In this document: one piece after another, positions 1-64,000 of the stretch
Numbering within the stretch: the first letter of the stretch is position 1
Layout of the letters: every line of letters begins with the position of its first letter
Sequence record: MN850584.1
Source of the DNA: Escherichia phage arall
Direction: 5' to 3' (one strand)
DNA length: 64,000 nt
Made by a program: the position numbers and the translations under genes
The notes under the pieces: model-generated
The model's database searches: none
Seen by the model: only the letters and a program-made list of their open reading frames with translations
Told to the model about the DNA's origin: nothing

Positions 1-7
1 CGAAGCC

Positions 8-349
8 ATGTCTGAACGTATTTTAGAACTAGAAGATTTGTGTGGAGAGGCTTATCAAGTGGTTGGTGCGCTGGCTTGTGAAGCACAAATGTTTGAAACT
101 TCAGAACAAGTTTCACATATGTTAGATAATTTGAGTGAATGTAAAATGATTCATGATGATGTATTGCCATTTTGTTGCAATGTTAACAAAACAGAGCAAA
201 CACAAGATTCAGAAACAGTTTATGTTCCGCTAATGTGTGTTCCAGATCATCTAAAAGGTGTATTCTCTTGTAAATGGTCGCTGTTGAGCGTTACTAATTG
301 TGGTGAAAACTATTCTGCCAACATTGAATTGCTAAAACACGTTAAATAA
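8..349 (+). CDS. hypothetical early protein
   Basis: ORF track, 113 aa; first gene of + early block; no recognisable motif. Confidence 0.5.
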   Translation: MSERILELEDLCGEAYQVVGALACEAQMFETSEQVSHMLDNLSECKMIHDDVLPFCCNVNKTEQTQDSETVYVPLMCVPDHLKGVFSCKWSLLSVTNCGENYSANIELLKHVK

Positions 350-359
350 GGAGAGTAAT

Positions 360-764
360 ATGTGGTCTGTTAAAATCAAATATAATGCGCAGTATTATGG
401 TGGAAAGCCTTACGAAGTTGTTATTTGTGACTGTATCTCTAAAGAAGTTGCACAGCTTTGTGGCGCTGGTGTTAGTGAAGCTATGAACAAAATGCATAAC
501 TCTACTGTGCGTTACCTGGATCAAGATATTCCAGAAGATGTAAATGACTATGCTTACGAAATTATTTACAGTGAAGGTAAAAAGCTCTCTATTGAAGATG
601 CACTTAAAGCACTACCTGCTATGTGCAACCCGACACCAGAAGCAGTTAAAGAGATTTTACCAGAATCCAACCCCGATGAATATGCCTCTATGGTTGCTTC
701 AGATATGTGGAATCTCTGTCGAGAAACTATGATTAAAAATCTGGTGGAAATGGCGCATGAGTAA
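360..764 (+). CDS. hypothetical early protein
   Basis: 134 aa ORF; RBS GGAGAG 6 nt upstream of ATG. Confidence 0.6.
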   Translation: MWSVKIKYNAQYYGGKPYEVVICDCISKEVAQLCGAGVSEAMNKMHNSTVRYLDQDIPEDVNDYAYEIIYSEGKKLSIEDALKALPAMCNPTPEAVKEILPESNPDEYASMVASDMWNLCRETMIKNLVEMAHE

Positions 765-975
765 AACGCACTTTATACATCCGTTTGATCCAAAGAACAA
801 GGCGGTTATACACCGCCGTTGGACTGAAACGCGCATTACAAAATGTCCTGTGCCAGCAGCACAGGAATATAACAAAACATATAAAGCAGAATTTGTGGAG
901 TACACCTTTGTAAATAACAAAGGGAAGGAGGTTTATGTTCCAGAATACTGCCTTTGGATAAAATGGGAGGAATAA
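757..975 (+). CDS. hypothetical protein
   Basis: 72 aa ORF, start overlaps upstream stop (operon-style coupling). Confidence 0.5.
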   Translation: MSKTHFIHPFDPKNKAVIHRRWTETRITKCPVPAAQEYNKTYKAEFVEYTFVNNKGKEVYVPEYCLWIKWEE

Positions 976-1142
976 TGCAAACATTTTTTATCGACAAGTT
1001 TAATAAAAATATGAACACGTGGATGGCAACATTCACTATGCAATTTGCGTCATTTAAAGAGGCTCAAGAATGGTGCGATCAGCACAAGGATTTTGATTTT
1101 TACTATCAAATTAATACAAATCTTTCTCCAGAGGATAAATAA
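954..1142 (+). CDS. hypothetical protein
   Basis: 62 aa ORF; RBS GGGAGGAA upstream. Confidence 0.5.
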   Translation: MDKMGGIMQTFFIDKFNKNMNTWMATFTMQFASFKEAQEWCDQHKDFDFYYQINTNLSPEDK

Positions 1143-1143
1143 T

Positions 1144-1488
1144 ATGTTGGCTGATATTGAAATCCTTATGTACCGCCAAGGTATGATCAAAATGTGGCTG
1201 GATTCTTTTAGCAACATATACTGCACAGTGCGATCAGCAGAGGAGCGTAAAACGCTTATTTTATCTGCTATTGTTGATAAACAACGTTTCTTCAAAGAAG
1301 TTTTGCAAACAGGCTTCTCCGATGCAGGAGTAGAGATTGCAACTCTTAGTCTTGGGGTGCTGTCTTACTTGGAATCCGTTGTTTTATATGTCTTCTCTTT
1401 AGAAGAACACTTGCAATTTGAAGCATTAAAACTTATCTTAGACGCTGCAATTGACATAGAACAAAATCGAATTGATTCTTTTGAATAA
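1144..1488 (+). CDS. hypothetical protein
   Basis: ORF track 1045..1488 trimmed to in-frame ATG 1144 directly after upstream stop. Confidence 0.5.
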   Translation: MLADIEILMYRQGMIKMWLDSFSNIYCTVRSAEERKTLILSAIVDKQRFFKEVLQTGFSDAGVEIATLSLGVLSYLESVVLYVFSLEEHLQFEALKLILDAAIDIEQNRIDSFE

Positions 1489-1504
1489 AAATAAGGAGAA
1501 AACC

Positions 1505-1963
1505 ATGCAAGAGGTTAAACATTATCCACATGGTCGTAGTTTTGTAGCTGTATGGCATGTTCCTGCTCGTAATGAACTGTTTTGTGCATCTTTTCATTAC
1601 AAAGATGGACAATATTTCACCTATGACGAGACGATGGATGATTTTATCCCAGAGTGCGATCATGGGTATACACCAATGTTCTTTAAACGTATGAAAGCTC
1701 GTTTCTTCGTTACAGATGTTGATGGTGAACCTACTTGGCACATCGAAGAAGATTGGCAAGATTCTGTGGATATTAAAGAAGCCCCAGAATGGGCTACACT
1801 ACTGGTACACGTGAAAACCCCTACCCTTGACATTATGGCGTGGGTTAATCATGATGATACCCATTACCAATACATAAACAGTAGCACAGAGATTTCTGGT
1901 GAGATTATTGGTCGTTGGAAGCCTACGAATCAGGTTGCTATTGTCGGATATAAGACAGTATAA
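1505..1963 (+). CDS. hypothetical protein
   Basis: ORF track 1472..1963 trimmed to ATG 1505 preceded by AAGGAGAA. Confidence 0.6.
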   Translation: MQEVKHYPHGRSFVAVWHVPARNELFCASFHYKDGQYFTYDETMDDFIPECDHGYTPMFFKRMKARFFVTDVDGEPTWHIEEDWQDSVDIKEAPEWATLLVHVKTPTLDIMAWVNHDDTHYQYINSSTEISGEIIGRWKPTNQVAIVGYKTV

Positions 1964-1964
1964 T

Positions 1965-2159
1965 ATGAAAAGTAGCGTAGATTGGGATGATTTATCCGCT
2001 TTTGAAAAATGGTTCTTAGGTAGTGGTTGTTATGCAGATGGGGATCTCGAAAGAGATCCTTCTGGAAACTACATTATGCCATTAACCCAAGGTTTTTATG
2101 AGTGCTGGTGCGCAGCACAAAACAACGTACTGAATAAGGAGACAACACAATGCAATTAA
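1965..2159 (+). CDS. hypothetical protein
   Basis: ORF track 1899..2159 trimmed to ATG 1965 after upstream stop. Confidence 0.45.
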   Translation: MKSSVDWDDLSAFEKWFLGSGCYADGDLERDPSGNYIMPLTQGFYECWCAAQNNVLNKETTQCN

Positions 2160-2389
2160 ACATCGGACAACCAATTTTTGATGCAGATACTGGTCAATAT
2201 GCAGTGATTGTTGCTCGTATGAGCGGTGATGACTTTATTGTTTCAGAACTACTGGAATCAGATCCGCAACTGCGTGTGGTTTGTGACCTATATCTTCGAG
2301 ACGAAAGTGATCGCATTGCACTGAAAGAAGATGGTATGCTTTACTACACCTGGACTAGAGATCCTGGTGTAAAGGAGGTAGAGGTATAA
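2150..2389 (+). CDS. hypothetical protein
   Basis: 79 aa; RBS AAGGAGA upstream. Confidence 0.55.
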   Translation: MQLNIGQPIFDADTGQYAVIVARMSGDDFIVSELLESDPQLRVVCDLYLRDESDRIALKEDGMLYYTWTRDPGVKEVEV

Positions 2390-2688
2390 TGGTAAGGAAT
2401 AGGGGTTTACATAAAAGAAGACACCTTACTTACTGGCATCGCAAAGTACATGAACCTGTATCAAAGAAAGAATGGCAATACCTTCCTTATGGAAAGGAGC
2501 GAAGGAAGTATTTGTTAGCTCATTTAAGGGTACATGGTTCGCTTCCTGTTAACAGTAAGTGGCAATTGCAAACAGCTTATGACGAAGATATGAAATATCT
2601 GTTAAAGAGAGGCATTATTTGCCTTGTTAAGATAGGACGATGGAAATCTCGTCAATCTTATATCGTACTTAAACAGGAGAAACGATGA
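2389..2688 (+). CDS. hypothetical basic protein
   Basis: 99 aa, K/R-rich; RBS AAGGAGGTAGAGG upstream. Confidence 0.55.
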   Translation: MVRNRGLHKRRHLTYWHRKVHEPVSKKEWQYLPYGKERRKYLLAHLRVHGSLPVNSKWQLQTAYDEDMKYLLKRGIICLVKIGRWKSRQSYIVLKQEKR

Positions 2689-2936
2689 ATATCAAAGATG
2701 TTGTAGCATACGTAGAAGATGAAGTTAAAAACCATACAAGTTTACTGAAAGTAATGGTTGTGGTTAAAGATGGTATTGGACAAGTAAACGTACAACATGT
2801 CTTATCTGACACTGTATATAATGTGTTTGAATGTAAAGAAACACCTCATGGAGTACGTGTGGTTTATATTGATAACAATTTCAAAGAATGTGTGAGACAT
2901 ACCTTAGAAAATGAACTAAGGATCACAATCTTATGA
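2685..2936 (+). CDS. hypothetical protein
   Basis: 83 aa; RBS AGGAGAA upstream; start overlaps upstream stop. Confidence 0.55.
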   Translation: MNIKDVVAYVEDEVKNHTSLLKVMVVVKDGIGQVNVQHVLSDTVYNVFECKETPHGVRVVYIDNNFKECVRHTLENELRITIL

Positions 2937-3106
2937 GTTATTATGTTGTACCTTATGCCAATAAGTGGAGAGTAAGAGAAACTTGTTTTCTGTTCTCCTG
3001 GTGGGCTACATTCGGAGATGGCTGTGGAAATGATACAGGGAAGCCTGTAGAGTATGACACAAAAGAAGAATGTGAACAGTGGATAAAATTAACACAAAGA
3101 TGTTGA
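2933..3106 (+). CDS. small Cys/Trp-rich protein (57 aa)
   Basis: ATG overlaps stop of upstream gene (ATGA); below ORF-track size cut-off; translated by eye. Confidence 0.35.
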   Translation: MSYYVVPYANKWRVRETCFLFSWWATFGDGCGNDTGKPVEYDTKEECEQWIKLTQRC

Positions 3107-3159
3107 CACGATCTTAACTTCTTGTTAGTATCAATGTGTACTAACGATAAGGAGGGTTT

Positions 3160-3384
3160 ATGAAGTCTGTAAACAAGTTGCAACAATTTTTGTTATCAAC
3201 AGCAATCTTTTTGCTTTTGTTAATTGGTATTCTGTATGGTGCATCTAACTTATACAATCTACATAATGATGTAGAACAGAATAAAGAGAAGTGCATCATT
3301 CTAAAACACAAGAAACAAGCAGAAGATTTCTTAAAGAATAAGTGTTACAACTACATTGATTATGAGGAGACAAACAATGATTAA
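3160..3384 (+). CDS. small membrane protein
   Basis: 74 aa; hydrophobic segment LLSTAIFLLLLIGILYG; RBS AAGGAGGG upstream. Confidence 0.55.
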   Translation: MKSVNKLQQFLLSTAIFLLLLIGILYGASNLYNLHNDVEQNKEKCIILKHKKQAEDFLKNKCYNYIDYEETNND

Positions 3385-3619
3385 AGAATTAGGTATGCGA
3401 GTATACAGTGAGTGGACTCCAAGCAATGGCCCAGGAGTTGTTGCAGCTAAATGTATCAATGGTCGTATTGAGTACCTGGAAGGGTATGAAGATAATGAAG
3501 AATTAGTAGATTATGCTAAATCTTTTATTGAAGATGATACAGACTTTATTGTATTATATGATACAGGAGAGTTAGAGTATGGATATGATGGAGATGGGGA
3601 TATCTTTGAACTTCAATAA
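3377..3619 (+). CDS. hypothetical acidic protein
   Basis: ORF track 3356..3619 trimmed to ATG 3377 after GAGGAGACAAACA. Confidence 0.55.
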   Translation: MIKELGMRVYSEWTPSNGPGVVAAKCINGRIEYLEGYEDNEELVDYAKSFIEDDTDFIVLYDTGELEYGYDGDGDIFELQ

Positions 3620-3826
3620 GAGTAGTAAGTAAGGTATAAAGAGTATATAGTTAGTTATAGAGTTAGTAACATTACATATACTCTTTCCATGTATAACATG
3701 GAATATTCTCTACCTCGCTATCGCTCGGTATATAAGATTAGGGTAGCATGTTTTTTACGAAAAGTAAAACTGTTTATACCGATTGATAGCAGGTTTTTAA
3801 TAGATTCTATCTGTGAGGAGTAGAAA

Positions 3827-4045
3827 GTGTACAAATTATATAAAGGAAAAGATAAGTTTACGGGTAATACATCTGGTTTCTATGTAACACCACGCGGCGT
3901 TGCCGTATTTGATTGGATTCCTGGTACTCCAGATCGTGAAATGATCTCTCTTGTAAAACTGTCGGAACAAGAGTACACTTACGGTGACATTACAACATTC
4001 TATTCTCGTGCAGAAAATCCAAAACTGATTGCGGAGTGGGAATAA
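3827..4045 (+). CDS. hypothetical protein
   Basis: 72 aa; GTG start after GAGGAG; follows 200-bp promoter-like intergenic region. Confidence 0.5.
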   Translation: MYKLYKGKDKFTGNTSGFYVTPRGVAVFDWIPGTPDREMISLVKLSEQEYTYGDITTFYSRAENPKLIAEWE

Positions 4046-4308
4046 TGGTTACACGATATGATTTAGAGGTGTACAGCCAAGGTGCTGCTGGTCAATGTGA
4101 TATTGTACCAGATCCAGAAGGAGACTATGTTCTTCTTGCTGATTACAACAAGCTAGAAGAAAGACTTCTGGCTGTGTATGCTAAAGAGAACAAAACAATC
4201 TGTCCTTATTGCAATGGAATGGGTTGGGTGGTTGCAGATGTTGGACAAATGTATGAGTGTGTACCTTGTAAAACCACAGGCTTTATTGAAAAGGATACTG
4301 ACAAATGA
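4036..4308 (+). CDS. zinc-ribbon protein
   Basis: 90 aa; CPYCNG...CVPC two CxxC pairs. Confidence 0.55.
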   Translation: MGIMVTRYDLEVYSQGAAGQCDIVPDPEGDYVLLADYNKLEERLLAVYAKENKTICPYCNGMGWVVADVGQMYECVPCKTTGFIEKDTDK

Positions 4309-4553
4309 CTGTAGCAGATAAAATGAGAGAACTGGCAGAAAACGCAGAACTTAACAAAGCAAAGGAGAGTTTACAAAACATCTACGCGTATATTGAAAGA
4401 GCAGCTAAAGATGGAGACAGAGAAGCCGCTATATACACGCTTTATCCAACTTTTGTAAAAGTTAGTTTGGATGCTGAAGGTTTTTCAACTTTTATTGATA
4501 CAGAAACATCTCATTACGATGAAAACTTTACTCGAATAGTTATTCGATGGTAA
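4305..4553 (+). CDS. hypothetical protein
   Basis: 82 aa; start overlaps upstream stop. Confidence 0.5.
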   Translation: MTVADKMRELAENAELNKAKESLQNIYAYIERAAKDGDREAAIYTLYPTFVKVSLDAEGFSTFIDTETSHYDENFTRIVIRW

Positions 4554-4658
4554 ATTTCTGATATTTATGCGCCCTGGCTACCTGGGCGTAATAAATTCAG
4601 CTTATATTTGATCCGCGCCTTCGGCGCTTAGGCAAAGCCACGCCACATAGGAGAGTTT

Positions 4659-5069
4659 ATGTTCAAATGGTTAAAAGAGTTTCTAACATCTTTGGCAGAA
4701 CCTAAGCAAGATGTTATTAAAAGCTCTATCACAGGAAAACCGCTTGTTATAGTTACAGGCGTCTTTGGTCATGGGTTTTCTCTTAAACAAACAGACATAG
4801 GTTTACAGGGATGTTTGATTAGTTTTAGAATCACTCAATTAGGAGATAATAGACAAACAATCTTAGACCTTTTCAATGGGGAGTTTGATGATTATTTATC
4901 TAAGAGTGGTAAAGAACGTCTGATCGAACATATAAAACACCGCTATGAGCATGGTGGTTACTACTTAGATACAAAACGTAATGCACAAGGTGATCTTGAC
5001 ATAGTTCGTATAGCGTGGGATAATGAATTTAAAACTAAACTTGGTAAACTTCTGGAGGAGTTGTGGTAA
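4659..5069 (+). CDS. hypothetical protein
   Basis: 136 aa; RBS AGGAGAG upstream. Confidence 0.55.
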   Translation: MFKWLKEFLTSLAEPKQDVIKSSITGKPLVIVTGVFGHGFSLKQTDIGLQGCLISFRITQLGDNRQTILDLFNGEFDDYLSKSGKERLIEHIKHRYEHGGYYLDTKRNAQGDLDIVRIAWDNEFKTKLGKLLEELW

Positions 5070-5245
5070 ATATTAAAACAGGTGATATTGTACGTCTTGC
5101 CAGTGAAGAAATGTTAATGACTGTAATGGTATCTACCTATGATACTTGCGAAGTGGTATGGTTTGATGTTAATGAACAACTACAGAAAGCTACATTTGAT
5201 AAACGTATGCTTCGTAAAGTTGAAGAAGTGAAGGAGGAAGAATAA
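5063..5245 (+). CDS. hypothetical protein
   Basis: 60 aa; RBS GGAGGAG upstream. Confidence 0.45.
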   Translation: MVNIKTGDIVRLASEEMLMTVMVSTYDTCEVVWFDVNEQLQKATFDKRMLRKVEEVKEEE

Positions 5246-5246
5246 T

Positions 5247-5459
5247 ATGACAATGTTGCTTCGTATGTTTGTGTTTCTTATGTTCTGGATTATCGTTGGT
5301 AACGGTATTGTGTTTTTGATTTTTCCTGAAGTAATGACAGGTAATGAAAATAAGGCAGTGCCTTACATTATGCTTATCGGTTACGGTATTGGTACACTCG
5401 GATTACTGTTTGCTGACTGGTTAGTCAATACTTTGTTCTCTAAGTACAGGAACAACTAA
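5247..5459 (+). CDS. small membrane protein (two hydrophobic helices)
   Basis: 70 aa; FVFLMFWIIVGNGIVFLIF and LIGYGIGTLGLLFADWLV; RBS AAGGAGGAAGAA. Confidence 0.55.
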   Translation: MTMLLRMFVFLMFWIIVGNGIVFLIFPEVMTGNENKAVPYIMLIGYGIGTLGLLFADWLVNTLFSKYRNN

Positions 5460-5460
5460 T

Positions 5461-5733
5461 ATGTCGGAAAAATTACCTAATGTTTTCTTTTGTTTTGTAG
5501 ATTGTGTTACACAAGAAATTATAGTTGACGAAGAAGGTATGTTTACTTATTTTGCATCTGAAGAAGAGGCAAAACTGTCAGCTATGAAATGTATAAGCCA
5601 ATTGTCAGTACCTGCTGTCAACAGGTTCGGTATTGCACAGGTGTATAAAACAGTAACAGAGTTTACACCAGATCGAAAACTAACTTTTCTTAACGTTCAC
5701 TTTGTTTGTAAGTTTAGTGAACTACGACATTAA
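5461..5733 (+). CDS. hypothetical protein
   Basis: 90 aa ORF. Confidence 0.5.
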   Translation: MSEKLPNVFFCFVDCVTQEIIVDEEGMFTYFASEEEAKLSAMKCISQLSVPAVNRFGIAQVYKTVTEFTPDRKLTFLNVHFVCKFSELRH

Positions 5734-5746
5734 ATCAGGAGTGAAA

Positions 5747-6346
5747 ATGAAAGAATATTGGAGTGGTGAGAAGGGCTTACTAAAGCCAGGAATGCTTTTG
5801 CGAGTAAAGAACATGTTGATCACACAGGATTACATAATGCCTAATCCTGGGGCATTAGTAGAATTCCTTACTGCACGAGATCAACCTGGGGTTGGTGAAA
5901 TGTGGATTGTAACGTGGATATCTCTTGATGGTAAGTTGCGCGTTGCTCCTATCGACCCAAAACATTTGGAATCTCCTTACGCCAGCATTGATTCTCGGAT
6001 CATAGATTTGGCTAGAGTTTATAAGGCTAGGACTGGTGTAGAATTAGATGTAGAAATTTTAAATCAATGTATTGACTTCTTACCTGAAAAAGTGCATAAT
6101 GCACAACAAGAAGATAGCGGTTTAGAAGTTATTCTTCTGAATGATGGGATGTTCTCTGGTTTGGCATCTGTAGATTTTCCAATAACATTAAGATTGTTAC
6201 CTGGGGAATACGTACTGGATGAAACAACTATTGCTATATCCTCTAAAATTTTAGAACTCATTCCAGGTGCAAGGTGTGTTGGTGATACCTCTTCCTTGCT
6301 GTTTACTCTGAATGAAGAAGCCATTATAGTTAAAAAGGAGAAGTAA
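5747..6346 (+). CDS. hypothetical protein
   Basis: ORF track 5702..6346 trimmed to ATG 5747 after AGGAGTGAAA. Confidence 0.55.
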   Translation: MKEYWSGEKGLLKPGMLLRVKNMLITQDYIMPNPGALVEFLTARDQPGVGEMWIVTWISLDGKLRVAPIDPKHLESPYASIDSRIIDLARVYKARTGVELDVEILNQCIDFLPEKVHNAQQEDSGLEVILLNDGMFSGLASVDFPITLRLLPGEYVLDETTIAISSKILELIPGARCVGDTSSLLFTLNEEAIIVKKEK

Positions 6347-6502
6347 ATGATGACGTTTATTGTTGGTGTTGTTGTTGGTTATTTTGGTCACAAGTACCAG
6401 GATGTTATCATCGCTAAAGTTGACGAAGTAATCGAAAAATTTAAACACTAATTTTCTAAAAGGCTGTACTATTGTGCAGCCTATCTTTCAAAGGAGAGTA
6501 AA

Positions 6503-6676
6503 ATGTTCAAAGATACCAATTATAAATGTGTACATTGTGGTAAATCTTTTGGTGATCACCAAGCTAAAACATTCAATTGTCCACGAAAAGGGCGAGGTAG
6601 CTTTAAAGGTTTTAATCCATCCCACGTTTATTCTCCCAACTACGAGAAACCAGAAGAAGAAAAATTTGTAATCTGA
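6503..6676 (+). CDS. small zinc-finger-like protein (57 aa)
   Basis: ATG after AAGGAGAG; CxxC...C pattern (KCVHCGK...NCPRKG); replaces track ORF 6474..6671, which is in another frame. Confidence 0.45.
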   Translation: MFKDTNYKCVHCGKSFGDHQAKTFNCPRKGRGSFKGFNPSHVYSPNYEKPEEEKFVI

Positions 6677-6685
6677 GGAGGCAAT

Positions 6686-6973
6686 ATGGAACTAGTACAA
6701 GAAGTTTATGAAAAACTAAAAGAAGAGAATCTTGATTGGCCTGAACATGCTCTTATTGTCGTCAAAGATACTAATGGTGAAATAAAATTCTCAAGTGTAA
6801 GTGAAGACGATGTTGTTTTAAGTCCTACAGGATATTATATGAGAGGTGTTACGTGCCTATTCAACACCAAAGTGTATCCTGAAGTTAAACTTAGTTACGG
6901 TGAACCTGATCATCCAGAAATCGTTACACGTAATGAATATGAAAATTATTATTTTGCTCGTGAAAGCAAATAA
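6686..6973 (+). CDS. hypothetical protein
   Basis: 95 aa; RBS GAGGAGG upstream. Confidence 0.6.
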   Translation: MELVQEVYEKLKEENLDWPEHALIVVKDTNGEIKFSSVSEDDVVLSPTGYYMRGVTCLFNTKVYPEVKLSYGEPDHPEIVTRNEYENYYFARESK

Positions 6974-6981
6974 GGAAAGCT

Positions 6982-7305
6982 ATGCAAAAAATAAACACTG
7001 GTTCTCGTCCTAAACAGAAGCAAACAAAAGCAAGGGTATCTTATGTTGACAACTCTTGTTATAATTTCAAAAATGTTAAAGAAGTTATCATTGATGAAAA
7101 AGAAGGTTTGATTCACATTTCATCTGAACGTTTGAAAGGTAGTGTTACTCTTCGTGAGAATGTATCTATACCTATGAAAGTTGTGGCTACACTCTGTGTT
7201 GATAAACCAGATGTTGTTAACTACTATGTGTTCCGTGATAGTTGTATTTCATTACATAATAAGATTTTTAAATCTTCGCACGTTAAAACAAAACACATTG
7301 TATAA
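6982..7305 (+). CDS. hypothetical protein
   Basis: 107 aa; followed by terminator hairpin. Confidence 0.55.
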   Translation: MQKINTGSRPKQKQTKARVSYVDNSCYNFKNVKEVIIDEKEGLIHISSERLKGSVTLRENVSIPMKVVATLCVDKPDVVNYYVFRDSCISLHNKIFKSSHVKTKHIV

Positions 7306-7310
7306 CACAT

Positions 7311-7334
7311 AAACCCGCTTCGGCGGGTTTTCTT
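7311..7334 (+). terminator. rho-independent terminator
   Basis: hairpin CCCGCTTCGGCGGG followed by TTTTCTTG. Confidence 0.6.
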
Positions 7335-7379
7335 GTATGTGTGTTTTTATTTGTCTTAGCATAAACAATAGGAGGTATT

Positions 7380-7601
7380 ATGTCTGTAGTTGTAGAAGGT
7401 AGTATTGGTTTCTTAGTAGATAACCCTCACCCTTTCGTGGTTAAGGTTCATATTCAAGAAAAGGTAAGCAACAATACGTGGTTGTGCTTGTTAGATAGTA
7501 AGATACACTCTTATACAGAGGTTTATCTTCACACTTGGCAAATTGGTACGATAACAGCAGAGGATGAATTGATAATTGAACTATATGAACGAGATCTGTA
7601 G
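7380..7601 (+). CDS. hypothetical protein
   Basis: 73 aa; RBS AGGAGGT upstream. Confidence 0.55.
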   Translation: MSVVVEGSIGFLVDNPHPFVVKVHIQEKVSNNTWLCLLDSKIHSYTEVYLHTWQIGTITAEDELIIELYERDL

Positions 7602-7679
7602 ATGACTTTATTAGAGAGTATCGTAGTGTTAATCATCTTTATCATTGTTGTCATAGGATATTTTACAGAAGACTAAAAT

Positions 7680-7716
7680 AAAGCCCCTAGAATCGCTTCT
7701 AGGGGCTTTTGTTTGC
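7680..7716. terminator. bidirectional terminator between convergent + and - blocks
   Basis: hairpin GCCCCTAGAATCGCTTCTAGGGGC flanked by A-run and T-run. Confidence 0.6.
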
Positions 7717-7776
7717 ATTAGATAGGGAAACGTATTACTAAAATAAAAAGTGCGTTAGAATGCGTTACAGGAGGTT

Positions 7777-8034
7777 TTAAGAATGCATAAAATCTTCTTC
7801 AGGGCAGGTTGAGAGATAAGAGATGCACGTTGGGACAACAACAACATTATCTTTAAGGTTTGCAACCAAGCCTTTTGTGATTCCAGCCACTGCCCCGTTA
7901 ATATCTGCTTGACGGATACCAAAACCTTGTTGTGCGGATAGATAACAAAATCCCTCACCTTTCTGTTGATTATTATTGAAGTAATAAACGTAGTGCATCA
8001 TAAAATGGTCTTTAACGATTTGTTCTGTGGTCAT
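7777..8034 (-). CDS. hypothetical protein (last gene of - block)
   Basis: 85 aa; RBS AGGAG upstream on - strand. Confidence 0.5.
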   Translation of the reverse strand: MTTEQIVKDHFMMHYVYYFNNNQQKGEGFCYLSAQQGFGIRQADINGAVAGITKGLVANLKDNVVVVPTCISYLSTCPEEDFMHS

Positions 8035-8047
8035 AATATTCTCCTAT

Positions 8048-8068
8048 AAGAAAAGGGGCTTTCGCCCC
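8048..8068 (-). terminator. rho-independent terminator
   Basis: GGGGCTTTCGCCCC hairpin with U-tract on - strand; same hairpin recurs at 19344 and 32435. Confidence 0.55.
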
Positions 8069-8077
8069 TTGGTCAAG

Positions 8078-8890
8078 TTACTTAGTCAAATGATCTTCTA
8101 TCATTTTTATGAAAGCAGGATTGCTAAAAGCATCTGCTGCCTTTTCTCTGTAAACAAAGACTCCTCTATCTTCGTAAAGAAGAGTTTCTTCGTAATTAAT
8201 TCCTGGGTTAACAACAATCATTTTTGTACCCATATTAAGTGCAGGGAATAATTCCCAATTAAAATTGATAACTTGGTTTGAACATCCTACTACAACAACC
8301 AAATCTTGCATGGTCAAAGTATCAAACAAGTGAGCCATATCTGCATACAAAGGTGCAGCCTCACCAAAAAATACAACATTAGGCTTCACCCAGTTATAAT
8401 CATCTATGTTTATACTATTGTAACCAATATCTACCAGTGTTTTGTAATCTCCAGGATGCATACGGTAAACTACTTCAGGAAGATACCCGTGCACGTGAAT
8501 AACAGAATCCCTGTCCACACCTGCTCGCTCTAGTAGATCATCAACGTTTGTTGTCAAGTTTACTACTTGGTTAGGATATTCCTTAAACCACTTTGCTATT
8601 TGAATATGTGCAGCATTAGGTTGTACATCTTTAAGCTCAACACGTCTTTTGTTATAAAATTCGTGTGTTTTGGCATACAAGTCCATACCGTTCTCGTCTA
8701 CACCACCGACCACTGGAAGATCTGGAGATGTTCTCACACGATAACCTGCTTGGAAAGCTCCAATATCGCAGACCTCTTCTAAGTCATATTCTTCCCATAA
8801 GGCACGACCACTATCTGTGTCTGTTCGGAACGTTCGAATCCCACTGTCTGCACTTAAACCTGCGCCACTAACAAAAATTACTCTTCGCAT
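8078..8890 (-). CDS. Sir2-family (sirtuin-like) NAD-binding protein, no zinc-ribbon
   Basis: 270 aa; GAGLSADSGIRTFR (GAGIS/GIPxFR), TTNVDDLLERAG (TQNID-like), VIHVHG (catalytic His), VVVGCS; no CxxC pairs. Confidence 0.8.
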   Translation of the reverse strand: MRRVIFVSGAGLSADSGIRTFRTDTDSGRALWEEYDLEEVCDIGAFQAGYRVRTSPDLPVVGGVDENGMDLYAKTHEFYNKRRVELKDVQPNAAHIQIAKWFKEYPNQVVNLTTNVDDLLERAGVDRDSVIHVHGYLPEVVYRMHPGDYKTLVDIGYNSINIDDYNWVKPNVVFFGEAAPLYADMAHLFDTLTMQDLVVVVGCSNQVINFNWELFPALNMGTKMIVVNPGINYEETLLYEDRGVFVYREKAADAFSNPAFIKMIEDHLTK

Positions 8891-8901
8891 TCAATATCCT
8901 C

Positions 8902-9447
8902 TTAGTAATCATCATCCCAAGAAGATGCGTCGTAACGCTCTTCCTCTTCGAAATCCCAATTAATTTCTACTCCAAAATCTAAAAACAATTTAACAATGTT
9001 TTCTGTAGAGTAGTATTTATCATAAGCATTAGCTAGTTCCCAATACTTGTCACTCAATTTTTTATATTTAGGATCATTATAGTCATAATCTACTTTATAA
9101 CCATAATCATACATCTCTTGTTTAGCTTTAAGCATAGCTTCTGGTGTAAGAAGATTAGGGAACGGACGATTTCTTTCTTTTAACTTAGAAGCAATCCAGT
9201 TTGCAACATTCGCCACTTCACCATCTCGATTATCACCTAAACAACTTGCATAATCTCCATCTTCGTAAGTGCCTAAATCCCCACAGACCACATGTACAAT
9301 ACTTGAATACGATCCACACGTTTCACAATCTGAAAAAGTGTCTACTGTTGTAATATCAATAGATAAAACTGGTAAAGCCATAGCTTCTTTCACACAAGCC
9401 TCCTCATATAATAACATATCATCAAAACCCATATATCCTCCACACAA
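8902..9447 (-). CDS. hypothetical protein, acidic C-terminus
   Basis: 181 aa ORF. Confidence 0.55.
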   Translation of the reverse strand: MCGGYMGFDDMLLYEEACVKEAMALPVLSIDITTVDTFSDCETCGSYSSIVHVVCGDLGTYEDGDYASCLGDNRDGEVANVANWIASKLKERNRPFPNLLTPEAMLKAKQEMYDYGYKVDYDYNDPKYKKLSDKYWELANAYDKYYSTENIVKLFLDFGVEINWDFEEEERYDASSWDDDY

Positions 9448-9449
9448 AT

Positions 9450-9473
9450 AAAGCCCCTGATTGGGGCTTTGGT
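9450..9473 (-). terminator. rho-independent terminator
   Basis: hairpin AGCCCCTGATTGGGGCT with U-tract on - strand. Confidence 0.5.
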
Positions 9474-9486
9474 TAAGTTTTATGGA

Positions 9487-10098
9487 TTATACCAGACTTT
9501 TAAGGTACTTGTCAAGGGCTTCTTGATCACCTTGACAAACATAGCAACGGAAGTCTTGAGCAGAAGGTTCTTTGTCCTCGTCCCAATCCCAATAAACAGT
9601 ACCTTTATAACGTGAACCTGGGAACTCGAAATATGCCACATGAGTAATATGGTGTGGGCCACCCCAAAATTCTGTAAAAGTAAATTGAGGATACGCTGCT
9701 TTAACTGTATTCTCAAACCAAGTTTTACGATCTAATGCTTCGTTTATAAAATAAGCATGGCGTTCCATTTCATCCCAATCTTTCCAAACGCATTTTTCAT
9801 CCAGAGAAAAAACAAAATCTTCACTGTTAAAATCGTCTGTATCTGATTCCAAAATATCATAATCATGTGCACTAGGTATCCACCATCCAGCTTCTAATAG
9901 TGCTTTTGCAGGTACAAAACCTTTTTCAGCATATTGATCAAATTCTTTTACTCTACGTACAGTGCAGTATTCATCTTCACCACCAATGTCCAGCAGACAA
10001 GCACCTTTGCGTCTTGCTGCAAGACCATGTGTATCAAAAACTACAACACTACCTTCACCATCTTCACGATCTACTTGATATGCAACTTTTTGAGTCAT
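9487..10098 (-). CDS. hypothetical protein
   Basis: 203 aa ORF. Confidence 0.55.
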   Translation of the reverse strand: MTQKVAYQVDREDGEGSVVVFDTHGLAARRKGACLLDIGGEDEYCTVRRVKEFDQYAEKGFVPAKALLEAGWWIPSAHDYDILESDTDDFNSEDFVFSLDEKCVWKDWDEMERHAYFINEALDRKTWFENTVKAAYPQFTFTEFWGGPHHITHVAYFEFPGSRYKGTVYWDWDEDKEPSAQDFRCYVCQGDQEALDKYLKSLV

Positions 10099-10221
10099 AT
10101 TACCCCCAATGTATATGGGAAATTAACCAAAAGATAAATTCCCAAAAACACCAACCAAGAAAAGTTAATGGAATTATAAAAGCTATCAGAGCAGTCTTCC
10201 AGCCTTTCCACAATGTTTCCA

Positions 10222-11211
10222 CTATTCCTCCATACATTTAAGAATATGTGCAATGACAGGTATAGTCCAACCGTTGCCTAACATCTTATATGCTTGTGTG
10301 TTACTACTCACTTTAAAGTAATCATCTGGAACACCTTGTAAGCGGCAACACTCTTTAACCGTTAACTTTCTGTAATGTACGCCTTCACTCAATTTTTCAA
10401 AGGCATCTAGATATCTTCCAGGTGGAATGTAAGCTAATAGTACGTCTTTCGGCACAGTCGTGAGGCAACGAGTTTTTTCACTGTCCTGAACTTCCAAACA
10501 ATGTACCAAACGATCAGTTTTAGATGTACTACGTTTGCCATTCTCATTAATTCTACGCCCATATATTGCTGCCGGATAAAAAACCAGTTGTCTGCGACTC
10601 TTTTCAAAATACTGTTCTATATTACCACCTTTGGCATAATTTGCATCTATGCAATAAGCCTTATCTCTGTCTACAATACTATCATCTTCAATAATATCTT
10701 GCAACACTTCATTGGTAATCTCCCAGGGTTTTATTTCCCAGTTGCACCAGTATAAACGTTGTCTATTCTGTGCCGTGAAATCTGCGGAGTTAATGAATAC
10801 GGGATCAACACCTAAGTAACTTGTGATCACGTTTTCCCACTCCACTTTCATCTTAACGTTTTCAAGCATGAACTTAACATTAGGATTAAACTTTTTAATA
10901 TGTTCAAGAATTTCAACATATTCGAAGAATAGCTTAGATCGCGGATCTTGAAAGTTCAAACCCTTACCAGAAGAAGAGAAGCCTTGACACGGACTACCAC
11001 CTAACAAAAGATCAATTTCTCCCCACGGGATATCCCATTCTCTCCATTTTGTAACATCACCTAACTGAATAATATCTGGAAAATTTGCTTGGCTTTCAGC
11101 TATGGCAAATTTGTCTAATTCTGAAGCATAATATGTATCTACTTCAATACCTGCACTTTTTAGCGCAAGCATTCCTCCTGACATACCATCAAAAAGACTT
11201 AAAACTTTCAT
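10222..11211 (-). CDS. DNA (cytosine-5)-methyltransferase
   Basis: 329 aa; LFDGMSGG (motif I), GGSPCQGFS (catalytic PCQ), MLENVK (ENV). Confidence 0.85.
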   Translation of the reverse strand: MKVLSLFDGMSGGMLALKSAGIEVDTYYASELDKFAIAESQANFPDIIQLGDVTKWREWDIPWGEIDLLLGGSPCQGFSSSGKGLNFQDPRSKLFFEYVEILEHIKKFNPNVKFMLENVKMKVEWENVITSYLGVDPVFINSADFTAQNRQRLYWCNWEIKPWEITNEVLQDIIEDDSIVDRDKAYCIDANYAKGGNIEQYFEKSRRQLVFYPAAIYGRRINENGKRSTSKTDRLVHCLEVQDSEKTRCLTTVPKDVLLAYIPPGRYLDAFEKLSEGVHYRKLTVKECCRLQGVPDDYFKVSSNTQAYKMLGNGWTIPVIAHILKCMEE

Positions 11212-11213
11212 TA

Positions 11214-11624
11214 TTACTTCTTCTCCTTAACACTAGCTGGTAATTCTGCCTTGAGGCAGAAGTTTAAACGGTAAGCCTCATTCTCATTTAAAAGTACAGA
11301 TTCACACGATAACCAGAACAAGAGATCCTCAATACCAGGGCTGTTAAGCCAACAGTGCAGAAGAGAATGTTGTTCTATATCAATGTAATTTAGTAACAAG
11401 GCTTGTAAGGCGTAACTAGTTCCTGTCGTTTTTGCTTTTTCAAGGATGATATTGTGTTTACTAACAACTTTCTTCTTAAGACCAAACCATTTATTAACAA
11501 CAACAGTCTCTTCTTGTAGTTGTTTTCTTATTTTCTCACATTCTTTAACTACAATCTGCATCTTATCCACTGCTGATTGAAGTTGTTCTTTTGTTGGGTT
11601 TACAAAATAGTCACTATAGTACAT
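11214..11624 (-). CDS. hypothetical protein
   Basis: 136 aa ORF. Confidence 0.55.
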   Translation of the reverse strand: MYYSDYFVNPTKEQLQSAVDKMQIVVKECEKIRKQLQEETVVVNKWFGLKKKVVSKHNIILEKAKTTGTSYALQALLLNYIDIEQHSLLHCWLNSPGIEDLLFWLSCESVLLNENEAYRLNFCLKAELPASVKEKK

Positions 11625-11682
11625 GCTAATCTTCTCCTCTTCTGTTTTTCTGTAGTTTATTCGAAAAAACTGGTGTTGTCAA

Positions 11683-11708
11683 CAAAAAACCCGCCGAAGC
11701 GGGTTTAT
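11683..11708. terminator. terminator hairpin
   Basis: CCCGCCGAAGCGGG hairpin flanked by A-run and T-rich run. Confidence 0.5.
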
Positions 11709-11709
11709 A

Positions 11710-11967
11710 TTATTCTACAGGAACTTCTTCACCAAGAGAAACTTCTAAACGGAATGCTTTACTTTCAATACACTCACTACCTTTTAGAAAATCAAATTGC
11801 ACTATAGACTGACTTAATAGGATAGATAGAATCACATCACAATCTTCACTAGGAGCTAGATGTTTGTATTCTTCCTTCAAGGTAACATCATAAAAACATA
11901 AATCCCCTACTCCTAGTTCATCCCATCCTTCCCACGCATCTACAAAGTTAAACTCTAAACCTTTCAT
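11710..11967 (-). CDS. hypothetical protein
   Basis: 85 aa ORF. Confidence 0.5.
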   Translation of the reverse strand: MKGLEFNFVDAWEGWDELGVGDLCFYDVTLKEEYKHLAPSEDCDVILSILLSQSIVQFDFLKGSECIESKAFRLEVSLGEEVPVE

Positions 11968-12488
11968 ACAACCTCCTCGTAGTTGTTATTGTGTTTTACT
12001 GTCTCAACATACAATAAAGATTCCATCTGTAATACATTACCAGAAATAATAAACCCGTAAGCCATTTCAGATGTGTCTATATCATATGCCCCGTCTTCCG
12101 GTTTAGCAAAGTGTAAAACTATTTCATCTGGGTTTTCTTCATCCCATAGTTTAGAAATTTTCCGAACCAGAATGTTAGCTAAAATAGTTGACATTCGGGA
12201 TAAAGCTGTATCCTCGTATCTTTTAAAACCTAACCAATAGAGGTTAAGAATTTCTACTTCTTCTTGTGTTAAGTTTTTGTCTAAAGTAATCAGATCTGTA
12301 GGATACATCGTTTTTGTTGAACCTACTGTTACAAAACCTGGAGTGTTATGAAAAACAATCTTAACTTTATCACGTATAAAGTTTAAACCTTGTGCCTCAA
12401 CTATATATTGTATTGTAGGTACAATATCGTTTGTTACATCAATAAAACTATCTTTAATGACGCTTATATTATTTCTGGACAAGACCAT
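11964..12488 (-). CDS. hypothetical protein
   Basis: 174 aa ORF. Confidence 0.55.
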   Translation of the reverse strand: MVLSRNNISVIKDSFIDVTNDIVPTIQYIVEAQGLNFIRDKVKIVFHNTPGFVTVGSTKTMYPTDLITLDKNLTQEEVEILNLYWLGFKRYEDTALSRMSTILANILVRKISKLWDEENPDEIVLHFAKPEDGAYDIDTSEMAYGFIISGNVLQMESLLYVETVKHNNNYEEVV

Positions 12489-13050
12489 TCTCCTCTAAAA
12501 TAGGCTTAATAAATTCGAAAATTTGTTTTTTACTTTTATCTCGAATATTAAAACAAGGAACATTAAACTTTTTAGCCAACATCCAAGCTGTTCTTGTACC
12601 ACCTAAAGGATCTCCATTTTTATCTGTATTTGCACAAGCTAAAAGAAAACAAGATGGTTTTGGATTCTCAAGATCTCTTCCAAGAACTTGGTGGATATTT
12701 CTTTGATGTAATTTTTTAGCACCTTGAGATAATCTGTCCCAAGCTGGATGCAATTCTTTTGCATATTGCAAGGTTAGAGCATAGTTTACACTATCTGGTC
12801 TGTCAAGAACAATAACCTCTCCCTCTATTTCATTACCTTTAAACGAGAGCCAAGGGATGTATATTTCTTTCTTTGTATTGTTCCCACTATCATATACCCC
12901 GCATTCAAATGCGGAATCTGCACCTTCTGCTTTACCAGATCGCAAAATGAACCATGTAGATAACCATTTTGCAACAGATACCATAGTATCCCATTCTTCG
13001 TCTGTAATATCTCTGCTACCAACACCTGTGTAGAATAAATCGCTCATGGT
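12469..13050 (-). CDS. Rossmann-fold SLOG/DprA-like nucleotide-binding protein
   Basis: ORF track trimmed to M28 (RBS AAGGAGAA); YTGVGSR...RSGKAEGADSAF resembles the GxGxR...G(A)xGxD signature of Smf/DprA/LOG folds. Confidence 0.45.
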   Translation of the reverse strand, partial: TMSDLFYTGVGSRDITDEEWDTMVSVAKWLSTWFILRSGKAEGADSAFECGVYDSGNNTKKEIYIPWLSFKGNEIEGEVIVLDRPDSVNYALTLQYAKELHPAWDRLSQGAKKLHQRNIHQVLGRDLENPKPSCFLLACANTDKNGDPLGGTRTAWMLAKKFNVPCFNIRDKSKKQIFEFIKPILEENGLVQK

Positions 13051-13057
13051 TTTCTCC

Positions 13058-13378
13058 TTAACAAGTAATATTGGGAGTAACAATTGGATTAACAATTGGA
13101 GTAATAGGGTACGTAAACCAAGGGCTTCCAATTTCCCAAGGATAATAAGGTCTACGAGGATCGTATGGAGGAGTTACTTCAGGCTTTTTCCAAATCTCCG
13201 CTAATTGTTTCTTCCATTTATCCCTTGCTGTCTCATTATCTTCATCCAACTGTTCATCATTATCTTTTATTTCTGGTTTTGGAAATAAAAGCTCTTTGAC
13301 TAATTCAACATCTTCCGTCTCAATAGTAGTTTCTTTCGTAAGTTCTCCTACTGTTTCTTTAATTGTGATTTTATACAT
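13058..13378 (-). CDS. hypothetical Pro/Glu-rich protein
   Basis: 106 aa ORF. Confidence 0.5.
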   Translation of the reverse strand: MYKITIKETVGELTKETTIETEDVELVKELLFPKPEIKDNDEQLDEDNETARDKWKKQLAEIWKKPEVTPPYDPRRPYYPWEIGSPWFTYPITPIVNPIVTPNITC

Positions 13379-14124
13379 TAGTCCTCCTCTAAAGTAGAAT
13401 AAAATTGTAACGTATTTGAATCATCAAAATATGCAAAGGTTAAATTACCATTGAAGCAAGATCCTGTGTCCATATATACCCTATTACTGCTAATCACAGG
13501 TTTAGGAACATAAGAATGCCCGTGAAATACATAATCTACTCCTGAAACCCTAGGAAGAAGAATCCCTTCAAGTGCGCAATCTATCATATCACGATCCCAC
13601 ATTAAAGATTCTGTGAATTGAGAAACTTGCTCTTTATTCATATTCAAACAAAATGGCAAAACTTCTGTCACTGGTAAATGTTCCAAAACTGAAGGATACC
13701 CACCGTGAATAAAGCCTAGTTTCATATTACGATAATTGACAACAAGTACAACAGGTAAATCTTCTAGCATCAAAGCAAGAGCAGTTGCACCCTCTTCTCC
13801 ACACTCGTCTAGAACTGTATGGCCTCCGTTCTGAAACCAACATTCGTAATATCGTCTATCACCTTCTAACAACCCTTTAATCATCATATCTTCATGATTT
13901 CCACGAATACCATAACGATTTAGCTTTCTGGTGAATTCAACAACACAACGAAAATTCTGCTTGCCGCGATCTGTAAGATCTCCTAAAGATACAACAACAT
14001 CTTGATCTCGGATACCTAAAGTATTAACACCTTTCTGGTACAAATCAAAGCAACCATGTAAATCACCAATAATAAACAGGTCTTGATCATCTTTTACACT
14101 AATTTCTTGATATACTAACATCAA
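13378..14124 (-). CDS. Ser/Thr protein phosphatase (calcineurin-like metallophosphoesterase)
   Basis: 248 aa; GDLHGC, GDLTDRG, GNHEDM motifs. Confidence 0.85.
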   Translation of the reverse strand: MMLVYQEISVKDDQDLFIIGDLHGCFDLYQKGVNTLGIRDQDVVVSLGDLTDRGKQNFRCVVEFTRKLNRYGIRGNHEDMMIKGLLEGDRRYYECWFQNGGHTVLDECGEEGATALALMLEDLPVVLVVNYRNMKLGFIHGGYPSVLEHLPVTEVLPFCLNMNKEQVSQFTESLMWDRDMIDCALEGILLPRVSGVDYVFHGHSYVPKPVISSNRVYMDTGSCFNGNLTFAYFDDSNTLQFYSTLEED

Positions 14125-14447
14125 CTCTCCTCAAAATCCATAAGTATAAAGATATTAACTTTACCTTCTATATTATGTTCTACAACAAGATCTGCAAATT
14201 CTTTGTAGGCTTTTTCTTCTATTTGTTCAATGTGAGACGCTACATCTTTGTATATAGCGTCACCATCTACTTTAACAAGGAGGAATAGAGATCTTACTTC
14301 AATCTCTTTATTTTTACGGGGTAGAAAATCGACGGCTTCTTGTATACGCCAGCCGAGATACCCTGGAGTCCTTTGAATATCCTCCAAATGACTTTCTAAG
14401 ATTTCCCTTCCTTTGTCTATTAAAGCCTGTTCTGTCGTTATTTTCAT
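14121..14447 (-). CDS. hypothetical protein
   Basis: 108 aa ORF. Confidence 0.5.
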   Translation of the reverse strand: MKITTEQALIDKGREILESHLEDIQRTPGYLGWRIQEAVDFLPRKNKEIEVRSLFLLVKVDGDAIYKDVASHIEQIEEKAYKEFADLVVEHNIEGKVNIFILMDFEES

Positions 14448-14457
14448 CCCCTTCTCC

Positions 14458-15030
14458 TTAATGTGTTAATGAAACTGCGTAGCTAAACACAGGTTCAGAT
14501 ATTACATCGGCTACAGTAATAAAAACGTCTTCGTCTTGAGTTGTTTCTACACGACATACAGTTACACCATTCACCACGAATTCAACGCAATGTGGAATAT
14601 CTTCACAAACGAAGGTAGTGTAAGTAACACCCAAAGCATCATACAAAGATTTAACAGTGTTTGCAAGTGCCGCAGTTTCTTCTTTTTCTGAGACAATGAA
14701 TGCTGTAACAACAAGATTGTTTGCATAGTTTAGACTGTCCTCTATAGCCAATGATTTACAAGGTAGTAATGCAAAATATTTACCTGGTTTAATCAGACCT
14801 GCTTCCCATTGATTCAAAATTGCCTGGGATGGTTTAGTAATATAAAACAGATTTTCACTTGGGTTATCAATATTACTTCTGGCGATACAACGTGAAGGAT
14901 TATTATTATCAAATACATGATCAAAATCTACACAAACAGGTAAACTGAAAGGTGTGAATTTTTTACCTAATAATCCTATGGCTGATAATATGTTTGCTGT
15001 GCTTATCTTCCCGTTAAAAGCTAAACGCAT
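14458..15030 (-). CDS. hypothetical protein
   Basis: 190 aa ORF. Confidence 0.55.
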   Translation of the reverse strand: MRLAFNGKISTANILSAIGLLGKKFTPFSLPVCVDFDHVFDNNNPSRCIARSNIDNPSENLFYITKPSQAILNQWEAGLIKPGKYFALLPCKSLAIEDSLNYANNLVVTAFIVSEKEETAALANTVKSLYDALGVTYTTFVCEDIPHCVEFVVNGVTVCRVETTQDEDVFITVADVISEPVFSYAVSLTH

Positions 15031-15041
15031 ATTTAACTCCT

Positions 15042-15245
15042 TTAACTAGCAACCGTAACTTCCGAACTTTCTTCTTTCGTACTGTCTACGATATGCCTGG
15101 TGGCAATATACGAGACTTGCCAGTTACCATCTGGTGTAGTCTCAATAAGTACCCTATCTACTTCGAGAAAATGCAAAAATTCAACCATCGCTCGCTTCGA
15201 TAGGAATTGTTTTTTAACAGTCTCCTCAAAAGATTGAACTGCCAT
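15042..15245 (-). CDS. hypothetical protein
   Basis: 67 aa ORF. Confidence 0.45.
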   Translation of the reverse strand: MAVQSFEETVKKQFLSKRAMVEFLHFLEVDRVLIETTPDGNWQVSYIATRHIVDSTKEESSEVTVAS

Positions 15246-15254
15246 GTTTCCTCC

Positions 15255-15917
15255 TTATTTAATATTCAATTTTGCACAAAGACGTTGTACCGCTTTGGCA
15301 TCGAACAAACTCCCACGAATAGTTCTCTTTCCTGATTCATTCAGATGTTTTGCAATCGTCATATATGGCGTTTTACAAGCTCTGTATGCAACTAAAGAAT
15401 CTTTTAAAGAAAGCGCAAACTCTTTTGAGCGTTTTGCTTCTTCCGTTTTCGTATAATCTGTTCTTTTGTATTTAGGGTTTGCTGCACCAAGAAGCGTTCC
15501 CTTCGCTTTTGCTACTTTAAGGCTCTTCTTAACACGATCAGATATTGCACGAGCCTCTTCTTCTGCCAGAACTGCTAAAATATTTATTATCATATTTTCA
15601 GCGGAGGGCATAGTTGCTATTCGTACATTAATCATCTCTAACAAGGTTGCAACAGAAGCTGTGTTACGTCCAAGACGGTCAACCTTAGCAACAACAAGTG
15701 TAGCACCTGTTTCTTTGCAAAGATTAACAGCTTTTACAAGCTCTCTACGTTGCTTCCAATCGCCTTTACCCGAATAAAACTCTGCAAAGCTACCTACAAT
15801 AGTATAATTTTCTTGTGAATCCAGGAAGCGTTGGATATCTGCTTCCTGTGATTCTATACCATACTGGTTGCCTTGTTGTTTCTTCTTAGAAAGTCGATGA
15901 TACAGTACAAACTTCAT
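15255..15917 (-). CDS. serine recombinase (resolvase/invertase family)
   Basis: 220 aa; N-terminal YHRLSKKKQ (catalytic Ser), LVVAKVDRLGRN, ISDRVKKSLKVAKAKG; C-terminal HTH-like region. Confidence 0.75.
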   Translation of the reverse strand: MKFVLYHRLSKKKQQGNQYGIESQEADIQRFLDSQENYTIVGSFAEFYSGKGDWKQRRELVKAVNLCKETGATLVVAKVDRLGRNTASVATLLEMINVRIATMPSAENMIINILAVLAEEEARAISDRVKKSLKVAKAKGTLLGAANPKYKRTDYTKTEEAKRSKEFALSLKDSLVAYRACKTPYMTIAKHLNESGKRTIRGSLFDAKAVQRLCAKLNIK

Positions 15918-15974
15918 AATACCCTCCTGTTCTGTTACAGGAAGTATGCACTACCTTAACGTTAAAGTCAACAG

Positions 15975-16190
15975 TTAAGTAGTGGTAATATCATCTTCTT
16001 GAATATCAGGATCAACTTCTGCAAAGATAGCTTCTACAGGAATTTCTTCACCTGCTATTCTAGAAAGAAGCACTGAACCAATAGCTTTTGCGTGTTCTTC
16101 GGATTCCGCATAAACATTAGTCCCTGTGTCTTTTTTCTTAGTTTCGTTAAAATATACCAGATAGTAATTGTATGCCATTATTCTTCCCAA
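15975..16190 (-). CDS. hypothetical protein
   Basis: 71 aa ORF. Confidence 0.45.
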   Translation of the reverse strand: MGRIMAYNYYLVYFNETKKKDTGTNVYAESEEHAKAIGSVLLSRIAGEEIPVEAIFAEVDPDIQEDDITTT

Positions 16191-16429
16191 TCGTTGTTAC
16201 GAGCATTTTCAAGAACCTTGACAACTTCTGCATACTCTACAGCTAAACCAGCACACACTTCAGCTTGTTTTGCAATTGCTTGTTTAAAGAACATAGCGAT
16301 TGCAACACTCTGTGTTGTGTGAATGTTATCTGCTTTAGTTGATACGTGAAGATCAAAATCTTCTTCATCAAAGGTGAGTTCCATAGTAACAATAAATTTC
16401 TCGGTCATAAAAATGCTCCTCTTAAACAA
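16178..16429 (-). CDS. hypothetical protein
   Basis: 83 aa ORF. Confidence 0.45.
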   Translation of the reverse strand: MFKRSIFMTEKFIVTMELTFDEEDFDLHVSTKADNIHTTQSVAIAMFFKQAIAKQAEVCAGLAVEYAEVVKVLENARNNDWEE

Positions 16430-16931
16430 AATAGAAAGGTTGAGTTAAACCCAGCCTGTTTTTTGGGTCGTAGACGTACCAAGCATATGCTGTCTTATCA
16501 GTACCACCTGCAACAAAAGATGGTCGTTCAGAAAGAACAATCAAATTTGTTGGTGGATTCTGTTTATGGAATTCCCTTCGTTTAATAGACTCTAGGAAAC
16601 CAAGACGCAACAAGTATATGCAAACGTCTGCTTCTTTTAAGCTCTTTTGCAAGAACTCAAGTGCAAGTTTGAATGGGGGATTTGTGATTATAATATCCGG
16701 CTTAGTATACCATTCATGGTTAAAATAATCTTTCCCTTCTTCTAACTCACAATATTCTGATCCTTCTGGAAAATGTTGATAAATTGCAGCAGCAGCGCCT
16801 TTACACGGTTCTGCAAAAATAAAACCTTCTTCTTTAAGGTTATTAAAATCTATTACACTAAATAATGCATTTATACATTTTTGTGGAGTAGGATAGTAAT
16901 CAGTTGGTGGACGATCATACTTATTTGCCAC
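16422..16931 (-). CDS. small DNA N6-adenine methyltransferase-like protein
   Basis: 169 aa; DYYPTP and TNPPF (motif IV of amino-methyltransferases). Confidence 0.65.
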   Translation of the reverse strand: MANKYDRPPTDYYPTPQKCINALFSVIDFNNLKEEGFIFAEPCKGAAAAIYQHFPEGSEYCELEEGKDYFNHEWYTKPDIIITNPPFKLALEFLQKSLKEADVCIYLLRLGFLESIKRREFHKQNPPTNLIVLSERPSFVAGGTDKTAYAWYVYDPKNRLGLTQPFYFV

Positions 16932-17349
16932 TACTTAAAATCTCCTCTTTTGTGATTTCAGGGTCTTCTTCAAAAACCATAATATCTCTTAAGAACGTTA
17001 ATTCTTCCATAGATACTGGTATTGTATCTTCTTCTGTTTTTCGTTTACATAAATCGTCAAGAAAGTTTTTAAAGTTTTCTGACAAATCGTAAAATTTCAA
17101 CAGTTGATAATCACAGGAGGAGATCCTATCTAGTTCTAACATTCTTTCTAAGATATTTTCTGTGTTGCCATACAGCACACGAACTTCTCCGAAAGGGTTG
17201 ACTGAATATTGTGAAGTTCTGAACCATCCCTTTTTAGATACAGTGTAACGCTGTTCTGCTAAACTTTCAATAAAATTTTTAGCTCTTTTACAGTTTTGTT
17301 CTAAAGAGTAGTAGGCTTTTTCTACAAAGGTTACAGGTACTGGTAACAT
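16921..17349 (-). CDS. hypothetical protein
   Basis: 142 aa ORF. Confidence 0.5.
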   Translation of the reverse strand: MLPVPVTFVEKAYYSLEQNCKRAKNFIESLAEQRYTVSKKGWFRTSQYSVNPFGEVRVLYGNTENILERMLELDRISSCDYQLLKFYDLSENFKNFLDDLCKRKTEEDTIPVSMEELTFLRDIMVFEEDPEITKEEILSSGK

Positions 17350-17359
17350 ATCTCCTCCT

Positions 17360-17380
17360 AATAAACCCCCTTGAGGGGGT
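17360..17380 (-). terminator. rho-independent terminator
   Basis: hairpin CCCCCTTGAGGGGG with U-tract on - strand. Confidence 0.5.
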
Positions 17381-17390
17381 TTGTGTTAGA

Positions 17391-18044
17391 TTAATTATCA
17401 GAGGATACTTTATCAAGTTTTTCAGAGACTGTCAATACTTTTTCTTGTGATTCTTTCATTTCTGCTAAAATACTTTCAGCTTCATCACTATCAGGATCAC
17501 CAGTCAACAGCATACTAATTAGTTGCTCCTTGCTGAAGTTCAGAATATCTTCCGCTGTTAGTTCCAGTTGTTCTTCGATCTCTTCAATAAAAGTTTCACC
17601 ACCGGAAAAAGCATCTCGTAGTTTTGCAACTTCCATCGCTTCTTCTGGAGTTGCCCCTGCATCTAAAGCTGCTAAAGCAAAATCTGCCCCACTACCAACA
17701 GCATAATAATCTTCAGTTAAAGGATATGCTCGCGTTGGATTATTACCCTCGTGCATATAAATTTTACCGTCTGGGTGAACAACCAATGCCACAAACTCTT
17801 CATCTTCTTTATCAGGATCTGACTGGATCACCAAACCTGGGATTGTCTCTTGTGCTGCTTGGCATTGTAAGTTTTGTTCGAACCAAGAAAAGAAAGTCAG
17901 GATAGAAGACAGACGTCCTGCACCACCAACAAGGTAATCCCCAATTTTACGCACTTTCTTGAAATTTAAAGTGTCTACACGACTACCTACTGTTACTTTA
18001 CCATCAGATAGAATTTTGTTATGTGTTGCAATAATTGTTGTCAT
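17391..18044 (-). CDS. HslV-like (proteasome beta-type Ntn-hydrolase) peptidase with acidic C-terminal extension
   Basis: 217 aa; N-terminal MTTII (Thr nucleophile), KKVRKIGDYLVGGAG, GSGADFALAA parallel E. coli HslV MTTIV...KKVRR...GFAGG...GSGG. Confidence 0.6.
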   Translation of the reverse strand: MTTIIATHNKILSDGKVTVGSRVDTLNFKKVRKIGDYLVGGAGRLSSILTFFSWFEQNLQCQAAQETIPGLVIQSDPDKEDEEFVALVVHPDGKIYMHEGNNPTRAYPLTEDYYAVGSGADFALAALDAGATPEEAMEVAKLRDAFSGGETFIEEIEEQLELTAEDILNFSKEQLISMLLTGDPDSDEAESILAEMKESQEKVLTVSEKLDKVSSDN

Positions 18045-18535
18045 TGTACTTCCTCCTGTAGTGTTTTAAGGACTGCTTTACCACCGCTTACATATTTACG
18101 GAGGTAATCAATAGCTCTTAGTGTTTCTTTATCCACAAGAATTTTATTAGTTCTTGTCAATGGATGATTCAGTAAGTCACTGCAATTTCTTACTAACATA
18201 GATTTCTTGTGAAAGATACTGCTAAGAAAAAGAAGTTTAGAATCTTCTTCATCAATCAGGAGTAATTCTGAATTAGACCCAGCTACATTTATTATACACT
18301 CAAACAAGCCTTCTTGACTATCAGATAATTCCTGGTAATATTTAGTTAGCCAATCCTCTCCTTTTAACCAACTAAAAAACATCTGAACTTTTTGCAAAGT
18401 TGTCATGTTCTCTAAACGAAGAGATATTTCTTTTTCAATCTTGTCAATATAAATCTGTCTAAACTCATTCGGCTTAACTAAGCCAGCTTGATAGCATTCA
18501 TCAATACCATTGCGATCAATCTCAATTAGCGTCAT
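18041..18535 (-). CDS. hypothetical protein
   Basis: 164 aa ORF. Confidence 0.55.
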   Translation of the reverse strand: MTLIEIDRNGIDECYQAGLVKPNEFRQIYIDKIEKEISLRLENMTTLQKVQMFFSWLKGEDWLTKYYQELSDSQEGLFECIINVAGSNSELLLIDEEDSKLLFLSSIFHKKSMLVRNCSDLLNHPLTRTNKILVDKETLRAIDYLRKYVSGGKAVLKTLQEEVQ

Positions 18536-18571
18536 TTAACCTCCATAATAGGCATCCTTGCCTTGTAATTA

Positions 18572-19324
18572 TTAATATACTTCCGTGATGAACTGAGACA
18601 AACGGGAACGTTGGTTATCAGCAGTTGTCATTTCAACATAACCAATAAAATCTACAATAGCTTCCCTTTCTCCTTCTTCGTTAATAGGAACAACACGATC
18701 TAACAAATCACCTAACCCGTTAGCTCTTCGTTTAATTGCATATGTTTGATTAACATCGCCCATAATGACAATACGTGTATTAAGACCTGCTCGCTCAAGG
18801 AGAAGTTTTACTGTATTTGGTGACATAAGTTGAACTTCATCAATAAGAATAATACTGTTATCCCACGTAGCACCTAGTGCATAGTTTGGAATATTAAGTT
18901 CAATTTTGCCACTTGCAATATCGTTTTCCAATTTATTTGCAGTCATAAACTGTTGGAAAATTCTTTTAGTTGATTCGTAGTGTGCTGCTAGTTTATCAGT
19001 CTTATCTCCAGATAAGAAACCAATTTGATCATCACCTACTTCTGTCGGGTTTTTAAGGAAAATCAACTTTCTGAAATCACCAGCTTTAAGCATTTGCAAT
19101 GCTTTCCATAGTGCTGTTGTCGTTTTTCCTGTTCCTGCTGGGGCATTAACAATGGTTAAATCATTCCAAACCATGCTTCTTACAATAGCTTCTTGATTCC
19201 CAACAGGGGTAAATTCATCAAGACGGTAATCATCATTTCCTACTGCTTTAGCCGCATAACGACTGGCACGTTTGTCATCATTGGCTGCTGATTGACGACG
19301 AGCCTTTGCGGTTTTATTTCCCAT
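18572..19324 (-). CDS. phoH: PhoH-like ATPase
   Basis: 250 aa; Walker A NAPAGTGKTT; PhoH-like organisation. Confidence 0.85.
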   Translation of the reverse strand: MGNKTAKARRQSAANDDKRASRYAAKAVGNDDYRLDEFTPVGNQEAIVRSMVWNDLTIVNAPAGTGKTTTALWKALQMLKAGDFRKLIFLKNPTEVGDDQIGFLSGDKTDKLAAHYESTKRIFQQFMTANKLENDIASGKIELNIPNYALGATWDNSIILIDEVQLMSPNTVKLLLERAGLNTRIVIMGDVNQTYAIKRRANGLGDLLDRVVPINEEGEREAIVDFIGYVEMTTADNQRSRLSQFITEVY

Positions 19325-19337
19325 GTTTGCACTCCTT

Positions 19338-19358
19338 ATAAAAGGGGCTTTCGCCCCT
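19338..19358 (-). terminator. rho-independent terminator
   Basis: GGGGCTTTCGCCCC hairpin with U-tract on - strand. Confidence 0.55.
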
Positions 19359-19362
19359 TTGT

Positions 19363-19863
19363 TTAGTTATAAGCGTCTAATGTTCCAGTTTTAAGTACCT
19401 GAATTACACGCTCTGCGCGATTAGGCGTTTGGCGATACCATTTACTTTTACGTAAATTTATAGAGGCTTGAGTATAATATGAATTACTCACTAAAGTCAA
19501 GCTATTTTTGAAAGATTCTGCACCTTTCAATCCCATTTGAAATACCATATTGATAATAGCCATTTTACGATTAGGACTTACTTTATCGTAAATAGGAGAT
19601 AATATGGTACTTGAATGGATTTGTTGTATCGCTTTCTTTACGTCACTTTCAAAGATTCTTCTAGCTTCCGCTTCAGTAATAACTCCATTGGTTTTTCTAC
19701 CTACTAAGTTATCAAGAATGCGTATAGCTTCTGCTTTATCTTTGCGTTTTGTCAGAAGGTGTCCAATACCAACTGTCCAATACCCTTCGGTATCAGGATA
19801 TACAGTTAGCTTTAGTCCTTCATCAAAACGTAACATATCAAACACATCAACTACTTTAGCCAT
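19363..19863 (-). CDS. T4-type lysozyme (endolysin)
   Basis: 166 aa; MLRFDEGLKLTVYPDTEGYWTVGIGHLL parallels T4 e lysozyme N-terminus. Confidence 0.9.
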   Translation of the reverse strand: MAKVVDVFDMLRFDEGLKLTVYPDTEGYWTVGIGHLLTKRKDKAEAIRILDNLVGRKTNGVITEAEARRIFESDVKKAIQQIHSSTILSPIYDKVSPNRKMAIINMVFQMGLKGAESFKNSLTLVSNSYYTQASINLRKSKWYRQTPNRAERVIQVLKTGTLDAYN

Positions 19864-19875
19864 GTTTTCCTTATA

Positions 19876-20019
19876 TCAGTCGCCCTCCCCATGATCTAGC
19901 TCTTGAAACAGTAGGTGTTCAGGAGACATTTCACGTTTAGGCTTCGTCTTTTTAGTTTGGGACTTAAGCTCTGTTGCCAAAGCACGAGAAAAGATCTTAC
20001 GTTTCTGTTTACCTTTCAT
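19876..20019 (-). CDS. small basic protein (47 aa)
   Basis: ATG with GGAG upstream; below track cut-off; translated by eye. Confidence 0.3.
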   Translation of the reverse strand: MKGKQKRKIFSRALATELKSQTKKTKPKREMSPEHLLFQELDHGEGD

Positions 20020-20023
20020 ATTG

Positions 20024-20290
20024 TTACTCCGCAATCTGAGCCATGAATTCACGTAGTTCAGAAAAACCTCCTACGTGGGTTAGCTGTTCACCATCTTCCA
20101 CAAAAATCTGAGGAAATGTGCGTGGTAGAACACCTGTTTTCTCTAAAACCAGATTCTGAATCTGATCTAAAGAATAGTCTTCATCTAAGGTAAGATATTT
20201 AAAATCCTGTTCACGCTGTTCTAGTAGAATCTTAGCGTTAGTGCAGAAAGGACAATTTGGTTTACCGTAGATAATAAAATTCATTTTCAC
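20024..20290 (-). CDS. glutaredoxin/NrdH-like redoxin
   Basis: 88 aa; CPFC active site. Confidence 0.8.
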   Translation of the reverse strand: MKMNFIIYGKPNCPFCTNAKILLEQREQDFKYLTLDEDYSLDQIQNLVLEKTGVLPRTFPQIFVEDGEQLTHVGGFSELREFMAQIAE

Positions 20291-21117
20291 TCCTTGTTTA
20301 AAAGTATAGTTAAAGTTCTTACAATACCGCTATCAACACTTCGCGGATTTAAAGTAGGATCTGTTTTTAAATAAGATGTTGCTGGTCTGACTGCTTTGGA
20401 ATTATAGGTTGAAGCAGATACAGGATTAACTGTAACAGATAAATCTATAACAAGAAATATCTTTCGTGCAAAATCATACCAAGAAATATAATCTGCACCT
20501 GCATAGTGTACAACTTTACTATTTACACCATCTTTTACAAGTTTAAAAATTGTTTCTGCAAGATCAGGTGCATAAGTAGGACATGACAAATGATCACATA
20601 CTACATTAAATTCTTTTTGACCACCGTTGTAGCGTTCCAACATAGTTTTCAAAAAGTTATGTCCAAATTCACTATAAACAGAAGCTGTTCTGATAATAAG
20701 TGCTGTAGGACAAACTGTTTGTACTAAAGTTTCACCTAATTGTTTACTGTAACCGTAGGTGTTCAAGGGGTTTGTTTTACTATCTTCTGTGCCAGCAACA
20801 TGCCCATCAAAAACATAGTCTGTTGAAATATGTACAAACTGTATCAGTAAATCATTACATGCTTTGGCAATGTTTGTTGCACCGTATGCATTAACATTTA
20901 TACAGGTGTTAACATCTTCTTCAGCTTTATCTACTGCCGTGTAAGCCGCACAATTCACAACAACATCAGGCACGTGCTGTACAAGACTATTCATAACATC
21001 TTTAAAGTTGGTAATGTCTATATCACTTGCTTCAATCAAAATAACATCTTCGGGCGCAACTTTTGCCAAAGACTGTCCTAATTGACCTTTTGAACCAAAG
21101 ATTAAAAATTTTGTCAA
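20287..21117 (-). CDS. rmlD: dTDP-4-dehydrorhamnose reductase
   Basis: 276 aa; N-terminal Rossmann GSKGQLG; position in rml cluster. Confidence 0.75.
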   Translation of the reverse strand: MTKFLIFGSKGQLGQSLAKVAPEDVILIEASDIDITNFKDVMNSLVQHVPDVVVNCAAYTAVDKAEEDVNTCINVNAYGATNIAKACNDLLIQFVHISTDYVFDGHVAGTEDSKTNPLNTYGYSKQLGETLVQTVCPTALIIRTASVYSEFGHNFLKTMLERYNGGQKEFNVVCDHLSCPTYAPDLAETIFKLVKDGVNSKVVHYAGADYISWYDFARKIFLVIDLSVTVNPVSASTYNSKAVRPATSYLKTDPTLNPRSVDSGIVRTLTILLNKE

Positions 21118-21668
21118 AATATGATCTCCTTTAGTGTTTTGGCTTGCTGATCTTTTTGTGACAAGATAGGTTTAAAATTAATATCATTAAAGATTAAATC
21201 AAAACCCCAATCAATATTGATATCTGGATCATTCCACGCAAGACTACACTCTGAAGTCGGATCGTAATATTCTGTACATTTATATTCAAAATCAGCAATG
21301 TCACTAATCACAACAAAGCCATGAGCGAAACCAGGAGGAATCCAAAATTGTGTTTTATTCTTTTCAGATAAGAGAACACCTACCCATTCTCCAAATGTTG
21401 GACTACCAACCCTAATATCTACAGCAACATCATAAACTTCACCACGAACACAACGTACTAACTTCCCTTGTGGGTTTTTCTTTTGAAAATGAAGCCCACG
21501 TAGAACTCCTCGAATAGAACGTGAATGGTTATCTTGGACAAAGTTTTGTTTACCTATGTATTGATCATATAAAGCCTGATTAAAACTTTCTAAGAAAAAA
21601 CCACGTTCATCTCCGTAAACGTCAGGTTGAATGATCAACAAATCTTCGATTTTTGTTGCTTGAATCAT
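21114..21668 (-). CDS. rmlC: dTDP-4-dehydrorhamnose 3,5-epimerase
   Basis: 184 aa; cupin-type YGDERGFFLESF. Confidence 0.75.
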   Translation of the reverse strand: MIQATKIEDLLIIQPDVYGDERGFFLESFNQALYDQYIGKQNFVQDNHSRSIRGVLRGLHFQKKNPQGKLVRCVRGEVYDVAVDIRVGSPTFGEWVGVLLSEKNKTQFWIPPGFAHGFVVISDIADFEYKCTEYYDPTSECSLAWNDPDINIDWGFDLIFNDINFKPILSQKDQQAKTLKEIIF

Positions 21669-21680
21669 TTAATTTCCCCT

Positions 21681-22550
21681 TTATTTTAATTTAAGTAAAT
21701 ACTTACCGTAGTCTGTTTTACTTAAAACCTCTCCAGAACTTTTTACAGAGTCTAAAGTAATCCATTCATTTTTAAAAGCAATCTCTTCCAGGCATGCAAC
21801 CTTCATACCTTGTTGCTTTTCTATTGCATGAACAAATTGAGATGCTTCCATAAGACTTTCATGTGTTCCTGTATCCAGCCAAGTGAAACCTCTTCCTAGT
21901 TTACAGACACGTAAAGCCTTTTCTTTCCAGTACATCTCATTTATATCTGTAATCTCTAACTCCCCTCTAGCAGAAGGTTTAACGCTTTTAGCTTTCTGTA
22001 CAACAGAATTATCGTAAAAGTACAAGCCTGTGATTGCATAGTTGCTTTTTGGTGCTTTTGGTTTTTCTTCAATACTCACCACTGTACCTTCAGAATCAAA
22101 CTCAACAACACCAAATCTTTCAGGATCATTTACGTGATACCCAAAAATATTAGCTCCACCATTCTTTTCAATATGTTCTTTAGCAGAATCTAAAATGCTA
22201 CCAAAACTCTGACCAAAGAATAAATTATCACCTAGCACAAGTGCTACAGAATCTTCACCAATAAAGTTCTCACCAATAATAAACGCTTCTGCTAAACCTC
22301 TTGGGCTATCCTGTATTGCATACTGTAAGGAAATACCAAAAGAAGAACCATCACCTAGAAGATTTACAAAATTAATTTGATCTTCTGGTGTTGTAATTAT
22401 TAGTATTTCCCTAATTCCAGAAAGCATTAGGACAGAGAGTGGATAATAAATCATAGGCTTATCATAAATTGGTAATAGTTGTTTACTAACCCCTTTAGTA
22501 ACTGGGTAAAGTCTTGTTCCACTACCACCTGCTAAGATAATACCTTTCAT
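21681..22550 (-). CDS. rmlA: glucose-1-phosphate thymidylyltransferase
   Basis: 289 aa; [18 protein letters not shown] signature. Confidence 0.9.
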
Positions 22551-22558
22551 ACTCCTCC

Positions 22559-23548
22559 TTAAACTTTATTTTCCCACCACTCTTTGTTATCTACATACCA
22601 ATCAATGGTTGAATAAAGTTTTTCTTCAAATGTGCCTTTAGCTTTCCACCCTAATTCCTTTTCAATCTTATAAGGATTCACTTCGTATCTTAAATCATGT
22701 CCAGGTCTATCTGTAACCATTTCAATGAGGCTACAAGCATCTGTTTCAGATGGATACACCGCATCCATATAATCACAAATCATATAGATTACATCAATAT
22801 TAGTTCTAGGGTTTCTGCTCCCAATATTATATGTTTCTCCAGATTTGCCTTTAGTTACTACTAGGTGTAATGCTTCTGCGTGATCGTCAACGTATAACCA
22901 ATCTCTTACTTGAAGACCATTGCCATAAACAGGGATTGGTTTATGCATCAAGATATTTGTTATCGTTTTAGGTATTAGTTTTTCTGGATGATGATATGCT
23001 CCAAAATTATTTGAACAATTTGTTATAACTGTCGGAATACCATAAGTACGATGCCATGCTCTTACCAAATGATCGCTTGCAGCTTTAGATGCAGCATATG
23101 GACTACTTGGTTTATAAGGATTCTGTTCTGTAAACGGATAATCCCCTTCTTCCATATCACCATACACTTCATCTGTTGAAATATGATGGAACATTTTAAG
23201 ATTTGATTTATCTCCCATTAAACGAACAGCTTCTAGAAGATTAAATGTTCCAACAATATTTGAATTTATAAAAACACTCGGTGATGCTATTGAATTATCT
23301 ACGTGACTCTCTGCTGCAAGATGCATTATATAATCTGGATTAACATCTGCCACAATCTTAGCAGTTAACTGCGCATTTGTCAAGTCAACACGACAAAACT
23401 TTACATTAGGTGTTTCTGATAAATTTCTAGGGTCTGAAGCGTAACCCCATTTATCTATAACGTAAATATCATTCTTAGTATTTTTAGCCAGGAAACGAAC
23501 TACTGCACTTCCAATAAAGCCTAAACCACCTGTTACTAAGTATTTCAT
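22559..23548 (-). CDS. rmlB: dTDP-glucose 4,6-dehydratase
   Basis: 329 aa; TGGLGFIGS Rossmann, YAASKAASD (YxxxK). Confidence 0.9.
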
Positions 23549-23742
23549 TTAGTCTCCTTCCAATTATTCCCTTCAGTAAAAATAATACCTTCATAAAACA
23601 ACCATCTGGAACCTTTTTCAACAGGAACAGGAATCTCTTCTTCAGTAAAGTTATAAACCTCTCTAGCATCTTCTAAAAGTGATGCAAATGTTTTTGGACT
23701 TACTGTTACGCGAGGAGCATTGATCAGTTGATCTAGCATCAT
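23545..23742 (-). CDS. hypothetical protein
   Basis: ORF track 23545..23835 trimmed to ATGATG 23742 after GGAGGA. Confidence 0.45.
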   Translation of the reverse strand: MMLDQLINAPRVTVSPKTFASLLEDAREVYNFTEEEIPVPVEKGSRWLFYEGIIFTEGNNWKETK

Positions 23743-23755
23743 TCTACTATCCTCC

Positions 23756-24082
23756 TTACCAAACGTGTTGAGAAATAATAGTTTCCGTTTCAATGTTATA
23801 TTTTTCAAGAAGTTGTGCGTAGGCTTCTTTTGCATTCTTATTTAGTTGCTCAAGATCTACAGCTATACTTCCTTCGCCACCTTCTAAATAAATGCCATAT
23901 ATGCAATAAGATTCATCAGCATCATAGAAAGGAGAGATACGGCTTAAATCAAGACCTTCTTGTAAGAACCAATTAAAATCTCCATCAAATTCTTCTTCAA
24001 TTCTAGGATCTTCTCCTACAGCCTCTTCCCATTTATTAAAAGGTGCACCCTGTAACATACGCCATGCAATATCAACCCCCAC
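23756..24082 (-). CDS. hypothetical protein
   Basis: 108 aa; GTG start. Confidence 0.5.
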   Translation of the reverse strand: MGVDIAWRMLQGAPFNKWEEAVGEDPRIEEEFDGDFNWFLQEGLDLSRISPFYDADESYCIYGIYLEGGEGSIAVDLEQLNKNAKEAYAQLLEKYNIETETIISQHVW

Positions 24083-24218
24083 TATCTTCCTCCTCTTCTT
24101 TTTCTTCTGTATGAACGAAACCTAAGCCGTTACAATTCCAACAAGGAATAAATTGTTCCATACTAACAATAAAATTCCCAGTGCCGCCGCAGATAGGACA
24201 AATACTTACATCGTCCAT
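24072..24218 (-). CDS. small zinc-ribbon protein (48 aa)
   Basis: CPICGG...CWNCNG; below track cut-off. Confidence 0.35.
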   Translation of the reverse strand: MDDVSICPICGGTGNFIVSMEQFIPCWNCNGLGFVHTEEKEEEEDSGG

Positions 24219-24220
24219 TA

Positions 24221-24427
24221 TTAAAGCTCCTCAATCTTTTCTAACATCTGTTTTAACTCATTCTCTGTTAACAGAATTTCTGTGATACCATCATAAGTTT
24301 CTACCATCAGAGTAAAACATTTCTCTCCATCTGAACATACAAAAGCACCACCTTCATCTTCTGTTAAGTCAGAATTAATATCTACATCAACAAAATCAAT
24401 CATCTTTTTCTCCTTTGATAATTTCAA
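24221..24427 (-). CDS. hypothetical acidic protein
   Basis: 68 aa ORF. Confidence 0.45.
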   Translation of the reverse strand: MKLSKEKKMIDFVDVDINSDLTEDEGGAFVCSDGEKCFTLMVETYDGITEILLTENELKQMLEKIEEL

Positions 24428-24614
24428 ACTTGGCTACACCATTAACTATAATATGACCGCAAGACAGAACTCCTAGCCAATGATCACCATTCTTTTTTAA
24501 ACGTTTACCGTAAACATCACAGAAACCATTCTGTAATTCGGAAGCCTCGTAAGAGGCTCCCTTTTCGAAAACGTCTTTGAAGTCAGAAATTAATCCAACA
24601 CAAAGTAGTTTCAT
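24396..24614 (-). CDS. hypothetical protein
   Basis: 72 aa ORF. Confidence 0.45.
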   Translation of the reverse strand: MKLLCVGLISDFKDVFEKGASYEASELQNGFCDVYGKRLKKNGDHWLGVLSCGHIIVNGVAKFEIIKGEKDD

Positions 24615-25699
24615 TAAAAGTCTAACTCCTCGTCATCACTTACATCTTTATTTGCTGAATTCAGTTTGTAAGCTGTAATTTGGATCTCTTGTGCTGCTGC
24701 TTGAATTTGATCTGGATTTAACCAAACATCCATCCAAGGCAGTGGACTTTTCTTCGGTGCACGGAATTTGTGTTTCATTTTCAGTCTGCGATAGATAGGC
24801 GCGGCATTGAAGTAAACCCAAAGTTTGAACAACTCTGCGTTACCACCAACGATAACCCTTCCTTCACTAAACAGATAGTCACACCAATCTTCCTCTTGTC
24901 CAACTACCGTATCAAGAATTTCTGTCAGAACGTCGATATTGTCTTCGTATACTTTTCTCCAAACAGGATCTTTCAGCAGTGCATCAATAATAGCATAATC
25001 CATTTTAACGTGCAATAGTTCATCCAACATAATTTTTTGAATGAGTTTAGCTGCACCTACAAACAATTGCTGCTCTGCTAAGGCAAATGTTGCAGCAAAA
25101 GAGGAGATGAACTGAATACCTTCCAGACCGATAAGTGCAATCATTCCTTTCAGGATCAGTAGACGAAGGTTATCATCCTTCTCAATCAGACCTAGAGCAT
25201 ATTTATGTCCTGCCTCTGCCAGATCACTCATTATCTCTTCAACTATACCCATCCTCTGGAAGATTCTTTCATTCTCCATGATCTGATCGATAACTTCATT
25301 CGGATTAGGGATACACTGACGAATAATTTCAGAATATGTCAAAGCGTGTAAAACTTCCATTTCTGATTGCTTCATCATCATTGCACATGCTTCGTTGTTG
25401 CTTAAAAATGGTGCAAACAAAGTGATGATTGATTTAGCAAGTGAATCATTTTCCCATTGGAAAGATAGGTTTTTGATCATAACATCATAGTTGCTTTTAG
25501 AACAAGCTACGAAATCTTTTCGTGTCTGATCTAAGTTTACTTCGTTTTCATCCCAATCTTGCTGTTTTTGTAGTTTGTACAGACGATGCATTTCTGGGTA
25601 TGTTACGTTAATAGAATCAAAAATACCTAACTGTTCTCCCAAAAATACAGGGTAGAAACCTTCTTTGTAAGTGTCGTTGTATAAATTAATTGCTGCCAT
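24614..25699 (-). CDS. nrdB: ribonucleotide reductase small (beta) subunit
   Basis: 361 aa; class Ia R2-like, adjacent to nrdA. Confidence 0.85.
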   Translation of the reverse strand: MAAINLYNDTYKEGFYPVFLGEQLGIFDSINVTYPEMHRLYKLQKQQDWDENEVNLDQTRKDFVACSKSNYDVMIKNLSFQWENDSLAKSIITLFAPFLSNNEACAMMMKQSEMEVLHALTYSEIIRQCIPNPNEVIDQIMENERIFQRMGIVEEIMSDLAEAGHKYALGLIEKDDNLRLLILKGMIALIGLEGIQFISSFAATFALAEQQLFVGAAKLIQKIMLDELLHVKMDYAIIDALLKDPVWRKVYEDNIDVLTEILDTVVGQEEDWCDYLFSEGRVIVGGNAELFKLWVYFNAAPIYRRLKMKHKFRAPKKSPLPWMDVWLNPDQIQAAAQEIQITAYKLNSANKDVSDDEELDF

Positions 25700-26021
25700 T
25701 TAAATCCTCCACAATATCACACATTGCTTTTATTGTATCAATGTGTTCTCTCTCCATACCATTCTCTATGTAAGCCTTCTCTAATGCGTTCCATACACTC
25801 TTTGTGAGTAGTACAGTAACTTCTCCCTCATATCTTGCCCTGGTTAAAGCATACCAGGTAGCTATGGGATCATTGGAAGCCCATATTTCAACACTGGAAA
25901 ATTGAAAACCTGCAATATAATGACAACACCAATCGAATGTAAAATCTTTACTCTCTACCAGTGTATAATTTCCCCAGCGTCTTTGTGGTGTTGCCCCAGG
26001 TAATACAACTAATGTAGGCAT
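25686..26021 (-). CDS. hypothetical protein between nrdA and nrdB
   Basis: 111 aa ORF. Confidence 0.5.
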   Translation of the reverse strand: MPTLVVLPGATPQRRWGNYTLVESKDFTFDWCCHYIAGFQFSSVEIWASNDPIATWYALTRARYEGEVTVLLTKSVWNALEKAYIENGMEREHIDTIKAMCDIVEDLNGSN

Positions 26022-26029
26022 ATTCCTCC

Positions 26030-26055
26030 TTAAGAAAGGGGGACAAAGCCCCCTA
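26030..26055 (-). terminator. rho-independent terminator
   Basis: hairpin AGGGGGACAAAGCCCCCT with U-tract on - strand. Confidence 0.5.
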
Positions 26056-26061
26056 GTTTCA

Positions 26062-28326
26062 TTACATTTTACAGGCGCTACACCCCTCGTCTTCAGAATC
26101 TTCTTGAGCGAGTGAGGATGCCGATTTTGTTCTGCTATTTAGATAGTACAAAGACTTACCACCAAGTTTTGCAAACTGAAGAATATATTGCATTTCTGAT
26201 TTAATGGATAAACGACCACCTTCCATCTTAGAATAGTCAATCCACTTATCACATGATGCACCTTGATCTAAGAATTTAGTCAACAGTCCATATGCTTCAG
26301 CCATATCTTTATCTGGTGTATCCCAAGCCGATTGGTAAATATCTTTTAGTTTATCGTAGTCTGGCACAATAAACAGAACATTACCCTTTTGGCTTTGTTT
26401 ATAAACTATAGTATCACGTACAGGATACACAGAGTTAGTCGTATTACTTACAAGACTACTGGACTCATTCGGAGCAATAGCTGCTAATACACTATTTCGG
26501 ATACCACCTTGTGCAATTATATCTTGTCGTAAACCTTCCCAATCCATTTTAAGTTTAAAATTGCCAATATCGTCTACAGCTTTAGCGTAGGTATCAATAG
26601 GCAACCATCCTTCAGGCCATTTGGTTTTATGCATCCATTCTGCATTACCTTTCTCTTTTGCCAAACGAAGAGAAGCTCTTGCTAACCAATAATAATGTCT
26701 TTCTGCTAATTCGTGAATTAGTTTTTTGCCGTAAGGATCTGAATAAGTAACAAAATTACTTGCCAGATAATGTGCAAGGTTTGTAATACCTACACCGATA
26801 GACCTACGTGCTTTAGCAGTGATTTCGTTATGTTTAAACGGATACTTCATTGTTTCAATAACATTATCAATAGTCAGAACGGTATAATATGCAACATCTT
26901 CATATTCTTCTGGTGTAACACGACCAGCTACAATAGAAGACAGGAAGCATAATGCCAATTCTTGATCTTCTGTATTCTCACCTGTGAAAAGATCAGTCAT
27001 ATTGTGAAATGCTTTCGTAGGTAAGAAAATTTCTTGGCACAAGTTTGACTGGTAAATAACATCCTTAAACGGAGTATGCTTATTAGCATTATCCGCAAAG
27101 AACATATAAATACGTCCTGTCTCTGCTCTTTGTGTAATAATTTCTGCCAGAAGATCTCGTGCTTTTACAAACTTCTTCTTAATTCGTTTGCGACTAACTT
27201 TTTCATATACTTCTTCAAACTCTTCCTCGCTTTTATAAAGCGCCTCATAGAGTTCTGGTGCTTCGTCATAACTGACTAGCATCCAATCTTTACCTTTTGC
27301 TGCACGGCGCAGGAAAGCATTGTTTACTACAATAGAGTAATCAAGTTTATCTACTCGTTTTTCACTAACAGTAGTTGGATTTTTCAAACGTACCAGATCT
27401 TCAAAATCAGGTTCTAGTATTGTAAACGTTACTGTTGCACTTCCACCACGACTTGCTTGTTTTGATGCTCCAACACTTGTCTCCATCCATTTCAGATATG
27501 GTAAAAGACCACCGTGAACGATACGGTTGTTCTTAACACCTTGTCCTGTGGCACGGGTTTGAAGGTTAACACCAATACCTGCATTATTCAATGTATATTC
27601 ATGCGCAAGATAGTTAGCAATTGCTAAAGATTCTGCTGTATCGTCTGCTCTAAACAGACAACAAGAAGCACTACCTTTAATCTTAGTACGCAAAGTTGTT
27701 AAATAAGGCGATGGTAAATTAATCTTAAGATCACTTACGTAGGTATATAGACGTTTAATGTCTTCTACTCTGCGATCTTTTGGTTGAATTTCCATTACCT
27801 TCATTGCTACACCAATGAATAAAAACTGTGGTGATTCAAAAACAACATCATTGATCGCATCTTTCACAAGATACTTATCAACCATCTGGCGCAGTACGGA
27901 ATAACCATAAGTTAGGTTTTTATCGTGATTGACAATTTTACCAATCTCAATAATTTCTTCTTCTGTATAATCCATTTTTCCCCAATAGCCTTTACTTACA
28001 GACATATTGTAGAAATCCAGGAGGGAGGGGATATTGTGATATCCCCCATGAGCCTGTTTATAAATCATACCAAGAAGTAACCGACCTGCCATATCACTAT
28101 ATGCCTGATCTTTCTTATCAATACATGCTGCTATCATAGCTTTATGTAAATCACGAGTAGGCACACCGTCGTAACAACGTTTAACAGCTTCGAGTTCAAT
28201 TTCAGACCAATTTAATTTACCAGCAGCAAACTCTGACCATTTACGAAGTTTTTCTGGATTAAATTCTTCTTTCTTGCCGTTTGTTTTTGTTACATAACGG
28301 ATAGATTTGCTTAGATACTGAGTCAC
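26062..28326 (-). CDS. nrdA: ribonucleotide reductase large (alpha) subunit
   Basis: 754 aa; ATP-cone N-terminus, C-terminal Cys pair (CSACKM). Confidence 0.9.
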   Translation of the reverse strand: MTQYLSKSIRYVTKTNGKKEEFNPEKLRKWSEFAAGKLNWSEIELEAVKRCYDGVPTRDLHKAMIAACIDKKDQAYSDMAGRLLLGMIYKQAHGGYHNIPSLLDFYNMSVSKGYWGKMDYTEEEIIEIGKIVNHDKNLTYGYSVLRQMVDKYLVKDAINDVVFESPQFLFIGVAMKVMEIQPKDRRVEDIKRLYTYVSDLKINLPSPYLTTLRTKIKGSASCCLFRADDTAESLAIANYLAHEYTLNNAGIGVNLQTRATGQGVKNNRIVHGGLLPYLKWMETSVGASKQASRGGSATVTFTILEPDFEDLVRLKNPTTVSEKRVDKLDYSIVVNNAFLRRAAKGKDWMLVSYDEAPELYEALYKSEEEFEEVYEKVSRKRIKKKFVKARDLLAEIITQRAETGRIYMFFADNANKHTPFKDVIYQSNLCQEIFLPTKAFHNMTDLFTGENTEDQELALCFLSSIVAGRVTPEEYEDVAYYTVLTIDNVIETMKYPFKHNEITAKARRSIGVGITNLAHYLASNFVTYSDPYGKKLIHELAERHYYWLARASLRLAKEKGNAEWMHKTKWPEGWLPIDTYAKAVDDIGNFKLKMDWEGLRQDIIAQGGIRNSVLAAIAPNESSSLVSNTTNSVYPVRDTIVYKQSQKGNVLFIVPDYDKLKDIYQSAWDTPDKDMAEAYGLLTKFLDQGASCDKWIDYSKMEGGRLSIKSEMQYILQFAKLGGKSLYYLNSRTKSASSLAQEDSEDEGCSACKM

Positions 28327-28337
28327 TTCCTCTCCTA

Positions 28338-28598
28338 TTAATTATGCATATTTAGAACATCTACATCATAACCGCCACGCATCTCATTATATAAGCCATT
28401 TGCGTATAGAAAACCTTCAAAATGATCTATACCTTCAAAACCTTTTGCCTTTGCTTTGCGGTCTGCTTCTTGTCTTTTTGGGGATAATCTTTTAGATGTA
28501 TCAAGGATAACTGTTACATTGCAACCTAATGTTTCATCAAAATAGACTTCAATTTCACAGCCTTCATATTTATTACTTTCTGTCATTTGGCCTCTCAA
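28338..28598 (-). CDS. hypothetical protein
   Basis: 86 aa ORF. Confidence 0.5.
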   Translation of the reverse strand: MRGQMTESNKYEGCEIEVYFDETLGCNVTVILDTSKRLSPKRQEADRKAKAKGFEGIDHFEGFLYANGLYNEMRGGYDVDVLNMHN

Positions 28599-29009
28599 TT
28601 AGAATTCAGAATCATCATCTCGTGATGGATCATGTTCATTTCCGAAGTCTTCCATTTTGATATGAGAGCTACCCCAACCTGTAAAATCTTCTTCTCCAAA
28701 GTGCAAAATATCTACACCTTGATAGATTCGCTTATATTTATAGTCTTGTCGAACTGGGAAAGTATACAATGTAGTATTTGCAAACACCACACGTCGATTG
28801 TTGTTACTACGAATATTAACACCACGTTCTACTGTATAATGTCCATCGGTAGACATACCAAGCATTACTAATGCTGCTCGCAATGTAGTGTTATGATACT
28901 CGTGAGGAATTTTTCCTCCGTGTTTTTTAGCCATTTCTTTCCAGATCGGTGTAGCCTTAATGGTAGACATACTTACGGTCGCCCAAACGGTTGTATTAAT
29001 TAGTGACAT
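28599..29009 (-). CDS. hypothetical protein
   Basis: 136 aa ORF. Confidence 0.5.
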   Translation of the reverse strand: MSLINTTVWATVSMSTIKATPIWKEMAKKHGGKIPHEYHNTTLRAALVMLGMSTDGHYTVERGVNIRSNNNRRVVFANTTLYTFPVRQDYKYKRIYQGVDILHFGEEDFTGWGSSHIKMEDFGNEHDPSRDDDSEF

Positions 29010-29107
29010 AAATTCTCCTTCTCTCTTTTTAAGGAGAGCTACGCTCTCCTAACGTTAGCCTATACTACACGAATCTCAATTAAAAGTCAACTATAATTTT
29101 AAGTTGA

Positions 29108-30079
29108 TCACCATTTTGTATGGTTAGTCAAAAGTTGACGATGTTGAATCCAAGCGCAGAAGTTTCCACTCCACAAACGATGTTTACGATCCATATGTGT
29201 AATACCTTCTTCCCAAGAAGTAGGGAACGGAGGAATATTAATACCACCTTTCTGTTGTTTTAATCCTGACAAATCCATTTCTTTCATTGGCGTTGCCTGG
29301 TGTTCAAACGGAGATGCATGTACCTTTTGTCCAGACAGCAAACGAGAATAGATATCCAATGCTTTATCTTTAGTATCATTCAACTTACGATAACTTACCT
29401 GAGCGCAACAAGAAGCTGAAATAGCTTTTGCTTCCTCTTCTGTCAACATTTTCTCGTTGGAGAAGGTTTCACCCAAGAAATAACGGATCATACCAGTTTC
29501 TGGATCTCGATCACGATTAACGTAAGGTGTATGCCATTCCCCTGGGAAAAGAAGATATGGTTCAGAAGATTCATACAGTTTTTTAATTTCTTTAGCAAGA
29601 GCCTCAATAGTAGGATCTGCATCAGCATCTACACGCAACCACAAGAAGTTTTCTAGCTCTGTAGTGGTTACTACAGTCTTCATACGCTGGAATGGTTCTA
29701 GTAGGCGGTTTGCAACCTGTTTATGATAACCAGCAAGGGCAAACTCTTCTGCAAAACGTGCAGCACTTAGTGCAGCCAAGTCCCACCATTCTTTTGCAGT
29801 GTAACCTGCATCAATCAGGGCATCGTGATCTGTGCCTTTATCTTGCATACCTGGTTGGTTAGCACCAAAACGATAAGGACGTGCTGGAGATTGCCGTACC
29901 ATTTCAATTAGAGTTTTAACAGGGATAGCTCGACTTGATGCAGCATTACGAGAAAACAAACGATGCGTCATCAATTCAGAGTGAATGATTCGAGGATATT
30001 CAAGTTCAAAGGTAACAATATCCTTACCTTCAGATGTTTGAGAGTGTGCAATAATTTTTGCTGAAATAGAATCTGTCAT
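29108..30079 (-). CDS. thyX: ThyX-like flavin-dependent thymidylate synthase (divergent)
   Basis: 323 aa; THRLFSRNAASSR in place of canonical RHRx7S; FLWLRVDADA. Confidence 0.65.
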   Translation of the reverse strand: MTDSISAKIIAHSQTSEGKDIVTFELEYPRIIHSELMTHRLFSRNAASSRAIPVKTLIEMVRQSPARPYRFGANQPGMQDKGTDHDALIDAGYTAKEWWDLAALSAARFAEEFALAGYHKQVANRLLEPFQRMKTVVTTTELENFLWLRVDADADPTIEALAKEIKKLYESSEPYLLFPGEWHTPYVNRDRDPETGMIRYFLGETFSNEKMLTEEEAKAISASCCAQVSYRKLNDTKDKALDIYSRLLSGQKVHASPFEHQATPMKEMDLSGLKQQKGGINIPPFPTSWEEGITHMDRKHRLWSGNFCAWIQHRQLLTNHTKW

Positions 30080-30088
30080 TATTTCTCC

Positions 30089-30679
30089 TTAAGGTAGTAA
30101 AATACTTTCAATTTCTTCCCACTGATTATCTAAACCAGTGATAATTACATTAGGAAGTTTCTTTAACTCTTCCAAGTACGGATCTTCATAAATAGTGTTG
30201 AAATATATTTTCAACGTTTCATCTGGGAATAGGACAAGATTTTCAGCCCTATCATCAATAGTTACGTCGCAAGGCAATAAGTATTTTTCTTTTGTTGCGA
30301 AAAAACCATTACCAGATGTTCTACTAAAATCCACTTTATCTAAAGATCGTGTTACGTGTCTATATTTAGAACTAAGGTGTCCACCCTTAGTGTGGCTTGC
30401 TATAGATATATTAGCTCCATTTGCAATTATACGATGAACAACATCTGTACTATTAGGTACTACTCCCATAGTATCATATAGATGTTGGTTATCCCAAAAA
30501 GAGTAAGGATCTACACCAAATTGCTTTTTAAAATCAGGAAAATATTTCGTAATATCATAATGCACAGTCTTTTGTGTCTTATCAAACTTGATATTAGATC
30601 TACTTACCGCATTTAACCAACTCAACCATTCTATATCGGCAGGAGCTATTACTAAATCCCAATCACATACTAGACGCAT
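30089..30679 (-). CDS. HAD-family 5'(3')-deoxyribonucleotidase-like
   Basis: ORF track trimmed to M39 (RBS AGGAG); DWDLV motif I, DVTIDDRAENL. Confidence 0.5.
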   Translation of the reverse strand: MRLVCDWDLVIAPADIEWLSWLNAVSRSNIKFDKTQKTVHYDITKYFPDFKKQFGVDPYSFWDNQHLYDTMGVVPNSTDVVHRIIANGANISIASHTKGGHLSSKYRHVTRSLDKVDFSRTSGNGFFATKEKYLLPCDVTIDDRAENLVLFPDETLKIYFNTIYEDPYLEELKKLPNVIITGLDNQWEEIESILLP

Positions 30680-31226
30680 TATTTCTCCTGTTATAACATT
30701 TTCTACACATTGTTTCGTAAATGTCTTCTCCTCCAATAACAATCTGTTCTTTAGAGTCGATAAGTCTAGCATTGAAAATAGCTTTTCTTCCACATTTACA
30801 AATGCTTTTCAATTCTGTAATTGAATCTGCTATGGCTAATAACCGTTCAGAACCTTCAAACAATTCTGTAGCAAAATCTGTTTTAAGTCCATAGCAGAAT
30901 ACAGGAATATCGTAATTATCTACCACATCTCCAAGAATGTCAACCATATCTTTAGTTAGGAATTGTGATTCGTCCACAAATACTGCATCTACTGGATTTT
31001 CTTTAAGCTGTGTATAAATTTCCAGCATATCTTCTTTTGTTTTAACTGGTTTTGCTTCCTCTTTAATACCTATCCTAGAAGCAATAGCACAACCAGATCT
31101 GGTATCTAAAGCTGAAGTTAAAAGAAGAACTTTCATATTTCTTTCTTTATAGTTCCAAGCTGTTTGTAGCAGATGTGTGCTTTTACCACTGTTCATTGGA
31201 CTATATCGGAAATAAAGTTTAGCCAT
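30663..31226 (-). CDS. tdk: thymidine kinase
   Basis: 187 aa; P-loop SPMNSGKST; C-terminal Cys pairs. Confidence 0.9.
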   Translation of the reverse strand: MAKLYFRYSPMNSGKSTHLLQTAWNYKERNMKVLLLTSALDTRSGCAIASRIGIKEEAKPVKTKEDMLEIYTQLKENPVDAVFVDESQFLTKDMVDILGDVVDNYDIPVFCYGLKTDFATELFEGSERLLAIADSITELKSICKCGRKAIFNARLIDSKEQIVIGGEDIYETMCRKCYNRRNNASSM

Positions 31227-31268
31227 ATTTTCTCCTCTAACGCTCCCATTTGTGGGAGCGATAATACT

Positions 31269-31847
31269 TTATTTTTTCTCTTCGTCAAGAAGAATTTTTA
31301 CTATTTGTTTTCTTCGCTTACTTACTGTACTTTCTGGTGAAATTCCGCGCTTCGTTAGCCAATTTTTATCCTTTTTAGACTGGCATAAAGCTATCGCTTC
31401 TTTCTCCGCTTTTGCTTCCCTGAATGTCATATCGTGCTTGTCAGCATAAGCCAGGATAGCGTTACACTGCTTACAAACTACACGCAGGTCGTCTTCTGTT
31501 ACGTACAATAGGCGTGAAACAAAACTTGGGATATCTTCATAACAGGTTAATGTACCTGCTGCATTAATATGGTCTACTTGAAAGTCTTTCATACCTCCTG
31601 TATGTCCACACAATTCACATTTACAATTCCAAACCTGTTTCGGTTTGCCTGTTTTCTTATCTAAAACTATATTTCCATCTTTATCCAACCTATCCGCTTT
31701 AAATCGTACAGATTGGATCTTTTTTATCTTATTCGGGTGTCTCACCCATGCTTTCCTTAAGCAACCCCTTAAATATGTATAAAAGGCTGCTTGAGTTTTC
31801 CAAGGTGTTCCATCTCCCCAAATAACTTTAGGTTCTTTATTTTCCAA
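31269..31847 (-). CDS. HNH endonuclease-like protein
   Basis: 192 aa; CKCELCGH...DFQVDHI...CKQCN. Confidence 0.55.
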   Translation of the reverse strand: MENKEPKVIWGDGTPWKTQAAFYTYLRGCLRKAWVRHPNKIKKIQSVRFKADRLDKDGNIVLDKKTGKPKQVWNCKCELCGHTGGMKDFQVDHINAAGTLTCYEDIPSFVSRLLYVTEDDLRVVCKQCNAILAYADKHDMTFREAKAEKEAIALCQSKKDKNWLTKRGISPESTVSKRRKQIVKILLDEEKK

Positions 31848-32031
31848 TAGTGCTCACCTTTTTAGCTACATAATCTCCAGGTGGAATGTTATATTTAAAG
31901 AAAAGCATACGGTCTAAACCAGCTTTACACATGTTTTCTGGGATTGTGATTGTATATAGGAGTTTATCTCCACGTTTATTGTATATTTTATATACTTCAC
32001 CCTCTCCGTATTGTTTACCGTGAGAAGCCAT
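31837..32031 (-). CDS. hypothetical protein
   Basis: 64 aa ORF. Confidence 0.45.
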   Translation of the reverse strand: MASHGKQYGEGEVYKIYNKRGDKLLYTITIPENMCKAGLDRMLFFKYNIPPGDYVAKKVSTIGK

Positions 32032-32416
32032 CTACGCTCTCCTTCAATGTTTCAATAGCATCTGCTGCTTCAATATACTTACCTTTGTACATTGCTTTTA
32101 AAGCCTTACGAACAAGATCATCGTCTGTGTATAAATCAATTAGCTGATTAGCTAACTCAATTTTTACAGGATTTTTTAAGTTAGGGTAGGCTTCATACAA
32201 CATATTGTAATACTTATCACTTAATTCTTTTTCAATATGAATAACGTGAATCGCTTTGTTTAGGTTGATCACACGATCACCTTTGTTTCGACAAGCATAC
32301 TTAGCTAACTTAGTGAAACAAGGAGTTGCACCAATTAGATATGCAAGTTCCAAAGGTTGCATACGCATACGTTTGTAGTGATCACCATCAATTTGAATAT
32401 CCAGTGCTGTAGTCAT
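32015..32416 (-). CDS. hypothetical protein
   Basis: 133 aa ORF. Confidence 0.5.
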   Translation of the reverse strand: MTTALDIQIDGDHYKRMRMQPLELAYLIGATPCFTKLAKYACRNKGDRVINLNKAIHVIHIEKELSDKYYNMLYEAYPNLKNPVKIELANQLIDLYTDDDLVRKALKAMYKGKYIEAADAIETLKESVDGFSR

Positions 32417-32425
32417 AAATCCTCC

Positions 32426-32454
32426 AAAAATAAAGGGGCTTTCGCCCCTTTTTA
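32426..32454. terminator. terminator hairpin
   Basis: GGGGCTTTCGCCCC flanked by A-run and T-run. Confidence 0.55.
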
Positions 32455-33417
32455 TTAAATTCCAATAACAGTGTTTACACGCTTCTCTTTGCTACGCAAA
32501 TTAACACGTCCACGAGACAGGCTATTACATGATGTGCATCTTAGCACTTGGAATGTACTAACCGCTGTTGTGTAAACCTTACCAGGAACAACTTCAAGGT
32601 GCTCTTTACCGCAACGAGGACAACGAAGTTTTTCATCGTCATAGAATGCAGATACGTTAGGATGTTGTGGAATCCATGCACGAAGTTTGATGTAAAGATC
32701 TCTAAGAGAAACAACATCACCATCATTGTATGTTTGCATACGGAAGAAGGCATGTCTATCTCCTTCACAACATGCTTTCCACAAAGGAAAACCTTCATTA
32801 TCAAGTTTAAAGTTTTCTGTATCAAAATACAAACACATTTCTTTAAGCGCATTAGAAGGTAGTGCAAACTGCTTCTTAGCTGCCTTGAGTGTATCAATTA
32901 CAACATAATGTGATGGTGGCTCCATACCGTGAAAAGCAAAACGTTGGTTAATATAAGCCTTATCAAACTTAATACCATTGTGCGCGATCACAATATCTGC
33001 ATCGTCAAGTAAGTGCCAGAGATCTTGACATAATTCCCAATCATCTGTATGATCTATGTCAAACAAAGGGTAATTGCTAAGGTTCTTACCTTCTACTTCC
33101 CCTGTTTCTAAATCAGCAGATGAATAGGAAAGCAAGTAACCTCGACGAATAACTTGTTCAGGTGCAATAAAGGCTTTGAAACGTGAGAAGCTATACACAA
33201 TCTCCGGTGCTGTCTCTACGTCAATAATTTTAATTACTGGCCCACCTTTATCTTGCGGAGCACCGCGATGTGGTGAATTTACACGAGCTAAGTAATCATT
33301 TACTGTGCTCTTCTTAGTAGAACTTCCCAACACCTCTTGTGCAATCTTACGCGAAGAATAACCTTGTGCTTTCATAGATACAATCAAGGCTTTCTGTTCG
33401 TCTGTTAATTTACTCAA
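32455..33417 (-). CDS. DEDD-type 3'-5' exonuclease with N-terminal HTH and C-terminal zinc finger
   Basis: 320 aa; IKIIDVETAP (Exo I DxE), HNGIKFDKAY (Exo III), CPRCG...CTSC. Confidence 0.6.
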   Translation of the reverse strand: MSKLTDEQKALIVSMKAQGYSSRKIAQEVLGSSTKKSTVNDYLARVNSPHRGAPQDKGGPVIKIIDVETAPEIVYSFSRFKAFIAPEQVIRRGYLLSYSSADLETGEVEGKNLSNYPLFDIDHTDDWELCQDLWHLLDDADIVIAHNGIKFDKAYINQRFAFHGMEPPSHYVVIDTLKAAKKQFALPSNALKEMCLYFDTENFKLDNEGFPLWKACCEGDRHAFFRMQTYNDGDVVSLRDLYIKLRAWIPQHPNVSAFYDDEKLRCPRCGKEHLEVVPGKVYTTAVSTFQVLRCTSCNSLSRGRVNLRSKEKRVNTVIGI

Positions 33418-34448
33418 TGTTCCTCCTGCTCTGAAATATATGCTTGTAGCATACTTTCAAAAGTTGTTTCATCATTCGCCCAACGTTTCATATATACCAA
33501 CTGAAAAATTGTCTCTATCCATTCGTCAGTTGTCATCTCTACTTCTTCACCATCCCAAGAAGTAAATTTAACGCCATCTGGGAACCATTCATAATACTGA
33601 TCTTTAACTGTCTGAAAAAGTTCAGCCTGTGTTTTACATTTGGAAATAAGATTAAAGCAAGTAATATCTCCAAACTTAACATCGAAATCTTGGTAAGGTC
33701 GAATACTATCTGTCTTATCGCCCATTAGCATTTGATAAGCTAACCAGTAACTACCCCAACCCTTAACTTCTTTTTTCTTACCTTTTTCTACGATCCAGAT
33801 ATCACCAATAGATTCATCAATCAGAATAACACAAGGATTTTTATAAACACCATCCTCTTTATAAAAGTTAAAGAGTAAACTTGGTGTGTGTAAGCTATCT
33901 TTGTCGATAGATGCTACAATATGAGAAAACTTACCAGTTTCCTTGTAGGCTTTATACCCTGCATATCCATAGATTTCTAAAGCATCATCTGCCTCAATAC
34001 CAGTAACAACGTCACCGTTATGTTTTTCAACTAGATAATCTTTAGTATCTGATAATTGGATTGGTCTTAAATCTGATCGCTCTGATTTATATTCTTTTGG
34101 CATTTTGAAAGAATGCCGGAAGGTTTTTCCTACCCCGATGACACCGCAATACTTTTGAAGTTTTAGGTGATCCACCATCTGGGTTATTTTTGTCTTTGCA
34201 GCTTGAAACGTAAAAGAAATATTCTCTGGGACTATTTGAACATCTTTTATTTCAAAATCTTCTTTGGAGAACAACTTCTTACCAGCAGCTTCGCGTTGCG
34301 CGTTAAGTGCTCCTAACCATCCTCCAATATTTTTTGAAGATTTACCCCAAAAATCTGTTCTTGTTTCAAACTCTTTTACATTACCGGAAGCCTTGTGTAC
34401 AGCGTGGATTTTTCTTTGTTCTAAAGCTGAAGACGCTTGGAACGCCAC
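33414..34448 (-). CDS. 5'-3' exonuclease / flap endonuclease-like
   Basis: 344 aa; LMGDKTDSIRPY resembles H3TH LxGDxxDNIPG of FEN/5'-exonucleases. Confidence 0.55.
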   Translation of the reverse strand: MAFQASSALEQRKIHAVHKASGNVKEFETRTDFWGKSSKNIGGWLGALNAQREAAGKKLFSKEDFEIKDVQIVPENISFTFQAAKTKITQMVDHLKLQKYCGVIGVGKTFRHSFKMPKEYKSERSDLRPIQLSDTKDYLVEKHNGDVVTGIEADDALEIYGYAGYKAYKETGKFSHIVASIDKDSLHTPSLLFNFYKEDGVYKNPCVILIDESIGDIWIVEKGKKKEVKGWGSYWLAYQMLMGDKTDSIRPYQDFDVKFGDITCFNLISKCKTQAELFQTVKDQYYEWFPDGVKFTSWDGEEVEMTTDEWIETIFQLVYMKRWANDETTFESMLQAYISEQEEH

Positions 34449-34540
34449 TTGATCGTAGTCTATTGCAAGAATTGTGTTCTCGTCAACATATTTGTGCAGG
34501 TCTTCCGGTTGGATTAAAATGTAACCGCTAATATTACCTC

Positions 34541-34753
34541 CTATTCATCATCTGAACTCTCTGTTGAGAATGTTCGTGTGTAGGGACACTGACGACTTGC
34601 AGAAACCTCTATAACCTTGTCGTACATACCGTTAGAGTAAAAACAGTATTTTGTACTTCCAGAAACTTGTTCTCCAGAATTAATTAAAGTTATTTGACCA
34701 GCATAAGAATAAGAACTGATTACTAAAAGTAAACCGACAAGAAGTTTTTTCAT
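34541..34753 (-). CDS. small secreted/lipoprotein-like protein
   Basis: 70 aa; N-terminal signal-like MKKLLVGLLLVISSYSYA. Confidence 0.5.
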   Translation of the reverse strand: MKKLLVGLLLVISSYSYAGQITLINSGEQVSGSTKYCFYSNGMYDKVIEVSASRQCPYTRTFSTESSDDE

Positions 34754-34828
34754 TGGTGTGTCTCCTTAAAAGCCCACCTAACTAAGTAGGTAGGCATATT
34801 AACACATATTAAATTAGTAAGTCAAGTA

Positions 34829-35713
34829 TTATTTTTGAATAGTTGACTTAATAAGGTCTTGCATAATACCACGGATTTCATTAAAGCACAGAAGGACAGA
34901 TGCTTCAAAAGATCCTTCTTCATCGTTAAAGTATTTAGGGAATTTAATACCACTCAACTTAAATTCTTTATCAACAATAAAGTTAACGAAACCGTCATAT
35001 TCCAGGCCAATGGCAACAACGTGCTTACCATCTTCCATAAGTTCTACTGCACGAGATTCATAAAGGGATTCTTTACTCCATACAACCACACCTTCAGAAT
35101 CTTCAAGTTTAATATAATTACCAAGGGTCAGTCGTTCAGCCTCATGTTCTTCTAAGATGGTATCAAAACCTTTAATAATGGCTTCTTCGTGTACACTAAA
35201 CGGCAGAACTGGGAAAGTACCCAACACCTCACGAAGAAACACAGCAATATCTTCACTAATTTTCTTAGTACCATTAAGAACGTAGGTAATACTGTTCTCA
35301 GTGTCTACAACAACATAGTTATAGAAATCATCTGCCTCTGTTTCTGGGAGCAGAGAAAACACGATATCAGCCTCAATTGCTTTTTTACTTTCTTTATCCA
35401 AGAAGAATTCTTTAGTAGGATTTGCAGCAATAAACTCTTGTTCCATCTCTTGGAGTTTTTCATTAAGAATGCGTTTAACTTTTTTCTTGTTAACTTTCTT
35501 AACAGATTGCCCTACTTTAATAACCTCTAAACCAGAGAACACTTTTACATAGGAACCATCATCTTCAAAACGAACAAGACCAATGGTATGTGCTTGTTGA
35601 CCCTGTGCCACAACAAAATCCAGCGGTTTGTCTGTTACTGTGTTCAGTGCGGAAATAGACAGACCATCACCAGAAATCAGGGTTACGCAAGATTTGAAAT
35701 TTTTAGCAAACAT
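34829..35713 (-). CDS. hypothetical protein
   Basis: 294 aa ORF. Confidence 0.55.
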   Translation of the reverse strand: MFAKNFKSCVTLISGDGLSISALNTVTDKPLDFVVAQGQQAHTIGLVRFEDDGSYVKVFSGLEVIKVGQSVKKVNKKKVKRILNEKLQEMEQEFIAANPTKEFFLDKESKKAIEADIVFSLLPETEADDFYNYVVVDTENSITYVLNGTKKISEDIAVFLREVLGTFPVLPFSVHEEAIIKGFDTILEEHEAERLTLGNYIKLEDSEGVVVWSKESLYESRAVELMEDGKHVVAIGLEYDGFVNFIVDKEFKLSGIKFPKYFNDEEGSFEASVLLCFNEIRGIMQDLIKSTIQK

Positions 35714-35723
35714 AGTTTTCTCC

Positions 35724-36002
35724 TCAAATAATAACTACAAAATATTTTACACCATCATATTCGACAATATGATCAGGATATTTAAATCCTTTATAAGATT
35801 TACCAAACAGACTAACAGCCTCATTAGCTTTGTTTTGCGGATTACTCAGCCACTGTTCTTCTGTGTAAAACTTAAACTCTGTTCTCTTACCTTCTTTTTC
35901 TAAACCAACAATTTCCTGTGTGATATCTTCAATACCTGCATTCTTCAAGGATTTGATTACCTGACGCAAACCGTGTTTAAAGATATCTTCTGCTGTTAAC
36001 AT
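35724..36002 (-). CDS. hypothetical protein
   Basis: 92 aa ORF. Confidence 0.5.
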   Translation of the reverse strand: MLTAEDIFKHGLRQVIKSLKNAGIEDITQEIVGLEKEGKRTEFKFYTEEQWLSNPQNKANEAVSLFGKSYKGFKYPDHIVEYDGVKYFVVII

Positions 36003-36009
36003 AATACCT

Positions 36010-36034
36010 CCAATAAGCCCCCGAAGGGGCTTTA
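36010..36034. terminator. terminator hairpin
   Basis: AGCCCCCGAAGGGGCT followed by TTATTT. Confidence 0.45.
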
Positions 36035-36038
36035 TTTC

Positions 36039-36761
36039 TTAAGCAATGATTGCTGCGATATTAGGTTTAACAAAGGTAGATGGTTTCATAATTTTACCTT
36101 TGTCATCAAAGAATACGTACACCTTTTGAACTTCGTTATATACAGCATGTACCCCAGTATAAGAACCTTCTGCACGATCTTTGCTTCGCATCTCGATAGC
36201 ATCGCACTCTTTTTCAAGAGCTTCAATAATATCCTTAGTTTCCCAAATAGCCAGGAGTTGCTTCTTGGTAGGATACTTGGACTCATTGCTATTCAACACT
36301 TCACGCATAACCTTCTTCTCGTTATAAACAGAACGCACCAAAGTATCTCGTGCCATACGGGTAAGTGTAAGAGACATTAAGGCAAATTGCAAGTCATTTT
36401 CTACCATTTTATCAAATTCAATGATAACATCGTAAATGTTTTCTGCCAGAACATCTCCTGTCGGCATTTCCAGAGCTTTATCAACACCTTCTTTACCAAA
36501 GAACATAAATGCCAGGTAGGATGCTACCACAAAAATATCTGCTGCTGCATCAAGTAATTCAACGTGATCATTTTCCTGTGCTGCTGCTTGAAACTCTTTA
36601 AGTTCTTCTCGTACAAAAGAAAGTTGAGCTTCAAACATCTCTTGAGTAAATTCTGGAGTTACTCCACCGCGTGCCTTAGCATTCCAAGCAACAATTTGAT
36701 CGGCAGCTTTGATAAAGAAGCTATTGTCCACTTTTACTTGTTTGAAAAAATTCTCGATCAT
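36039..36761 (-). CDS. hypothetical protein (possibly all-alpha NTP pyrophosphohydrolase-like)
   Basis: 240 aa; EELKEF...ELLDAAADIF acidic helices. Confidence 0.4.
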   Translation of the reverse strand: MIENFFKQVKVDNSFFIKAADQIVAWNAKARGGVTPEFTQEMFEAQLSFVREELKEFQAAAQENDHVELLDAAADIFVVASYLAFMFFGKEGVDKALEMPTGDVLAENIYDVIIEFDKMVENDLQFALMSLTLTRMARDTLVRSVYNEKKVMREVLNSNESKYPTKKQLLAIWETKDIIEALEKECDAIEMRSKDRAEGSYTGVHAVYNEVQKVYVFFDDKGKIMKPSTFVKPNIAAIIA

Positions 36762-36770
36762 TGTTTCTCC

Positions 36771-36977
36771 TTATTTAAAATATTGTTCTAACAAAACACT
36801 AATGCGAACTACCGATTCGCCCATATACGCCCCAGCACAGAGGAAAACAACAAATCTACAAAAATTGCAGTACCATTTGTCCACTGGAAACGAGGCTAAC
36901 ATTATAATTGCAATAGCAATTAACATCATAAGAACTGTTACTAATACCATATTACCTCTTACTCTGCTGGTTCCCAA
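36771..36977 (-). CDS. small membrane protein
   Basis: 68 aa; hydrophobic MVLVTVLMMLIAIAIIMLASF. Confidence 0.45.
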   Translation of the reverse strand: MGTSRVRGNMVLVTVLMMLIAIAIIMLASFPVDKWYCNFCRFVVFLCAGAYMGESVVRISVLLEQYFK

Positions 36978-38074
36978 GTACCTGGAATCATCTTACGTAA
37001 ACGGACACCTGTTGGTTTCGTAGGTATTCCACCATCGGAAAACTCTTCATACTCAATCTCAACAAATTTACCAATTAACATTTCAGCATTTTCTGCTTTA
37101 CGATAGTTAATAGTTTCGTCTGAATCCTTACGCATCAGGAATTCGACTACTTTACCATTTTCCATCTCTCCTGTCAATACCCCGTCACCATTTTTATCAC
37201 GCTTTGCACTTACCACTTTAACTTCAAGCGTCTGGCGTGGTTTACGTTTAATAACATCATAAGAACGTTTATCAAATTCGTAAACACCTTTTGCATTACG
37301 ATACACCACACCTTCCGCTTTCTCACGTAGAGCTTTTGCATAGAAAGCATCAAACTGTTCTTGGTTTTCAATGTACTCTGTATGTACTACACAAATAAGT
37401 TCATCTAAACCTTTGTCTTCAACAACTTCTTTTAGAGCAGCCAAAACTTGAACCCTCTTCTCAAATGGTACAGATGCCACAGGAACATCATATACATAGT
37501 ATTTAAGAAGTGGTGTGTTAGCATTATGCTTTTTCCACGCACTATTAATTTGTTGAAGGCTAAGAACACCCAAGCCAGCAAAAACTTCACCGTCAAGAGG
37601 ATGACCAACTACTTCTTTAATAAAGGTTGGAATTTCTTCCCAGTGAGGTGGAAGTTTATATACCTCCCCAGCTTTAGATAAACATTCACCTTGCATGTTA
37701 ATCATTGAACGTAGACCATTCAATTTATATTGTGCATAACCTGGGAACAAAACACGGTCAGCATAATCTTTATAATCCTGACATTTCATGGGTGTGGAAG
37801 GAACATGGTTTTCAGCTTCCTCTTTTGTTTTATAGTACCCATTCTTAAGTTGCTTTGTCCATTTGGCAAGAGCTTCTATTTCAGCTTGTTCTTCTGCTGT
37901 TGTTTCATTTGAGCGACCAATATTTTTAGGTTCTGCCGTATAAGATTTGCTAGTGATCTTTCCACCTAATTGACCATGAGCAACAGTTACAACACTACCT
38001 TCGGTATAGACTGACCACTGTCTAATTTTACCTGTAGAAGTTTTACCATATAATGTAGGATTAGTTTGTTTCAT
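36959..38074 (-). CDS. ATP-dependent polynucleotide ligase (probable DNA ligase)
   Basis: ORF track trimmed to ATG 38074 (RBS GGAGG); motif I KLNGLR, DGEV, EGVVYR, KRKP. Confidence 0.65.
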   Translation of the reverse strand: MKQTNPTLYGKTSTGKIRQWSVYTEGSVVTVAHGQLGGKITSKSYTAEPKNIGRSNETTAEEQAEIEALAKWTKQLKNGYYKTKEEAENHVPSTPMKCQDYKDYADRVLFPGYAQYKLNGLRSMINMQGECLSKAGEVYKLPPHWEEIPTFIKEVVGHPLDGEVFAGLGVLSLQQINSAWKKHNANTPLLKYYVYDVPVASVPFEKRVQVLAALKEVVEDKGLDELICVVHTEYIENQEQFDAFYAKALREKAEGVVYRNAKGVYEFDKRSYDVIKRKPRQTLEVKVVSAKRDKNGDGVLTGEMENGKVVEFLMRKDSDETINYRKAENAEMLIGKFVEIEYEEFSDGGIPTKPTGVRLRKMIPGTWEPAE

Positions 38075-38264
38075 CTTTAACCTCCAGTTGCGAAAGAACC
38101 CATTTAGCCATTTCAATTTCACCGTGTAGTCTGCCTAGTTCATAGGCATCATCAATATTACCACCAGTGTAATCATCCACCATAAAGTAAGGATCTTCAC
38201 TACTGTTAGGCGCGTTTGCAATTCTCGTTAGTTCTTCAATAAATGTCATAGTTAACCTTACCAA
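38061..38264 (-). CDS. hypothetical protein
   Basis: 67 aa ORF. Confidence 0.45.
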   Translation of the reverse strand: MVRLTMTFIEELTRIANAPNSSEDPYFMVDDYTGGNIDDAYELGRLHGEIEMAKWVLSQLEVKDETN

Positions 38265-38482
38265 TTATACACAAGAGTTTGAATTTGTTCCATCAAATCT
38301 TCAAGATCTGTATCAACATATTCAGAAGATGTTGCCATAAAGTATGTAATCATTGTGAACCCTTCCGAAGAAAGGGCATCAAGGATATCATTAAACATAT
38401 CTTCCATTTCAGTATTCTCACCAAATGAGAATAACATTTGTTGATCTTCGCTTACACCTTTAACATAGATAGCTGTACTCAT
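38258..38482 (-). CDS. hypothetical acidic protein
   Basis: 74 aa ORF. Confidence 0.45.
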   Translation of the reverse strand: MSTAIYVKGVSEDQQMLFSFGENTEMEDMFNDILDALSSEGFTMITYFMATSSEYVDTDLEDLMEQIQTLVYNW

Positions 38483-38485
38483 ATA

Positions 38486-38806
38486 TTAATCCTTAAGACG
38501 TTCATTTAAATCTGCAATAACATCACCTAAATCTTCACATTCCAGCGTTAACTCTGAAACTTGTCCACTCAAATAAGAAACTTCTTCGTTTAGATCTGAA
38601 ATAATGTTTTCTAATGAATCTACTTGGTCATCATATGCACGTTTTGTTTCTTCAAGTTCTTCCGTAAGATCATTAATCAAACGGAGCAAAGATAAGATAT
38701 AGCCGTCTCCTGTCTCGTTCCTCCACTCACTTCCATAGCGATAAATAATAATTTTACCATCATCGACTACTGTAAAATACTTACCTTTACCAGAATAAAT
38801 TTCCAT
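38486..38806 (-). CDS. coiled-coil protein
   Basis: 106 aa; heptad-like acidic helix. Confidence 0.5.
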   Translation of the reverse strand: MEIYSGKGKYFTVVDDGKIIIYRYGSEWRNETGDGYILSLLRLINDLTEELEETKRAYDDQVDSLENIISDLNEEVSYLSGQVSELTLECEDLGDVIADLNERLKD

Positions 38807-38815
38807 AAATTCTCC

Positions 38816-39220
38816 TTATTGTAGCTTAAGTGAACTGCGAAGACGTTTCTCTTGCTGATCACGAATATGTTGTGGAACCTCATGAATTGAGTCGTTACCG
38901 TGCCTATTTTCAACAACTAAAGAGATAACTTGATAACCAAACTCTTCAGCAAGAGTTAAATAAGGTTTAAGTTCTTTCTCTGTGGTTGAAGTGTTAGAGA
39001 CAATAATCTTTTTAATATTAGATGCCATAGCATCACGAACAATACTCTGACACCATGCGTGGGCTTTACCTACATTTTCTGGCTTCCAATCGTAAACACC
39101 CCTTTCTGTGTAATGGTATTGATCTGCCTCACAGATAGGCCAATAACCTTCAGAAATAATTTCTGCTACTGTAGATTTACCTGCACCTGAAACACCACGT
39201 AAAATGATAAGTTGTTTCAT
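38816..39220 (-). CDS. polynucleotide 5'-kinase (T4 Pnk kinase-domain-like)
   Basis: 134 aa; ILRGVSGAGKST P-loop, IIVSNTSTT, EFGYQV parallel T4 Pnk ILTIGCPGSGKST/VIISDTN/EYGWKV. Confidence 0.7.
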   Translation of the reverse strand: MKQLIILRGVSGAGKSTVAEIISEGYWPICEADQYHYTERGVYDWKPENVGKAHAWCQSIVRDAMASNIKKIIVSNTSTTEKELKPYLTLAEEFGYQVISLVVENRHGNDSIHEVPQHIRDQQEKRLRSSLKLQ

Positions 39221-40153
39221 TTAGCCTCCAAAGAAGTTTTCTATTTCTTTACGTCGCTCTTGTGGAGCTAGAGCAGCCCATTGAACCTTCGTAAAATTAT
39301 TTCGAAGCCATTCTATCAAAGTATAATATTCTTCGTCAACAATTTGTTTAGCATTATTTGGGTTGTCCCAAATCATATCCCACTTCTTATTACCACCACG
39401 CATAAGGAACTTCTTAGCAAGATAGTATGGTGACTTAATTTTTAAGAGTAAGTTAAACGGGTAGTTTGTTTCACGAACAACAAAGCCTTCGTGTCTACAA
39501 TGTTTAGACATTTCAACAACATCTGAAAATTTAATCATCGGATAAACTTCAGGACGTTTAAATTTTGTAATAGATGCAATCCCATCAAGAACACCTTCAG
39601 GTAACATGAAACTTGTCCCATCAAGATTTTGAATTCTTGCTCCAATTAAGTATGCGCCTGGTTCTTCTTCGACAATATGTGGATCAGAAGGATCACAGAT
39701 TTCAAAAAGGAAAGTTGCTTTTGCACTTTCTGTCCACTTAATGAAATACTCTATGTCATCACACTCGGAAACAATACGGTTCTTGGCAATAGTTGCAAAG
39801 TCTGACTCTAGGCTCCCTGTTGTTGATACAACAAGTTTCCCTTTGTACACACCTACAGATGCCATAAAACCGTTTACTTTACGGACAGCATCTACAAATT
39901 CATCTCCTGGAAGATCTGTACCATTCTCAAAACGATTAAAGATTTTAGTAAAAGGCCAAATAACAATATTATCTTCTGAGTCAACAACCAACCCACGACA
40001 ATCTAAAAGTCGTTTGTCAACGTTCCACAAGTTATCCCAGAATACATTGTTTTTGTATTTAAGTACAGCAAGACCAGCATACTCTCCAGATTTAACTTCT
40101 TTTTTATGCACTAAACCTTTTGCAATCAGGTCATCACAATTGAACTTAGCCAC
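39221..40153 (-). CDS. RNA ligase-like nucleotidyltransferase
   Basis: 310 aa; motif I RKVNGF (KxNG), HEGFVVRE, LLKIKSP. Confidence 0.6.
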   Translation of the reverse strand: MAKFNCDDLIAKGLVHKKEVKSGEYAGLAVLKYKNNVFWDNLWNVDKRLLDCRGLVVDSEDNIVIWPFTKIFNRFENGTDLPGDEFVDAVRKVNGFMASVGVYKGKLVVSTTGSLESDFATIAKNRIVSECDDIEYFIKWTESAKATFLFEICDPSDPHIVEEEPGAYLIGARIQNLDGTSFMLPEGVLDGIASITKFKRPEVYPMIKFSDVVEMSKHCRHEGFVVRETNYPFNLLLKIKSPYYLAKKFLMRGGNKKWDMIWDNPNNAKQIVDEEYYTLIEWLRNNFTKVQWAALAPQERRKEIENFFGG

Positions 40154-40154
40154 C

Positions 40155-40706
40155 TTAATCTCCTTTGATTATCTTATGATGGTCTACAACAATAATATCA
40201 CGCTTATCCATAATAGAGATGATTTCGTCAAAATGCAAGATTTTCCCGTGTGCATCCCAACCAACATCCAACATTTTCCCATACAAATGATCAGGGAATG
40301 ATCCGTGAGAGTGTCCGTGTAGCATGATTGATCCATGCCCTTGTTTATTCCAGGCAGCCATAGGGTAATGACTTAAGACGAAGAACAATTTCTGATATTT
40401 CACTTCGTCATAATACACAACTTCTCCATACTCTGCAAGCACTTTTCTGTGTTTACTGTAATCATGGTTCCCAACACAGTAAGTAATATCCCCTTGGAGA
40501 CGGGAAGCAATCTTACGGGTATCTTCTTCAGTCCCGAAACAGAAGTCCCCAAGATGGTACATCTTTACTCCTGGTGTTGTGGCACATTTATTCCATGCTT
40601 CGATCAGTGCTTCTGTCATATGCTCCATATCTTCCCACGGGCGATATTCAGGAGCAAACTCTCGGATACGTTTGTGCATAAAATGCAAATCACTTGTAAT
40701 AAACAT
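40155..40706 (-). CDS. calcineurin-like metallophosphoesterase
   Basis: 183 aa; SDLHFMH, GDFCFG, GNHDY, GHSHG. Confidence 0.8.
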   Translation of the reverse strand: MFITSDLHFMHKRIREFAPEYRPWEDMEHMTEALIEAWNKCATTPGVKMYHLGDFCFGTEEDTRKIASRLQGDITYCVGNHDYSKHRKVLAEYGEVVYYDEVKYQKLFFVLSHYPMAAWNKQGHGSIMLHGHSHGSFPDHLYGKMLDVGWDAHGKILHFDEIISIMDKRDIIVVDHHKIIKGD

Positions 40707-41065
40707 TAGTATAATCCCTCGCTGAATAGTTCACTGTTGTGACCATTTCTTTCGTAGTTAATTTGTTTGGCGTTATCTGCAATGACATAAGCATCTTTGC
40801 GACTCCACCAGTTATAATACTGATCAATAAACCCTTGATTATCAGGTAAGCAAAACAGTTTATCGATCAATCCTGCATCTTTTAAAACATTAAGTTGTGC
40901 AGATAGTACAGGATTTGCATGCCTAACACAAGGAATAATTAACTCTTCACCATTGTTAAGAATATACTTGTTCGCAGCGCAGACTATAACACGTTGAGCA
41001 TAGTGATCCTCACCAATCCAAGTGAGAGGTTGGTAACAAATATCATGTTGATTAGTAGCGCACAT
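40706..41065 (-). CDS. hypothetical protein
   Basis: ORF track start (TTG 41068) moved to adjacent ATG. Confidence 0.5.
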   Translation of the reverse strand: MCATNQHDICYQPLTWIGEDHYAQRVIVCAANKYILNNGEELIIPCVRHANPVLSAQLNVLKDAGLIDKLFCLPDNQGFIDQYYNWWSRKDAYVIADNAKQINYERNGHNSELFSEGLY

Positions 41066-41214
41066 CAATTTTCTCCATACTCTTTTAGTCTATCAGCTAA
41101 AAAACTGTAATCAGGAAGTAAAAGATCATTACTCGTATCGCTCCAATTTTCTTCCTCTCTATAGATAAAATGCCCTTCATCCTCTTCTTGCTCTGACCAG
41201 ACTGAGTAATGCAT
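41065..41214 (-). CDS. small acidic protein (49 aa)
   Basis: ATGA overlap with downstream gene; below track cut-off. Confidence 0.3.
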   Translation of the reverse strand: MHYSVWSEQEEDEGHFIYREEENWSDTSNDLLLPDYSFLADRLKEYGEN

Positions 41215-41223
41215 AACACCTAC

Positions 41224-41598
41224 TTAATAGTTAACACGTTTAATTTCAACACCATAGGATGCAATAAAATTTTCCTTAGCTAACATATATTTACCAGCAG
41301 CAGAAGGATTTGATGTATGAACATAGATAGTTTTAAGAGCATCCCATTCACCTGCGTACAACATACATTCTACGTCTAAGAACGCATGATATCCTTCTTG
41401 ATCTTCTCCAAGATCATTATCGAAGTGTATCTCTGAAATATTATTGAAATTATCTTCATCTGAAACAAAAGATGACCAATCCCCAAAAGATTTTAACCAA
41501 ATGGCATCCTCATAACCATAATCTTTAGGATCTCTTAAATCGTCTAACCAAAGAATTTTAGCCACTATCAACCCCCTTCCTGTTTCTCTTCTTTCCAA
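41224..41598 (-). CDS. hypothetical protein
   Basis: 124 aa ORF. Confidence 0.55.
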   Translation of the reverse strand: MERRETGRGLIVAKILWLDDLRDPKDYGYEDAIWLKSFGDWSSFVSDEDNFNNISEIHFDNDLGEDQEGYHAFLDVECMLYAGEWDALKTIYVHTSNPSAAGKYMLAKENFIASYGVEIKRVNY

Positions 41599-41759
41599 GT
41601 TTTACCTTTATCTACCAATTGCTTAGAAACAGCAAATCTTTCTCCATTGACATAAAACAGATAAAGAATAAAGGATTTTCCTATAGTTACAGTATCTACT
41701 ACTTCTGCACGCTTTACACCTTGCATGTATTTGGCTTTACCTGAATAAATAAGGAACAT
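41568..41759 (-). CDS. hypothetical protein
   Basis: 63 aa ORF. Confidence 0.4.
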   Translation of the reverse strand: MFLIYSGKAKYMQGVKRAEVVDTVTIGKSFILYLFYVNGERFAVSKQLVDKGKTWKEEKQEGG

Positions 41760-42037
41760 TATTTATTCCTTTTGTTGTTGATCACATCTAAAGCTGTGTA
41801 AGGTTTGTTTGTACCACTGTATTCAAGAATAATTGGTGCATGTTCATAGACAAACTCAAAAGTACCATACACAGAATCTGCAACTGAAATAAGCATTTCA
41901 GTGCCTTCATCGTTCTTAATTAATGAAAACCTTGCCCCTGGTTTATTGAGCACTTCATATTTCTTACCTACTGTCAGCAAACCTGAATACCATTCATTTT
42001 GCACAACAGACAAACACTTCAGGTAGGTTTTTCTCAT
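41759..42037 (-). CDS. hypothetical protein
   Basis: 92 aa ORF. Confidence 0.5.
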   Translation of the reverse strand: MRKTYLKCLSVVQNEWYSGLLTVGKKYEVLNKPGARFSLIKNDEGTEMLISVADSVYGTFEFVYEHAPIILEYSGTNKPYTALDVINNKRNK

Positions 42038-42375
42038 TTCTTTTTGCTCCTTCTTTTAGGCTTCTCATATAAACCTAACACAGCCGACTCTTTTGCACAA
42101 ATAGGAACTGATTTCATTCCTCGTTTTTTAGCTTCTGGTAGATTCAAAACCCACCAGCCAAACCAATACAATTCATCTTCTGTGAAAGGATCTGCCATAG
42201 GATCTGCTTCACGTTCTTCAAATTTAGCAAGAGCTTCTTCTATCTTTTCTATTGGAGTATCAAAGACAAAAGCCTCTGTGTCAAATTTTTGTTTCTTAGG
42301 AGCGGCCTTTGCCGCCCCATCTTTAGATGCGTGCTTTGTTACGGATCGCTTCTTCGGTGTTTTCGCCATCAACAA
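42034..42375 (-). CDS. lysine-rich basic protein (possible DNA-binding)
   Basis: 113 aa; KKRSVTKHASKDGAAKAAPKKQK and KPKRRSKKK tails. Confidence 0.5.
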   Translation of the reverse strand: MLMAKTPKKRSVTKHASKDGAAKAAPKKQKFDTEAFVFDTPIEKIEEALAKFEEREADPMADPFTEDELYWFGWWVLNLPEAKKRGMKSVPICAKESAVLGLYEKPKRRSKKK

Positions 42376-42562
42376 CCTCCATACGGTGTAAGAAATCTTG
42401 CTGGAATCGCCAATACTGTTGACCAGTCCTTACATCTTCGTAGATCACAACAGGATCAAATACTTTAGATACACCCGCTGGTTTAGGAAAGCCAACTACA
42501 CGATATAAACCACCTTTGCTAATACAAGAATATGTTACATCAGTTAAAATTTCTTTTTTCAT
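42323..42562 (-). CDS. hypothetical protein
   Basis: 79 aa ORF; 3' end overlaps next gene. Confidence 0.4.
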   Translation of the reverse strand: MKKEILTDVTYSCISKGGLYRVVGFPKPAGVSKVFDPVVIYEDVRTGQQYWRFQQDFLHRMEVVDGENTEEAIRNKARI

Positions 42563-42756
42563 TTTTTAATAAACTCCAAAACAGGTACGTGATCAGCAGT
42601 CAAAGTTACACAATTGTAACTTACCTTTTCAACTTCAGAGAATGCTTCAACCCAAAGTAAGAAATTCTCTTTAGCTTCTTCATAATTCAATGTTGACTTA
42701 ACAACATGGAACTCACCAAGAATTACTCTATAGATTGTTTGCATAGTTTGATTCAT
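42559..42756 (-). CDS. hypothetical protein
   Basis: 65 aa ORF. Confidence 0.45.
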   Translation of the reverse strand: MNQTMQTIYRVILGEFHVVKSTLNYEEAKENFLLWVEAFSEVEKVSYNCVTLTADHVPVLEFIKK

Positions 42757-42822
42757 TTATTTTTCCTTTGTTTAGAATGTGTTAAACAATCGCAAATGCT
42801 TGTGACGCACTTTGTGATCCCA

Positions 42823-43191
42823 CTAATTAACGTCAGCACTATGATTGTTGAGAGTATAGGATACTCCATCGCCCAAGTCAACATGAATCTCAACTCCTAA
42901 CTGTCTTTCTAATGGTAAACGTTTTGAGAATTGATAATTACAAAGTTTGCAATCTAAGTCAAGCAACTCATGTTTGCTTAAGCCTGGAATGATAACTTTG
43001 CTTCCCACTGTCCACTCAATACCTTCAAAGTTATCTCTTCTTTTCAAAATGTCAAGTAAGAAGATGATTTGTTGCCATTCCGTAGACAAGTCTTCTTCAT
43101 AGAACGCAGAACAAAAAGTTTTATCATCGTAGAAAGCATACATTATGCTTCCATCTATTGTTTCACTTCTAACGTAGCGTGTGACCCTCAT
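42823..43191 (-). CDS. hypothetical protein (first gene of - block)
   Basis: 122 aa; RBS AGGAGGG upstream. Confidence 0.55.
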   Translation of the reverse strand: MRVTRYVRSETIDGSIMYAFYDDKTFCSAFYEEDLSTEWQQIIFLLDILKRRDNFEGIEWTVGSKVIIPGLSKHELLDLDCKLCNYQFSKRLPLERQLGVEIHVDLGDGVSYTLNNHSADVN

Positions 43192-43532
43192 TATTCCCTC
43201 CTATACGGCTCTGTAACGAGCTAATGGCCTTTAAGATATGCAATCACCTTACCTCACAGTAAAACTCGTTACAATCGTTTTTAGGAGGTTTAGGTTGTAC
43301 TTAAAAATAATCTAAAAAGGTGTTGACAAACGCAAAAAAGTATGCTACCCTAACCCCCGAAAAACGCCGAGCGCAGCGAGGGGGTGTTATCTAATCTTGT
43401 GATACATGATCTAACAGACAACTGAGTAGTCTACATATAGCACTATGTTATGTCTATAATACTAACATACATGCTCTATACTAACAATAGATTCTTTATT
43501 AATTTTATTATTAATTAAATAATAAATATCTA

Positions 43533-43561
43533 TTGACTTTAGATCTATCTGTATGTAGAGT
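43533..43561 (+). promoter_or_regulatory. sigma70-like promoter (TTGACT-N17-TAGAGT)
   Basis: -35/-10 hexamers with 17-nt spacer downstream of AT-rich UP-like region. Confidence 0.45.
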
Positions 43562-43600
43562 AGAAAACATAAAGTCCGAACTCAACTAAGGAGATAAACA

Positions 43601-44494
43601 ATGAAAGTTAGTATTCTACATGGTGTTGACTGTTATGTTACTGATGTAGACGTTAAAGTCTTTACATTCTCTGGTGGAGAACAACATGTTCAACTAGATA
43701 CGAATCTATCAGGTTTCAATCATGCTACAGACAGAATCTTACTCTCTTTAGAAGTAAGATCTGCTAAAGACTTGATGACTTTGGTTATGACTAAGAATGC
43801 ATTGGACAATATGCTATATCATAAACCATATTGTGTTGATTTGCTCATGTTGTATGTGCCATATGCACGACAAGACAGAGTGTGTGAACCTGGGGAAGCA
43901 TTCGGAGTTAAAGCATTTGCTTCTATAATTAATTCATTAAATTTCTCACGTGTTATCGTTGCTGATCCACATAGTGATGTTACTCCAGCGGTGTTTGACA
44001 GACTCTGTGTAATACCTCAAGAAGAGATTGCTTACGAAACTTTAAAGTGGAAGTTACGTATGGAGAATTTTGCTCTTGTTAGTCCTGATGGTGGTGCTCT
44101 TAAGAAAATATTTAAATTATCTAAGAAAATGTCTTTAGATGTGTTCTGTGCAGAGAAGGTTAGAGATACTGCAACAGGTGCTATTGTTCGTACAGACATT
44201 TCTGTACAGGATTTCAATAAGCGTAACCTGATGATCGTAGATGATATCTGTGACGGCGGTAGAACTTTTATTGAATTGGCTAAAGTGCTACGTGCTCGTA
44301 ACGCAGGTAAGATTGAGTTATATGTTACACACGGTATCTTTTCTAAAGGTCTTAAAGAGTTAAGTGAGCACTTTGACTGCATTCATTCTCTTAATGTGTG
44401 GGAAGATAACATCCAAGAAGATTCCGGTGTTCTTGTTAAGAATCAGTCAGATTTGCAACAACAAATTGTATCTCCATACGTGTGGAATTTTTAA
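43601..44494 (+). CDS. PRPP-synthetase-like phosphoribosyl pyrophosphokinase (candidate ADP-ribose pyrophosphokinase, Adps-like)
   Basis: 297 aa; VPYARQDR, VSPDGGALKK, IVDDICDGGRT motifs; RBS AAGGAGA. Confidence 0.8.
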   Translation: MKVSILHGVDCYVTDVDVKVFTFSGGEQHVQLDTNLSGFNHATDRILLSLEVRSAKDLMTLVMTKNALDNMLYHKPYCVDLLMLYVPYARQDRVCEPGEAFGVKAFASIINSLNFSRVIVADPHSDVTPAVFDRLCVIPQEEIAYETLKWKLRMENFALVSPDGGALKKIFKLSKKMSLDVFCAEKVRDTATGAIVRTDISVQDFNKRNLMIVDDICDGGRTFIELAKVLRARNAGKIELYVTHGIFSKGLKELSEHFDCIHSLNVWEDNIQEDSGVLVKNQSDLQQQIVSPYVWNF

Positions 44495-44504
44495 ATAATA
44501 AGTG

Positions 44505-44533
44505 TTGACAATAGGGAGTATGCTTAGTAAGAT
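44505..44533 (+). promoter_or_regulatory. sigma70-like promoter (TTGACA-N17-TAAGAT)
   Basis: consensus -35 with 17-nt spacer. Confidence 0.45.
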
Positions 44534-44565
44534 ACTCCCACACTAACAAACAAGGAGACATAACT

Positions 44566-46299
44566 ATGAATATTTTTGCACCTTTTGCTACTGATTGGTA
44601 TAAACCTGGTCACAAGCAGATGTACAACCAAAATACAAAACTCATTTTCTCTAATTTAACTCCTCGTAATGATAAAAACTTTGCACACTATGCAGATCGT
44701 GAAGCACGTGGTGTAATTGTTTTAGGTATTCGTCGAGCAGTTACTGATGCTCTTGTAACTATGTGGGATAGCTTCTTTAAAATGTCTCGTAGTGCAGCAG
44801 TAAATAAGTTTTATCGTATGTCTAAAAATGCATTAGGTGCTTCTTCTCCTTCTGCTGAATGTTGGGGAGAATTGCACGATTTAGGTTATCTTCCGCTGGA
44901 AGTTCGATCTCTGCCAGAAGGTGTTTTGTGTCCTATTGGTGTTCCTGTGTTTACTGTGCATAATACTTTAGAAAAATTCTTTTGGTTAACTAACTATGTG
45001 GAAACACTATTGTCAGATGAAACTTGGAAGACAATGACTAATGCTACAGCAGCTTTTCAGTATAAGCGTATTGCTATGGCATATGCGATGGCAACGTGTG
45101 ATAATATTGATCACGTTAACTTCCAGTGTCATGATTTTAGCCTACGTGGTTTAAGTAATATTGAAGATGGTTATAAGAGTGGTATCGCTCATTTGGCATC
45201 GTTCACAGGCACAGATAATATTCTGGCTATTGAAACTGTGCATGATTATTATGGTATTGATTATGATCAGTTTGTTGCAGGTTCTATTCCGGCAACAGAA
45301 CATTCAGTAGCAACGACTAACATTGGAGCTATTGTTGAAGATCTGAAGAAACATTTCCCACATCTTAAAGATGATGTTGATGGGCTTCGTTATGTAGCAG
45401 AGAAAGAGTTTCTTCGCCGCTATATTGAAGAAATTGTTCCAGAAGGTTTTTGTTCATATGTAGCAGATTCTTATGATTACTGGGCTGTCTTGACTCGCAT
45501 TCTGGTAGAATTGAAAGAGTCCATTATGTCACGAAATGGTCGTCTTGTTATTCGTCCAGATTCAGGAGATCCGGTTAAAGTTGTTGCAGGATACAATGTT
45601 GAATCTTTTGCTAACTATGAAGACCTTTTAAATAATGGTATTGCTACAGCCACTGAAGTAGTTCATTTGGCTGATGTTAATAAGTATTACAATGTTCTTC
45701 AGGATTGCAGTGTTGCTGATTGTATTGATGAAACTTATGAGATTCCTTATTGTGAAGCAGTAGGTTCTATTCAAATCCTTTGGGAAGTGTTTGGTGGTAC
45801 TATCAACCGAAAAGGCTACAAGGTTCTTGATCAGCACATCGGTATGATTTATGGTGATTCTATTACTGTTGAACGAGAACACGAGATCTTACGCCGACTG
45901 AAGAAGAAAGGTTTTGCAGCTTCCAATATTGTATTTGGTGTTGGTAGTTATACTTATCAGTTCAATACACGAGATACTTTTGGTTTTGCTGTTAAAGCAA
46001 CAGGTAGTATCATCGGTGAACACGAAATTTTGGTAAGTAAGGAGCCTAAAACTGATCCTGGTAAACGCTCTGCAAAAGGTTTTATTAAGGTTGTTAAGGA
46101 TACAAATGGTAAACTTTCTCTTGTGGATAATCTTTCTTTTAAAGATATTCAAGATGAAGACAATGAGTTAAAAGTTATCTTCAGGGATGGTACGGTTATT
46201 ACACCACAAGTAGAAGGACGTGATGAAACATTTACTGATATCCGCAACCGTGTTGATGTAGAGGTTCTTCGTACTATGGGAACCATCCAGGTTGACTAA
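44566..46299 (+). CDS. nicotinamide phosphoribosyltransferase-like (NadV/NAMPT family; candidate Namat)
   Basis: 577 aa; N-terminal FATDWYKPGHKQMY and overall NAMPT-like organisation; RBS AAGGAGA. Confidence 0.8.
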   Translation: MNIFAPFATDWYKPGHKQMYNQNTKLIFSNLTPRNDKNFAHYADREARGVIVLGIRRAVTDALVTMWDSFFKMSRSAAVNKFYRMSKNALGASSPSAECWGELHDLGYLPLEVRSLPEGVLCPIGVPVFTVHNTLEKFFWLTNYVETLLSDETWKTMTNATAAFQYKRIAMAYAMATCDNIDHVNFQCHDFSLRGLSNIEDGYKSGIAHLASFTGTDNILAIETVHDYYGIDYDQFVAGSIPATEHSVATTNIGAIVEDLKKHFPHLKDDVDGLRYVAEKEFLRRYIEEIVPEGFCSYVADSYDYWAVLTRILVELKESIMSRNGRLVIRPDSGDPVKVVAGYNVESFANYEDLLNNGIATATEVVHLADVNKYYNVLQDCSVADCIDETYEIPYCEAVGSIQILWEVFGGTINRKGYKVLDQHIGMIYGDSITVEREHEILRRLKKKGFAASNIVFGVGSYTYQFNTRDTFGFAVKATGSIIGEHEILVSKEPKTDPGKRSAKGFIKVVKDTNGKLSLVDNLSFKDIQDEDNELKVIFRDGTVITPQVEGRDETFTDIRNRVDVEVLRTMGTIQVD

Positions 46300-46370
46300 A
46301 TAAAAACTTCGTGATAAGATTAAGGTAAGGAGAGCCTGCAACTGCCCTGGATGGGCTTCACGAAGGATTT

Positions 46371-46592
46371 ATGAAACAACATAATTTTTATTTTCGTTGC
46401 CGAGCCTGTAACAGACACTTGACTAATCATTCCCGTAGAGACAGGAATGGTAATATTCAAGAGTCGGATCTATGCTCGATTTGTACAAGTTTGGCATTCG
46501 ACGACAGTCCCGAAAGGGTTTATCAACATCAAAGTGTAACTGATCTTCTTCTAAATTACACAGCACCAGAGGAGGAATTAGATTTCACATAA
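46371..46592 (+). CDS. zinc-ribbon protein
   Basis: 73 aa; CRACN...CSIC. Confidence 0.5.
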   Translation: MKQHNFYFRCRACNRHLTNHSRRDRNGNIQESDLCSICTSLAFDDSPERVYQHQSVTDLLLNYTAPEEELDFT

Positions 46593-46605
46593 TTAAGGAA
46601 ACAGT

Positions 46606-46716
46606 ATGTCTACAGAAATTATTTTTGGCTTATCTGTTTTTATTGCTATTGTATCTTTTGTATGCGGTTATACATTAGGGTACAGATCAAGAAAAAATAT
46701 TGTAAAAACTAGTTGA
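46606..46716 (+). CDS. small membrane protein (36 aa)
   Basis: RBS AAGGAAACAG; hydrophobic IIFGLSVFIAIVSFVCGY; below track cut-off. Confidence 0.3.
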   Translation: MSTEIIFGLSVFIAIVSFVCGYTLGYRSRKNIVKTS

Positions 46717-46742
46717 CAACATAGCTAGTTATTTGCTAAGAT
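46713..46742 (+). promoter_or_regulatory. sigma70-like promoter (TTGACA-N18-TAAGAT)
   Basis: hexamers upstream of gene at 46772. Confidence 0.4.
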
Positions 46743-46771
46743 AAGCACAAGTTAAACAAAAGGAGAAAACT

Positions 46772-47038
46772 ATGACAGAAAAGACTTATGGTAAAGAATT
46801 GATTGAGAAGCACGTATTGATTGATAATAAAGGTGGAGCAATCTTTATTTTTGAACCTGAATCAGTTCTTACTGAAAACGAAAATGGTAGCGTTAGCCTT
46901 AAAACAGAAAGTTTGGTAATTGACTTCCTTGCTCTTCTGGATGAAATGGGGCTTCCTCACGAAGAAGAAGCAGCTATTGCTTTGATTGCAGTTCTTCTGG
47001 AGAAACGCGAAGCTGGTGAAATGACCCAGTATGCTTAA
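46772..47038 (+). CDS. hypothetical protein
   Basis: 88 aa; RBS AAGGAGAAAA. Confidence 0.55.
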   Translation: MTEKTYGKELIEKHVLIDNKGGAIFIFEPESVLTENENGSVSLKTESLVIDFLALLDEMGLPHEEEAAIALIAVLLEKREAGEMTQYA

Positions 47039-47045
47039 TATTCAA

Positions 47046-47121
47046 GGTTCCATAGCTCACTGACGAGAGCGCACACCTCATAAGTGTCGAGGGCAGGGAT
47101 TGTAACCCTGGGGAACCACCA
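47046..47121 (+). tRNA. tRNA-Met/Ile2 (anticodon CAT), non-canonical T-loop ATTGTAA
   Basis: hand-folded cloverleaf: acceptor GGTTCCA/GGGAACC (one A.G), D-arm GCTC-ACTGACGA-GAGC, anticodon loop CTCATAA, T-stem CAGGG/CCCTG, CCA encoded. Confidence 0.55.
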
Positions 47122-47152
47122 TTTAAAAGGAGGTGCTATGCATCTCCTATAT

Positions 47153-47238
47153 GCAAGTGTGGTGGAATTGGTGATACACATTGTGCTTAAAACGCAACGC
47201 TTAAATGCTTGAGGGTTCGAATCCCTCCACTTGCACCA
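47153..47238 (+). tRNA. tRNA-Leu (anticodon TAA)
   Basis: acceptor GCAAGTG/CACTTGC, anticodon loop CTTAAAA, long variable arm, T-loop TTCGAAT, CCA encoded. Confidence 0.75.
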
Positions 47239-47240
47239 AC

Positions 47241-47346
47241 GCCTAGTAGGGTATTTGGTAATTCCGAGGCCATCAAAGCCTGAAAAATATGTTAGACCGC
47301 TTTGTCTAACTAAATACGAAATATGGTTCGATTCCATAACTAGGCT
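47241..47346 (+). other. atypical over-long tRNA-like gene (106 nt)
   Basis: perfect 7-bp acceptor GCCTAGT/ACTAGGC and canonical T-arm TATGG-TTCGATT-CCATA, but about 30 nt too much between them, including a 7-bp hairpin GTTAGAC-CGCTTT-GTCTAAC. Confidence 0.35.
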
Positions 47347-47379
47347 TCAATTTAAATAGTAATTTTAGTAAAAAATATC

Positions 47380-47408
47380 TTGACATTTACTTAGTTTTTT
47401 GTTATAGT
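47380..47408 (+). promoter_or_regulatory. sigma70 consensus promoter (TTGACA-N17-TATAGT)
   Basis: near-consensus hexamers ending 12 nt upstream of tRNA-like gene at 47420. Confidence 0.55.
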
Positions 47409-47419
47409 CGTTATGAAAA

Positions 47420-47501
47420 CGGGGTGTATCTCACCTGACTTCTAATCAGGCGTTAACCGAGTAATTGGAGTATGCAGGTTCGAATCCTGTCACCCCGGCC
47501 A
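47420..47501 (+). other. atypical tRNA-like gene with anticodon hairpin TCT (Arg-type) and no recognisable D-arm
   Basis: perfect acceptor CGGGGTG/CACCCCG + CCA, T-arm GCAGG-TTCGAAT-CCTGT, anticodon arm CCTGA-CTTCTAA-TCAGG; only 7 nt (TATCTCA) where D-arm should be; 23-nt variable region with GNRA-capped stem. Confidence 0.4.
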
Positions 47502-47519
47502 AAAAGTTTTAAAAACTAC

Positions 47520-47549
47520 TTGACAAGCAAGATAGTTTTATGTTAGATT
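47520..47549 (+). promoter_or_regulatory. sigma70-like promoter (TTGACA-N17/18-TTAGAT)
   Basis: hexamers upstream of tRNA-Ser. Confidence 0.4.
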
Positions 47550-47564
47550 TAAAGTATGATAACT

Positions 47565-47654
47565 GGAAGGTAGGGCGCAGCGGTGCGCAACCAGGTTTGA
47601 ACCCTGGCCCATTGTAGCGATACGGTGATGGTTCGACTCCATTATCTTCCTCCA
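47565..47654 (+). tRNA. tRNA-Ser (anticodon TGA)
   Basis: acceptor GGAAGGT/ATCTTCC, anticodon arm CCAGG-TTTGAAC-CCTGG, long variable arm, T-loop TTCGACT, CCA. Confidence 0.7.
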
Positions 47655-47660
47655 AATTCA

Positions 47661-47825
47661 ATGAGTGATTTTATGAATTATAAAACTATTGGACAGGTTG
47701 TTACCGGAGTTAAGATTGTAAATAATAAAGTTGTTTATGAGTATTCTAATCTTCAACAATCTGAAGATGGTAAGAATATTCGTATGGTAAAAGCAGAACA
47801 AAAAGATTCCGGTTGTTTTGAATAA
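47661..47825 (+). CDS. small hypothetical protein inside tRNA cluster
   Basis: ORF track 47625..47825 trimmed to first ATG after tRNA-Ser 3' end; no clear RBS. Confidence 0.3.
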   Translation: MSDFMNYKTIGQVVTGVKIVNNKVVYEYSNLQQSEDGKNIRMVKAEQKDSGCFE

Positions 47826-47833
47826 TTAAGAAC

Positions 47834-47919
47834 GGTAGATTGGTGAAATGGTAGCCACAACAGTTTGCTAAACTGTCGTCGGAAACGGCGTGTAGGTTCA
47901 AGTCCTACATCTACCGCCA
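47834..47919 (+). tRNA. tRNA-Ser (anticodon GCT)
   Basis: acceptor GGTAGAT/ATCTACC, anticodon loop TTGCTAA, long variable arm, T-loop TTCAAGT, CCA. Confidence 0.7.
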
Positions 47920-48054
47920 AGTTATCTTTAATGTAGCTTGTAATCTTACTTTAGCAGAGTAAATCTTCGGCAAGTGGCGGTAACCACTTTACCGATACCC
48001 CAATACTTCATAGCTAAGTGCCGCAAACACTGGCTATTTTAAAGATAATTTTAT

Positions 48055-48129
48055 ACATCGTTAGCCAAGCGGTAAGGCACTTGACTTTTAATCAAGGGAG
48101 CGAAGGTTCGAATCCTTCACGATGTACCA
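48055..48129 (+). tRNA. tRNA-Lys (anticodon TTT)
   Basis: acceptor ACATCGT/ACGATGT, D-arm GCC-AAGCGGTAA-GGC, anticodon loop CTTTTAA, T-loop TTCGAAT, CCA. Confidence 0.75.
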
Positions 48130-48134
48130 AACAC

Positions 48135-48221
48135 GTAGGTATCGCATAGCGGCAATTGCTGGAGACTGTAAATCTCCTGCCCTTCTGGGCTTCGTTGGTT
48201 CGAGTCCAACTACCTGCACCA
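48135..48221 (+). tRNA. tRNA-Tyr (anticodon GTA)
   Basis: acceptor GTAGGTA/TACCTGC (U2.G71), anticodon arm GGAGA-CTGTAAA-TCTCC, long variable arm, T-loop TTCGAGT, CCA. Confidence 0.7.
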
Positions 48222-48228
48222 AATTAAA

Positions 48229-48313
48229 GATGGATTGGCCTAGTGGTTGGGCGACGGACTGTTAATCCGTGAACGAAAGTTCTAGCAAGGTTCAAATCCT
48301 TGATCCATCGCCA
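48229..48313 (+). tRNA. class-II (long variable arm) tRNA with anticodon GTT (Asn codons) in a Ser/Tyr-like body
   Basis: acceptor GATGGAT/ATCCATC, 3-bp D-stem GCC/GGC, anticodon arm ACGGA-CTGTTAA-TCCGT, 15-nt variable arm GAACGAAAGTTCTAG, T-loop TTCAAAT, CCA. Confidence 0.5.
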
Positions 48314-48320
48314 GAATTAT

Positions 48321-48397
48321 GGACTTGTAGAGTTAAGGTAAAACCCCAGTCGCCAAGAGGCTTCTGGAATTGCAGGTATCGAATCCTGTCGAGTCCA
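48321..48397 (+). pseudogene. degenerate tRNA-like element (possible tRNA pseudogene)
   Basis: acceptor-like GGACTTG/CGAGTCC and T-arm-like GCAGG-TATCGAAT-CCTGT (8-nt loop); no D-arm or anticodon arm found. Confidence 0.3.
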
Positions 48398-48403
48398 AGT
48401 ATT

Positions 48404-48478
48404 GCTCCTATCGTATAACGGCTATTACGGTTGCCTTGTAAGCAACTTATCAGGGTTCGAGTCCTTGTGGGAGCACCA
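48404..48478 (+). tRNA. tRNA-Thr (anticodon TGT)
   Basis: acceptor GCTCCTA/TGGGAGC, anticodon arm GTTGC-CTTGTAA-GCAAC, T-loop TTCGAGT, CCA. Confidence 0.75.
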
Positions 48479-48495
48479 ATTTTAACTCTAAAGGA

Positions 48496-48825
48496 GTGTA
48501 TGTGACAGAAAAAGAGTTAGAGAAATATTTTAATATCAATGTTTTCGATGGTTTTGATGATATTGAAGATGTTGAAAGATATTATGAAGTAGAGTTAGAT
48601 AAGGATAACATTGTAATTCTTTCTGCCACTTATGATTGTGCATATTATGAAGGTGAATCTCACGTTTATTTTTATGATATGAAAACATCTTTGTTTTATG
48701 AAGTACACGCATATCATTGTTCTTGTTATGGTTTAGAAGGTCAGTGGGAACCTGAAGAAATAGGTGATTTGGATTTTACTATTGCATATCTAAACAGACG
48801 TGGTGCATCTACTATTTTAAAATAA
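48496..48825 (+). CDS. hypothetical acidic protein inside tRNA cluster
   Basis: 109 aa; GTG start at RBS AAGGAG (alternative GTG 48502). Confidence 0.5.
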   Translation: MYVTEKELEKYFNINVFDGFDDIEDVERYYEVELDKDNIVILSATYDCAYYEGESHVYFYDMKTSLFYEVHAYHCSCYGLEGQWEPEEIGDLDFTIAYLNRRGASTILK

Positions 48826-48839
48826 ATATCAAAAGCCTC

Positions 48840-48869
48840 TTGACAAAGTGGCTAATAATATGTTAGAGT
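48840..48869 (+). promoter_or_regulatory. sigma70-like promoter (TTGACA-N18-TAGAGT)
   Basis: hexamers upstream of tRNA-Gly. Confidence 0.4.
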
Positions 48870-48880
48870 AATATTGTTAA

Positions 48881-48955
48881 GCGGGTATAGTGTTAATTGT
48901 AGCATATGAGGTTTCCACCCTCCAGGTGCAGGTTCAAGTCCTGTTACTCGCTCCA
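48881..48955 (+). tRNA. tRNA-Gly (anticodon TCC)
   Basis: acceptor GCGGGTA/TACTCGC, anticodon loop TTTCCAC, T-loop TTCAAGT, CCA. Confidence 0.65.
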
Positions 48956-49302
48956 AGATTATTTAAATGGAATCGCTAGAGAAAATTTCTCTTTTCGCTC
49001 ATGGTTTTCTCCTTCAAACTCTAGCGGTTCTTTTTAAGTGATTTTTAGTTTATTGGAGATTCACTGCCTTAGTATGAGCTAAAATCGAGGAGCCATCGAA
49101 CTGTCTGATTAATGATTTGCGAATCATTATAGTTTTAAGACCCCGGCAGTTTTATGGTGTACCTCTTGAATGTGAATGATGACGGGTTTATGGTTATCCT
49201 GGTCGTTAAATATCCAAAAACCTATGTTCCCCTTGATGGCTTGCGCAGGCAATGCCAATAAGTCCTGCATTTTCATTTAAAAGAGAATTTATAATGGAAA
49301 AA

Positions 49303-49380
49303 GATGAACTTAAGTATGCTAAGCCTCTGGCTTCTGCTGCACGAAAAGCAGTTCGTCACTTTGTGGTAACACTGAAGTAA
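49303..49380 (+). CDS. very small ORF (25 aa) in structured noncoding stretch
   Basis: ATG 9 nt after AAGAGAA; MEKDELKYAKPLASAARKAVRHFVVTLK; speculative. Confidence 0.2.
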   Translation, partial: DELKYAKPLASAARKAVRHFVVTLK

Positions 49381-49385
49381 TTTAT

Positions 49386-49460
49386 TGGAGATTAGCCTAG
49401 TGGGAAGGCAACGGCCTTTGAAGTCGTGATGACTAGGTTCGATTCCTAGATCTCCAGCCA
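49386..49460 (+). tRNA. tRNA-Gln (anticodon TTG)
   Basis: acceptor TGGAGAT/ATCTCCA (U1-A72), anticodon arm ACGGC-CTTTGAA-GTCGT, T-loop TTCGATT, CCA. Confidence 0.75.
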
Positions 49461-49467
49461 AGATTTA

Positions 49468-49543
49468 CAGTGCGTAGCGCAGTTGGTAGCGTGGGAGCTT
49501 TGGATGCTTCGGGTCGCAGGTTCGAGTCCTGCCGCACTGACCA
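49468..49543 (+). tRNA. tRNA-Pro (anticodon TGG)
   Basis: acceptor CAGTGCG/CGCACTG (C1-G72), anticodon loop TTTGGAT, T-loop TTCGAGT, CCA. Confidence 0.75.
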
Positions 49544-49548
49544 AATTT

Positions 49549-49623
49549 GCAGAGATAGCTGAGACGGATTAGTGCTACCCTGAAAAGGTAGAAAGGATGG
49601 ATCGTTACCATCTCTCTGCACCA
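49549..49623 (+). tRNA. tRNA-Phe (anticodon GAA), non-canonical T-loop ATCGTTA
   Basis: acceptor GCAGAGA/TCTCTGC, anticodon arm CTACC-CTGAAAA-GGTAG, T-stem GATGG/CCATC, CCA. Confidence 0.6.
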
Positions 49624-49700
49624 AATAACACCATCCAAGGAGTAGACTTGGTTAACTGTCAATAGCACATTGAGGCTTCTTACAGTGGTGTACTTATTAT

Positions 49701-49785
49701 GGCTAAGTGGTGGAATGGTATACACGATACGCTTAGAACGTATTGCCCCAAGGGATTGTGAGTTCGAGTCTCACCTTAGCTACCA
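49701..49785 (+). tRNA. tRNA-Leu (anticodon TAG)
   Basis: acceptor GGCTAAG/CTTAGCT, anticodon arm ATACG-CTTAGAA-CGTAT, long variable arm, T-loop TTCGAGT, CCA. Confidence 0.7.
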
Positions 49786-49800
49786 AATTATTACAGATTG

Positions 49801-49879
49801 TGCGGGATAGAGGAGTCTGGTCGTCCTCGCCAGTTTCATATGCTGGAGATCATCGGTTCAAATCCGATTCCCGCCTCCA
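49801..49879 (+). tRNA. tRNA-Met/Ile2 (anticodon CAT)
   Basis: acceptor TGCGGGA/TCCCGCC (1-72 mismatch), D-arm GAGG/CCTC, anticodon arm CCAGT-TTCATAT-GCTGG, T-loop TTCAAAT, CCA. Confidence 0.6.
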
Positions 49880-49956
49880 ATAAATACCTCCCTTCTGGTG
49901 TAATGATTAAATTGCATTGACACTTCAAGGAACTCATAGCCGGGTAGATTTAAAAG

Positions 49957-50020
49957 AGTATGGTACTCAATATGGCTCCAAACCATAGATCAAGGGGTTC
50001 GATTCCTCACCTTGCTGCCA
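49957..50020 (+). other. short (64 nt) tRNA-like gene with anticodon hairpin CCA (Trp-type), no D-arm
   Basis: anticodon arm TATGG-CTCCAAA-CCATA, T-arm AGGGG-TTCGATT-CCTCA, 3' CCTTGCT-G-CCA pairs with AGTATGG (6/7); only 7 nt (TACTCAA) in D-arm position. Confidence 0.35.
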
Positions 50021-50025
50021 ATTAT

Positions 50026-50101
50026 TGTGGTATCGTACAGATGGTTAGTACACTCGACCGATAATCGAGAAACAACGGTTCGACTCCGTTTACCACGACC
50101 A
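50026..50101 (+). tRNA. tRNA-Ile (anticodon GAT)
   Basis: acceptor TGTGGTA/TACCACG, D-arm GTAC/GTAC, anticodon arm CTCGA-CCGATAA-TCGAG (C33), T-loop TTCGACT, CCA. Confidence 0.65.
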
Positions 50102-50213
50102 AACTCCGTGCCAGCGGTGTCTTCGAAGAACAAGCCTAGTTCCTTCTGAGATGGAGGGGTGCGACTCCTTAACGCACATACCACTACTACTAAATACTTA
50201 TCAGGAGATATTA

Positions 50214-50482
50214 TGTATACTTTAAAAGTAATTCGCAAGTTTCCTCAAGAAGAGGAAGTAAGAATTTATAACACCGTACCCTTCGTAGTAAATGAAGAAG
50301 AATTCTTTTATTGCTTAGAAGATGAAGTAATTATTCAATATCATTGGGAAGGTTACGACAGACAAGATGGTGTTGTAGCTTCTGTGCTTGCTGGTGATAG
50401 AGTGTTATTCATTCACAAGACTGAATCAGCATATCTAATGAATGATAAAGGACAAACTGTTAAAGTAATTAACAGACTATAA
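50214..50482 (+). CDS. hypothetical protein
   Basis: ORF track 50159..50482 trimmed to ATG 50214 after AGGAG. Confidence 0.55.
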
Positions 50483-50494
50483 AGAATTTTATAA

Positions 50495-50520
50495 AAGCCT
50501 CCTTTTTGGAGGTTTTTATT
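50495..50520 (+). terminator. rho-independent terminator
   Basis: hairpin GCCTCC-TTTTT-GGAGGT followed by TTTTTATT. Confidence 0.65.
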
Positions 50521-50587
50521 ATCTATAAAATAAAGATCTTTACAAAACGTATAAAATATGTTATCCTTAAGTAAGGAGGTGCATATT

Positions 50588-50878
50588 ATGCCTAAATTGA
50601 AAAGAGGTCGAGGTAGACCTACAGCCGAAATGCAACAGATTTATGCTATGGATGCTGCACAGGCGCAAGTAAAAGAAATTTTTGCTGGTCGTTATTTAGA
50701 TGCTATGCGTTACATTGCAGATCTTGTTGTAGATGAAAAGGCTTCTGCTAATATTAAGTTGACTGCTTCTAAGATCATCAAAGAACAAGTAGAAGAATGG
50801 CTGGAAGAACATTATGAATCTATGGAAGAAGAAGATATTCTTCCAGAAAATTCTCCCCCTCAAAAAATCGTTATCTAA
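50588..50878 (+). CDS. hypothetical DNA-binding-like protein (KRGRGRP motif)
   Basis: ORF track 50558..50878 trimmed to ATG 50588 after GGAGGTG; AT-hook-like PKLKRGRGRPT. Confidence 0.5.
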   Translation: MPKLKRGRGRPTAEMQQIYAMDAAQAQVKEIFAGRYLDAMRYIADLVVDEKASANIKLTASKIIKEQVEEWLEEHYESMEEEDILPENSPPQKIVI

Positions 50879-50924
50879 TTCTCCTCTCTTGGGAACTTTG
50901 TTCCCCCTCTCCTTGTTAATTAAC

Positions 50925-50957
50925 ACCCCTCTCCGAAAGGTTAGGGGGTTTTTTATT
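50925..50957 (+). terminator. rho-independent terminator
   Basis: hairpin CCCCTCT...AGGGGG followed by TTTTTTATTTT. Confidence 0.55.
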
Positions 50958-51016
50958 TTATACCTATTGCTTTTATATGTGTTTTTATGATATGATTAAT
51001 ACAGGAGGACTATAAA

Positions 51017-51190
51017 ATGAGAAACTATGTAGCTAAACACGATTTTAATAGGGCTTCTTATCACAGAGATAAGAAGAACAGTTATTCGCGTAAATGGGAT
51101 CTGGAGGAAGAGTTAGACTATGATTACAGAAGAACAATGGAAGGAGATTTTGGAGAATGCACAACCGATGGTAGTGAAGAAGATAGTTAA
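51017..51190 (+). CDS. small hypothetical protein (57 aa)
   Basis: ATG after CAGGAGG; below track cut-off; alternative overlapping ORF at 51119. Confidence 0.3.
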   Translation: MRNYVAKHDFNRASYHRDKKNSYSRKWDLEEELDYDYRRTMEGDFGECTTDGSEEDS

Positions 51191-51225
51191 TAATTCACCA
51201 AATCTGCCTAAAGTAAAATTTAAAG

Positions 51226-51657
51226 ATGATGATACTGACTATGTTAATAAACCTACTGAAGAATAAATGGGTTAGGTATTTTGTTCTTATTATAGCACTG
51301 TTTGGTGGTTTGTATGTTGGTTTAAACAAATTACACGATGACGTGTATGCACAAGGCTACAACGCAGGTGTTGCTAAACAAGAACAAATATTACAACAAA
51401 ACCAAATTAAAGCAAAACAGCAATTCGATATCTTACAAGCAAAAGCAGATTCAGAAAGATCTAAATTGAATGAAAAAATTCATTCATTAACGAAAGAAAG
51501 AAATGATCTTCTTACACAACTGGATAAGAAGAGTAATAACATAACACAAGAGAGAATAGATTATGCGAAAACATCTTCTGGCGCTATGTCTTGTTTTAGC
51601 CCTAATGATGACGGGTTGCGCATCATCAACAACAGCTTCCCAGCCTCTACTGATTGA
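51226..51657 (+). CDS. i-spanin (Rz-like) candidate
   Basis: 143 aa; N-terminal TM WVRYFVLIIALFGGLYVGL then coiled-coil; overlapped by lipoprotein ORF. Confidence 0.55.
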   Translation: MMILTMLINLLKNKWVRYFVLIIALFGGLYVGLNKLHDDVYAQGYNAGVAKQEQILQQNQIKAKQQFDILQAKADSERSKLNEKIHSLTKERNDLLTQLDKKSNNITQERIDYAKTSSGAMSCFSPNDDGLRIINNSFPASTD

Positions 51658-51892
51658 GCAGTGTAAAGCTGTAGCAACACAACAAATAAAAGCCCCTGAT
51701 TCTGTCAGTATGGAAAAACCATCTACCCCTGTTTTATATACCCCTAATCAAATAAAGAAAGGAGTTACAAGATCAGAGGTAGTTGATAATCAAACTTTAA
51801 ACAACACTTTGTGGGAAAAAGATAGGATAAAACTTATCAGTTTACAAAACTATATTAAAACATTACAAAGCGAAGGAATAATTTCTAATTAG
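51563..51892 (+). CDS. o-spanin (Rz1-like) lipoprotein candidate
   Basis: 109 aa; signal/lipobox-like LALMMTGC; starts inside Rz-like ORF in another frame. Confidence 0.5.
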   Translation: MRKHLLALCLVLALMMTGCASSTTASQPLLIEQCKAVATQQIKAPDSVSMEKPSTPVLYTPNQIKKGVTRSEVVDNQTLNNTLWEKDRIKLISLQNYIKTLQSEGIISN

Positions 51893-51900
51893 GAGGAGAT

Positions 51901-64000: not shown

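Follow-up and report, generated by a model that had tools for sequence, protein, structure and literature searches.

The gene considered here encodes a protein resembling HslV, and the question it raises is whether a phage would deploy such a peptidase through the unfoldase of its host, HslU, or in a manner of its own. The window, that is, the whole stretch of DNA that was analysed, comprises 64,000 nucleotides of Escherichia phage arall (MN850584.1). The coding sequence occupies positions 17391..18044 on the minus strand and specifies 217 amino acids; a preliminary description of this DNA had located the ORF correctly and given no strand. Assignment as a peptidase gene is based on the ORF, on matches in Pfam, PHROG and PDB, on the predicted fold and on 99-100% identity to annotated genes of phi92-like phages. 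Translation of the ORF yields the N-terminus MTTIIATHNK, which contains the MTTII start described previously.

A strong Shine-Dalgarno sequence, AGGAGGAA, was read from the sequence at 18050..18057 (minus), 5 nt upstream of the peptidase ATG. This start codon overlaps the stop codon of an upstream ORF of 164 amino acids (ATGA) and the two genes are therefore expected to be translationally coupled. The upstream ORF (18041..18535, minus) is the orthologue of Phi92_gp059 and belongs to phrog_14834, a type to which no function is assigned and for which no match was found in Pfam, NCBIfam, PDB or PADLOC. Klebsiella phage FBKp34 carries a 39% identical neighbour at the same position and no counterpart was detectable beside the homologues of Vibrio and Aeromonas phages. 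The gp059-type ORF is a candidate for a subfamily-specific partner or regulator of the peptidase; as a universal partner it was rejected, being conserved only within the Stephanstirmvirinae.

Upstream of the gp059 ORF lies a gene for a PhoH-like ATPase (18572..19324, minus), probably the first gene of the transcription unit to which the peptidase belongs, and the gene order PhoH-X-peptidase was also present in FBKp34. A terminator-like hairpin, CCCCC-UCAA-GGGGG followed by a U-rich stretch, is located 13 nt past the peptidase stop codon (17366..17378, minus). With an RNA folding energy of -14.7 kcal/mol and a z-score of -1.84, its action as a terminator is only suggestive. This hairpin and a second GC-rich hairpin at 19341-19360, which carries a terminator annotation in phage Paula (LR865361), flank the PhoH-gp059-peptidase block, and both are terminator-like on both strands. 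The bracketing of the three genes by the two hairpins suggests a single three-gene transcription unit.

The surrounding genes form an early/middle block comprising ribonucleotide reductase (RNR), a thioredoxin-like protein, endolysin, PhoH, gp059, the peptidase, methyltransferases and a serine recombinase, in an order that is similar in FBKp34 and partly kept in Aeromonas and Vibrio phages. The serine recombinase or DNA invertase gene (220 aa; 15255-15917, minus) is situated a few genes downstream of the peptidase; the phage is lytic. No PADLOC match linking the locus to a defence system was obtained.

Escherichia phage inny matches the window at 99.9% identity, and the peptidase region is 98-99% identical in approximately 50 further phi92-like phages (Justusliebigvirus, Stephanstirmvirinae). 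The protein is 100% identical to the product of a phage AV123 gene and 98.6% identical to Phi92_gp058. Its counterparts in phi92-like records are annotated variously as 'peptidase HslV family', 'HslV family peptidase', 'putative 20S proteasome', 'putative proteasome component' and 'nucleophile aminohydrolase'. Four unannotated GenBank records, MG065639, MG065645, MG065656 and MG065689 ('Campylobacter phage A150/A145/C3/A110a'), are 98-99% identical to phi92-like phages here; the records are probably mislabelled as to host (Campylobacter jejuni) or else contain contamination. Homologues were present in 166 phage records, with identities of 77-79% in Klebsiella phages, 72% in phAPEC8-like phages and 33-41% in Vibrio and Aeromonas phages. 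The recorded hosts of the family are Escherichia, Klebsiella, Vibrio, Aeromonas, Shewanella and Pseudomonas, all genera of the Gammaproteobacteria and known carriers of hslVU.

When 1.84 billion cluster representatives were searched with a profile, 57 matches reached E<=1e-30 and 2,047 reached E<=1e-10. Among them are many proteins 137-155 aa long with the same compact architecture, that is, lacking the second helix (H2) of HslV, and named cellular HslV (177-182 aa) enters the list only from E ~1e-27. A separate group of proteins (P0137, P0150 and P0080; 177-182 aa; JGI name 'HslVU peptidase subunit') starts with MTTI and is distinguished by an insertion (DIYHF[VM]ITKVMPSL) in the region of H2. 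The structural database BFVD held 48 viral matches, from Caulobacter, Pseudomonas, Erwinia, Serratia, Vibrio and Gordonia phages. Scanning of 185,579 representative cellular genomes (GTDB) with a narrow pattern matched a single contig of 425 bp; within the reach of that pattern, close relatives of the tailed form therefore appear to be essentially confined to phages.

Similarity to HslV, proposed in the preliminary description from shared segments, was found to lie far beyond chance. The segments themselves are present: FKKVRK (aa 28-33) corresponds to KKVRR in E. coli HslV, and VGSGADFALAAL (aa 116-127) to IGSGGPYAQAAA. The protein matched Pfam PF00227 (Proteasome) with 25.0 bits (E=1.7e-5), above the gathering cutoff of 22.4, and its relatives scored between 24.8 and 33.5 bits. 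A match to phrog_1040, 'peptidase HslV family', extended over aa 1-212 (E=9.2e-62, 210 bits), HslV chains in PDB were recovered at E=9e-8 to 3e-5 and alignment to E. coli HslV using hhalign gave a probability of 96.8% (E=2e-10). The best PDB sequence match was HslV of Thermotoga, not enterobacterial HslV, and the gene is therefore not a recent capture from the host. An AF2 model built with 25 homologues had a pLDDT of 83 with a high-confidence core. The Ntn-hydrolase fold on which the preliminary description depended is present in this predicted structure, as an alpha-beta-beta-alpha arrangement superposable on proteasome beta subunits and on HslV.

The catalytic Ntn core comprises aa 1-155 (17580..18044, minus), modelled with pLDDT values mostly of 85-98. 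Thr2 (codon at 18039-18041), Asp14, Lys30, Gly40/Gly43 and Ser118-Gly119 of the peptidase correspond to T1, D17, K33, G45/G48 and S124-G125 of HslV. Conservation was assessed in alignments of 24 close and distant homologues (A1), of relatives from Vibrio, Aeromonas and Klebsiella phages together with E. coli HslV (A2), and of long-tailed relatives (A4). The equivalents of HslV Thr1, Thr2, Asp17, Lys33, Gly45, Gly48, Ser124 and Gly125 were invariant in all three, while surface positions drifted. Catalytic residues were kept even in relatives only 33-50% identical, which argues for purifying selection on catalysis. All aligned members begin MTT and therefore lack a propeptide. Methionine aminopeptidase prefers small penultimate residues, a specificity from which removal of the initiator Met would be expected to expose Thr1 as the nucleophile. 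Judged from these residues, the protein is most likely an active threonine peptidase. Intact catalytic residues do not prove activity, since the Betaproteobacteria proteasome homologue (BPH) and Anbu possess the same set and proved inactive in standard peptidase assays (PMC5777263, PMC6376114).

Whether the peptidase could work through HslU depends upon the surface by which HslV receives it. Against the NCBIfam equivalog models for HslV the protein scored 33.3 bits, where the cutoff is 137 (NF003964), and 31.1 bits, where it is 157.75 (TIGR03692), in both cases more than 100 bits short. In the model, a long helix (aa 45-67) is followed at the position of HslV H2 by a coil (aa 68-83) containing two prolines and one glycine. 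By residue mapping, in a region aligned with low confidence, this Pro/Gly acidic loop, IPGLVIQSDPDKEDEE (17796..17843, minus), replaces both H2 and the pore cluster R86/R89/K90 of HslV, and it is coil in both AF2 models. The second of these, an independent model of a 288-aa relative, also lacks H2, pLDDT in this region being 55-58 in one model.

The C-terminus of HslU is accommodated in HslV by F54, F57, A79, K80 and Q114 (PMC6429459). In the alignments F54 is replaced by L/K/N/V, A79, K80 and Q114 are not conserved and F57 is partly kept. The position of HslV K28, which we take to be the anchor of the HslU carboxylate, is occupied by T/Q/N/K/S in the phage proteins. The basic pore cluster R86/R89/K90 is required for activity and its mutation cripples HslV (PMC5777263). 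These three positions align with K/I/M/E/L, E (7/8) and E/D/G/N, respectively, in a low-confidence part of the alignment; whatever the alignment, the segment contains one Lys only and five or six acidic residues. Equivalog scores, loss of H2 and the groove and pore residues together indicate, on sequence and model, that the peptidase is not an HslV orthologue.

The preliminary description had proposed that the phage hijacks or poisons host HslU. HslV-like rings would dock onto the host unfoldase so that unfolding is redirected to substrates chosen by the phage, or HslU would be sequestered and host HslUV thereby poisoned. Among cellular proteins HslV is the nearest in both sequence and fold, the N-terminus MTTI is common to both proteins, all recorded hosts are Gammaproteobacteria with hslVU, and no dedicated phage unfoldase was found; docking is nevertheless unlikely, given the changes at the interface. 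H2, which makes up half of the apical surface facing HslU, is missing, the groove is not conserved, and a pore that is critical to activity when basic has become acidic. BPH exhibits the same pattern, in which the HslU interface was lost along with HslU dependence. The Thermotoga match also speaks against docking, with no recent host capture in evidence, and variable C-terminal appendages of 21-224 aa fit poorly with the docking of a symmetric cap, even if the C-termini are believed to point outward from the rings. Together with the failed equivalog cutoffs and a variable tail end, these features count against the proposal. As H2, the HslU-groove residues and the basic pore have all been lost, action independent of HslU is most likely, though on sequence grounds a non-canonical contact with HslU would be conceivable.

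No AAA+ or hslU-like gene was found in the neighbourhood of the peptidase. Elsewhere, phi92-like genomes encode two paralogous AAA (PF00004) proteins of approximately 380 aa that belong to phrog_2376 and are weakly p97/spastin-like. In phage Eryne (PQ529420) the two genes are CDS0071 and CDS0104, and the pair occupies 57370-58530 (minus; L007:7370-8530) and 73028-74155 (plus; L007:23028-24155). The phrog_2376 family occurs widely in large myoviruses (Herelleviridae included) and was present in 379 phage records, among them Bacillus, Enterococcus, Staphylococcus and Lactococcus phages without the peptidase. Because it is common in such phages of Firmicutes, there is no specific co-occurrence with the peptidase, and these proteins were rejected as a dedicated unfoldase partner for want of co-variation. 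Similarly, no co-occurring AAA+ interactors were found for PPH and RPC, the proteasome-like homologues reported by Fuchs, Alva & Lupas (Bioinformatics 2021; PMC8665760).

The acidic C-terminal extension noted in the preliminary description is present and comprises approximately 62 residues (aa 156-217; 17394..17579, minus). The statement that it adds about 60 acidic residues was in error, as it contains 17 D/E (27% acidic) and 5 K/R for a net charge of -12. The core carries a net charge of -11 and the whole peptidase -23. Mean column conservation fell from approximately 0.75 in the core to approximately 0.5 over aa 161-180 and to 0.14-0.38 beyond. The better conserved part coincides with a two-helix motif, ELTAEDILNFSKEQLISMLLT (aa 161-181; 17502..17564, minus), with the family pattern L-T-x-E-x5-S-K-E-Q/E-L-I and helices at 164-168 and 172-181 in the model. 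The segment ELTAEDILNFSKEQLISMLL, for which two short helices are predicted, is still recognisable in the proteins of Vibrio and Aeromonas phages. Distal to the motif, sequence, length (21-224 aa) and C-terminal residues vary while acidity stays at 18-30% D/E. The variation at the C-terminus means that the tail end cannot be a conserved docking peptide, and mimicry of the HslU C-terminal docking peptide EDLSRFIL was rejected since the final residues are neither conserved nor hydrophobic. A module shared with other phage proteins was likewise rejected: when the window and further loci, including stretches of the Eryne genome, were scanned by regex, the motif occurred in the peptidase gene only.

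No Pfam match was obtained within the tails of the peptidase and its relatives. In the 288-aa relative, a disordered acidic linker (pLDDT <50) comes after the motif and leads into a folded domain of approximately 90 aa with four strands and three helices (pLDDT 84-96); by reference to this architecture the phi92-type tail represents the motif and linker without the terminal domain. The domain is carried by longer members of 246-379 aa, namely P0073, P0077 and P0078, the protein of FBKp34 (L005:5001-5915) and those of Vibrio and Aeromonas phages (L002-L004), and its last helices have an HeH/SAP-like pattern (DL..x..G[IV]......K..L). Two further members, P0061 and P0069, have Cys-rich segments (CxxH...CxxC) in its place. 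For PPH and RPC, it has been suggested that C-terminal extensions point outward from the assumed rings and might serve as sites of interaction (PMC8665760).

The reading that we favour, and consider probable, is that of a phage proteasome homologue of the PPH/RPC type, a threonine peptidase acting without HslU. The protein would be a phage-specific, compact member derived from the HslV/BPH lineage, made without a propeptide and with Thr1 bared by removal of Met. With all of its catalytic residues (Thr1, Asp, Lys, oxyanion Gly and Ser) retained, it would be a likely active peptidase, presumably expressed with early/middle genes from the PhoH-gp059-peptidase unit. It would need neither HslU nor a dedicated unfoldase for its action, in line with what has been proposed for BPH and for uncapped 20S proteasomes, and its targets may be peptides, unfolded proteins or proteins that are specifically recruited. 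The acidic loop in place of H2 and the acidic extension are probably elements for the selection of substrates or the binding of partners. The extension consists of the two-helix motif and an acidic linker, which tethers the folded domain of approximately 90 aa in the longer relatives.

A catalytic role need not involve a chamber. Connectase is an archaeal proteasome homologue without H1 and H2 that functions as a monomeric protein ligase. By analogy, the phage protein might be a monomer or small oligomer, a sequence-specific processing enzyme or transpeptidase whose tail or C-terminal domain recognises the target. The two have in common a proteasome-like fold, the loss of apical helices and an extra C-terminal domain, and connectase sets a precedent for a family member that is specific and non-degradative. 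Unlike connectase, which is marked by loss of both H1 and H2 together with the Hins1/Hins2 insertion, the phage peptidase does not have this combination. We regard a non-chamber enzyme as doubtful, slightly more so than docking onto HslU.

Less probable again is a more elaborate form of autonomous action, in which the enzyme is a 'bait-and-degrade' protease for host takeover or counter-defence. The acidic pore loop and a tail that possibly mimics nucleic acid would bind basic proteins of the host, such as nucleoid-associated, DNA-binding or defence proteins, and deliver them to Thr1, with the tethered C-terminal domain acting as the capturing element in longer relatives.

The protein may alternatively be catalytically silent, an acidic decoy, DNA mimic or scaffold for which the Ntn fold is a structural chassis only. 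A recorded deletion bears upon this. In phage VEcB (MT932211 / NC_052663, 21403-22374), approximately 1.13 kb corresponding roughly to window positions 17855-18985 is missing, and PhoH aa 1-113 is fused in frame to peptidase aa 64-217. The junction (...DKLAA|QETIPG) exhibits an AA microhomology, and the deletion removes all of gp059 and the catalytic N-terminus of the peptidase. A second VEcB record (OZ035773) has the region intact, which is the case for a total of 53 of the 55 records of the genus. VEcB therefore represents either a natural triple knockout, with a peptidase gene that is non-essential in at least one propagated stock, or else an artefact of assembly; otherwise the gene is strongly retained in the genus. 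A dispensable gene in VEcB, the inactivity of BPH and Anbu in vitro and an overall net charge of -23, as with many phage early effectors, would all be in keeping with a silent protein. Strict invariance of Thr1, Asp, Lys, Gly and Ser at identities of 33-100%, while surface and tail drift, is hard to explain without selection for catalysis and renders such a role quite improbable.

A virion or prohead maturation protease, an enzyme that phages often encode, is scarcely credible and was rejected, as the structural module has its own head maturation protease (Eryne CDS0004) between the portal and major head genes and the peptidase gene lies approximately 100 kb away in the early/middle block on the opposite strand, among nucleotide-metabolism, PhoH and methyltransferase genes.

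The family is already annotated (phrog_1040), in the case of this gene in approximately 50 near-identical phage genomes, and its type was published in 2021 (PPH/RPC); the gene is known and its novelty low. What is of interest is the role of viral proteasome homologues. None has an assigned function, though the 48 BFVD matches and approximately 2,000 cluster representatives at E<=1e-10 show how common they are in phages. In the literature searched, no functional study of phage HslV/PPH proteins after 2021 was found and mentions were at the level of annotation. If active without an unfoldase, the peptidase would be useful as a simple system in which to study proteasome-like proteolysis independent of ATP, and would represent a new class of enzyme for host takeover by phages. 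Were the 'bait-and-degrade' proposal true, a viral proteasome homologue would for the first time have been assigned a function.

Among known systems, HslV (ClpQ), the peptidase of the ATP-dependent protease HslUV, shares the N-terminus MTTI. HslV assembles from two hexameric rings into a dodecamer and is activated through the C-terminus of HslU. Unlike HslV, the phage protein has a core shorter by approximately 20 residues, no H2, a C-terminal extension and no adjacent hslU. Closer in character is BPH, likewise an HslV-derived threonine peptidase without a propeptide or a known unfoldase, in which the HslU interface has also been lost and an acidic segment occupies the position of the pore loop (PMC5777263). 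The nearest description is that of PPH, from phages of the Caudovirales, and RPC, for which WP_042125023.1 and WP_140207863, respectively, are reference sequences, and which have neither H2 nor a propeptide and offered no functional clue (PMC8665760). The peptidase is of this PPH/RPC type, placed there by the published description of features as a single class in which PPH and RPC are not separated. Like them, it is the product of a tailed-phage gene, has a compact core of approximately 155 aa without H2, lacks a propeptide, retains Thr1, Asp17, Lys33 and the oxyanion Gly and has no co-occurring AAA+ partner; its C-terminal extension, or in longer relatives domain, is RPC-like and of unassigned fold. 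In contrast to PPH proper (approximately 140 aa, without a tail), it bears a 62-aa acidic tail with a two-helix motif, and in contrast to RPC, reported only from genomes of Proteobacteria, the tailed form occurs in lytic phages and in essentially no cellular genome.

Follow-up and report, generated by a model that had tools for sequence, protein, structure and literature searches.

Virus-encoded sugar donors and glycosyltransferases make the glycosylation of giant viruses independent of their hosts, and the capsids and fibrils of these viruses are glycosylated. Two mycobacteriophages, Che8 and Rita, are reported to have virions that are glycosylated by phage-encoded transferases (cited in PMC11256854). 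The closest described counterparts of the locus studied here are found in the Stephanstirmvirinae phages phi92, phAPEC8, ECGD1 and BASEL Bas60-62, where the locus is identical (98-99.8% within the genus); its dTDP-L-rhamnose (rml) cluster was remarked on by Olsen 2020 (PMC7552041) and Maffei 2021 (PMC8594841) and is already annotated in more than 100 related phages. The window, that is the whole 64,000-nucleotide stretch of Escherichia phage arall (MN850584.1) under analysis, belongs to Justusliebigvirus (phi92-like) and shares 99.8% identity with ESCO8 and inny, which confirms the lytic-phage setting assigned to the region in the preliminary description. It shows no substantive difference from these phages and represents another isolate, whereas ESCO37 and KP2025 carry rmlC-rmlD only. 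Because the cluster has been annotated and discussed before, the present advance is modest; added here are the universality of rmlC-rmlD and of four phage glycosyltransferases, the loss of rmlB-rmlA, and the complementarity with host rmlA and rmlC.

The rmlB, rmlA, rmlC and rmlD genes lie contiguously on the minus strand (20287-23548) and are tightly spaced, with gaps of 8 and 12 nt and then two overlaps of 4 nt [Table 1]. As previously described, nrdB, nrdA, the ThyX-like gene and tdk share their orientation, a point confirmed both from the ORFs and from the annotation of relatives. Two of the small ORFs located between nrdB and rmlB were searched against Pfam and NCBIfam and matched neither; similar small ORFs are still carried by phages devoid of rmlBA (ESCO37, KP2025).

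Table 1. Coordinates of the rml genes and neighbouring features in the window
Feature	Position	Strand	Description
rmlB	22559..23548	-	dTDP-glucose 4,6-dehydratase, 329 aa
rmlA	21681..22550	-	glucose-1-phosphate thymidylyltransferase, 289 aa
rmlC	21114..21668	-	dTDP-4-dehydrorhamnose 3,5-epimerase, 184 aa
rmlD	20287..21117	-	dTDP-4-dehydrorhamnose reductase, 276 aa
glutaredoxin (grx)	20024..20284	-	CPFC motif; PF00462
small-ORF run between nrdB and rmlB	23545..24614	-	annotated without function (hypothetical in EmilieFrey)
nrdB	24614-25699	-	ORF and annotation
nrdA	26062-28326	-	ORF and annotation; 111-aa ORF between nrdB and nrdA
ThyX-like flavin-dependent thymidylate synthase homologue	29108..30079	-	323 aa; THR replaces RHR

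Family assignments were made by comparing NCBIfam equivalog scores to their curated cut-offs, with Pfam as a second profile set. All four Rml proteins scored above cut-off: RmlB with TIGR01181 (441.7 bits vs 365.1), RmlA with TIGR01207 (473.2 vs 360.65), RmlC with TIGR01221 (260.4 vs 155.75) and, by a modest margin, RmlD with TIGR01214 (253.8 vs 224.05); Pfam agreed on each call. Upon alignment to solved enzymes, RmlA retained all of its nucleotide- and sugar-binding motifs (GGSGTRL, VLGDN, EEKP and LDTGT), RmlB its GxxGxxG, TDE and YxxxK motifs, and RmlD its GxxGQLG, STDYVF and YxxxK motifs, and the catalytic His, Lys and Tyr of RmlC were conserved. RmlA matched the Salmonella and E. coli RmlA structures (E 5e-125), the best solved match of RmlB was Salmonella RmlB (1g1a, E 1e-116) and RmlC matched Salmonella RmlC (1dzr, E 6e-64); the closest solved relatives of RmlD were from Bacillus anthracis (3sc6) and Clostridium acetobutylicum (1vl0), with the Salmonella enzyme (1kbz) behind. 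In line with the preliminary description, the four genes thus encode a complete and apparently functional route from glucose-1-phosphate to dTDP-L-rhamnose, both enzyme activity and a rhamnose product, as opposed for instance to 6-deoxy-L-talose, being predictions.

The position of the rml locus is constant across the subfamily Stephanstirmvirinae: even Klebsiella phage 05F01, whose RmlC and RmlD are just 50% and 40% identical to those of the window, has its genes arranged as thyX-nrdA-nrdB-rmlBACD-grx-endolysin-phoH. Comparison of the rml region with that of EmilieFrey gave 34 synonymous changes against 11 non-synonymous ones (pN/pS 0.088), and the cluster is thus under purifying selection (pN/pS about 0.09). 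Its GC3 (0.20-0.23) falls at the low end of that of other phage genes (0.23-0.35). No E. coli genome exceeded about 68% nucleotide identity to the region, and none covered 80% of it. A recent host-derived insertion, the scenario proposed earlier as a refutation, is excluded by the 05F01 synteny, the purifying selection and this ceiling on identity to E. coli. Synteny of nrdB and nrdA is common to 05F01, ESCO37, KP2025 and RudolfGeigy, and the nrdB-grx operon is, to judge from gene order, a pre-existing one into which rml was inserted. The insertion between nrdB and grx would have taken place long ago, in an ancestor of the Stephanstirmvirinae, and selection would have kept it since.

Two neighbours of the cluster had been singled out in the preliminary description. 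The glutaredoxin gene is indeed present next to rmlD: the product scored above cut-off with PF00462 (45.4 vs 22.9) and harbors a CxxC active site, although it fell below the cut-off of every NCBIfam glutaredoxin equivalog. Of the ORF previously delineated at 20024-20290, the GTG start at 20290 is less likely than the ATG at 20284, which is preceded by an AAGGAG ribosome-binding site and is the start annotated in relatives. Because grx directly follows nrdB in the rml-less Vequintavirus RudolfGeigy, glutaredoxin is the partner of nrdAB rather than of rml. The ThyX-like protein adopts the ThyX fold and passes Pfam Thy1 (37.0 vs 24.8) but not TIGR02170 (35.6 vs a cut-off of 87.9). The substitution reported in its signature (THR, compared to the canonical RHR...S...R) was confirmed; the other ThyX motifs are present in a non-collinear order. 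THR is near-invariant in the ThyX-like family (4,936 cluster representatives), and since members of this family are likewise found in relatives without rml, for instance PVP-SE1 and 4MG, THR is not coupled to rhamnose.

The distribution of the rml genes separates a core from an accessory part. Counted as records of phages named Escherichia / Klebsiella, RmlC was found in 105/8, RmlD in 106/8, GT1 in 105/9, GT2 in 106/9 and GT3-4 in 106/10 records, RmlA being found in 87 Escherichia-phage records with too few from Klebsiella for listing. Thus, rmlC-rmlD and the four phage glycosyltransferases are universal in Stephanstirmvirinae, whereas rmlB-rmlA are accessory. In ESCO37 and KP2025, the gene order is nrdB-rmlC-rmlD-grx, with intact ORFs; rmlBA must have been lost at least twice, because the two phages represent separate lineages, and ESCO37 demonstrates that rmlBA can be dispensed with. 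On the host side, each of the 5426 complete E. coli genomes had a detectable rmlA-like gene, with a median of 2 copies, and 2213 of the 5426 had a detectable rmlC-like gene, the latter proportion (about 41%) being a lower bound at the nucleotide-level sensitivity of the search. Since rmlC-rmlD are universal in the phages and rmlC is detectable in only part of the host genomes, dTDP-L-rhamnose seems to be required by the phage itself, whose own transferases are the probable users of this donor.

These transferases lie outside the window and are absent from the preliminary description. They comprise GT1, GT2 (GT-A) and two GT-B paralogues, GT3 and GT4, and are carried by ESCO8 and inny, the closest relatives of the window; the cluster is located about 70 kb from rml, directly upstream of the primase and DNA polymerase genes. 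No transmembrane-like or hydrophobic segment was found in any of the four, which are predicted to be soluble and cytoplasmic. Virus-encoded glycosyltransferases are present in all relatives, and their genetic context predicts expression during lytic growth. The fold of GT2 was confirmed, and its DxD motif (FDDD) is invariant. Outside of its own group, GT2 is related only to mycobacteriophage transferases (26-30% identity), including those of cluster-F mycobacteriophages; BLASTP comparison to Che8 gp108-110 yielded no significant similarity (all E ≥ 0.36). GT2 scored 22.1 bits with the TET-associated DNA glycosyltransferase (TAGT) family PF20691, below the cut-off of 27.5, and weak matches to this family (21-23 bits against the same cut-off) recur in GT2 and its lambdoid-phage relatives; GT2 also matched phrog_842, the T-even beta-glucosyl-HMC-alpha-glucosyltransferase PHROG (E 4.5e-5). 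Structure searches returned generic GT-A enzymes only, including wall-teichoic-acid and polysaccharide transferases, and the Foldseek matches included transferases of Megavirus and Mimiviridae. A dTDP-glucose 4,6-dehydratase-like gene lies within the GT1-GT2-GT3 cluster of a distant viral contig (L024) and is there physically linked to the transferases. In lambdoid phage contigs, the pair formed by GT2 and a GT-B enzyme belongs to the late operon, where it either follows antiterminator Q or separates the lysis genes from terminase, and no nucleotide-modifying enzyme occurred among the 25/63 gene families listed for these neighbourhoods. In relatives, the transferase cluster is found just downstream of a Ter-like set (TerD, TerF-vWA, TelA, TerC, a ComF-like PRTase and a HAD hydrolase). 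KP2025 differs in that its transferases are dispersed and away from the Ter genes.

The explanation that we favor, and whose chances we consider evenly balanced, is that an old rml pathway supplies phage transferases that build a rhamnose glycan, with a virion protein as the preferred acceptor. The purpose of the pathway would be to make dTDP-L-rhamnose available whatever the host. Enterobacteria are expected always to make dTDP-4-keto-6-deoxyglucose through RffH/RffG or RfbA/RfbB, and many would lack RmlC and RmlD; because the host would supply the keto intermediate and often be devoid of RmlC/RmlD, rmlC-rmlD would be indispensable to the phage and rmlB-rmlA optional flux boosters. Since rhamnosyltransferases are absent from hosts that make no rhamnose glycans, the donor would have to go to phage enzymes, and in lytic growth GT1-GT4 would assemble a glycan that contains rhamnose. 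Bulk DNA would not be the acceptor, a virion protein being the preferred guess. The identity, integrity, conservation and distribution of the genes were observed; the activity of the enzymes, the coupling of donor to transferases and the acceptor are inferred. The co-occurrence of rmlCD and the transferases was found within one monophyletic group and may simply reflect shared ancestry.

Virion glycosylation, one of the four roles considered in the preliminary description, appears to be the best candidate among them and is our leading guess. In its specific form, in which Stephanstirmvirinae virions carry a rhamnose glycan made wholly by the phage from an rmlCD (with or without rmlBA) donor and four transferases, we advance it tentatively and with less than even confidence. 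If it were true, this would to our knowledge be the first demonstrated case of a tailed phage of Gram-negative bacteria that produces the glycan of its own particle as well as the activated sugar for it. The phages of this group are used in therapy, and such a glycan might aid their unusually broad host range or their environmental robustness. Some observations point away from the virion: both the rml and GT clusters lie among replication or nucleotide-metabolism genes, GT2 has weak sub-threshold matches to DNA glycosyltransferase families, and it lacks significant similarity to the proven Che8 enzymes.

A host acceptor in the envelope seems unlikely. Under this alternative, the phage transferases would attach rhamnose to a conserved glycoconjugate of the host, for instance an exopolysaccharide, the core of the LPS or a lipid-linked intermediate, which would block superinfection or the sticking of progeny to debris. 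Nucleotide-sugar genes of cyanophages have been read similarly, as serving host-envelope remodelling. GT3 and GT4 are GT-B, GT4-like enzymes, a type characteristic of the assembly of LPS and polysaccharides, GT2 has the structural matches to wall-teichoic-acid and polysaccharide transferases described above, and phi92-like phages bind surface glycans and LPS core (PMC8594841; PMC11990801). The phage is strictly lytic, however, its transferases are devoid of membrane segments, no flippase, polymerase or ligase is annotated, and the whole genome has no annotated membrane component of the GtrA/GtrB/GtrC type, which usually belongs to temperate phages; the O-antigen alteration proposed earlier, like any alteration of the seroconversion type, is thus unsupported. 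Furthermore, phages whose isolation or attributed hosts are E. coli, Klebsiella, Salmonella, Serratia, Citrobacter and Pseudomonas all retain the transferase set, and its constancy across hosts with differing surface glycans argues for a phage-encoded acceptor. As a separate matter, the idea that draining dTDP-4-keto-6-deoxyglucose starves an ECA 'receptor' does not hold up: the receptor that depends on wecB is the NGR glycan, for which other wec genes are unneeded (PMC8669472).

A nucleoside-like metabolite is the product proposed for Ter-like gene sets, and the adjacency of the GT cluster to such a set in relatives, together with the soluble, cytoplasmic nature predicted for the transferases and a genome rich in anti-defence-type genes (Sir2, NADAR, Macro, NAMPT), would be consistent with another cytoplasmic acceptor, either a host or phage non-structural protein (for takeover or anti-defence) or a small nucleoside-like metabolite. 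We regard this as improbable given that a specific candidate acceptor is absent, that the scattered KP2025 transferases lie away from the Ter genes and that no signature of EarP-like or toxin-type glycosyltransferases was detected.

Glycosylation of phage DNA, originally suggested by Olsen 2020 (PMC7552041) and also raised in the preliminary description, is disfavoured in its blanket form. Despite their rml machinery, phi92-like phages are 'exceptionally susceptible' to restriction-modification (Maffei 2021, PMC8594841), and no TET/JBP enzyme, 2OG oxygenase or ThyA-type hydroxymethylase/hydroxylase was found near dcm or among 43 proteins without annotation that are encoded by muut, a close relative. 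It is quite improbable that modification is instead site-limited, the transferases putting rhamnose, with or without other sugars, on a minority of bases or motifs and shielding them from nucleases beyond the tested restriction-modification systems. The location of rml in a nucleotide-metabolism block and of the GT cluster next to primase and DNA polymerase, the weak TAGT and T-even PHROG matches of GT2 and a phage-encoded Dcm-like C5-methyltransferase all speak for this possibility, and a nucleotide-sugar pathway acting with transferases on DNA is a scheme proven for RB69 and DLP3 (PMC13326640). On the other hand, all TAGT matches are below the family cut-off, small lambdoid phages likewise carry the pair of GT2 and a GT-B enzyme, with no base-modifying enzyme among the neighbourhood families listed, and no Dcm can be seen in the equivalent part of 05F01. 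The sole thymidylate-synthase homologue found, the ThyX-like protein, is common to Vequintavirinae relatives lacking both rml and the transferases, and the presence of tdk implies ordinary thymidine use.

Manipulation of the nucleotide pool without involvement of the transferases, whether through a dTTP sink or buffer or through dTDP-rhamnose as a feedback inhibitor of host RmlA/RffH, is very unlikely: rml does neighbour nrdAB, the ThyX-like gene, tdk and an NT5C-like nucleotidase, and perturbing RmlA is reported to affect the mycobacterial dNTP pool (PMC8870461), but the dTTP role proposed earlier leaves unexplained why RmlC and RmlD are universally retained when the dTTP consumer RmlA is dispensable, an AT-rich phage (about 36% GC) has no obvious gain from draining dTTP, and the location of rml follows from its insertion in the older nrdB-grx operon.

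The phi92-like and phAPEC8-like phages have a very broad host range and are common phage-therapy candidates, and their rhamnose genes are sometimes flagged as virulence-factor matches in phage safety screens (PMC13407771). Knowing the role of the pathway would tell whether the particles bear a glycan coat, which could affect antibody recognition, stability and pharmacokinetics, and whether the phage DNA has a cryptic modification. The pattern of core rmlCD and transferases versus dispensable rmlBA makes the question genetically tractable.

Compared to the bacterial rml (rfb) loci, of which rfbBDAC of E. coli and Salmonella are examples, the phage cluster encodes the same four enzyme families with the same catalytic residues, and among solved proteins its RmlA, RmlB and RmlC are nearest to enterobacterial structures, whereas RmlD is nearer to Firmicute enzymes. 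The order differs (B-A-C-D rather than the rfbB-D-A-C annotated under the E. coli matches), nucleotide identity to E. coli genomes is only about 65-68%, and RmlB is shorter (329 aa vs 355-361). The phage genes also lie inside an nrdAB-grx operon and not an O-antigen cluster, with no adjacent rhamnosyltransferase, flippase or polymerase. RB69 and DLP3, which make arabinosyl-5-hydroxycytosine, likewise combine a nucleotide-sugar pathway with several transferases in a large lytic myovirus (PMC13326640); these phages and the T-even phages with glucosyl-hmC need a ThyA-family hydroxylase or hydroxymethylase, none of which was found in this phage, and their DNA is restriction-resistant whereas phi92-like phages are restriction-sensitive (PMC8594841). 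Systems of the Che8 type use phage-encoded soluble transferases in lytic growth, as proposed here. The Che8 transferase operon has no donor-synthesis genes annotated beside it, whereas rml is present in this phage, and Che8 virions are glycosylated whereas glycosylation in the Stephanstirmvirinae is predicted. The giant viruses differ in using a UDP-rhamnose route (UDP-L-rhamnose in Mimivirus) with other enzymes and in infecting eukaryotic hosts, and their virion glycans have been demonstrated experimentally where those of this phage are putative. What the giant viruses (Mimivirus, chloroviruses) share with this phage is that donor synthesis and transferases are both viral (review PMC9614988).

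Five co-oriented ORFs lie on the minus strand where the preliminary description had placed them, and their annotation as rmlB-rmlA-rmlC-rmlD followed by a glutaredoxin gene (grx) proved correct. Each of the four Rml products scored above its NCBIfam equivalog cut-off and had a consistent Pfam assignment, and alignment to solved structures showed the nucleotide-binding and catalytic residues of every enzyme to be intact. Among these structures, Firmicute enzymes were closer to RmlD than that of Salmonella, a comparison bounded by what has been crystallised. The rmlB-rmlA and rmlA-rmlC gaps measure 8 and 12 nt, the next two junctions are 4-nt overlaps, and rmlB itself overlaps the ORF upstream of it by 4 nt. 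The probable start codon of the glutaredoxin is the ATG at 20284, which is preceded by an AAGGAG ribosome-binding site and is the start annotated in relatives. A consensus scan returned no terminator-like sites inside the rml cluster; terminator-like hairpins were present on the coding (minus) strand only at 26039-26053 and 27511-27527, and on the plus strand at 26037-26054 (the counterpart of the former) and 19341-19360. Promoter-like sites, at 39 found versus 43.9 expected, were uninformative.

Positions of the rml cluster and other features of the phage arall window, and of the transferase cluster of its relative muut
Feature	Position	Strand	Remarks
Sir2-family protein	8078-8890	-	
Dcm-like C5-methyltransferase	10222-11211	-	
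Serine recombinase/invertase-like gene	15255-15917	-	
N6-adenine methyltransferase	16422-16931	-	
HslV-like peptidase	17391-18044	-	
Glutaredoxin	20024-20290 (ORF as first described)	-	small ORF
rmlD	20287-21117	-	NCBIfam equivalog 253.8 (cut-off 224.05)
rmlC	21114-21668	-	NCBIfam equivalog 260.4 (cut-off 155.75)
rmlA	21681-22550	-	NCBIfam equivalog 473.2 (cut-off 360.65)
rmlB	22559-23548	-	NCBIfam equivalog 441.7 (cut-off 365.1)
ThyX-like protein gene	29108-30079	-	THR in place of RHR
NT5C-like nucleotidase	30089-30679		adjoins ThyX-like gene; below cut-off
tdk	30663-31226		neighbours ThyX-like gene
GT1-GT2-GT3-GT4 (four consecutive genes)	muut NC_052657 107413-110589 (7413-10589 of stretch L004)		immediately upstream of the primase/helicase and DNA polymerase genes

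Elsewhere in the window, modification genes and possible counter-defence genes are densely packed at 8078-18044 (minus strand), and a cluster of 15 tRNA genes is found at 47046-50101 on the plus strand (Met x2, Leu x2, Ser x2, Lys, Tyr, Asn, Thr, Gly, Gln, Pro, Phe and Ile). The sign of the GC skew flips at ~8 kb and ~44 kb, where transcription changes direction at either end of the long minus-strand block carrying rml.

The rml region shares 99.8% identity with that of Escherichia phages ESCO8 and inny and 98-99% with that of ~50 other Justusliebigvirus (phi92-like) genomes of the subfamily Stephanstirmvirinae, most of whose records already label all four as rml genes. The cluster is an already-known genomic feature, ordinary in kind, namely a virus-encoded nucleotide-sugar pathway. 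Olsen et al. found it 'peculiar' that the cluster should lie in the DNA-metabolism region, and speculated that hydroxymethylated nucleotides are rhamnosylated (PMC7552041). What we add is modest: the coupling of rml to four co-conserved phage transferases, the division of rml into a core (rmlCD) and an accessory part (rmlBA), which matches what hosts supply, and the recognition of rml as an insertion into an nrdB-grx operon. Several 'Campylobacter phage' records (host C. jejuni; MG065639, MG065645, MG065656, MG065689, MG065650 and others) show 98.6% identity to the coliphages in the rml region and share their transferases; they have the appearance of Stephanstirmvirinae that were mislabelled or came in as contaminants.

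The insertion is apparent from the rml-less sister group, represented by the Vequintavirus RudolfGeigy, in which the order is ThyX-like gene, nrdA, nrdB, glutaredoxin, nrdD, nrdG and phoH. Since nrdB and grx directly adjoin in this phage, the rml genes and a few small ORFs represent an insertion between the two. The glutaredoxin belongs to the ribonucleotide-reductase module, as redox partner of nrdB, and the 'DNA-metabolism location' of rml reflects, at least in part, where the insertion happened to land. In Klebsiella phage 05F01, a deep member of the subfamily, the gene order is identical (thyX-nrdA-nrdB-rmlB-rmlA-rmlC-rmlD-grx-endolysin-phoH), with protein identities of 50% for RmlC, 40% for RmlD, 58% for RmlB and 70% for RmlA. 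The five genes differ from those of phage EmilieFrey by 34 synonymous and 11 non-synonymous changes (pN/pS 0.088; 0.078 against muut). GC content is 34.4-34.8% in the rml genes, whose GC3 (0.20-0.23) falls at the low end of that of neighbouring phage genes (0.23-0.35). None of 5,426 complete E. coli genomes covered 80% of the rml region, the best nucleotide match being 65-68% identical. Subfamily-wide synteny, a pN/pS of ~0.09, a phage-like GC3 and an identity to E. coli of no more than 68% together rule out a recent host-derived insertion, a scenario that the preliminary description had raised.

The same description had pointed to the ThyX-like protein, whose THR in place of the canonical RHR motif was taken to leave open an altered pyrimidine chemistry alongside rml. 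The motif was correctly read; its tie to rml did not hold. An exhaustive search placed the protein in a family of 4,936 cluster representatives at 50% identity, and in 40 members sharing 37-53% identity H39 never varies and T38 hardly does, so that 'THR' is the norm of this huge family, which also occurs in the rml-less phages PVP-SE1, 4MG and RudolfGeigy. In a profile alignment the three ThyX motifs were not collinear, with ThyX residues 31-72 matched by positions 220-263 of the phage protein, which hints at a circular permutation. Most simply, the gene encodes a divergent thymidylate synthase, and nothing ties it to rhamnose.

The rml genes are unevenly retained. In tblastn searches of 50,697 phage records, sorted by name, RmlC was found in 105 Escherichia and 8 Klebsiella phage records, RmlD in 106 and 8, GT1 in 105 and 9, GT2 in 106 and 9, and GT3/4 in 106 and 10; RmlA was found in 87 Escherichia phage records, with Klebsiella records too few to appear among the matches listed. 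NrdB at ≥80% identity marked 132 records as belonging to the subfamily. Phapecoctavirus ESCO37 (OM386659; 14565-18153 of stretch L007) has the order nrdB-rmlC-rmlD-grx, without rmlB and rmlA, whose absence was likewise noted by its describers (PMC10269720), and Klebsiella phage KP2025 (PP919962; 4799-8106 of stretch L008) shows the same reduced locus, with rmlC-rmlD only between nrdB and grx; both genes are intact in both phages. Judging from the difference in hit counts, the reduced form occurs in some 18 of the subfamily's Escherichia-phage records and in most of those from Klebsiella phages. ESCO37 and KP2025 come from different lineages and 05F01, which branches deeply, retains the full set of four, so the most parsimonious account is an ancestral cluster that was complete and from which rmlBA was lost independently at least twice.

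All 5,426 E. coli genomes carry an rmlA-like gene (median two copies, those listed being annotated rfbA and the second copy presumably being rffH), and 2,213 of them (41%, a lower bound at the search sensitivity used) carry an rmlC-like gene. As is established for the pathway, RffH and RffG provide all Enterobacterales with dTDP-4-keto-6-deoxyglucose for enterobacterial common antigen (ECA), and RmlC and RmlD are confined to cells that produce rhamnose glycans. A phage needing dTDP-L-rhamnose in any host would have to bring rmlC and rmlD, with rmlA and rmlB merely raising flux. Since hosts devoid of RmlC and RmlD would also be devoid of rhamnosyltransferases, the consumer of the sugar is expected to be phage-encoded. 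Such complementation of the host would explain the pattern of gene content better than the alternatives.

A sugar donor is of no use without a transferase. Four candidates, GT1 (187 aa), GT2 (228 aa, a GT-A enzyme) and the GT-B paralogues GT3 and GT4 (41% identical to each other), are encoded ~70 kb from rml, beyond the limits of the window, as seen in the whole-genome annotation of the close relative muut. They are conserved in all Stephanstirmvirinae, and their arrangement persists in viral contigs at identities as low as ~50%. The GT2 family is virus-restricted: 24 viral contigs carry it, versus two loci in genomes of 185,579 species, both on MAG contigs, one of which holds the full phage transferase cluster and the other a lone GT2 homologue (35% identical). 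A physical link between a dTDP-sugar gene and the transferase cluster is provided by a distantly related viral contig (IMGVR_UViG_3300031372_000212, 8049-11597), where a dTDP-glucose 4,6-dehydratase-like SDR gene (TIGR01181, 195 bits, below cut-off) sits between GT1 and GT2 of a GT1-GT2-GT3 cluster. Just upstream of the muut transferases (~96066-105407; L003:46066-48281 and L004:1594-5407 in the two stretches of that genome) lies a Ter-like set comprising a HAD hydrolase, a ComF-like PRTase, a phosphatase, TerC, TelA, TerF-vWA and TerD. NADAR and Macro domain proteins were detected among unannotated phage proteins.

As to what receives the sugar, we tentatively rank a virion protein first, as a possible rather than an established acceptor; of the uses proposed in the preliminary description this one is kept, and DNA glycosylation, O-antigen alteration and dTTP-pool manipulation are weakened. 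Virions of mycobacteriophages Che8 and Rita are glycosylated by phage-encoded transferases, as cited in PMC11256854. GT2 is not an orthologue of the proven Che8 enzymes, having no significant similarity to gp108-110; beyond its own group it resembles other mycobacteriophage transferases only (26-30% identity), and fold searches for its acceptor returned generic GT-A enzymes only. Two small lambdoid phage contigs carry a GT2-like gene paired with a GT-B gene in the late operon. In one (L034, 8242-12521) the pair directly follows antiterminator Q, the locus that holds the toxin genes in Stx phages, and in the other (L033, 6780-15371) it is flanked by the lysis genes and terminase; the late-operon position fits an activity during particle building. 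No nucleotide-modifying genes were seen near these lambdoid pairs among the families listed (25 of 63).

Remodelling of the host envelope by the transferases is a more doubtful reading than a virion acceptor, as no membrane or export component is annotated and the set is constant across phages whose hosts differ greatly in surface. One specific version, masking of the receptor by drainage of ECA precursors, does not hold, since wecB is the sole wec gene needed and the receptor that depends on it is the NGR glycan rather than ECA (PMC8669472; PMC11990801). Less probable again is site-limited DNA modification, towards which GT2 and its relatives point through repeated weak, sub-threshold matches to the TET-associated glycosyltransferase family. 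A TET-type route from 5mC through 5hmC to glycosylated C, starting from the Dcm-like methyltransferase, was rejected, no TET/JBP protein or 2OG oxygenase having been found close to that gene or in 43 unannotated proteins.

Bulk phage DNA is an unlikely acceptor: no TET/JBP protein, 2OG oxygenase or ThyA-type hydroxylase was detected in those 43 proteins or around the Dcm-like methyltransferase gene, tdk is present, and Maffei et al. (2021) found such phages 'exceptionally susceptible' to restriction-modification systems 'despite ... a putative dTDP glycosylation machinery' (PMC8594841). In their restriction sensitivity and apparent want of a base-hydroxylating enzyme, the phi92-like phages differ from the DNA-glycosylating phages RB69 and DLP3, which require a ThyA-family hydroxylase and are restriction-resistant (PMC13326640).

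Follow-up and report, generated by a model that had tools for sequence, protein, structure and literature searches.

Majorek et al. (2014) placed a cluster of phage proteins of the PF13482 type, designated F.23, in an exonuclease clade beside the exonuclease of PolB (PMC3985635). Of the uncharacterised COG3359 and COG2251 groups of PF13482 the same authors stated that they are presumably 3'-5' exonucleases, and nothing further (PMC3985635). The phage family catalogued as phrog_403 appears to be this uncharacterised F.23 cluster (PMC3985635), and a literature search that included phiKMV gp24, ICP1, PF13482 and anti-defence returned no functional study of any family member. In the PpY1 deletion screen, the homologue gp30 fell outside the genes tested (PMC11596505); over-expressed Girr gp37 and Hammy gp58, mycobacteriophage proteins likened to the family by the annotation 'DnaQ-like exonuclease' alone, were toxic to the host (PMC11075535). 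Other phages of cluster F1 carry distant homologues at that position of the genome. The names that databases give to family members trace to homology labels only, and no experimental basis for these names was found.

The window analysed here is a stretch of 64,000 nucleotides from Escherichia phage arall (sequence record MN850584.1), and the gene of interest encodes a protein of 320 aa. The 5 kb around it are 99.2–99.5% identical in DNA sequence to phi92-like Justusliebigvirus genomes, the near-identical genomes being vB_EcoM_ZYD, inny, VEcB, EmilieFrey/Bas61 and phi92. In the EmilieFrey record the equivalent of the window runs from approximately 95.7 kb to the record end and continues over the first 12.8 kb. 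The open reading frame at 32455-33417 on the minus strand has coordinates identical to those of bas61_0231 of phage EmilieFrey, which is annotated 'DnaQ-like 3'-5' exonuclease'; elsewhere the same gene is called 'DNA polymerase exonuclease subunit', 'exonuclease', 'DNA polymerase' or 'hypothetical protein'. The 320-aa protein is a member of a very large phage family that is already catalogued in GenBank and PHROGs. It matches the phrog_403 profile with E 5.8e-108, residues 5–319 aligning to profile positions 3–319 of 321 with the C4 ribbon included, and, as sequence comparisons go, the phrog_403 and Pfam match statistics are far beyond chance. The features discussed below are as follows.

32455-33417, minus strand: gene for a predicted HTH / DEDDy 3'-5' exonuclease / zinc-ribbon protein (open reading frame list; 320 aa)
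33277-33405, minus strand: predicted three-helix HTH, residues 5–47 (SSRKIA...KSTVNDY; AF2 model, Pfam matches in relatives)
32668-33240, minus strand: DEDDy exonuclease core, residues 60–250 (ExoI to ExoIII motifs)
33222-33214, minus strand: codons of ExoI, D66/E68 ('DVETAP')
32979-32962, minus strand: ExoII, N147-D152 ('HNGIKFD')
32730-32716, minus strand: ExoIII, Y230/D234 ('YNDGD')
32518-32628, minus strand: predicted C4 zinc ribbon, residues 264–300 (C266, C269, C294, C297; alignment, AF2 model)
32458-32517, minus strand: conserved basic tail (SRGRVNLRSKEKRVNTVIGI; 37-sequence alignment)
33414-33427, minus strand: translational-coupling junction, from the SD to the start/stop overlap (read from the sequence)
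33414-34532, minus strand: FEN-type 5'-3' exonuclease gene, with its probable start (phrog_107, E 4e-54)
32432-32451, minus strand: terminator-like hairpin, 3 nt past the stop codon (consensus scan)

The exonuclease core carries a complete set of DEDDy motifs: D-x-E in ExoI, N-x3-F-D in ExoII and Y-x3-D in ExoIII. In an alignment of 37 sequences, with identity down to 28%, the residues D66, E68, D152, D175, K204, L212, W213, Y230, D234 and N254 are invariant, D175 forming with T176 a 'DT' motif inside the core, and no fewer than 90% of the sequences have N147 and F151. The protein reaches the gathering score of Pfam RNase_H_2 (PF13482; 27.9 bits, cutoff 22), and 35 of the 37 relatives match the same entry. 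A preliminary description had recognised a DnaQ-like core from DVETAP and HNGIKFD; both exonuclease motifs are present, but by its motif set the core is of the DEDDy (polymerase-exonuclease) type and not the DnaQ-like DEDDh type. ExoIII reads T229-Y230-N-D-G-D234, and no His lies five residues ahead of D234, so that the H-x4-D pattern is absent. Scores against the NCBIfam DnaQ equivalogs are 20–28 bits where the cutoffs are 196–245 (NF004316, 28.1 bits against 196; TIGR01406, 20.6 against 222.7). Orthology to Pol III epsilon (DnaQ) was considered and is ruled out by the Y-x3-D form of ExoIII and by these sub-cutoff equivalog scores. Three relatives have inteins inside the ExoII motif, which suggests strong purifying selection on the gene.

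An AlphaFold2 model built on the 37-sequence alignment (mean pLDDT 92.7, pTM 0.77) has an alpha/beta core with the RNase H-like exonuclease fold, in which exonuclease and ribbon form a rigid unit and the HTH is tethered. The top fold matches of the model are the exonuclease domains of PolB and T7; RNases match less well. A search of PDB sequences found no solved relative, only marginal epsilon chains (E 0.45–0.8). The kinship with polymerases is visible at the profile level only: the 320-aa protein cross-matches a T7-like polymerase PHROG and the phage polymerase cross-matches phrog_403, whereas pairwise BLASTP of the protein against the phage polymerase gave no significant match.

Behind the core, the four cysteines C266, C269, C294 and C297 (CPRCG...CTSC) are invariant in the 37-sequence alignment, and the AF2 model builds the ribbon from three beta strands (274–306, pLDDT 94–97). 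Two CxxC knuckles on a beta ribbon make up the C4 zinc ribbon pattern in both sequence and model, and zinc binding is predicted; the ribbon families matched in relatives are Lar, Zn_ribbon_3, PaaD and IS1595. R302 of the basic tail is nearly invariant in the same alignment, and we infer for this tail a role in binding nucleic acid. Ahead of the core, the modelled HTH helices span residues 6–17, 22–30 and 33–47, and a flexible linker (residues 48–59, pLDDT down to 68–77) follows. The 320-aa protein alone matches HTH_38 weakly (E 0.036, 14.3 bits against a Pfam cutoff of 27); among the 37 relatives, HTH-type Pfam matches are to HTH_38 in 12, HTH_23 in six, GerE in six, and HTH_7 and NUMOD1 in one each, with best E values of 4e-6 (HTH_38) and 3e-5 (HTH_23), two tri-helical families of the transposase or resolvase type. 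The N-terminal module is missing or swapped in some relatives. Together, the matches in relatives and the AF2 model support a predicted HTH in the present protein. The three-part arrangement of predicted HTH, exonuclease core and CPRCG...CTSC finger that the preliminary description had read from the letters is thus borne out by Pfam, alignment and model.

The gene limits given in that description, 32455-33417, also proved correct, the 320-aa open reading frame beginning at a TTG with AGGAGG ahead of it. This SD (33427-33422) is separated by a 4 nt spacer from the TTG start (33417-33415), which overlaps the TGA stop (33416-33414) of the upstream 5'-3' exonuclease gene. At the equivalent site the phAPEC8-like phage REC has a GTG start with the same GTGA overlap. 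Relatives align from residues 1–6, those in ICP1, 4MG and REC from residues 1–12, so that the N-terminal extension is real. The upstream FEN-type gene is homologous to 4MG_120, ICP1 ORF176 and PT2 gp26, and the 5'-3' exonucleases of the phi92-like phage, 4MG, ICP1 and PT2 are mutually homologous. Its start is probably not the annotated GTG at 34448 but an ATT at 34532-34530: the in-frame stretch upstream of GTG 34448, which carries 'AIDYD', is conserved, and REC likewise has an SD and an ATT. Beyond the other end of the exonuclease gene, the terminator-like hairpin has an 8-bp stem with five G-C pairs, followed by the T-rich tail ATTTTT; hairpins in the region number six against 3.9 +/- 2.6 expected, which is not significant alone. 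Going only by the position of this hairpin and the quality of its stem, the two exonuclease genes seem to be the last of a transcription unit. A promoter scan found 26 candidates against 25.9 expected.

The preliminary description had called the architecture unusual, a judgement that a survey of its huge family overturns. A profile search against 1.84 billion cluster representatives (clusters at 50% identity) retrieved 7,599 family clusters at E<=1e-3 and 2,979 at E<=1e-30, and tblastn located the family in 1,586 phage records, from phages of Mycobacterium, Escherichia, Pseudomonas, Vibrio, Xanthomonas and others. In a sample of 215 members, which was ranked by score and hence favours full-length forms, the match extends to the zinc-ribbon end of the profile in 214, and in 138, about two thirds, it covers the HTH, beginning at profile position 15 or before. 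Short members of 257–260 aa are without the N-terminal module; in others it is replaced by NUMOD1 (P0046, P0083) or by a CPRCG-type finger (P0063, P0067), and phiKMV-type proteins have an unrelated N-terminus of approximately 90 aa. With the ribbon in 214 of 215 and a variable N-terminus, the ribbon is integral to the family, while the putative DNA-binding module at the N-terminus is common and can be exchanged. The predicted order of HTH, exonuclease and ribbon is therefore the family standard and not an oddity. A scan of 185,579 species genomes, which used a single peptide pattern and was of low sensitivity, returned 15 loci only, mostly on MAG contigs of 40–60 kb that are probably phage; so few loci are consistent with an essentially viral family.

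The neighbourhood of the gene is similar in several distinct phage groups. Upstream beyond the FEN-type gene, in the same gene block, are genes for an RdgC-like protein and an ATP-dependent ligase; downstream of the exonuclease gene are an HNH endonuclease, thymidine kinase, thymidylate synthase and RNR. The order 5'-3' exonuclease, (EndoVII/HNH), exonuclease gene, ThyA/RNR is found in EmilieFrey, REC (phAPEC8-like), 4MG (rV5-like) and ICP1. The phiKMV-like PT2 has 5'-3' exonuclease, EndoVII and exonuclease gene, followed by the RNA polymerase gene, and in the KPP10-like RP11 the exonuclease gene is followed by ThyA/RNR, its upstream genes being annotated as hypothetical only. The metagenomic set comprised 52 viral loci flanked on either side by 5 kb or more; 26 of them have a FEN-like gene no more than 5 kb away, which in 22 is upstream and on the same strand, and adding EndoVII raises the number to 27. 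The immediate upstream neighbour is EndoVII in 13 and FEN in five, and a family A polymerase gene lies no more than 5 kb upstream in 21. These counts come from few seeds and are lower bounds, and the loci, gathered with a short-form alignment, are biased towards podovirus-type members. With the seeds used, about half of the 52 loci had neither FEN nor EndoVII, and on two contigs, one of them crAss-like, the exonuclease gene is set among unrelated or structural genes. Linkage to FEN is frequent, not universal.

We give roughly an even chance to the reading that the 320-aa protein is an autonomous DNA 3'-5' exonuclease of the replication-recombination module and not a polymerase subunit. Its observed basis comprises the motifs, the fold, the order of domains, their conservation across the family, the gene linkage, and the exonuclease motifs that the phage polymerase has of its own. 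From these we infer that the substrate would be DNA, that HTH and ribbon would bind it, and that the enzyme would trim 3' flaps and tails in cooperation with the FEN. The catalytic core would be a polymerase-type exonuclease domain freed from its polymerase and dependent on metal; the C4 ribbon and basic tail, packed on the core, would hold the substrate in place of the polymerase body, and the flexibly tethered N-terminal HTH would anchor the exonuclease on duplex DNA. Produced together with the upstream FEN, it would give the phage end processing of both polarities, the FEN removing 5' flaps and resecting 5' ends and the DEDDy exonuclease trimming the 3' tails or 3' flaps of annealed or invaded intermediates. 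The trimmed intermediates might then be sealed by the nearby ligase, in recombination-dependent replication and concatemer formation, and the same DEDDy activity could finish nicked host DNA, reducing it to mononucleotides. Against this reading, generic trimming gives no reason for an HTH of a sequence-reading type.

The last of these activities could instead be the principal one. In that case the enzyme would serve host-chromosome breakdown for salvage, acting after endonucleolytic nicking and 5'-3' resection to convert the remaining 3'-ended strands to dNMPs for reuse by the adjacent enzymes, in a role like that of T4 DexA or host ExoI. Such a role is compatible with autonomous end trimming, but we think it unlikely. 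A temperate phage would not be expected to break down its host's chromosome, and distant relatives are present in temperate mycobacteriophages, adjoining the integrase; in Ramsey the distant homologue is located between the lysis genes and the integrase. Moreover, salvage has no obvious need for an HTH.

Proofreading in trans, with the protein docked as an accessory subunit on the phage or host replicase, is improbable. The homology of the core to the exonuclease domains of polymerases speaks for it, as does the family A polymerase gene that many loci have within 5 kb (upstream in 21/52); a mycobacteriophage study takes a gene that it names dnaQ, likened to the present one by name alone, to act in replication (PMC11373665). 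Against this, there is no orthology to epsilon (28 bits, cutoff 196; DEDDy, not DEDDh), the HTH and zinc ribbon are foreign to known proofreading subunits, and the database names that imply such a role are homology labels with no experimental basis found. The polymerases themselves also speak against it. The preliminary description had advised a search for a polymerase gene elsewhere in the genome: the window contains none, and the near-identical genome EmilieFrey has one approximately 60 kb away, in another gene block, encoding a family A enzyme of 859 aa whose N-terminal FDIES, GHNIINFD and YCIYD make an intact DEDDy site. Because the phage's family A polymerase has exonuclease motifs of its own, a separate proofreader is not needed. 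Exonuclease motifs are kept by other co-resident polymerases too, clearly in metagenomic locus L010, where the family A polymerase beside the homologue keeps all three exonuclease motifs, and less clearly in Pseudomonas phage PT2, where ExoI and ExoII are recognisable and ExoIII is doubtful. The early suspicion that the protein is not concerned with polymerase-associated editing was hence justified, there being no epsilon orthology (20–28 bits against 196–245; Y-x3-D).

The preliminary description preferred a targeted nuclease, for example one degrading host or signalling nucleic acids, a possibility to which the HTH alone gives rise. Such a nuclease would be directed by its HTH to a competing element or to host loci, or would destroy retron msDNA or DRT products. 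The N-terminal module is indeed swappable as in homing endonucleases (HTH_38/23, NUMOD1, zinc finger or none), and PADLOC returned a weak match to a candidate model, PDC-S48, confined to the ExoII region (E 1.6e-5). That match is a generic exonuclease-domain match only, beyond which no PADLOC or anti-defence signal emerged, and no evidence points to signalling nucleic acids. A DEDD exonuclease acts on free 3' ends, of which cyclic oligonucleotides offer none; more generally, what an exonuclease requires is an end and not a particular site. The surroundings of the gene show no defence or anti-defence context, and the gene, unlike typical accessory anti-defence genes, is core and syntenic in the replication modules of very different phage groups. 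We consider a targeted or anti-defence nuclease improbable. Equally speculative is a combination in which the HTH-tethered exonuclease and the ATT-initiated FEN would form a dedicated, tightly dosed pair of both polarities, recruited by the HTH to specific sites. If this long shot were true, the targets would be such as genome ends, origins or competitor DNA and the task not generic trimming, and the N-terminal swaps of homing-endonuclease-type modules (NUMOD1, zinc finger) would reflect retargeting. RNA 3'-end processing, such as maturing the phage's tRNA cluster by analogy with bacterial RNase D, a DEDDy enzyme that matures tRNA 3' ends, is very improbable indeed, given that many members of the family belong to phiKMV-type podovirus genomes (~43 kb), inside the DNA-replication block, that polymerase exonuclease domains are better matches than RNases, and that the gene lies approximately 14 kb from the tRNA cluster on the opposite strand.

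The practical value of reading the protein as an autonomous exonuclease is in annotation, where it would be described as a DEDDy polymerase-type exonuclease with putative DNA-binding modules of its own. In at least some of the genomes that carry it (the phi92-like phage, L010), the polymerase still has each of the three proofreading motifs. Phage groups in therapeutic use, phi92/rV5-like, phiKMV-like, KPP10-like and ICP1, have the family as a core part of their replication modules; assigning its biochemical function would close a real gap, while overturning no concept.

Comparison with known systems places the 320-aa protein as follows. E. coli DnaQ (Pol III epsilon) is a DEDDh enzyme and the present protein a DEDDy enzyme; DnaQ serves Pol III, whereas the phi92-like phage is without a Pol III-type polymerase, its polymerase being of family A. 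Compared with the exonuclease domain in T7 gp5 or in the family A polymerase that the phage itself encodes, the protein has no polymerase domain and has the HTH and ribbon added. Identity is only 14–17% to the exonuclease domains of PolB enzymes (archaeal PolB, Pol epsilon, E. coli Pol II), and to the stand-alone PolB-exo-like families PF10108 and PF13482 (YprB), and the cellular YprB-like proteins, which are also uncharacterised, are without the HTH-plus-ribbon arrangement as far as they were compared. The phrog_403 or phage PF13482 cluster (phiKMV gp24, LKA1 gp34, ICP1 ORF189, 4MG_125, bas61_0231) is the same family, with homology over the full length and 33–41% identity between the 320-aa protein and the members from ICP1, 4MG and PT2. 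It shares the DEDDy core, the C4 ribbon and the position in a replication/nuclease module, and nothing essential differs.

The 5'-3' exonuclease gene (FEN-type, phrog_107), whose stop overlaps the TTG start of the exonuclease under study (32455-33417, minus strand), is on the evidence of its reading frame cut short at its upstream end by the annotation from GTG 34448. Features referred to here are as follows.

Features in and around the two-exonuclease unit
34449-34543, minus strand: region just ahead of the annotated 5'-3' exonuclease start, with in-frame coding stretch, SD and ATT
33414-34448, minus strand: 5'-3' exonuclease gene as annotated, 344 aa from a GTG at 34448
32432-32451, minus strand: hairpin with perfect 8-bp stem, AAAGGGGC GAAA GCCCCTTT, and T-rich tail ATTTTT after the stem
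31269-31847, minus strand: HNH-type protein, 192 aa, phrog_1985, two genes downstream of the exonuclease under study

The stretch in frame upstream of GTG 34448 encodes the peptide SGYILIQPEDLHKYVDENTILAIDYDQ, with whose 'AIDYD' the first acidic motif of 4MG_120, the homologue in the rV5-like phage 4MG, is aligned. This stretch contains no ATG, GTG or TTG in frame, and there is an in-frame ATT at 34532-34530 (minus strand) preceded by a strong SD, GGAGG (34541-34537). In the phAPEC8-like phage REC, upstream peptide, SD and ATT are all kept, the first 60 codons of the open frame include no canonical start codon, and the deposited CDS is shortened to 229 aa; hence, a conserved, non-canonical ATT start is likely. 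If correct, this would imply low, possibly IF3-sensitive expression, and an ATT-started gene would be followed by a coupled gene with a TTG start. Flanked by the RdgC-like gene on one side and the 5'-3' exonuclease gene on the other, in surroundings otherwise given to DNA metabolism, is a 70-aa ORF (34541-34753, minus strand) with a signal-peptide-like N-terminus (MKKLLVGLLLVISSYSYAG...). Beginning 3 nt past the stop codon of the exonuclease under study, the hairpin is probably an intrinsic terminator, ending the two-exonuclease unit.

Members of the exonuclease family differ by a swapped N-terminal DNA-binding module. NUMOD1, a typical homing endonuclease module, occupies this position in P0046 (locus L008, 8001-8951, on a crAss-like contig) and P0083, and a CPRCG-type zinc finger in P0063 and P0067, while members of 257–260 aa are without such a module. 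Three relatives (P0102, P0133 and P0201; 571–587 aa) carry an insertion of approximately 260 aa exactly within the ExoII motif, arranged as GHN / C...GYAMHN / CNNFD, the insertion point corresponding to the codons H146-N147 / G148 at about 32974-32982 in the window. The insertion has a LAGLIDADG-like block, GWLSGFFEGEGS, and in P0133 weak matches to both Intein_splicing and LAGLIDADG_3; these look like inteins in the catalytic site.

Elsewhere in the window, 15 tRNA genes are clustered at 47046-50101 (plus strand), including two each of tRNA-Met, Leu and Ser, and the sign of the GC skew flips near 8 kb and again near 44 kb, matching switches in gene orientation. Four 'Campylobacter phage' records (host listed as C. 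jejuni) are at least 95% identical to window 31000-36000, and one more record of this kind, A141, contains an rV5-like homologue. The hosts given for these records seem questionable.

ORF179 of phage ICP1 (locus L006, 2616-3281), located in that phage's equivalent nuclease block, is a homologue of the HNH-type protein, which is therefore included in the module common to ICP1 and phi92-like phages.

Follow-up and report, generated by a model that had tools for sequence, protein, structure and literature searches.

Three consecutive minus-strand genes of Escherichia phage arall raise the question of whether they act together in RNA repair. A sequence-only reading of the window (the whole stretch of DNA analysed here, 64,000 nucleotides of record MN850584.1) had taken them for a split version of the T4 end-healing and end-sealing enzymes. 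From sequence comparisons and structural models, we consider it probable that the trio is a phage cassette for RNA repair, with separate polypeptides that mend cut RNA, most likely tRNA. The window belongs to a Justusliebigvirus, a phi92-like E. coli phage with 97 to 98% identity to sequenced phages, whose annotations already call the trio RNA ligase/RNA repair, phosphoesterase, and polynucleotide kinase. The phage also encodes 15 tRNA genes of its own.

Three abutting genes and their protein families

The ORFs were found at exactly the coordinates that had been claimed, abutting one another:

38816-39220, minus strand: kinase gene (134 aa), a mini polynucleotide 5'-kinase, orthologue of phi92 gp095 (Pfam, PHROG, profile, and model)
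39221-40153, minus strand: ligase gene (310 aa), an Rnl1-family ATP-dependent RNA ligase, orthologue of phi92 gp096 (PF09511, PDB profile, and model)
40155-40706, minus strand: phosphoesterase gene (183 aa), a binuclear metallophosphoesterase, orthologue of phi92 gp097 (phrog_547, metal-ligand motifs, and PDB profile)

The packing of the genes, with abutting or overlapping ends, is operon-like. The stop codon of the upstream ORF (40706-41068) and the start of the phosphoesterase overlap in TAATG; in TAAGGTG, the GTG start of the ligase comes just after the phosphoesterase stop; and in TAAATG, the kinase start directly adjoins the stop of the ligase. A promoter and terminator scan of positions 35900-43700 gave results no better than shuffled controls and no operon boundaries, except for a hairpin at 36007-36032. 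Domain calls were tested by profile HMMs and profile-versus-PDB searches and, for the kinase and ligase, by AlphaFold models and Foldseek. The matches of all three proteins to their families are far beyond chance.

The GVSGAGKST motif noted in the kinase is present as a Walker A P-loop (residues 9 to 17, G9 to T17). The protein matched Pfam AAA_33 (5e-10), phrog_2071 (6.6e-58), and phrog_505, named "polynucleotide kinase" (5.5e-9). When a profile of 24 homologues was compared with the PDB, Pnkp1 (4xrp) was the best match and the Rhizopus Trl1-type kinase the second best, followed by T4 Pnk (1ly1/1ltq) and CthPnk (4gp7), and the top of the list held polynucleotide kinases only. The top Foldseek matches of the model (pLDDT, 87.5) were T4 Pnk (1ly1; TM, 0.73) and CthPnk, which scored highest (TM, 0.75 to 0.78), and a viral structure library returned polynucleotide kinases for the most part. 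By profile and fold, the T4 Pnk-like domain that had been proposed thus belongs to the polynucleotide 5'-kinase clade of T4 Pnk, CthPnk, and Pnkp1. Weak matches to nicotinamide riboside kinase and dNMP kinase covered the P-loop only, and the NCBIfam scan gave only P-loop noise.

Residue D33, invariant in the 24 homologues, aligns with the general base D35 of T4 Pnk (D38 in Cth), which follows strand 2, and is the putative general base here. H36, nearly invariant in the family, replaces an arginine that lies three positions past the general base and touches the acceptor nucleotide (T4 R38, Cth R41). R106 (E-N-R-H-G) is invariant and lies in the equivalent loop before a conserved V-P; its register relative to R126, the T4 lid residue in contact with the NTP phosphates, is uncertain, and the loop lengths differ. 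The kinase has no further domain, the HAD (DxDxT) 3'-phosphatase domain of T4 Pnkp not being present. Its profile matches some 13,000 protein clusters, defined at 50% identity. It is the context, namely the Rnl1, HD, and CNPase fusions described below and the RNA-ligase neighbourhoods, that suggests that the kinase phosphorylates 5'-OH polynucleotide ends.

In the ligase, the reported KxNG motif is K92-V-N-G95, with K92 as the predicted adenylylation site. Pfam RNA_lig_T4_1 (PF09511) was covered in full (profile positions 2 to 227; 53.3 bits against a cut-off of 28.3; E value, 4.5e-14), and the protein falls into phrog_562 (1.1e-66), a family named "RNA ligase and tail fiber protein attachment catalyst." A single-sequence search against PDB sequences gave no match and a profile was required, with T4 Rnl1 as the only solved sequence relative (4.2e-10); the NCBIfam scan gave nothing useful. 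The model (pLDDT, 90.3) was closest to T4 Rnl1 (5tt6/2c5u; E value, 1.2e-12; TM, 0.62) and to fungal Trl1 ligase domains (3e-12), followed by Rnl3 (about 1e-9), while Rnl2, Rnl5, and DNA ligases scored 1e-6 or worse. The suggested resemblance to RNA ligases can thus be narrowed to the Rnl1 family on the basis of PF09511, the T4 Rnl1 profile match, and the closest fold. Both the kinase and the ligase assignments therefore survived the profile, PDB-profile, and fold tests.

Residues R53, K70, K92, N94, G95, E151, E222, G223, K238, and K240 are invariant in 25 ligase homologues, and F72 is nearly so. Motifs I, III, IV, and V (K92-V-N94-G95, E151, E222-G223, and K238-I-K240) correspond to T4 K99/G102, E159, E227/G228, and K240/K242. 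Upstream of motif I, the conserved R53, K70, and F72 align with the Rnl1-specific residues R54, K75, and F77 of T4 Rnl1, which are essential there, as is K119. The residue aligned to K119, T112, is not conserved; 9 of the 10 mapped T4 Rnl1 residues are kept. In the model, the C-terminal region (residues 242 to 307) is helical and comprises ~65 aa versus ~120 aa in T4, and the profile alignment to T4 Rnl1 showed no sequence match past T4 residue 249. The C-terminal domain of T4 Rnl1 confers tRNA specificity. The ligase is predicted to seal 3'-OH/5'-phosphate RNA ends with ATP.

The phosphoesterase contains the motifs that had been listed for it (D6-L-H8-F, G53-D54-F, G79-N80-H81-D82, and G131-H132-S-H134), and with them the full DxH, GD, GNH[DE], H, and GHxH metal-ligand set; D6, H8, D54, N80, H81, H113, H132, and H134 are invariant in 29 homologues. 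It matched phrog_547 (8.5e-55) and, below the cut-off of 27, Pfam Metallophos_2 (PF12850; 20.6 bits), and many homologues have precomputed PF12850 or PF00149 matches; the NCBIfam scan gave nothing useful. The nearest and only close solved structure in the profile search was Aquifex aq_1665 (1xm7; 3.7e-22), an uncharacterised protein of the metallophosphoesterase fold, which makes the clade aq_1665-like. The metal-ligand motifs and the 1xm7 match bear out the calcineurin-like assignment at the superfamily level, but a specific tie to the CthPnkp phosphatase did not hold, as neither that enzyme nor lambda phosphatase appeared among the profile matches, even at E values of ≤10. Motif II reads GDFCFG, without the D-R of GDxxDRG. 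The weak solved relatives (GpdQ, YfcE, Rv0805, and Icc) are small-molecule phosphodiesterases.

Neither partner gene was present in 43 of 80 phosphoesterase-seeded loci. The phosphoesterase family is wider than RNA repair, with about half of its viral relatives in unrelated contexts. Its context in arall makes the protein a candidate end-healing enzyme for 2',3'-cyclic phosphates or 3'-phosphates.

Conserved linkage and the proposed pathway

All three genes occurred together in 63 of 70 ligase-seeded viral loci, in the order phosphoesterase-ligase-kinase in 33 and kinase-ligase-phosphoesterase in 28, with a median span of 2.45 kb and at ligase identities down to 30%. The phosphoesterase accompanied the ligase in 67 of the 70 loci and the kinase in 65. 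Relatives of the kinase include natural fusions to Rnl1 (P0417, P0461, and P0385), to an HD phosphoesterase (five cases), and to a CNPase; among the best 150 kinase relatives, the phosphoesterase profile found no fusion of the kinase or ligase to the phosphoesterase. Where the Rnl1-type ligase is missing, the commonest neighbours of the kinase are an RNA ligase of another family (PF09414/PHA02142 OB), HAD_PNKP, HD, and Metallophos, and HAD_PNKP adjoins related kinases in a few other phages. The proposal that the three genes act jointly is thus backed by the linkage in two gene orders and by the kinase-ligase and kinase-phosphoesterase (HD/CNPase) fusions. At least 606 sequenced phages carry the cassette; their hosts include Escherichia, Klebsiella, Pseudomonas, Vibrio, and Acinetobacter.

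The family and fold calls, the linkage, and the kinase fusions make an RNA healing-and-sealing pathway well supported computationally. A metal-independent ribonuclease would cut the RNA, leaving a 5'-OH and a 2',3'-cyclic phosphate. The cyclic phosphate or 3'-phosphate would be opened and removed by the metallophosphoesterase, perhaps with the aid of a cREC protein encoded nearby, so that a 3'-OH results. The 134-aa Pnk-type kinase would move a phosphate from an NTP onto the 5'-OH, and the Rnl1-type ligase, adenylylated on K92, would join the two ends. The phosphoesterase substrate and the order of the steps are those that we infer. By analogy with T4, the likeliest substrates would be tRNA anticodon loops, host or phage encoded, cut by abortive-infection nucleases, and the cassette would therefore be a counter-defence that complements the 15 phage tRNA genes. 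DNA ends could be substrates also, because the neighbourhood is rich in DNA metabolism genes. Points against RNA repair are the aq_1665-like clade of the phosphoesterase, H36 in the kinase, and T112 and the half-size C-terminal domain in the ligase.

Tentatively, the aq_1665-like phosphoesterase and the 134-aa mini-Pnk might be a hitherto uncharacterised and very widespread two-enzyme RNA end-healing pair, which phages would combine with interchangeable Rnl1-type or PF09414-type ligases and which, joined in the phi92/rV5 group by the cREC, sirtuin, and NAD+ salvage genes, would neutralise several modern tRNA-cleaving defences and not only PrrC. If so, the orphan aq_1665 phosphoesterase clade would gain its first physiological substrate.

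Neighbouring genes and alternative explanations

The surroundings of the trio bear both on the extent of the module and on other explanations of it. The following genes were identified:

36039-36761, minus strand: MazG-like nucleotide pyrophosphohydrolase (PF01503, 3.2e-7; phrog_671)
36959-38074, minus strand: ATP-dependent DNA ligase (PF01068, 2.9e-11; phrog_114, 2.5e-75)
40706-41068, minus strand: 120-aa protein, orthologue of phi92 gp098 (phrog_839), with start/stop overlap with the phosphoesterase
41224-41598, minus strand: cREC (cyclic-phosphate processing receiver-like) protein, orthologue of phi92 gp100 (PF20274, 3.9e-13)
8078-8890, minus strand: Sir2-family protein (NCBIfam deacylase, 1e-30; phrog_2162, 1.3e-105)
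43601-44494, plus strand: PRPP synthase (NAD+ salvage), diverging from the module
44566-46299, plus strand: nicotinamide phosphoribosyltransferase (NAMPT; NAD+ salvage), diverging from the module

Probably the module extends beyond the trio to include cREC, the MazG-like gene, and Sir2. The cREC gene (for which the NCBIfam scan gave nothing useful) is two genes upstream of the trio here and between the ligase and kinase in rV5-like loci; its product is a predicted cyclic phosphodiesterase (Iyer et al.; PMC7824862, PMC9503650). The MazG-like gene was found in 13 of the 70 loci, recurs in the phi92/rV5 group, and is listed within the same neighbourhood (PMC9503650). The Sir2 ORF is 55% identical over 268 aa (tblastn) to positions 9724-10500 of locus L005, an ORF with a Pfam SIR2 match (3.4e-22). 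A sirtuin gene directly follows the kinase in rV5/phAPEC8-like phages; no sirtuin lies inside the arall module, the orthologue being displaced by ~30 kb to 8078-8890. The gp098 orthologue, translationally coupled to the phosphoesterase, is possibly an accessory component. It had no Pfam or NCBIfam match and belongs to a PHROG family without known function; a homologue adjoins the ligase in a distant locus (L057), and the ORF at the same position in L005 showed no similarity to it. For ten small neighbouring ORFs (gp092 to gp106A), Pfam at E values of ≤1 gave only coiled-coil matches or noise.

A rival explanation is a yeast-like, NAD+-dependent route, a mechanism that has been proposed before (PMC9503650). 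The cREC protein and/or the phosphoesterase would open the 2',3'-cyclic phosphate to a 2'-phosphate and a 3'-OH, the kinase would phosphorylate the 5' end, the Rnl1/Trl1-like ligase would join the ends with a 2'-phosphate left at the junction, the sirtuin would strip this phosphate at the expense of NAD+ in the role of Tpt1/KptA, and PRPP synthase and NAMPT would supply the NAD+. We consider this route unlikely, even though the ligase model matches fungal Trl1 as well as T4 Rnl1 (3e-12 versus 1.2e-12), the cREC and sirtuin genes are present as described, and 29 of the 70 loci have a PRPP synthase gene within 8 kb of the one for the Rnl1-like ligase. SIR2 and cREC accompany the trio in just 11 and 10 of the 70 loci, respectively, so the core trio would work without them in most lineages, and in arall the sirtuin gene is far from it. 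We know of no sirtuin that acts as an RNA 2'-phosphotransferase, and that activity would be unnecessary if the metallophosphoesterase stripped the phosphate outright.

The second KxNG ligase that had been pointed out near the trio does exist at 36959-38074, but it is the DNA ligase listed above and not an RNA ligase; it is probably a replication/repair enzyme outside RNA repair. Its gene lies 0.7 kb downstream of the kinase, and a DNA ligase gene is near the trio in 26 of the 70 loci. This proximity raises the possibility of DNA end-processing, in which the kinase and phosphoesterase would heal 5'-OH/3'-phosphate nicks for the DNA ligase during replication or recombination and the Rnl1-like protein would be otherwise employed. 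T4 Pnkp acts on both DNA and RNA, and genes for an RdgC-like protein, a 5'-exonuclease, and a DNA polymerase exonuclease subunit surround the locus. However, the linkage of the kinase to RNA ligases is much tighter than its linkage to DNA ligases (65 of 70 loci with the Rnl1-type ligase, the Rnl1 fusions, and PF09414 as its commonest neighbour elsewhere), and the translationally packed trio is separated from the DNA ligase by three small ORFs, which makes this explanation very improbable.

Slightly less probable still are three unrelated functions in an early-gene or anti-defence island (a phosphoesterase that degrades nucleotide second messengers, a nucleotide or NAD+ salvage kinase such as nicotinamide riboside kinase, and, for the ligase homologue, a gp63-like role in tail-fibre attachment). 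The small-molecule phosphodiesterases among the weak phosphoesterase relatives, the frequent absence of partner genes in that family, the P-loop-only kinase matches, the adjacent NAD+ salvage genes, and the PHROG name of the ligase family would fit. However, chance co-location would neither persist in 63 of 70 loci, in two orders and down to 30% identity, nor yield kinase-ligase fusion proteins; in both fold and profile, the kinase matches polynucleotide kinases, not small-molecule kinases, over its full length; and a purely structural role would not need the invariant catalytic residues of the ligase.

The preferred reading, an RNA repair cassette, is not new: the genes are annotated in sequenced phages, and for rV5-like phages the neighbourhood, including cREC, sirtuin, and MazG, was published by Iyer, Burroughs, Anantharaman, and Aravind in 2022 (PMC9503650), comparative genomics having led to the same RNA-repair prediction for those phages (PMC9503650, section 3.7.3; PMC7824862, section 3.4.9). 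Since existing annotation and a published prediction are repeated here, the novelty of the cassette is low, and its remaining value is experimental. No relevant experimental work on aq_1665/COG4186 or on the RNA-repair genes of phi92/rV5 turned up in a literature search, and the main text of the HIDEN-SEQ preprint on an rV5-like phage holds nothing specific on the trio genes.

Such a cassette would bear on which defences these phages withstand and on the substrate of the orphan phosphoesterase clade. Abortive infection by tRNA cleavage (PrrC, RloC, HEPN, retron effectors, Cas13, PARIS, and OLD) is a major arm of bacterial immunity. To our knowledge, T4 Pnkp/Rnl1 is the only phage repair answer understood experimentally. 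The cassette would be a different, split solution, carried also by phage-therapy candidates.

Comparison with known repair systems

T4 Pnkp (PseT) and Rnl1 (gp63), which counter PrrC, resemble the arall proteins in combining a phage-encoded Pnk-clade kinase with an Rnl1-family ligase. The kinase fold is similar (TM, about 0.73), and the ligase keeps the nucleotidyltransferase motifs and the equivalents of T4 R54, K75, and F77. The cassette would need the same chemistry, from 2',3'-cyclic phosphate/5'-OH ends through 3'-OH/5'-phosphate ends to sealing. However, 3' healing would fall to a separate calcineurin-type metallophosphoesterase, whereas the T4 kinase carries a fused HAD (DxDxT) domain; the replacement and the separate polypeptides had been recognised earlier, and the three ORFs and the HAD-less 134-aa kinase agree with this. 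The arall kinase also stands alone, and its counterpart of T4 R38 is His. In the ligase, Thr replaces T4 K119 and the C-terminal helical domain is shorter. The cassette is accompanied by cREC, MazG-like, sirtuin, and NAD+ salvage genes.

Fungal and plant Trl1 with Tpt1 share with the cassette an Rnl1-clade ligase domain, a Pnk-clade kinase, and the healing-and-sealing logic. However, in Trl1 one polypeptide unites the ligase with a GTP-dependent kinase and a 2H phosphodiesterase, and its ligase requires a 2'-phosphate that Tpt1 removes afterwards.

In the sirtuin-centred predicted RNA-repair neighbourhood of rV5 and Proteus phage Mydo (PMC9503650), the Mydo ligase is 57% identical to that of arall. 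Genes for the ligase, cREC, kinase, MazG, and phosphoesterase are found within 36039-41598 in arall, but three small ORFs occupy the slot of the displaced sirtuin, and cREC is found upstream of the phosphoesterase, not in the interval from ligase to kinase. The phosphoesterase, described as "occasional" in that study, accompanied the Rnl1-like ligase in nearly all of the loci examined here (67 of 70).

The bacterial Pnkp-Hen1 systems (Clostridium thermocellum Pnkp; Capnocytophaga Pnkp1-Rnl-Hen1) differ from the cassette in several respects. CthPnkp is one polypeptide with an Rnl4-type ligase, whereas arall has three ORFs and an Rnl1-type ligase; the CthPnkp phosphatase is lambda-phosphatase-like, and the aq_1665-like enzyme has no detectable specific similarity to it; and Pfam revealed no Hen1 methyltransferase among the neighbouring ORFs (36039-43191). 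Nevertheless, the same three enzyme superfamilies would serve the three steps, Pnkp1 is the best solved match of the kinase profile, and CthPnk has the highest TM score. For the combination of a kinase, a metallophosphoesterase, and a ligase, bacterial Pnkp is the closest architectural precedent.

Gene layout and annotation

The region at 36000-42500 shares 97-98% nucleotide identity across its full length with sequenced Justusliebigvirus phages (Stephanstirmvirinae; phi92-like), such as Escherichia phages cardinal, ESCO32, Paula, and alia, and an Escherichia phage arall protein is 100% identical to the window kinase. The three consecutive minus-strand genes proposed in the sequence-only reading were recovered as ORFs with exactly the same boundaries, and all of the motifs quoted there were found in the three proteins. 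These genes are orthologues of phi92 gp095 (kinase), gp096 (ligase), and gp097 (phosphoesterase). Records of related phages label the ligase "putative RNA ligase / RNA repair" and the phosphoesterase "putative phosphoesterase," and the kinase label varies by record ([quoted passage not shown]). The trio and its neighbors are arranged as follows.

Features of the predicted repair region and associated genes
8078-8890, minus strand: Sir2-family gene, 55% identical to 9724-10500 of viral locus L005 (an rV5/phAPEC8-like contig)
36039-36761, minus strand: MazG-like pyrophosphohydrolase, beyond the DNA ligase
38061-38806, minus strand: three small ORFs of 67, 74, and 106 aa (phrog_24346, phrog_16431, and phrog_18076)
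38816-39220, minus strand: kinase (ORF call)
39221-40153, minus strand: ligase (ORF call)
40155-40706, minus strand: phosphoesterase (ORF call)
40706-41068, minus strand: 120-aa protein (phrog_839), stop codon overlapping the phosphoesterase start codon
41224-41598, minus strand: cREC protein ("cyclic-phosphate processing receiver"; PF20274, 3.9e-13), two genes upstream of the phosphoesterase
43601-46299, plus strand: PRPP synthase and nicotinamide phosphoribosyltransferase (NAMPT; NAD+ salvage), divergent from the repair block
47046-50101, plus strand: 15 tRNA genes, after the PRPP synthase and NAMPT genes

The trio and the upstream ORF are packed head to tail, with the junctions TAATG (upstream ORF/phosphoesterase), TAAGGTG (phosphoesterase/ligase), and TAAATG (ligase/kinase). 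The 120-aa product of the upstream ORF had no match in Pfam or NCBIfam; a homologue adjoins the ligase in a distant viral locus (L057, 7178-7456), and this protein may be an unrecognized component of the module. Just one site near the module clearly resembles a terminator, a G+C-rich hairpin at 36007-36032 that does so on both strands, lies between a gp088-like ORF and the MazG-like gene, and is annotated as a terminator in the phage Paula record.

Family and fold assignments of the three proteins

In Pfam, the kinase matched the generic AAA_33 family alone (5e-10), and in PHROG it matched a large "ATPase" family (6.6e-58) and a "polynucleotide kinase" family (5.5e-9). A search of all PDB sequences with a 24-homologue profile placed at the top nothing but polynucleotide kinases that act in RNA repair or splicing. 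Pnkp1 from the Pnkp1-Rnl-Hen1 complex scored best (2.4e-6); the others were a Rhizopus Trl1-type kinase, T4 Pnk (5e-5), and Clostridium thermocellum Pnk (1.5e-4), and the tRNA kinase PSTK came next. The best fold matches of the AlphaFold model (pLDDT, 87.5) were T4 Pnk and CthPnk (TM, 0.73 to 0.78), and most of its matches in a viral structure library carry the names polynucleotide kinase, PseT, or tRNA ligase/kinase. The proposed Pnk-type identity was borne out by both profile and fold. The T4 general base D35 corresponds to D33 of the kinase, which is invariant among the 24 homologues, and at the position of T4 R38 the family differs, with a histidine that is almost invariant. Similarity to dNMP kinases and nicotinamide riboside kinases was restricted to the P-loop.

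The ligase scored well over the family threshold of PF09511 (RNA_lig_T4_1). T4 Rnl1 was the sole solved sequence relative of its profile of 25 sequences (4.2e-10, nucleotidyltransferase domain), and the predicted structure (pLDDT, 90.3) had its best matches in T4 Rnl1 (1.2e-12) and the ligase domains of fungal Trl1 (3e-12), with archaeal Rnl3 weaker and Rnl2, Rnl5, and DNA ligases much weaker. The protein described earlier as RNA ligase-like is nearest to Rnl1 by sequence and by fold. It retains the equivalents of T4 R54, K75, F77, K99, G102, E159, E227, G228, K240, and K242, and threonine is found at the position of T4 K119. Its helical C-terminal region is about half as long as that of T4 Rnl1. 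The neighboring "second KxNG ligase" (36959-38074) is indeed a ligase but was identified as an ATP-dependent DNA ligase (PF01068, phrog_114).

In PHROG, the phosphoesterase falls in a large family (8.5e-55), and its Pfam score of 20.6 bits was under the threshold of 27. Its reported calcineurin-type motifs are present, and all metal ligands of the binuclear center are invariant among 29 homologues. Neither the CthPnkp RNA repair phosphatase nor the lambda phosphatase was detected in the PDB by its profile, even at an E value of ≤10. The only close solved relative is Aquifex aeolicus aq_1665 (1xm7; 3.7e-22), a structural-genomics protein for which a literature search gave no functional work, and the weak PDB matches were the small-molecule phosphodiesterases GpdQ, YfcE, Rv0805, and Icc. 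By sequence, the protein groups with the orphan aq_1665 clade and not with the CthPnkp/lambda clade.

Linkage in viral genomes and fusions of the kinase

Scanning of IMG/VR with the ligase profile gave 70 distinct loci, with ligase identities from 100% down to 30%, in which partners were called by running HMMs built from the three homologue alignments on the ORFs. The phosphoesterase was present in 67 of these loci, the kinase in 65, and the full trio in 63; several of the incomplete loci were broken off by contig ends. The trio lies on the same strand with a median span of 2.45 kb, in the order phosphoesterase-ligase-kinase in 33 of the 70 loci and kinase-ligase-phosphoesterase in 28.

Among 80 kinase-seeded loci, 22 had both partners, 23 the phosphoesterase only, 5 the ligase only, and 30 neither. 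Where the Rnl1-type ligase was absent, the commonest Pfam neighbors were PF09414 RNA ligase (with the PHA02142 OB domain), which represents a different RNA ligase family, as well as Metallophos, HAD_PNKP, HD, NADAR, and NUDIX. The ligase, the kinase, or both were found near the phosphoesterase in 37 of 80 phosphoesterase-seeded loci; the other 43 had neither and showed heterogeneous contexts, so this family is broader than RNA repair. The predicted role of the phosphoesterase in the trio is the least secure link.

The kinase profile matched 13,007 clusters among 1.84 billion representative proteins. The best 150 of these included fusions of the kinase to an Rnl1 ligase, in either order (P0417, P0461, and P0385, which is truncated), five fusions to an HD phosphoesterase, a protein with a double kinase and a CNPase domain, and N4BP2-like eukaryotic proteins. 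P0469, P0483, and P0459 rank among these 150 matches to a profile built from phage proteins; two are giants (2322 to 2373 aa) with three to four tandem mini-Pnk-like domains each, and one is a 783-aa protein with two kinase domains and a CNPase domain. A Pfam scan of the giant P0469 also revealed CUE, DUF1771, and Smr domains, as in N4BP2-like proteins.

Wider neighborhood and predicted pathway

In rV5/phAPEC8-like phages, the gene order is phosphoesterase, (HNH insert), ligase, cREC, kinase, SIR2, DNA ligase, and MazG. In L005, an HNH endonuclease gene (7369-8010, plus strand; phrog_953, 7.6e-74) and an ORF with no function assigned (7074-7430) sit between the phosphoesterase and the ligase; the HNH gene appears to be that of a homing endonuclease inserted into the cassette. 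The MazG-like protein of the window (240 aa) matches the PRA-PH/MazG core at residues 38 to 93 only, the remainder having no Pfam assignment, and is therefore an enlarged or fused variant.

In 29 of the 70 viral loci, spanning several lineages, a PRPP synthase gene lies no more than 8 kb from that of the Rnl1-like ligase; in some contigs of ~90 to 100 kb, it comes directly after the kinase. The tRNA set comprises Met (two), Leu (two), Ser (two), Lys, Tyr, Asn, Thr, Gly, Gln, Pro, Phe, and Ile; together with the trio, it equips the phage with replacement tRNAs as well as putative enzymes of tRNA repair. Unusual phage cargo is also found at ~20287-23548 (minus strand), where four consecutive dTDP-rhamnose pathway genes (glucose-1-phosphate thymidylyltransferase, 4,6-dehydratase, 3,5-epimerase, and reductase) were assigned by synteny with phage alia.

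The best-supported reading of the trio is a split healing-and-sealing pathway, to which family, fold, residues, linkage, and fusions all contribute; computation, as far as it can go, supports the earlier RNA repair interpretation. Removal of the 2',3'-cyclic or 3'-phosphate would fall to the phosphoesterase, with the cREC protein as a possible helper, the mini-Pnk would phosphorylate the 5'-OH, and the Rnl1-type ligase would seal last. By analogy with T4 Pnkp/Rnl1 and bacterial Pnkp, we infer a putative end-healing activity for the phosphoesterase and, as substrates, tRNAs whose anticodon loops abortive-infection nucleases have cleaved.

A rival is the yeast-like NAD+-dependent route using sirtuin proposed by Iyer et al. 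In rV5/phAPEC8-like phages, the sirtuin gene comes immediately after that of the kinase (L005 9724-10500); the orthologue in the window belongs to the leftward gene block that carries the trio and lies at its far end, ~30 kb away, and the slot between kinase and DNA ligase is filled by the three small ORFs, the 106-aa product of which is largely coiled-coil. Healing of DNA nicks for the adjacent DNA ligase is another rival. Unrelated functions of the three genes would have to be reconciled with their linkage and fusions.

The finding is not new, since GenBank records already annotate the genes and the neighborhood has been predicted in print. Phage ATP-grasp RNA ligases were described as working with polynucleotide kinases and phosphoesterases, the latter calcineurin-like "in a small number," in the study that defined the cREC domain (Iyer et al. 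2021; PMC7824862, section 3.4.9), and RNA-end clean-up and ligation were predicted by Iyer et al. (PMC9503650) for the neighborhood of the rV5/Proteus phage Mydo type; the ligases of Mydo and the window share 57% identity. A literature search found no experimental studies of the trio proteins. Our analysis adds a quantified linkage, with both permuted orders of the genes, the fusions of the kinase to ligases and to phosphoesterases, the placement of the phosphoesterase, the H-for-R and T-for-K substitutions in the kinase and ligase, respectively, and the displacement of the sirtuin in phi92-like phages. Bacterial Pnkp draws on the same three superfamilies as the phage trio but unites them in one polypeptide.

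Follow-up and report, generated by a model that had tools for sequence, protein, structure and literature searches.

The DNA analysed here, a 64-kb stretch referred to as the window, comes from a phi92-like myophage of the genus Justusliebigvirus that is 98-99% identical to phages alia and phi92. At positions 43192-43600, a 409-bp gap between the start of a minus-strand ORF (43191) and the start of a plus-strand ORF (43601) separates a 35-kb leftward block of genes from a rightward block, and the GC skew changes sign across it, with the minimum of the cumulative GC skew located here. The first gene of the leftward block (42823-43191, minus strand) encodes a 122-residue homologue of phi92 gp106A, a protein of unknown function that falls in a PHROG family of unknown function, has no match in a Pfam search and is preceded by the Shine-Dalgarno sequence GGAGGG (43201-43196, minus strand). 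Neighbouring early proteins likewise returned no Pfam or PHROG function, and no DNA-binding domain was found in them. The first two genes of the rightward operon are PRPS-like and NAMPT-like; the former has a Shine-Dalgarno sequence GGAG at 43590-43593 and an ATG at 43601. Small protein genes within the gap were considered and rejected, as all of its ORFs are 25 residues or shorter and the alignment between genera is rich in indels; the ‘hypothetical protein’ calls that some GenBank records place within the gap are probably spurious. A search of the whole window against Rfam at gathering thresholds returned only tRNAs, and the literature searched yielded no promoter or transcriptome studies specific to phi92-like phages.

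A previous sequence-only reading of this DNA had described the gap as a divergent promoter hub containing inverted repeats, a GC hairpin, short direct repeats and an AT-rich tract upstream of a promoter. Each motif it listed was recovered, at positions shifted by 1-2 nt. For the 9-bp inverted repeat, for example, the range 43213-43273 had been given; its arms are TGTAACGAG (43212-43220) and CTCGTTACA (43265-43273). This operator candidate is not above chance when taken alone, as 42 of 200 dinucleotide shuffles of the gap also have, within 100 nt, a perfect inverted repeat of 9 bp or longer; other genera have no equivalent repeat at this position. The number of consensus promoter-like sites is also not enriched (7 in the gap, as compared to 5.0 +/- 2.6 in shuffles). 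Judged from the sequence, most of the motifs are unremarkable singly, and their significance comes solely from conservation in relatives, which was compared across four or five genera of the Stephanstirmvirinae.

The best score in a promoter scan of the gap belongs to a predicted rightward promoter of the sigma-70, extended -10 type, which we term P1 (43323-43351, plus strand). It contains TTGACA at 43323-43328, a 17-nt spacer that ends in TGc (43343-43345) and TACCCT at 43346-43351, and an A-rich stretch lies upstream of it (43301-43318). These elements agree with what is expected of an extended -10 sigma-70 promoter, namely a -35 hexamer near TTGACA, a 16-18-nt spacer, a TGn motif and the -10 residues T1, A2 and T6. 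Transcription is predicted to start at ~43358-43360. The sequence TGnTACCCTA is kept together with a TTGAC(A/T) -35 element in Tr1, ukendt, AV125, KP2025, L124 and other phages, and in these five the P1 motif and the hairpin that follows it are conserved while the remaining spacer region diverges. The invariant -10 hexamer TACCCT is unusual, and may point to a recogniser other than, or additional to, sigma-70.

The hairpin that follows P1 extends from 43354 to 43384 (plus strand), and its conserved part comprises C43367, CGAGCGCAGCGAG (43368-43380) and G43381. The core has the form CGAGCG-N-AGCGAG (43367-43381) and is accompanied by a covarying stem; it is built from a closing C-G pair, tandem G.A/A.G mismatches, two G-C/C-G pairs and a G-N-A loop. 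The GC hairpin noted earlier (CCCCC at 43354-43358 and GGGGG at 43380-43384, previously placed at 43355-43386) does exist, but it is only the genus-specific outer part of this conserved tandem-G.A structure: the CCCCC/GGGGG stem is found in this genus only, and the length of its G-run differs between isolates (G4 to G7). All 12 core positions are invariant in the 15 instances first found, which is partly forced, as the search patterns required this core. Only the flanking stem is therefore informative for covariation. Among 31 distinct cassettes, 83% of the cells in the flanking stem are paired, as compared to 29-47% in slid controls, and none of 500 shuffles reaches the score; over two rounds of this analysis the paired share is 83-84%, with 15-26 cells changed on both sides. 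Stem pair 8-23, for instance, is CG in 16 cases, AU in 11 and UA in one. As many of the pairs are G.U, the structure can be assigned to the sense strand, downstream of the promoter. The plus-strand RNA 43356-43480 folds no better than shuffled sequences (z = +0.76), and from 43358 to 43600 the plus strand has no predicted intrinsic terminator. A terminator on the minus strand within the GC hairpin was not favoured, as its single terminator-like match (CGCTGCGCTCGGCG followed by TTTTT), the only such site in the gap, is at chance level (0.4 in shuffles) and is not conserved in Tr1.

Further right lies a 35-nt run composed only of A and T (43495-43529), which contains the AT-rich tract of the sequence-only reading (43499-43527) and ends 3 nt before the -35 hexamer of a second predicted rightward promoter, P2 (43533-43561, plus strand). 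As described before, P2 has the form TTGACT-N17-TAGAGT (TTGACT at 43533-43538 and TAGAGT at 43556-43561); it is located ~40 nt upstream of the PRPS-like gene. A matching promoter occupies this position in L124, KP2025 and Tr1, and P2 is similar to the TTGACA...TATGTTAGAGT promoters at 47520, 48840 and 53989, so that it represents a recurring type in the window. This A/T run and a 34-nt run at 55645-55678 are the two longest in the 64 kb. The latter also abuts a promoter, TTGACA-N17-TAGACT, and because both runs adjoin -35 hexamers, a role as UP elements explains both; the run at 43495-43529 looks like an UP element plus spacer. An A/T tract is retained at the junction in all genera examined; the one here is indel-prone, with 11- or 12-bp duplications in the isolates inny, L026 and PD06.

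Three leftward elements can be recognized. The short direct repeats reported earlier, CTATAATACTAACA (43454-43467) and CTATACTAACA (43476-43486), are present, but they are short two-copy families, not above chance by themselves, and are most simply read as a pair of leftward extended -10 elements. Of the repeat ATACTAACA, which reads TGTTAGTAT on the other strand, the first copy forms the predicted promoter PL1 (43459-43487, minus strand), with TTGTTA at 43487-43482, an N17 spacer ending in TGT and TAGTAT at 43464-43459; it scores 10 in the promoter scan and is predicted to start at ~43452. The second copy is PL2, an extended -10 element TGTTAGTAT at 43478-43486 (minus strand) that is without a -35 hexamer and has the A/T tract, which separates it from P2, directly upstream. 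The sequence TGTTAGTAT or TGTTACTAT is kept with a TTG-type -35 element in Tr1 and L124, and elsewhere in the window TGTTAGTAT follows TTGACA-N17 at 3097-3131 (plus strand). P1 and PL1 are a predicted convergent pair held at a conserved short distance, with their -10 elements separated by 107 bp in the window, 107 bp in Tr1 and 103 bp in L124. PL1 is clearly conserved in three genera only, and KP2025-like and ukendt-like phages have no obvious equivalent. Its spacer sequence TATAGAGCA is also conserved, which is not expected of a plain promoter and could instead reflect a plus-strand RNA signal, TGCTCTATA.

The third leftward element, PL0, is a promoter remnant proximal to the gp106A homologue (43235-43263, minus strand; TTTACT at 43263-43258, N17, CATATC at 43240-43235). 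It is degenerate in this genus, and by eye its position is occupied by TTGACT-N17-TACCAT in Tr1, TTGACA-N17-TATCAT in KP2025 and TTTACT-N17-TATCAT in ukendt. Folding indicates that the short leader from PL0 is unstructured. A long leader hairpin (43197-43288, minus strand), in which the 9-bp inverted repeat pairs and CCUCC pairs with the Shine-Dalgarno GGAGG, requires a transcript whose start lies to the right of 43288. The segment 43189-43295 (minus strand) folds at -34.1 kcal/mol with z = -4.84, and none of 200 shuffles is as stable, with boundaries that were chosen after the repeat had been seen. The same leader gives z = 0.0 in Tr1, +0.6 in KP2025 and -2.3 in ukendt, and a conserved riboregulator that sequesters the Shine-Dalgarno sequence was rejected, as the fold is strong here but not in Tr1 or KP2025.

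P1 and its hairpin form a cassette that is conserved and apparently undescribed. Exactly three copies occur per complete genome, even when one substitution is allowed, and two of them lie in the window; the -10 motif and the hairpin are always found together. The three copies have orthologues across genera, each at a fixed orthologous position, and 14 of the 15 listed copies have the P1 layout with a 17-18-nt spacer, the exception being L112, which is without a recognisable -35 element. The copy at the junction is referred to as copy A. Copy B (3714-3768, minus strand) consists of TTTACT at 3768-3763, N17, TACCCT at 3745-3740 and the hairpin CGAGCGATAGCGAG at 3727-3714, and is located antisense within a 207-nt gap between two plus-strand genes, where it has no downstream ORF and is directed towards a convergent gene, into its 3' end. 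Orthologues of copy B in L168, L227 and L238 have in common a second hairpin, TT(T/C)CATG-N5-CATG(A/G)AA. Copy C is, by its sequence, plainly an mRNA leader: ~90 nt downstream lie a Shine-Dalgarno sequence and an ATG. Motifs downstream of the hairpin that are common to the three copies (CTCTATA and ACTAAC) were rejected, as their support is marginal (P ~0.03 for 7-mer sharing).

The cassette is also found in integrase-bearing chromosomal elements of Citrobacter and Buttiauxella, where ~700 nt of non-coding sequence follow it. In genome and metagenome collections, 60 pattern matches were seen as compared to ~120 expected in 596 Gb; these matches are mostly chance, and those from the large collections were kept only when a -35 element was also present. 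The chromosomal element has no match in E. coli among 5,426 complete genomes, and tblastn revealed no protein common to phage and chromosomal element near the cassettes that would be a candidate for binding the hairpin.

Our preferred reading, held with moderate confidence, is that the gap is an early-transcription control region at the main divergent junction, ordinary apart from the cassette it holds, with four host-type (sigma-70) promoters, of which P1 and PL1 would face each other, and a hairpin that would act in RNA; start sites, the polymerase used, interference and hairpin function are here all read from sequence. The description of the gap as a divergent promoter hub holds in that two oppositely oriented blocks are parted and promoter-like elements are kept across Stephanstirmvirinae genera. 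The blocks are divergent, but the distal promoters P1 and PL1 face each other rather than standing back to back. In the proposed arrangement, P2 would point rightward, fed by the A/T-only, UP-like tract, and PL0 would point leftward, weakly in this genus, while the distal promoters P1 (rightward) and PL1 (leftward) would converge, with the -10 element of PL2 beside PL1. The 5' leaders from P1 and PL1 would overlap by ~94 nt, and either transcript would cross the opposing promoter. The facing arrangement makes transcriptional interference, antisense pairing, or both, likely, and this would determine how the left and right early operons are balanced or timed. Transcripts from P1 would begin with at most ~6 unpaired nucleotides followed by the conserved hairpin, and the phage would use this cassette of promoter and hairpin three times. 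From its sequence and position, the hairpin most likely acts in RNA, either as a 5'-end module that shields the transcript against decay or as a site to which a specific factor binds. The PRPS-like and NAMPT-like pair at the head of the rightward operon looks like an NAD+ reconstitution counter-defence pathway, and because of this resemblance, the hub probably times an anti-defence function.

Several known systems share parts of this design. Two promoters also face each other over a short distance in phage P22 (Pant/Psar, with the sar antisense RNA) and in coliphage 186 (pR/pL). However, those phages are temperate and their 60-70-nt overlaps have been demonstrated experimentally, whereas the pair described here is predicted and belongs to a virulent myophage, and each of its partners also has a second, proximal promoter. 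A stem-loop at the 5' end of a transcript blocks 5'-end-dependent decay, and as in the ompA-type 5' stem-loops that stabilise mRNAs of E. coli, the hairpin in every copy of the cassette would lie ~0-6 nt from the 5' end, given a start ~7 nt after the -10 element. Generic stabilisers of this kind need a stem rather than a sequence, whereas here the 12 core positions are invariant (in 15 instances, with searches that required the core), which points to specific recognition. The 3' hairpin of the Rfam GA-cis RNA (RF02987) has the same design, Cc-GA-gc-GaAa-gc-GA-gG, and its model aligns over 43280-43395 in a relaxed-threshold search that returned no other family. Membership in this family was rejected, as the score (21.3 bits) is below the gathering threshold of 34.7 and the other cassette copies and the chromosomal elements match neither GA-cis nor any other Rfam family; the loop is also 4 nt in the model and 3 nt here. 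The PeSL cassettes of T4-type phages resemble ours in that an early sigma-70-type promoter and a stem-loop are repeated in the genome of a large virulent myophage. The PeSL stem-loop is described as lying upstream of the promoter and serving as a terminator, and the many PeSL copies as bordering variable gene modules, whereas the cassette described here has its hairpin downstream and occurs in three copies at fixed orthologous positions.

A hairpin that is conserved after an early promoter, and that marks few promoters per genome, also recalls lambda nut, the boxB-boxA-boxC elements of rrn operons and HK022 put. In copy A, TGCTCTATA (43472-43480, plus strand) follows ~110 nt downstream of the hairpin, which is the rrn order of hairpin and then boxA; it is kept in Tr1 and L124 and resembles the rrn boxA sequence TGCTCTTTA, with one mismatch to the boxA consensus (C/T)GCTCTT(T)A, a resemblance that is no more than a lead. 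The related motif GCTCT[AT]TA is present in copy A only. The hairpin here is of the tandem-G.A type with a G-N-A or G-N-N-A loop, whereas boxB has a GNRA-like pentaloop, and unlike at nut and put, no downstream terminator that would have to be overcome is predicted. We regard it as an unlikely possibility that TGnTACCCT promoter and hairpin together constitute a dedicated nut/put-like control element that is read by a specific factor of phage or host and co-regulates three transcripts, and that integrase-bearing chromosomal elements of Citrobacter, Buttiauxella and Scandinavium copied the cassette so as to be switched on by a helper phage from this subfamily, which would make them satellites of the Stephanstirmvirinae.

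Three other explanations of the gap were weighed against an early-transcription control region. P1 might produce a discrete non-coding regulatory RNA headed by the tandem-G.A hairpin, for example one that is antisense to the PL1 leader. The context of copy B, which lacks a downstream ORF and is aimed at the 3' end of a convergent gene, makes it probable that a non-coding RNA is produced by one or more of the cassettes; the chromosomal cassettes precede non-coding sequence, and P2, which adjoins the PRPS-like gene, could serve that gene alone. At the junction itself, however, the absence of a predicted plus-strand terminator and the unremarkable fold of the RNA downstream of P1 argue against a discrete product, as does copy C with its evident mRNA leader, and we consider this explanation unlikely. 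It is doubtful to a greater degree that the inverted repeats are DNA operators of a phage regulator, either as the TGTAACGAG/CTCGTTACA pair or as a 17-bp near-palindrome, AGACAACTGAGTAGTCT (43416-43432), which lies within the predicted overlap of the P1 and PL1 transcripts and is a candidate operator or small RNA hairpin. In favour of operators, the PL0 core lies between the 9-bp arms, whose centres are 53 bp (about five helical turns) from each other, TGTAACGAG occurs three times in the window as compared to 0.38 expected, and the palindrome falls in GATCTAACAGAC-ACTGAGT-GTCTA, a block with a near-identical counterpart in Tr1. But the repeat is at chance level and confined to this genus at its position, TGTAACGAG has an unpaired third copy at 59602, the palindrome is found just once in the window and is missing from more distant genera, and no DNA-binding domain was found in the neighbouring early proteins. 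An operator regulon was rejected, since no other promoter of the window has a copy of the 9-mer or of the palindrome. Of all the explanations we find this one the least probable.

Slightly better placed, though still improbable, is a transcription-primed replication origin, in which RNA synthesis from P1 or PL1/PL2 would run into the A/T tract, the proposed unwinding element, and an R-loop there would prime the leading strand, as in T7 or T4; such an origin may coexist with the promoters. The transcription-primed origins of T7 and T4 consist of a promoter followed by an A/T-rich stretch, and GCGAAGC-type mini-hairpins are known from the origins of single-stranded DNA phages. As in the T7 primary origin and T4 oriF and oriG, a promoter is here followed within ~140 nt by a stretch among the most A/T-rich in the window: the 35-nt run, among the two longest there, lies ~137 nt downstream of the predicted P1 start, an A/T tract is present at the junction in every genus examined, and the cumulative GC skew is lowest at the junction. 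Unlike in those origins, the tract directly abuts the -35 hexamer of another promoter. An A/T-rich unwinding-type element beside a promoter is found here, yet it is non-specific, as the run at 55645-55678 likewise lies just upstream of a -35 hexamer. The tract also tolerates 11-12-bp duplications, copy C has no comparable tract after it and the sequence after copy B is only moderately AT-rich. DnaA boxes and iterons are absent from the gap, no direct-repeat family exceeds two copies, and GATC occurs twice as compared to 1.6 expected. In favour of such an origin, a T7-like replisome that includes DNA polymerase A and a gp4-like primase-helicase is present in rV5 and similar relatives (PMC3606486). 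The skew switch, however, coincides exactly with the change in gene orientation, and the rV5 authors reached the same conclusion on the skew changes in their phage (PMC3606486).

Phages of the phi92 type and their relatives are widely isolated for therapeutic use. If the predictions for an early-transcription control region hold, four start sites and a face-to-face promoter pair would map to one 409-bp region, and a compact RNA motif would mark three transcripts per genome across the whole subfamily; if they fail, the gap would be an ordinary promoter-rich intergenic spacer. The occurrence of the cassette beside an integrase in enterobacterial chromosomes is, in addition, a lead to a possible new phage-satellite relationship.

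The junction was also considered as a genome terminus. The paper on phage BME3 describes a direct terminal repeat of 342 bp, and a terminus at the junction was rejected, as in the BME3 record this region is located at ~99 kb, far from the record ends. The ALITA record breaks inside the A/T tract, and the ~30 nt of the tract that are missing there fit an assembly break rather than a terminus.

The 409-bp region at 43192-43600 lies between a long minus-strand block that extends up to 43191 and a plus-strand block that begins at 43601 in the ORF list, and the cumulative GC skew minimum falls within it. When 42000-45000 was compared with GenBank phages by megablast, 54 records of Justusliebigvirus (subfamily Stephanstirmvirinae) matched at 95-99% identity, including Escherichia phages alia, phi92, VEcB and inny. 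In phi92 the equivalent region separates gp106A (leftward) from gp107 (rightward, PRPS-like) and is annotated with ribosome-binding sites only; in a complete genome of the genus it is one of two divergent junctions. The sequence-only reading had described a divergent promoter hub that could hold operators or a replication origin. Conservation of promoter-like elements, as described below, supports the hub, whereas we find no support for the specific operator and origin proposals. Most of the region is ordinary. Its unusual feature is a conserved cassette of promoter and hairpin, which has a face-to-face partner at a fixed place and which also turns up in integrative elements of bacterial chromosomes. 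All start sites and functions discussed here are predictions from sequence.

Identity within the genus says little, as the region is 95-99% identical across the 54 phages; more can be learned from distant relatives. In Citrobacter phage Tr1 the match is limited to 43316-43522 (70%), and the Tr1 spacer used as a query retrieves Phapecoctavirus phages and Klebsiella phage KP2025 through matches of only ~40-60 nt. What these relatives have in common is a promoter-like element with a short G+C-rich motif downstream of it. In the window the former is P1 (43323-43351, plus strand), a predicted rightward promoter missing from the earlier list of motifs, which comprises TTGACA (43323-43328) and TACCCT (43346-43351) separated by 17 nt, the last three of which are TGc. 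The motif, CGAGCGCAGCGAG (43368-43380, plus strand), lies 16 nt past the P1 -10 element.

This motif can form a hairpin. Its core, CGAGCG-N-AGCGAG, would close with a C-G pair followed by tandem G.A/A.G mismatches and then by G-C and C-G pairs, around a loop that reads G-N-A, or G-N-N-A where a copy has two extra bases. Bases flanking the core extend the stem, and this extension covaries: the first pair outside the core is C-G in 16 of 31 distinct cassettes, A-U in 11 and U-A in 1, and 83% of cells in the flanking stem are paired overall. Its covariation score was reached by none of 500 shuffles, pairing falls to 29-47% in slid controls in which the partner was moved by 1-3 columns, and a first set of 15 cassettes gave the same result. 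Only the flanking stem is informative in this respect: the search patterns required the core, so its constancy in the wider set partly reflects how that set was collected. The many G.U pairs would turn into C.A mismatches on the opposite strand, which places the structure, downstream of P1, on the sense strand. If transcription starts ~7 nt past the -10 element, the hairpin would lie no further than ~0-6 nt from the 5' end in every copy. The C- and G-runs of the GC hairpin noted previously (CCCCC...GGGGG) bracket the conserved motif and are genus-specific, and the G-run (43380-43384) varies among isolates (sequences L002, L026, L027 and L132) from 4 to 7 G, or reads GTGGGG. No Rfam family reached threshold for the cassette. 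The only near match was GA-cis (RF02987; 21.3 bits versus a threshold of 34.7), whose 3' hairpin has the same design, although the other copies of the cassette gave no match to it.

The complete VEcB genome (148,885 bp) contains exactly three copies of the hairpin, even with one substitution allowed. TGCTACCCTA and a -35-like element precede each of them, none occurs without the promoter motif, and the combination of the full motif with correctly spaced TTGAC is found nowhere else in that genome. Copy A is the P1 cassette within 43192-43600 (plus strand). Copy B (3714-3768, minus strand) is antisense within a 207-nt gap between the plus-strand genes at 3356-3619 and 3827-4045, and is followed by a second hairpin, TTCCATG-N5-CATGGAA (within 3600-3768, minus strand). 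No ORF was found downstream of it, so the transcript of copy B is probably non-coding, a candidate small RNA of ~100-130 nt. Copy C is predicted to head the mRNA of a small membrane protein. Contigs from other genera carry the same three cassette types. Downstream of the cassette, the 7-mers in common among the three copies are marginal (P ~0.03).

The partner of P1 is PL1, a predicted leftward promoter. The direct repeat ATACTAACA reported by the sequence-only reading is present, and on the minus strand it reads as an extended -10 element, TGTTAGTAT, one copy of which (43467..43459) follows TTGTTA by 17 nt; TGTTAGTAT also lies past TTGACA-N17 at 3097-3131 (plus strand). Conservation of PL1 extends to Tr1 (TTGTAA-N17-TAGTAT) and contig L124 (TTGATC-N18-TACTAT), and the distance between the P1 and PL1 -10 elements is 107, 107 and 103 bp in the window, Tr1 and L124, respectively, despite ~30% divergence between them. 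P1 and PL1 would thus face each other, with a predicted transcript overlap of ~94 nt. Caution is warranted in viewing PL1 as a promoter, as its spacer, TATAGAGCA, is conserved beyond the needs of a plain promoter, and the plus-strand reading, TGCTCTATA, is one mismatch from the rrn boxA sequence. Among the three cassette copies, this boxA-like motif accompanies copy A only.

A putative proximal leftward promoter, PL0, when read by eye, is good in Tr1, KP2025 and phage ukendt and degenerate in the window. In leftward RNAs starting to the right of 43288, the 9-bp inverted repeat reported earlier extends into a hairpin in which CCUCC pairs with the gp106A Shine-Dalgarno sequence, whereas a PL0 transcript would lack the right arm and leave the Shine-Dalgarno free. 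The leader folds at -34.1 kcal/mol (z = -4.84, with boundaries picked after the repeat was seen); the equivalent leaders are unstructured in Tr1 (z = 0.0) and KP2025 (z = +0.6) and weakly structured in ukendt (z = -2.3). The hairpin may be relevant in Justusliebigvirus, for long transcripts only, or else be fortuitous. The repeat itself is at chance level, as 21% of dinucleotide shuffles of the region also contain perfect inverted repeats that reach 9 bp or more within 100 nt, and its proposed role as an operator is not supported.

All motifs listed earlier were found, with positions shifted by 1-2 nt. Considered singly, they are mostly unremarkable: the region contains 7 consensus promoter-like sites versus 5.0 +/- 2.6 expected and 1 terminator-like site versus 0.4 expected, and its direct repeats, 9-12 nt long, come in families of two copies. 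The sole standout is the A/T tract, a pure run of 35 nt (43495-43529) that, together with 34 nt at 55645-55678, is one of the two longest in the 64 kb. As originally described, it lies just upstream of TTGACT-N17-TAGAGT (P2, rightward), ending 3 nt before the -35 element, and it looks like an UP element. The second run is directly upstream of TTGACA-N17-TAGACT (run and promoter together at 55645-55710, plus strand), the same layout. Isolates (L002, L026, L027 and L132) carry two different tandem duplications in the tract, of 11 and 12 bp. The phage ALITA record (PP359570.1; L005 end, L004 start) opens inside it with ~30 nt of the tract missing, most likely an assembly break.

At the transcription-primed origins of T7 and T4, an A/T-rich unwinding element lies downstream of a promoter, and the region likewise contains a promoter and then an A/T-rich stretch. 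Relatives also possess a T7-like replisome (PMC3606486). Nevertheless, the region contains no DnaA boxes, iterons or GATC excess, and its skew switch coincides with the change in gene orientation, a coincidence that the authors of the rV5 study also described in their phage (PMC3606486). We consider an origin here unlikely.

P2 is akin to the TTGACA...TATGTTAGAGT promoters of the tRNA region. Strong promoters of this type lie at 46713, 47520 and 48840 among 15 clustered tRNA genes (47046-50101, plus strand) downstream of the rightward operon. At 43601-46299 (plus strand) a PRPS-like gene (297 aa) adjoins a NAMPT-like gene (577 aa), whose product best matches PDB entries 9w5x, 9w5w and 9ke8 (E ~1e-118 to 1e-100). 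The pair resembles NARP1 (Adps and Namat), a phage pathway for NAD+ reconstitution known from recent papers. In the phi92 record, 151 nt within the NAMPT-like gene (L001 4659-4809) are annotated as a 'hypothetical tRNA'; neither ARAGORN nor Rfam detects a tRNA at the matching window position. On the leftward side, an early gene (41224-41598, minus strand) encodes a cREC_REC domain (cyclic-phosphate processing receiver, Pfam PF20274, E = 3.9e-13).

Scanning of large collections yielded mostly chance matches, with 60 in the genome collection versus ~120 expected; additionally requiring a -35 element left 33 distinct cassette instances. Five of these instances come from bacteria: one lies on the Citrobacter sp. 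OP27 chromosome, and the others on MAG contigs assigned to Buttiauxella (2), Scandinavium and an unclassified bacterium. In all but the last, the cassette starts just past a common coding stretch, ...MEELKKHV..., with which a tyrosine integrase gene ends in Citrobacter. From there the cassette is directed into several hundred nt (~700) of repeat-rich sequence with no gene seen, beyond which Citrobacter has small ORFs and a DUF5906 protein. This unit of integrase, cassette and non-coding repeats (L261 3430-5332 in Citrobacter; also contigs L289, L299, L260, L076 and L178) resembles a small integrative element and may be a satellite of Stephanstirmvirinae phages. Its RNA would have a second hairpin in common with phage copy B. 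The element had no match in 5,426 complete E. coli genomes, and no protein near the cassette was found to be common to phage and element. A group of unrelated viral contigs (L012, L013, L014 and ~20 related IMG/VR contigs) contains TATACCCTATCCCCCCC(A/T)ACGAGCG(A/G)AGCGAGTGGG as a divergent inverted pair ~100 nt apart, with the cassette's layout of TACCCTA, C-run, hairpin and G-run and without a TTGACA -35 element. In L016, L018, L021, L023 and ~15 similar contigs, the hairpin CCGAGCGATAGCGAGG directly follows the stop codon of a conserved gene ending in ...GFR(L/A)AC(Y)P; because TACCCT is coding in these contigs, they probably represent an unrelated use of the same hairpin.
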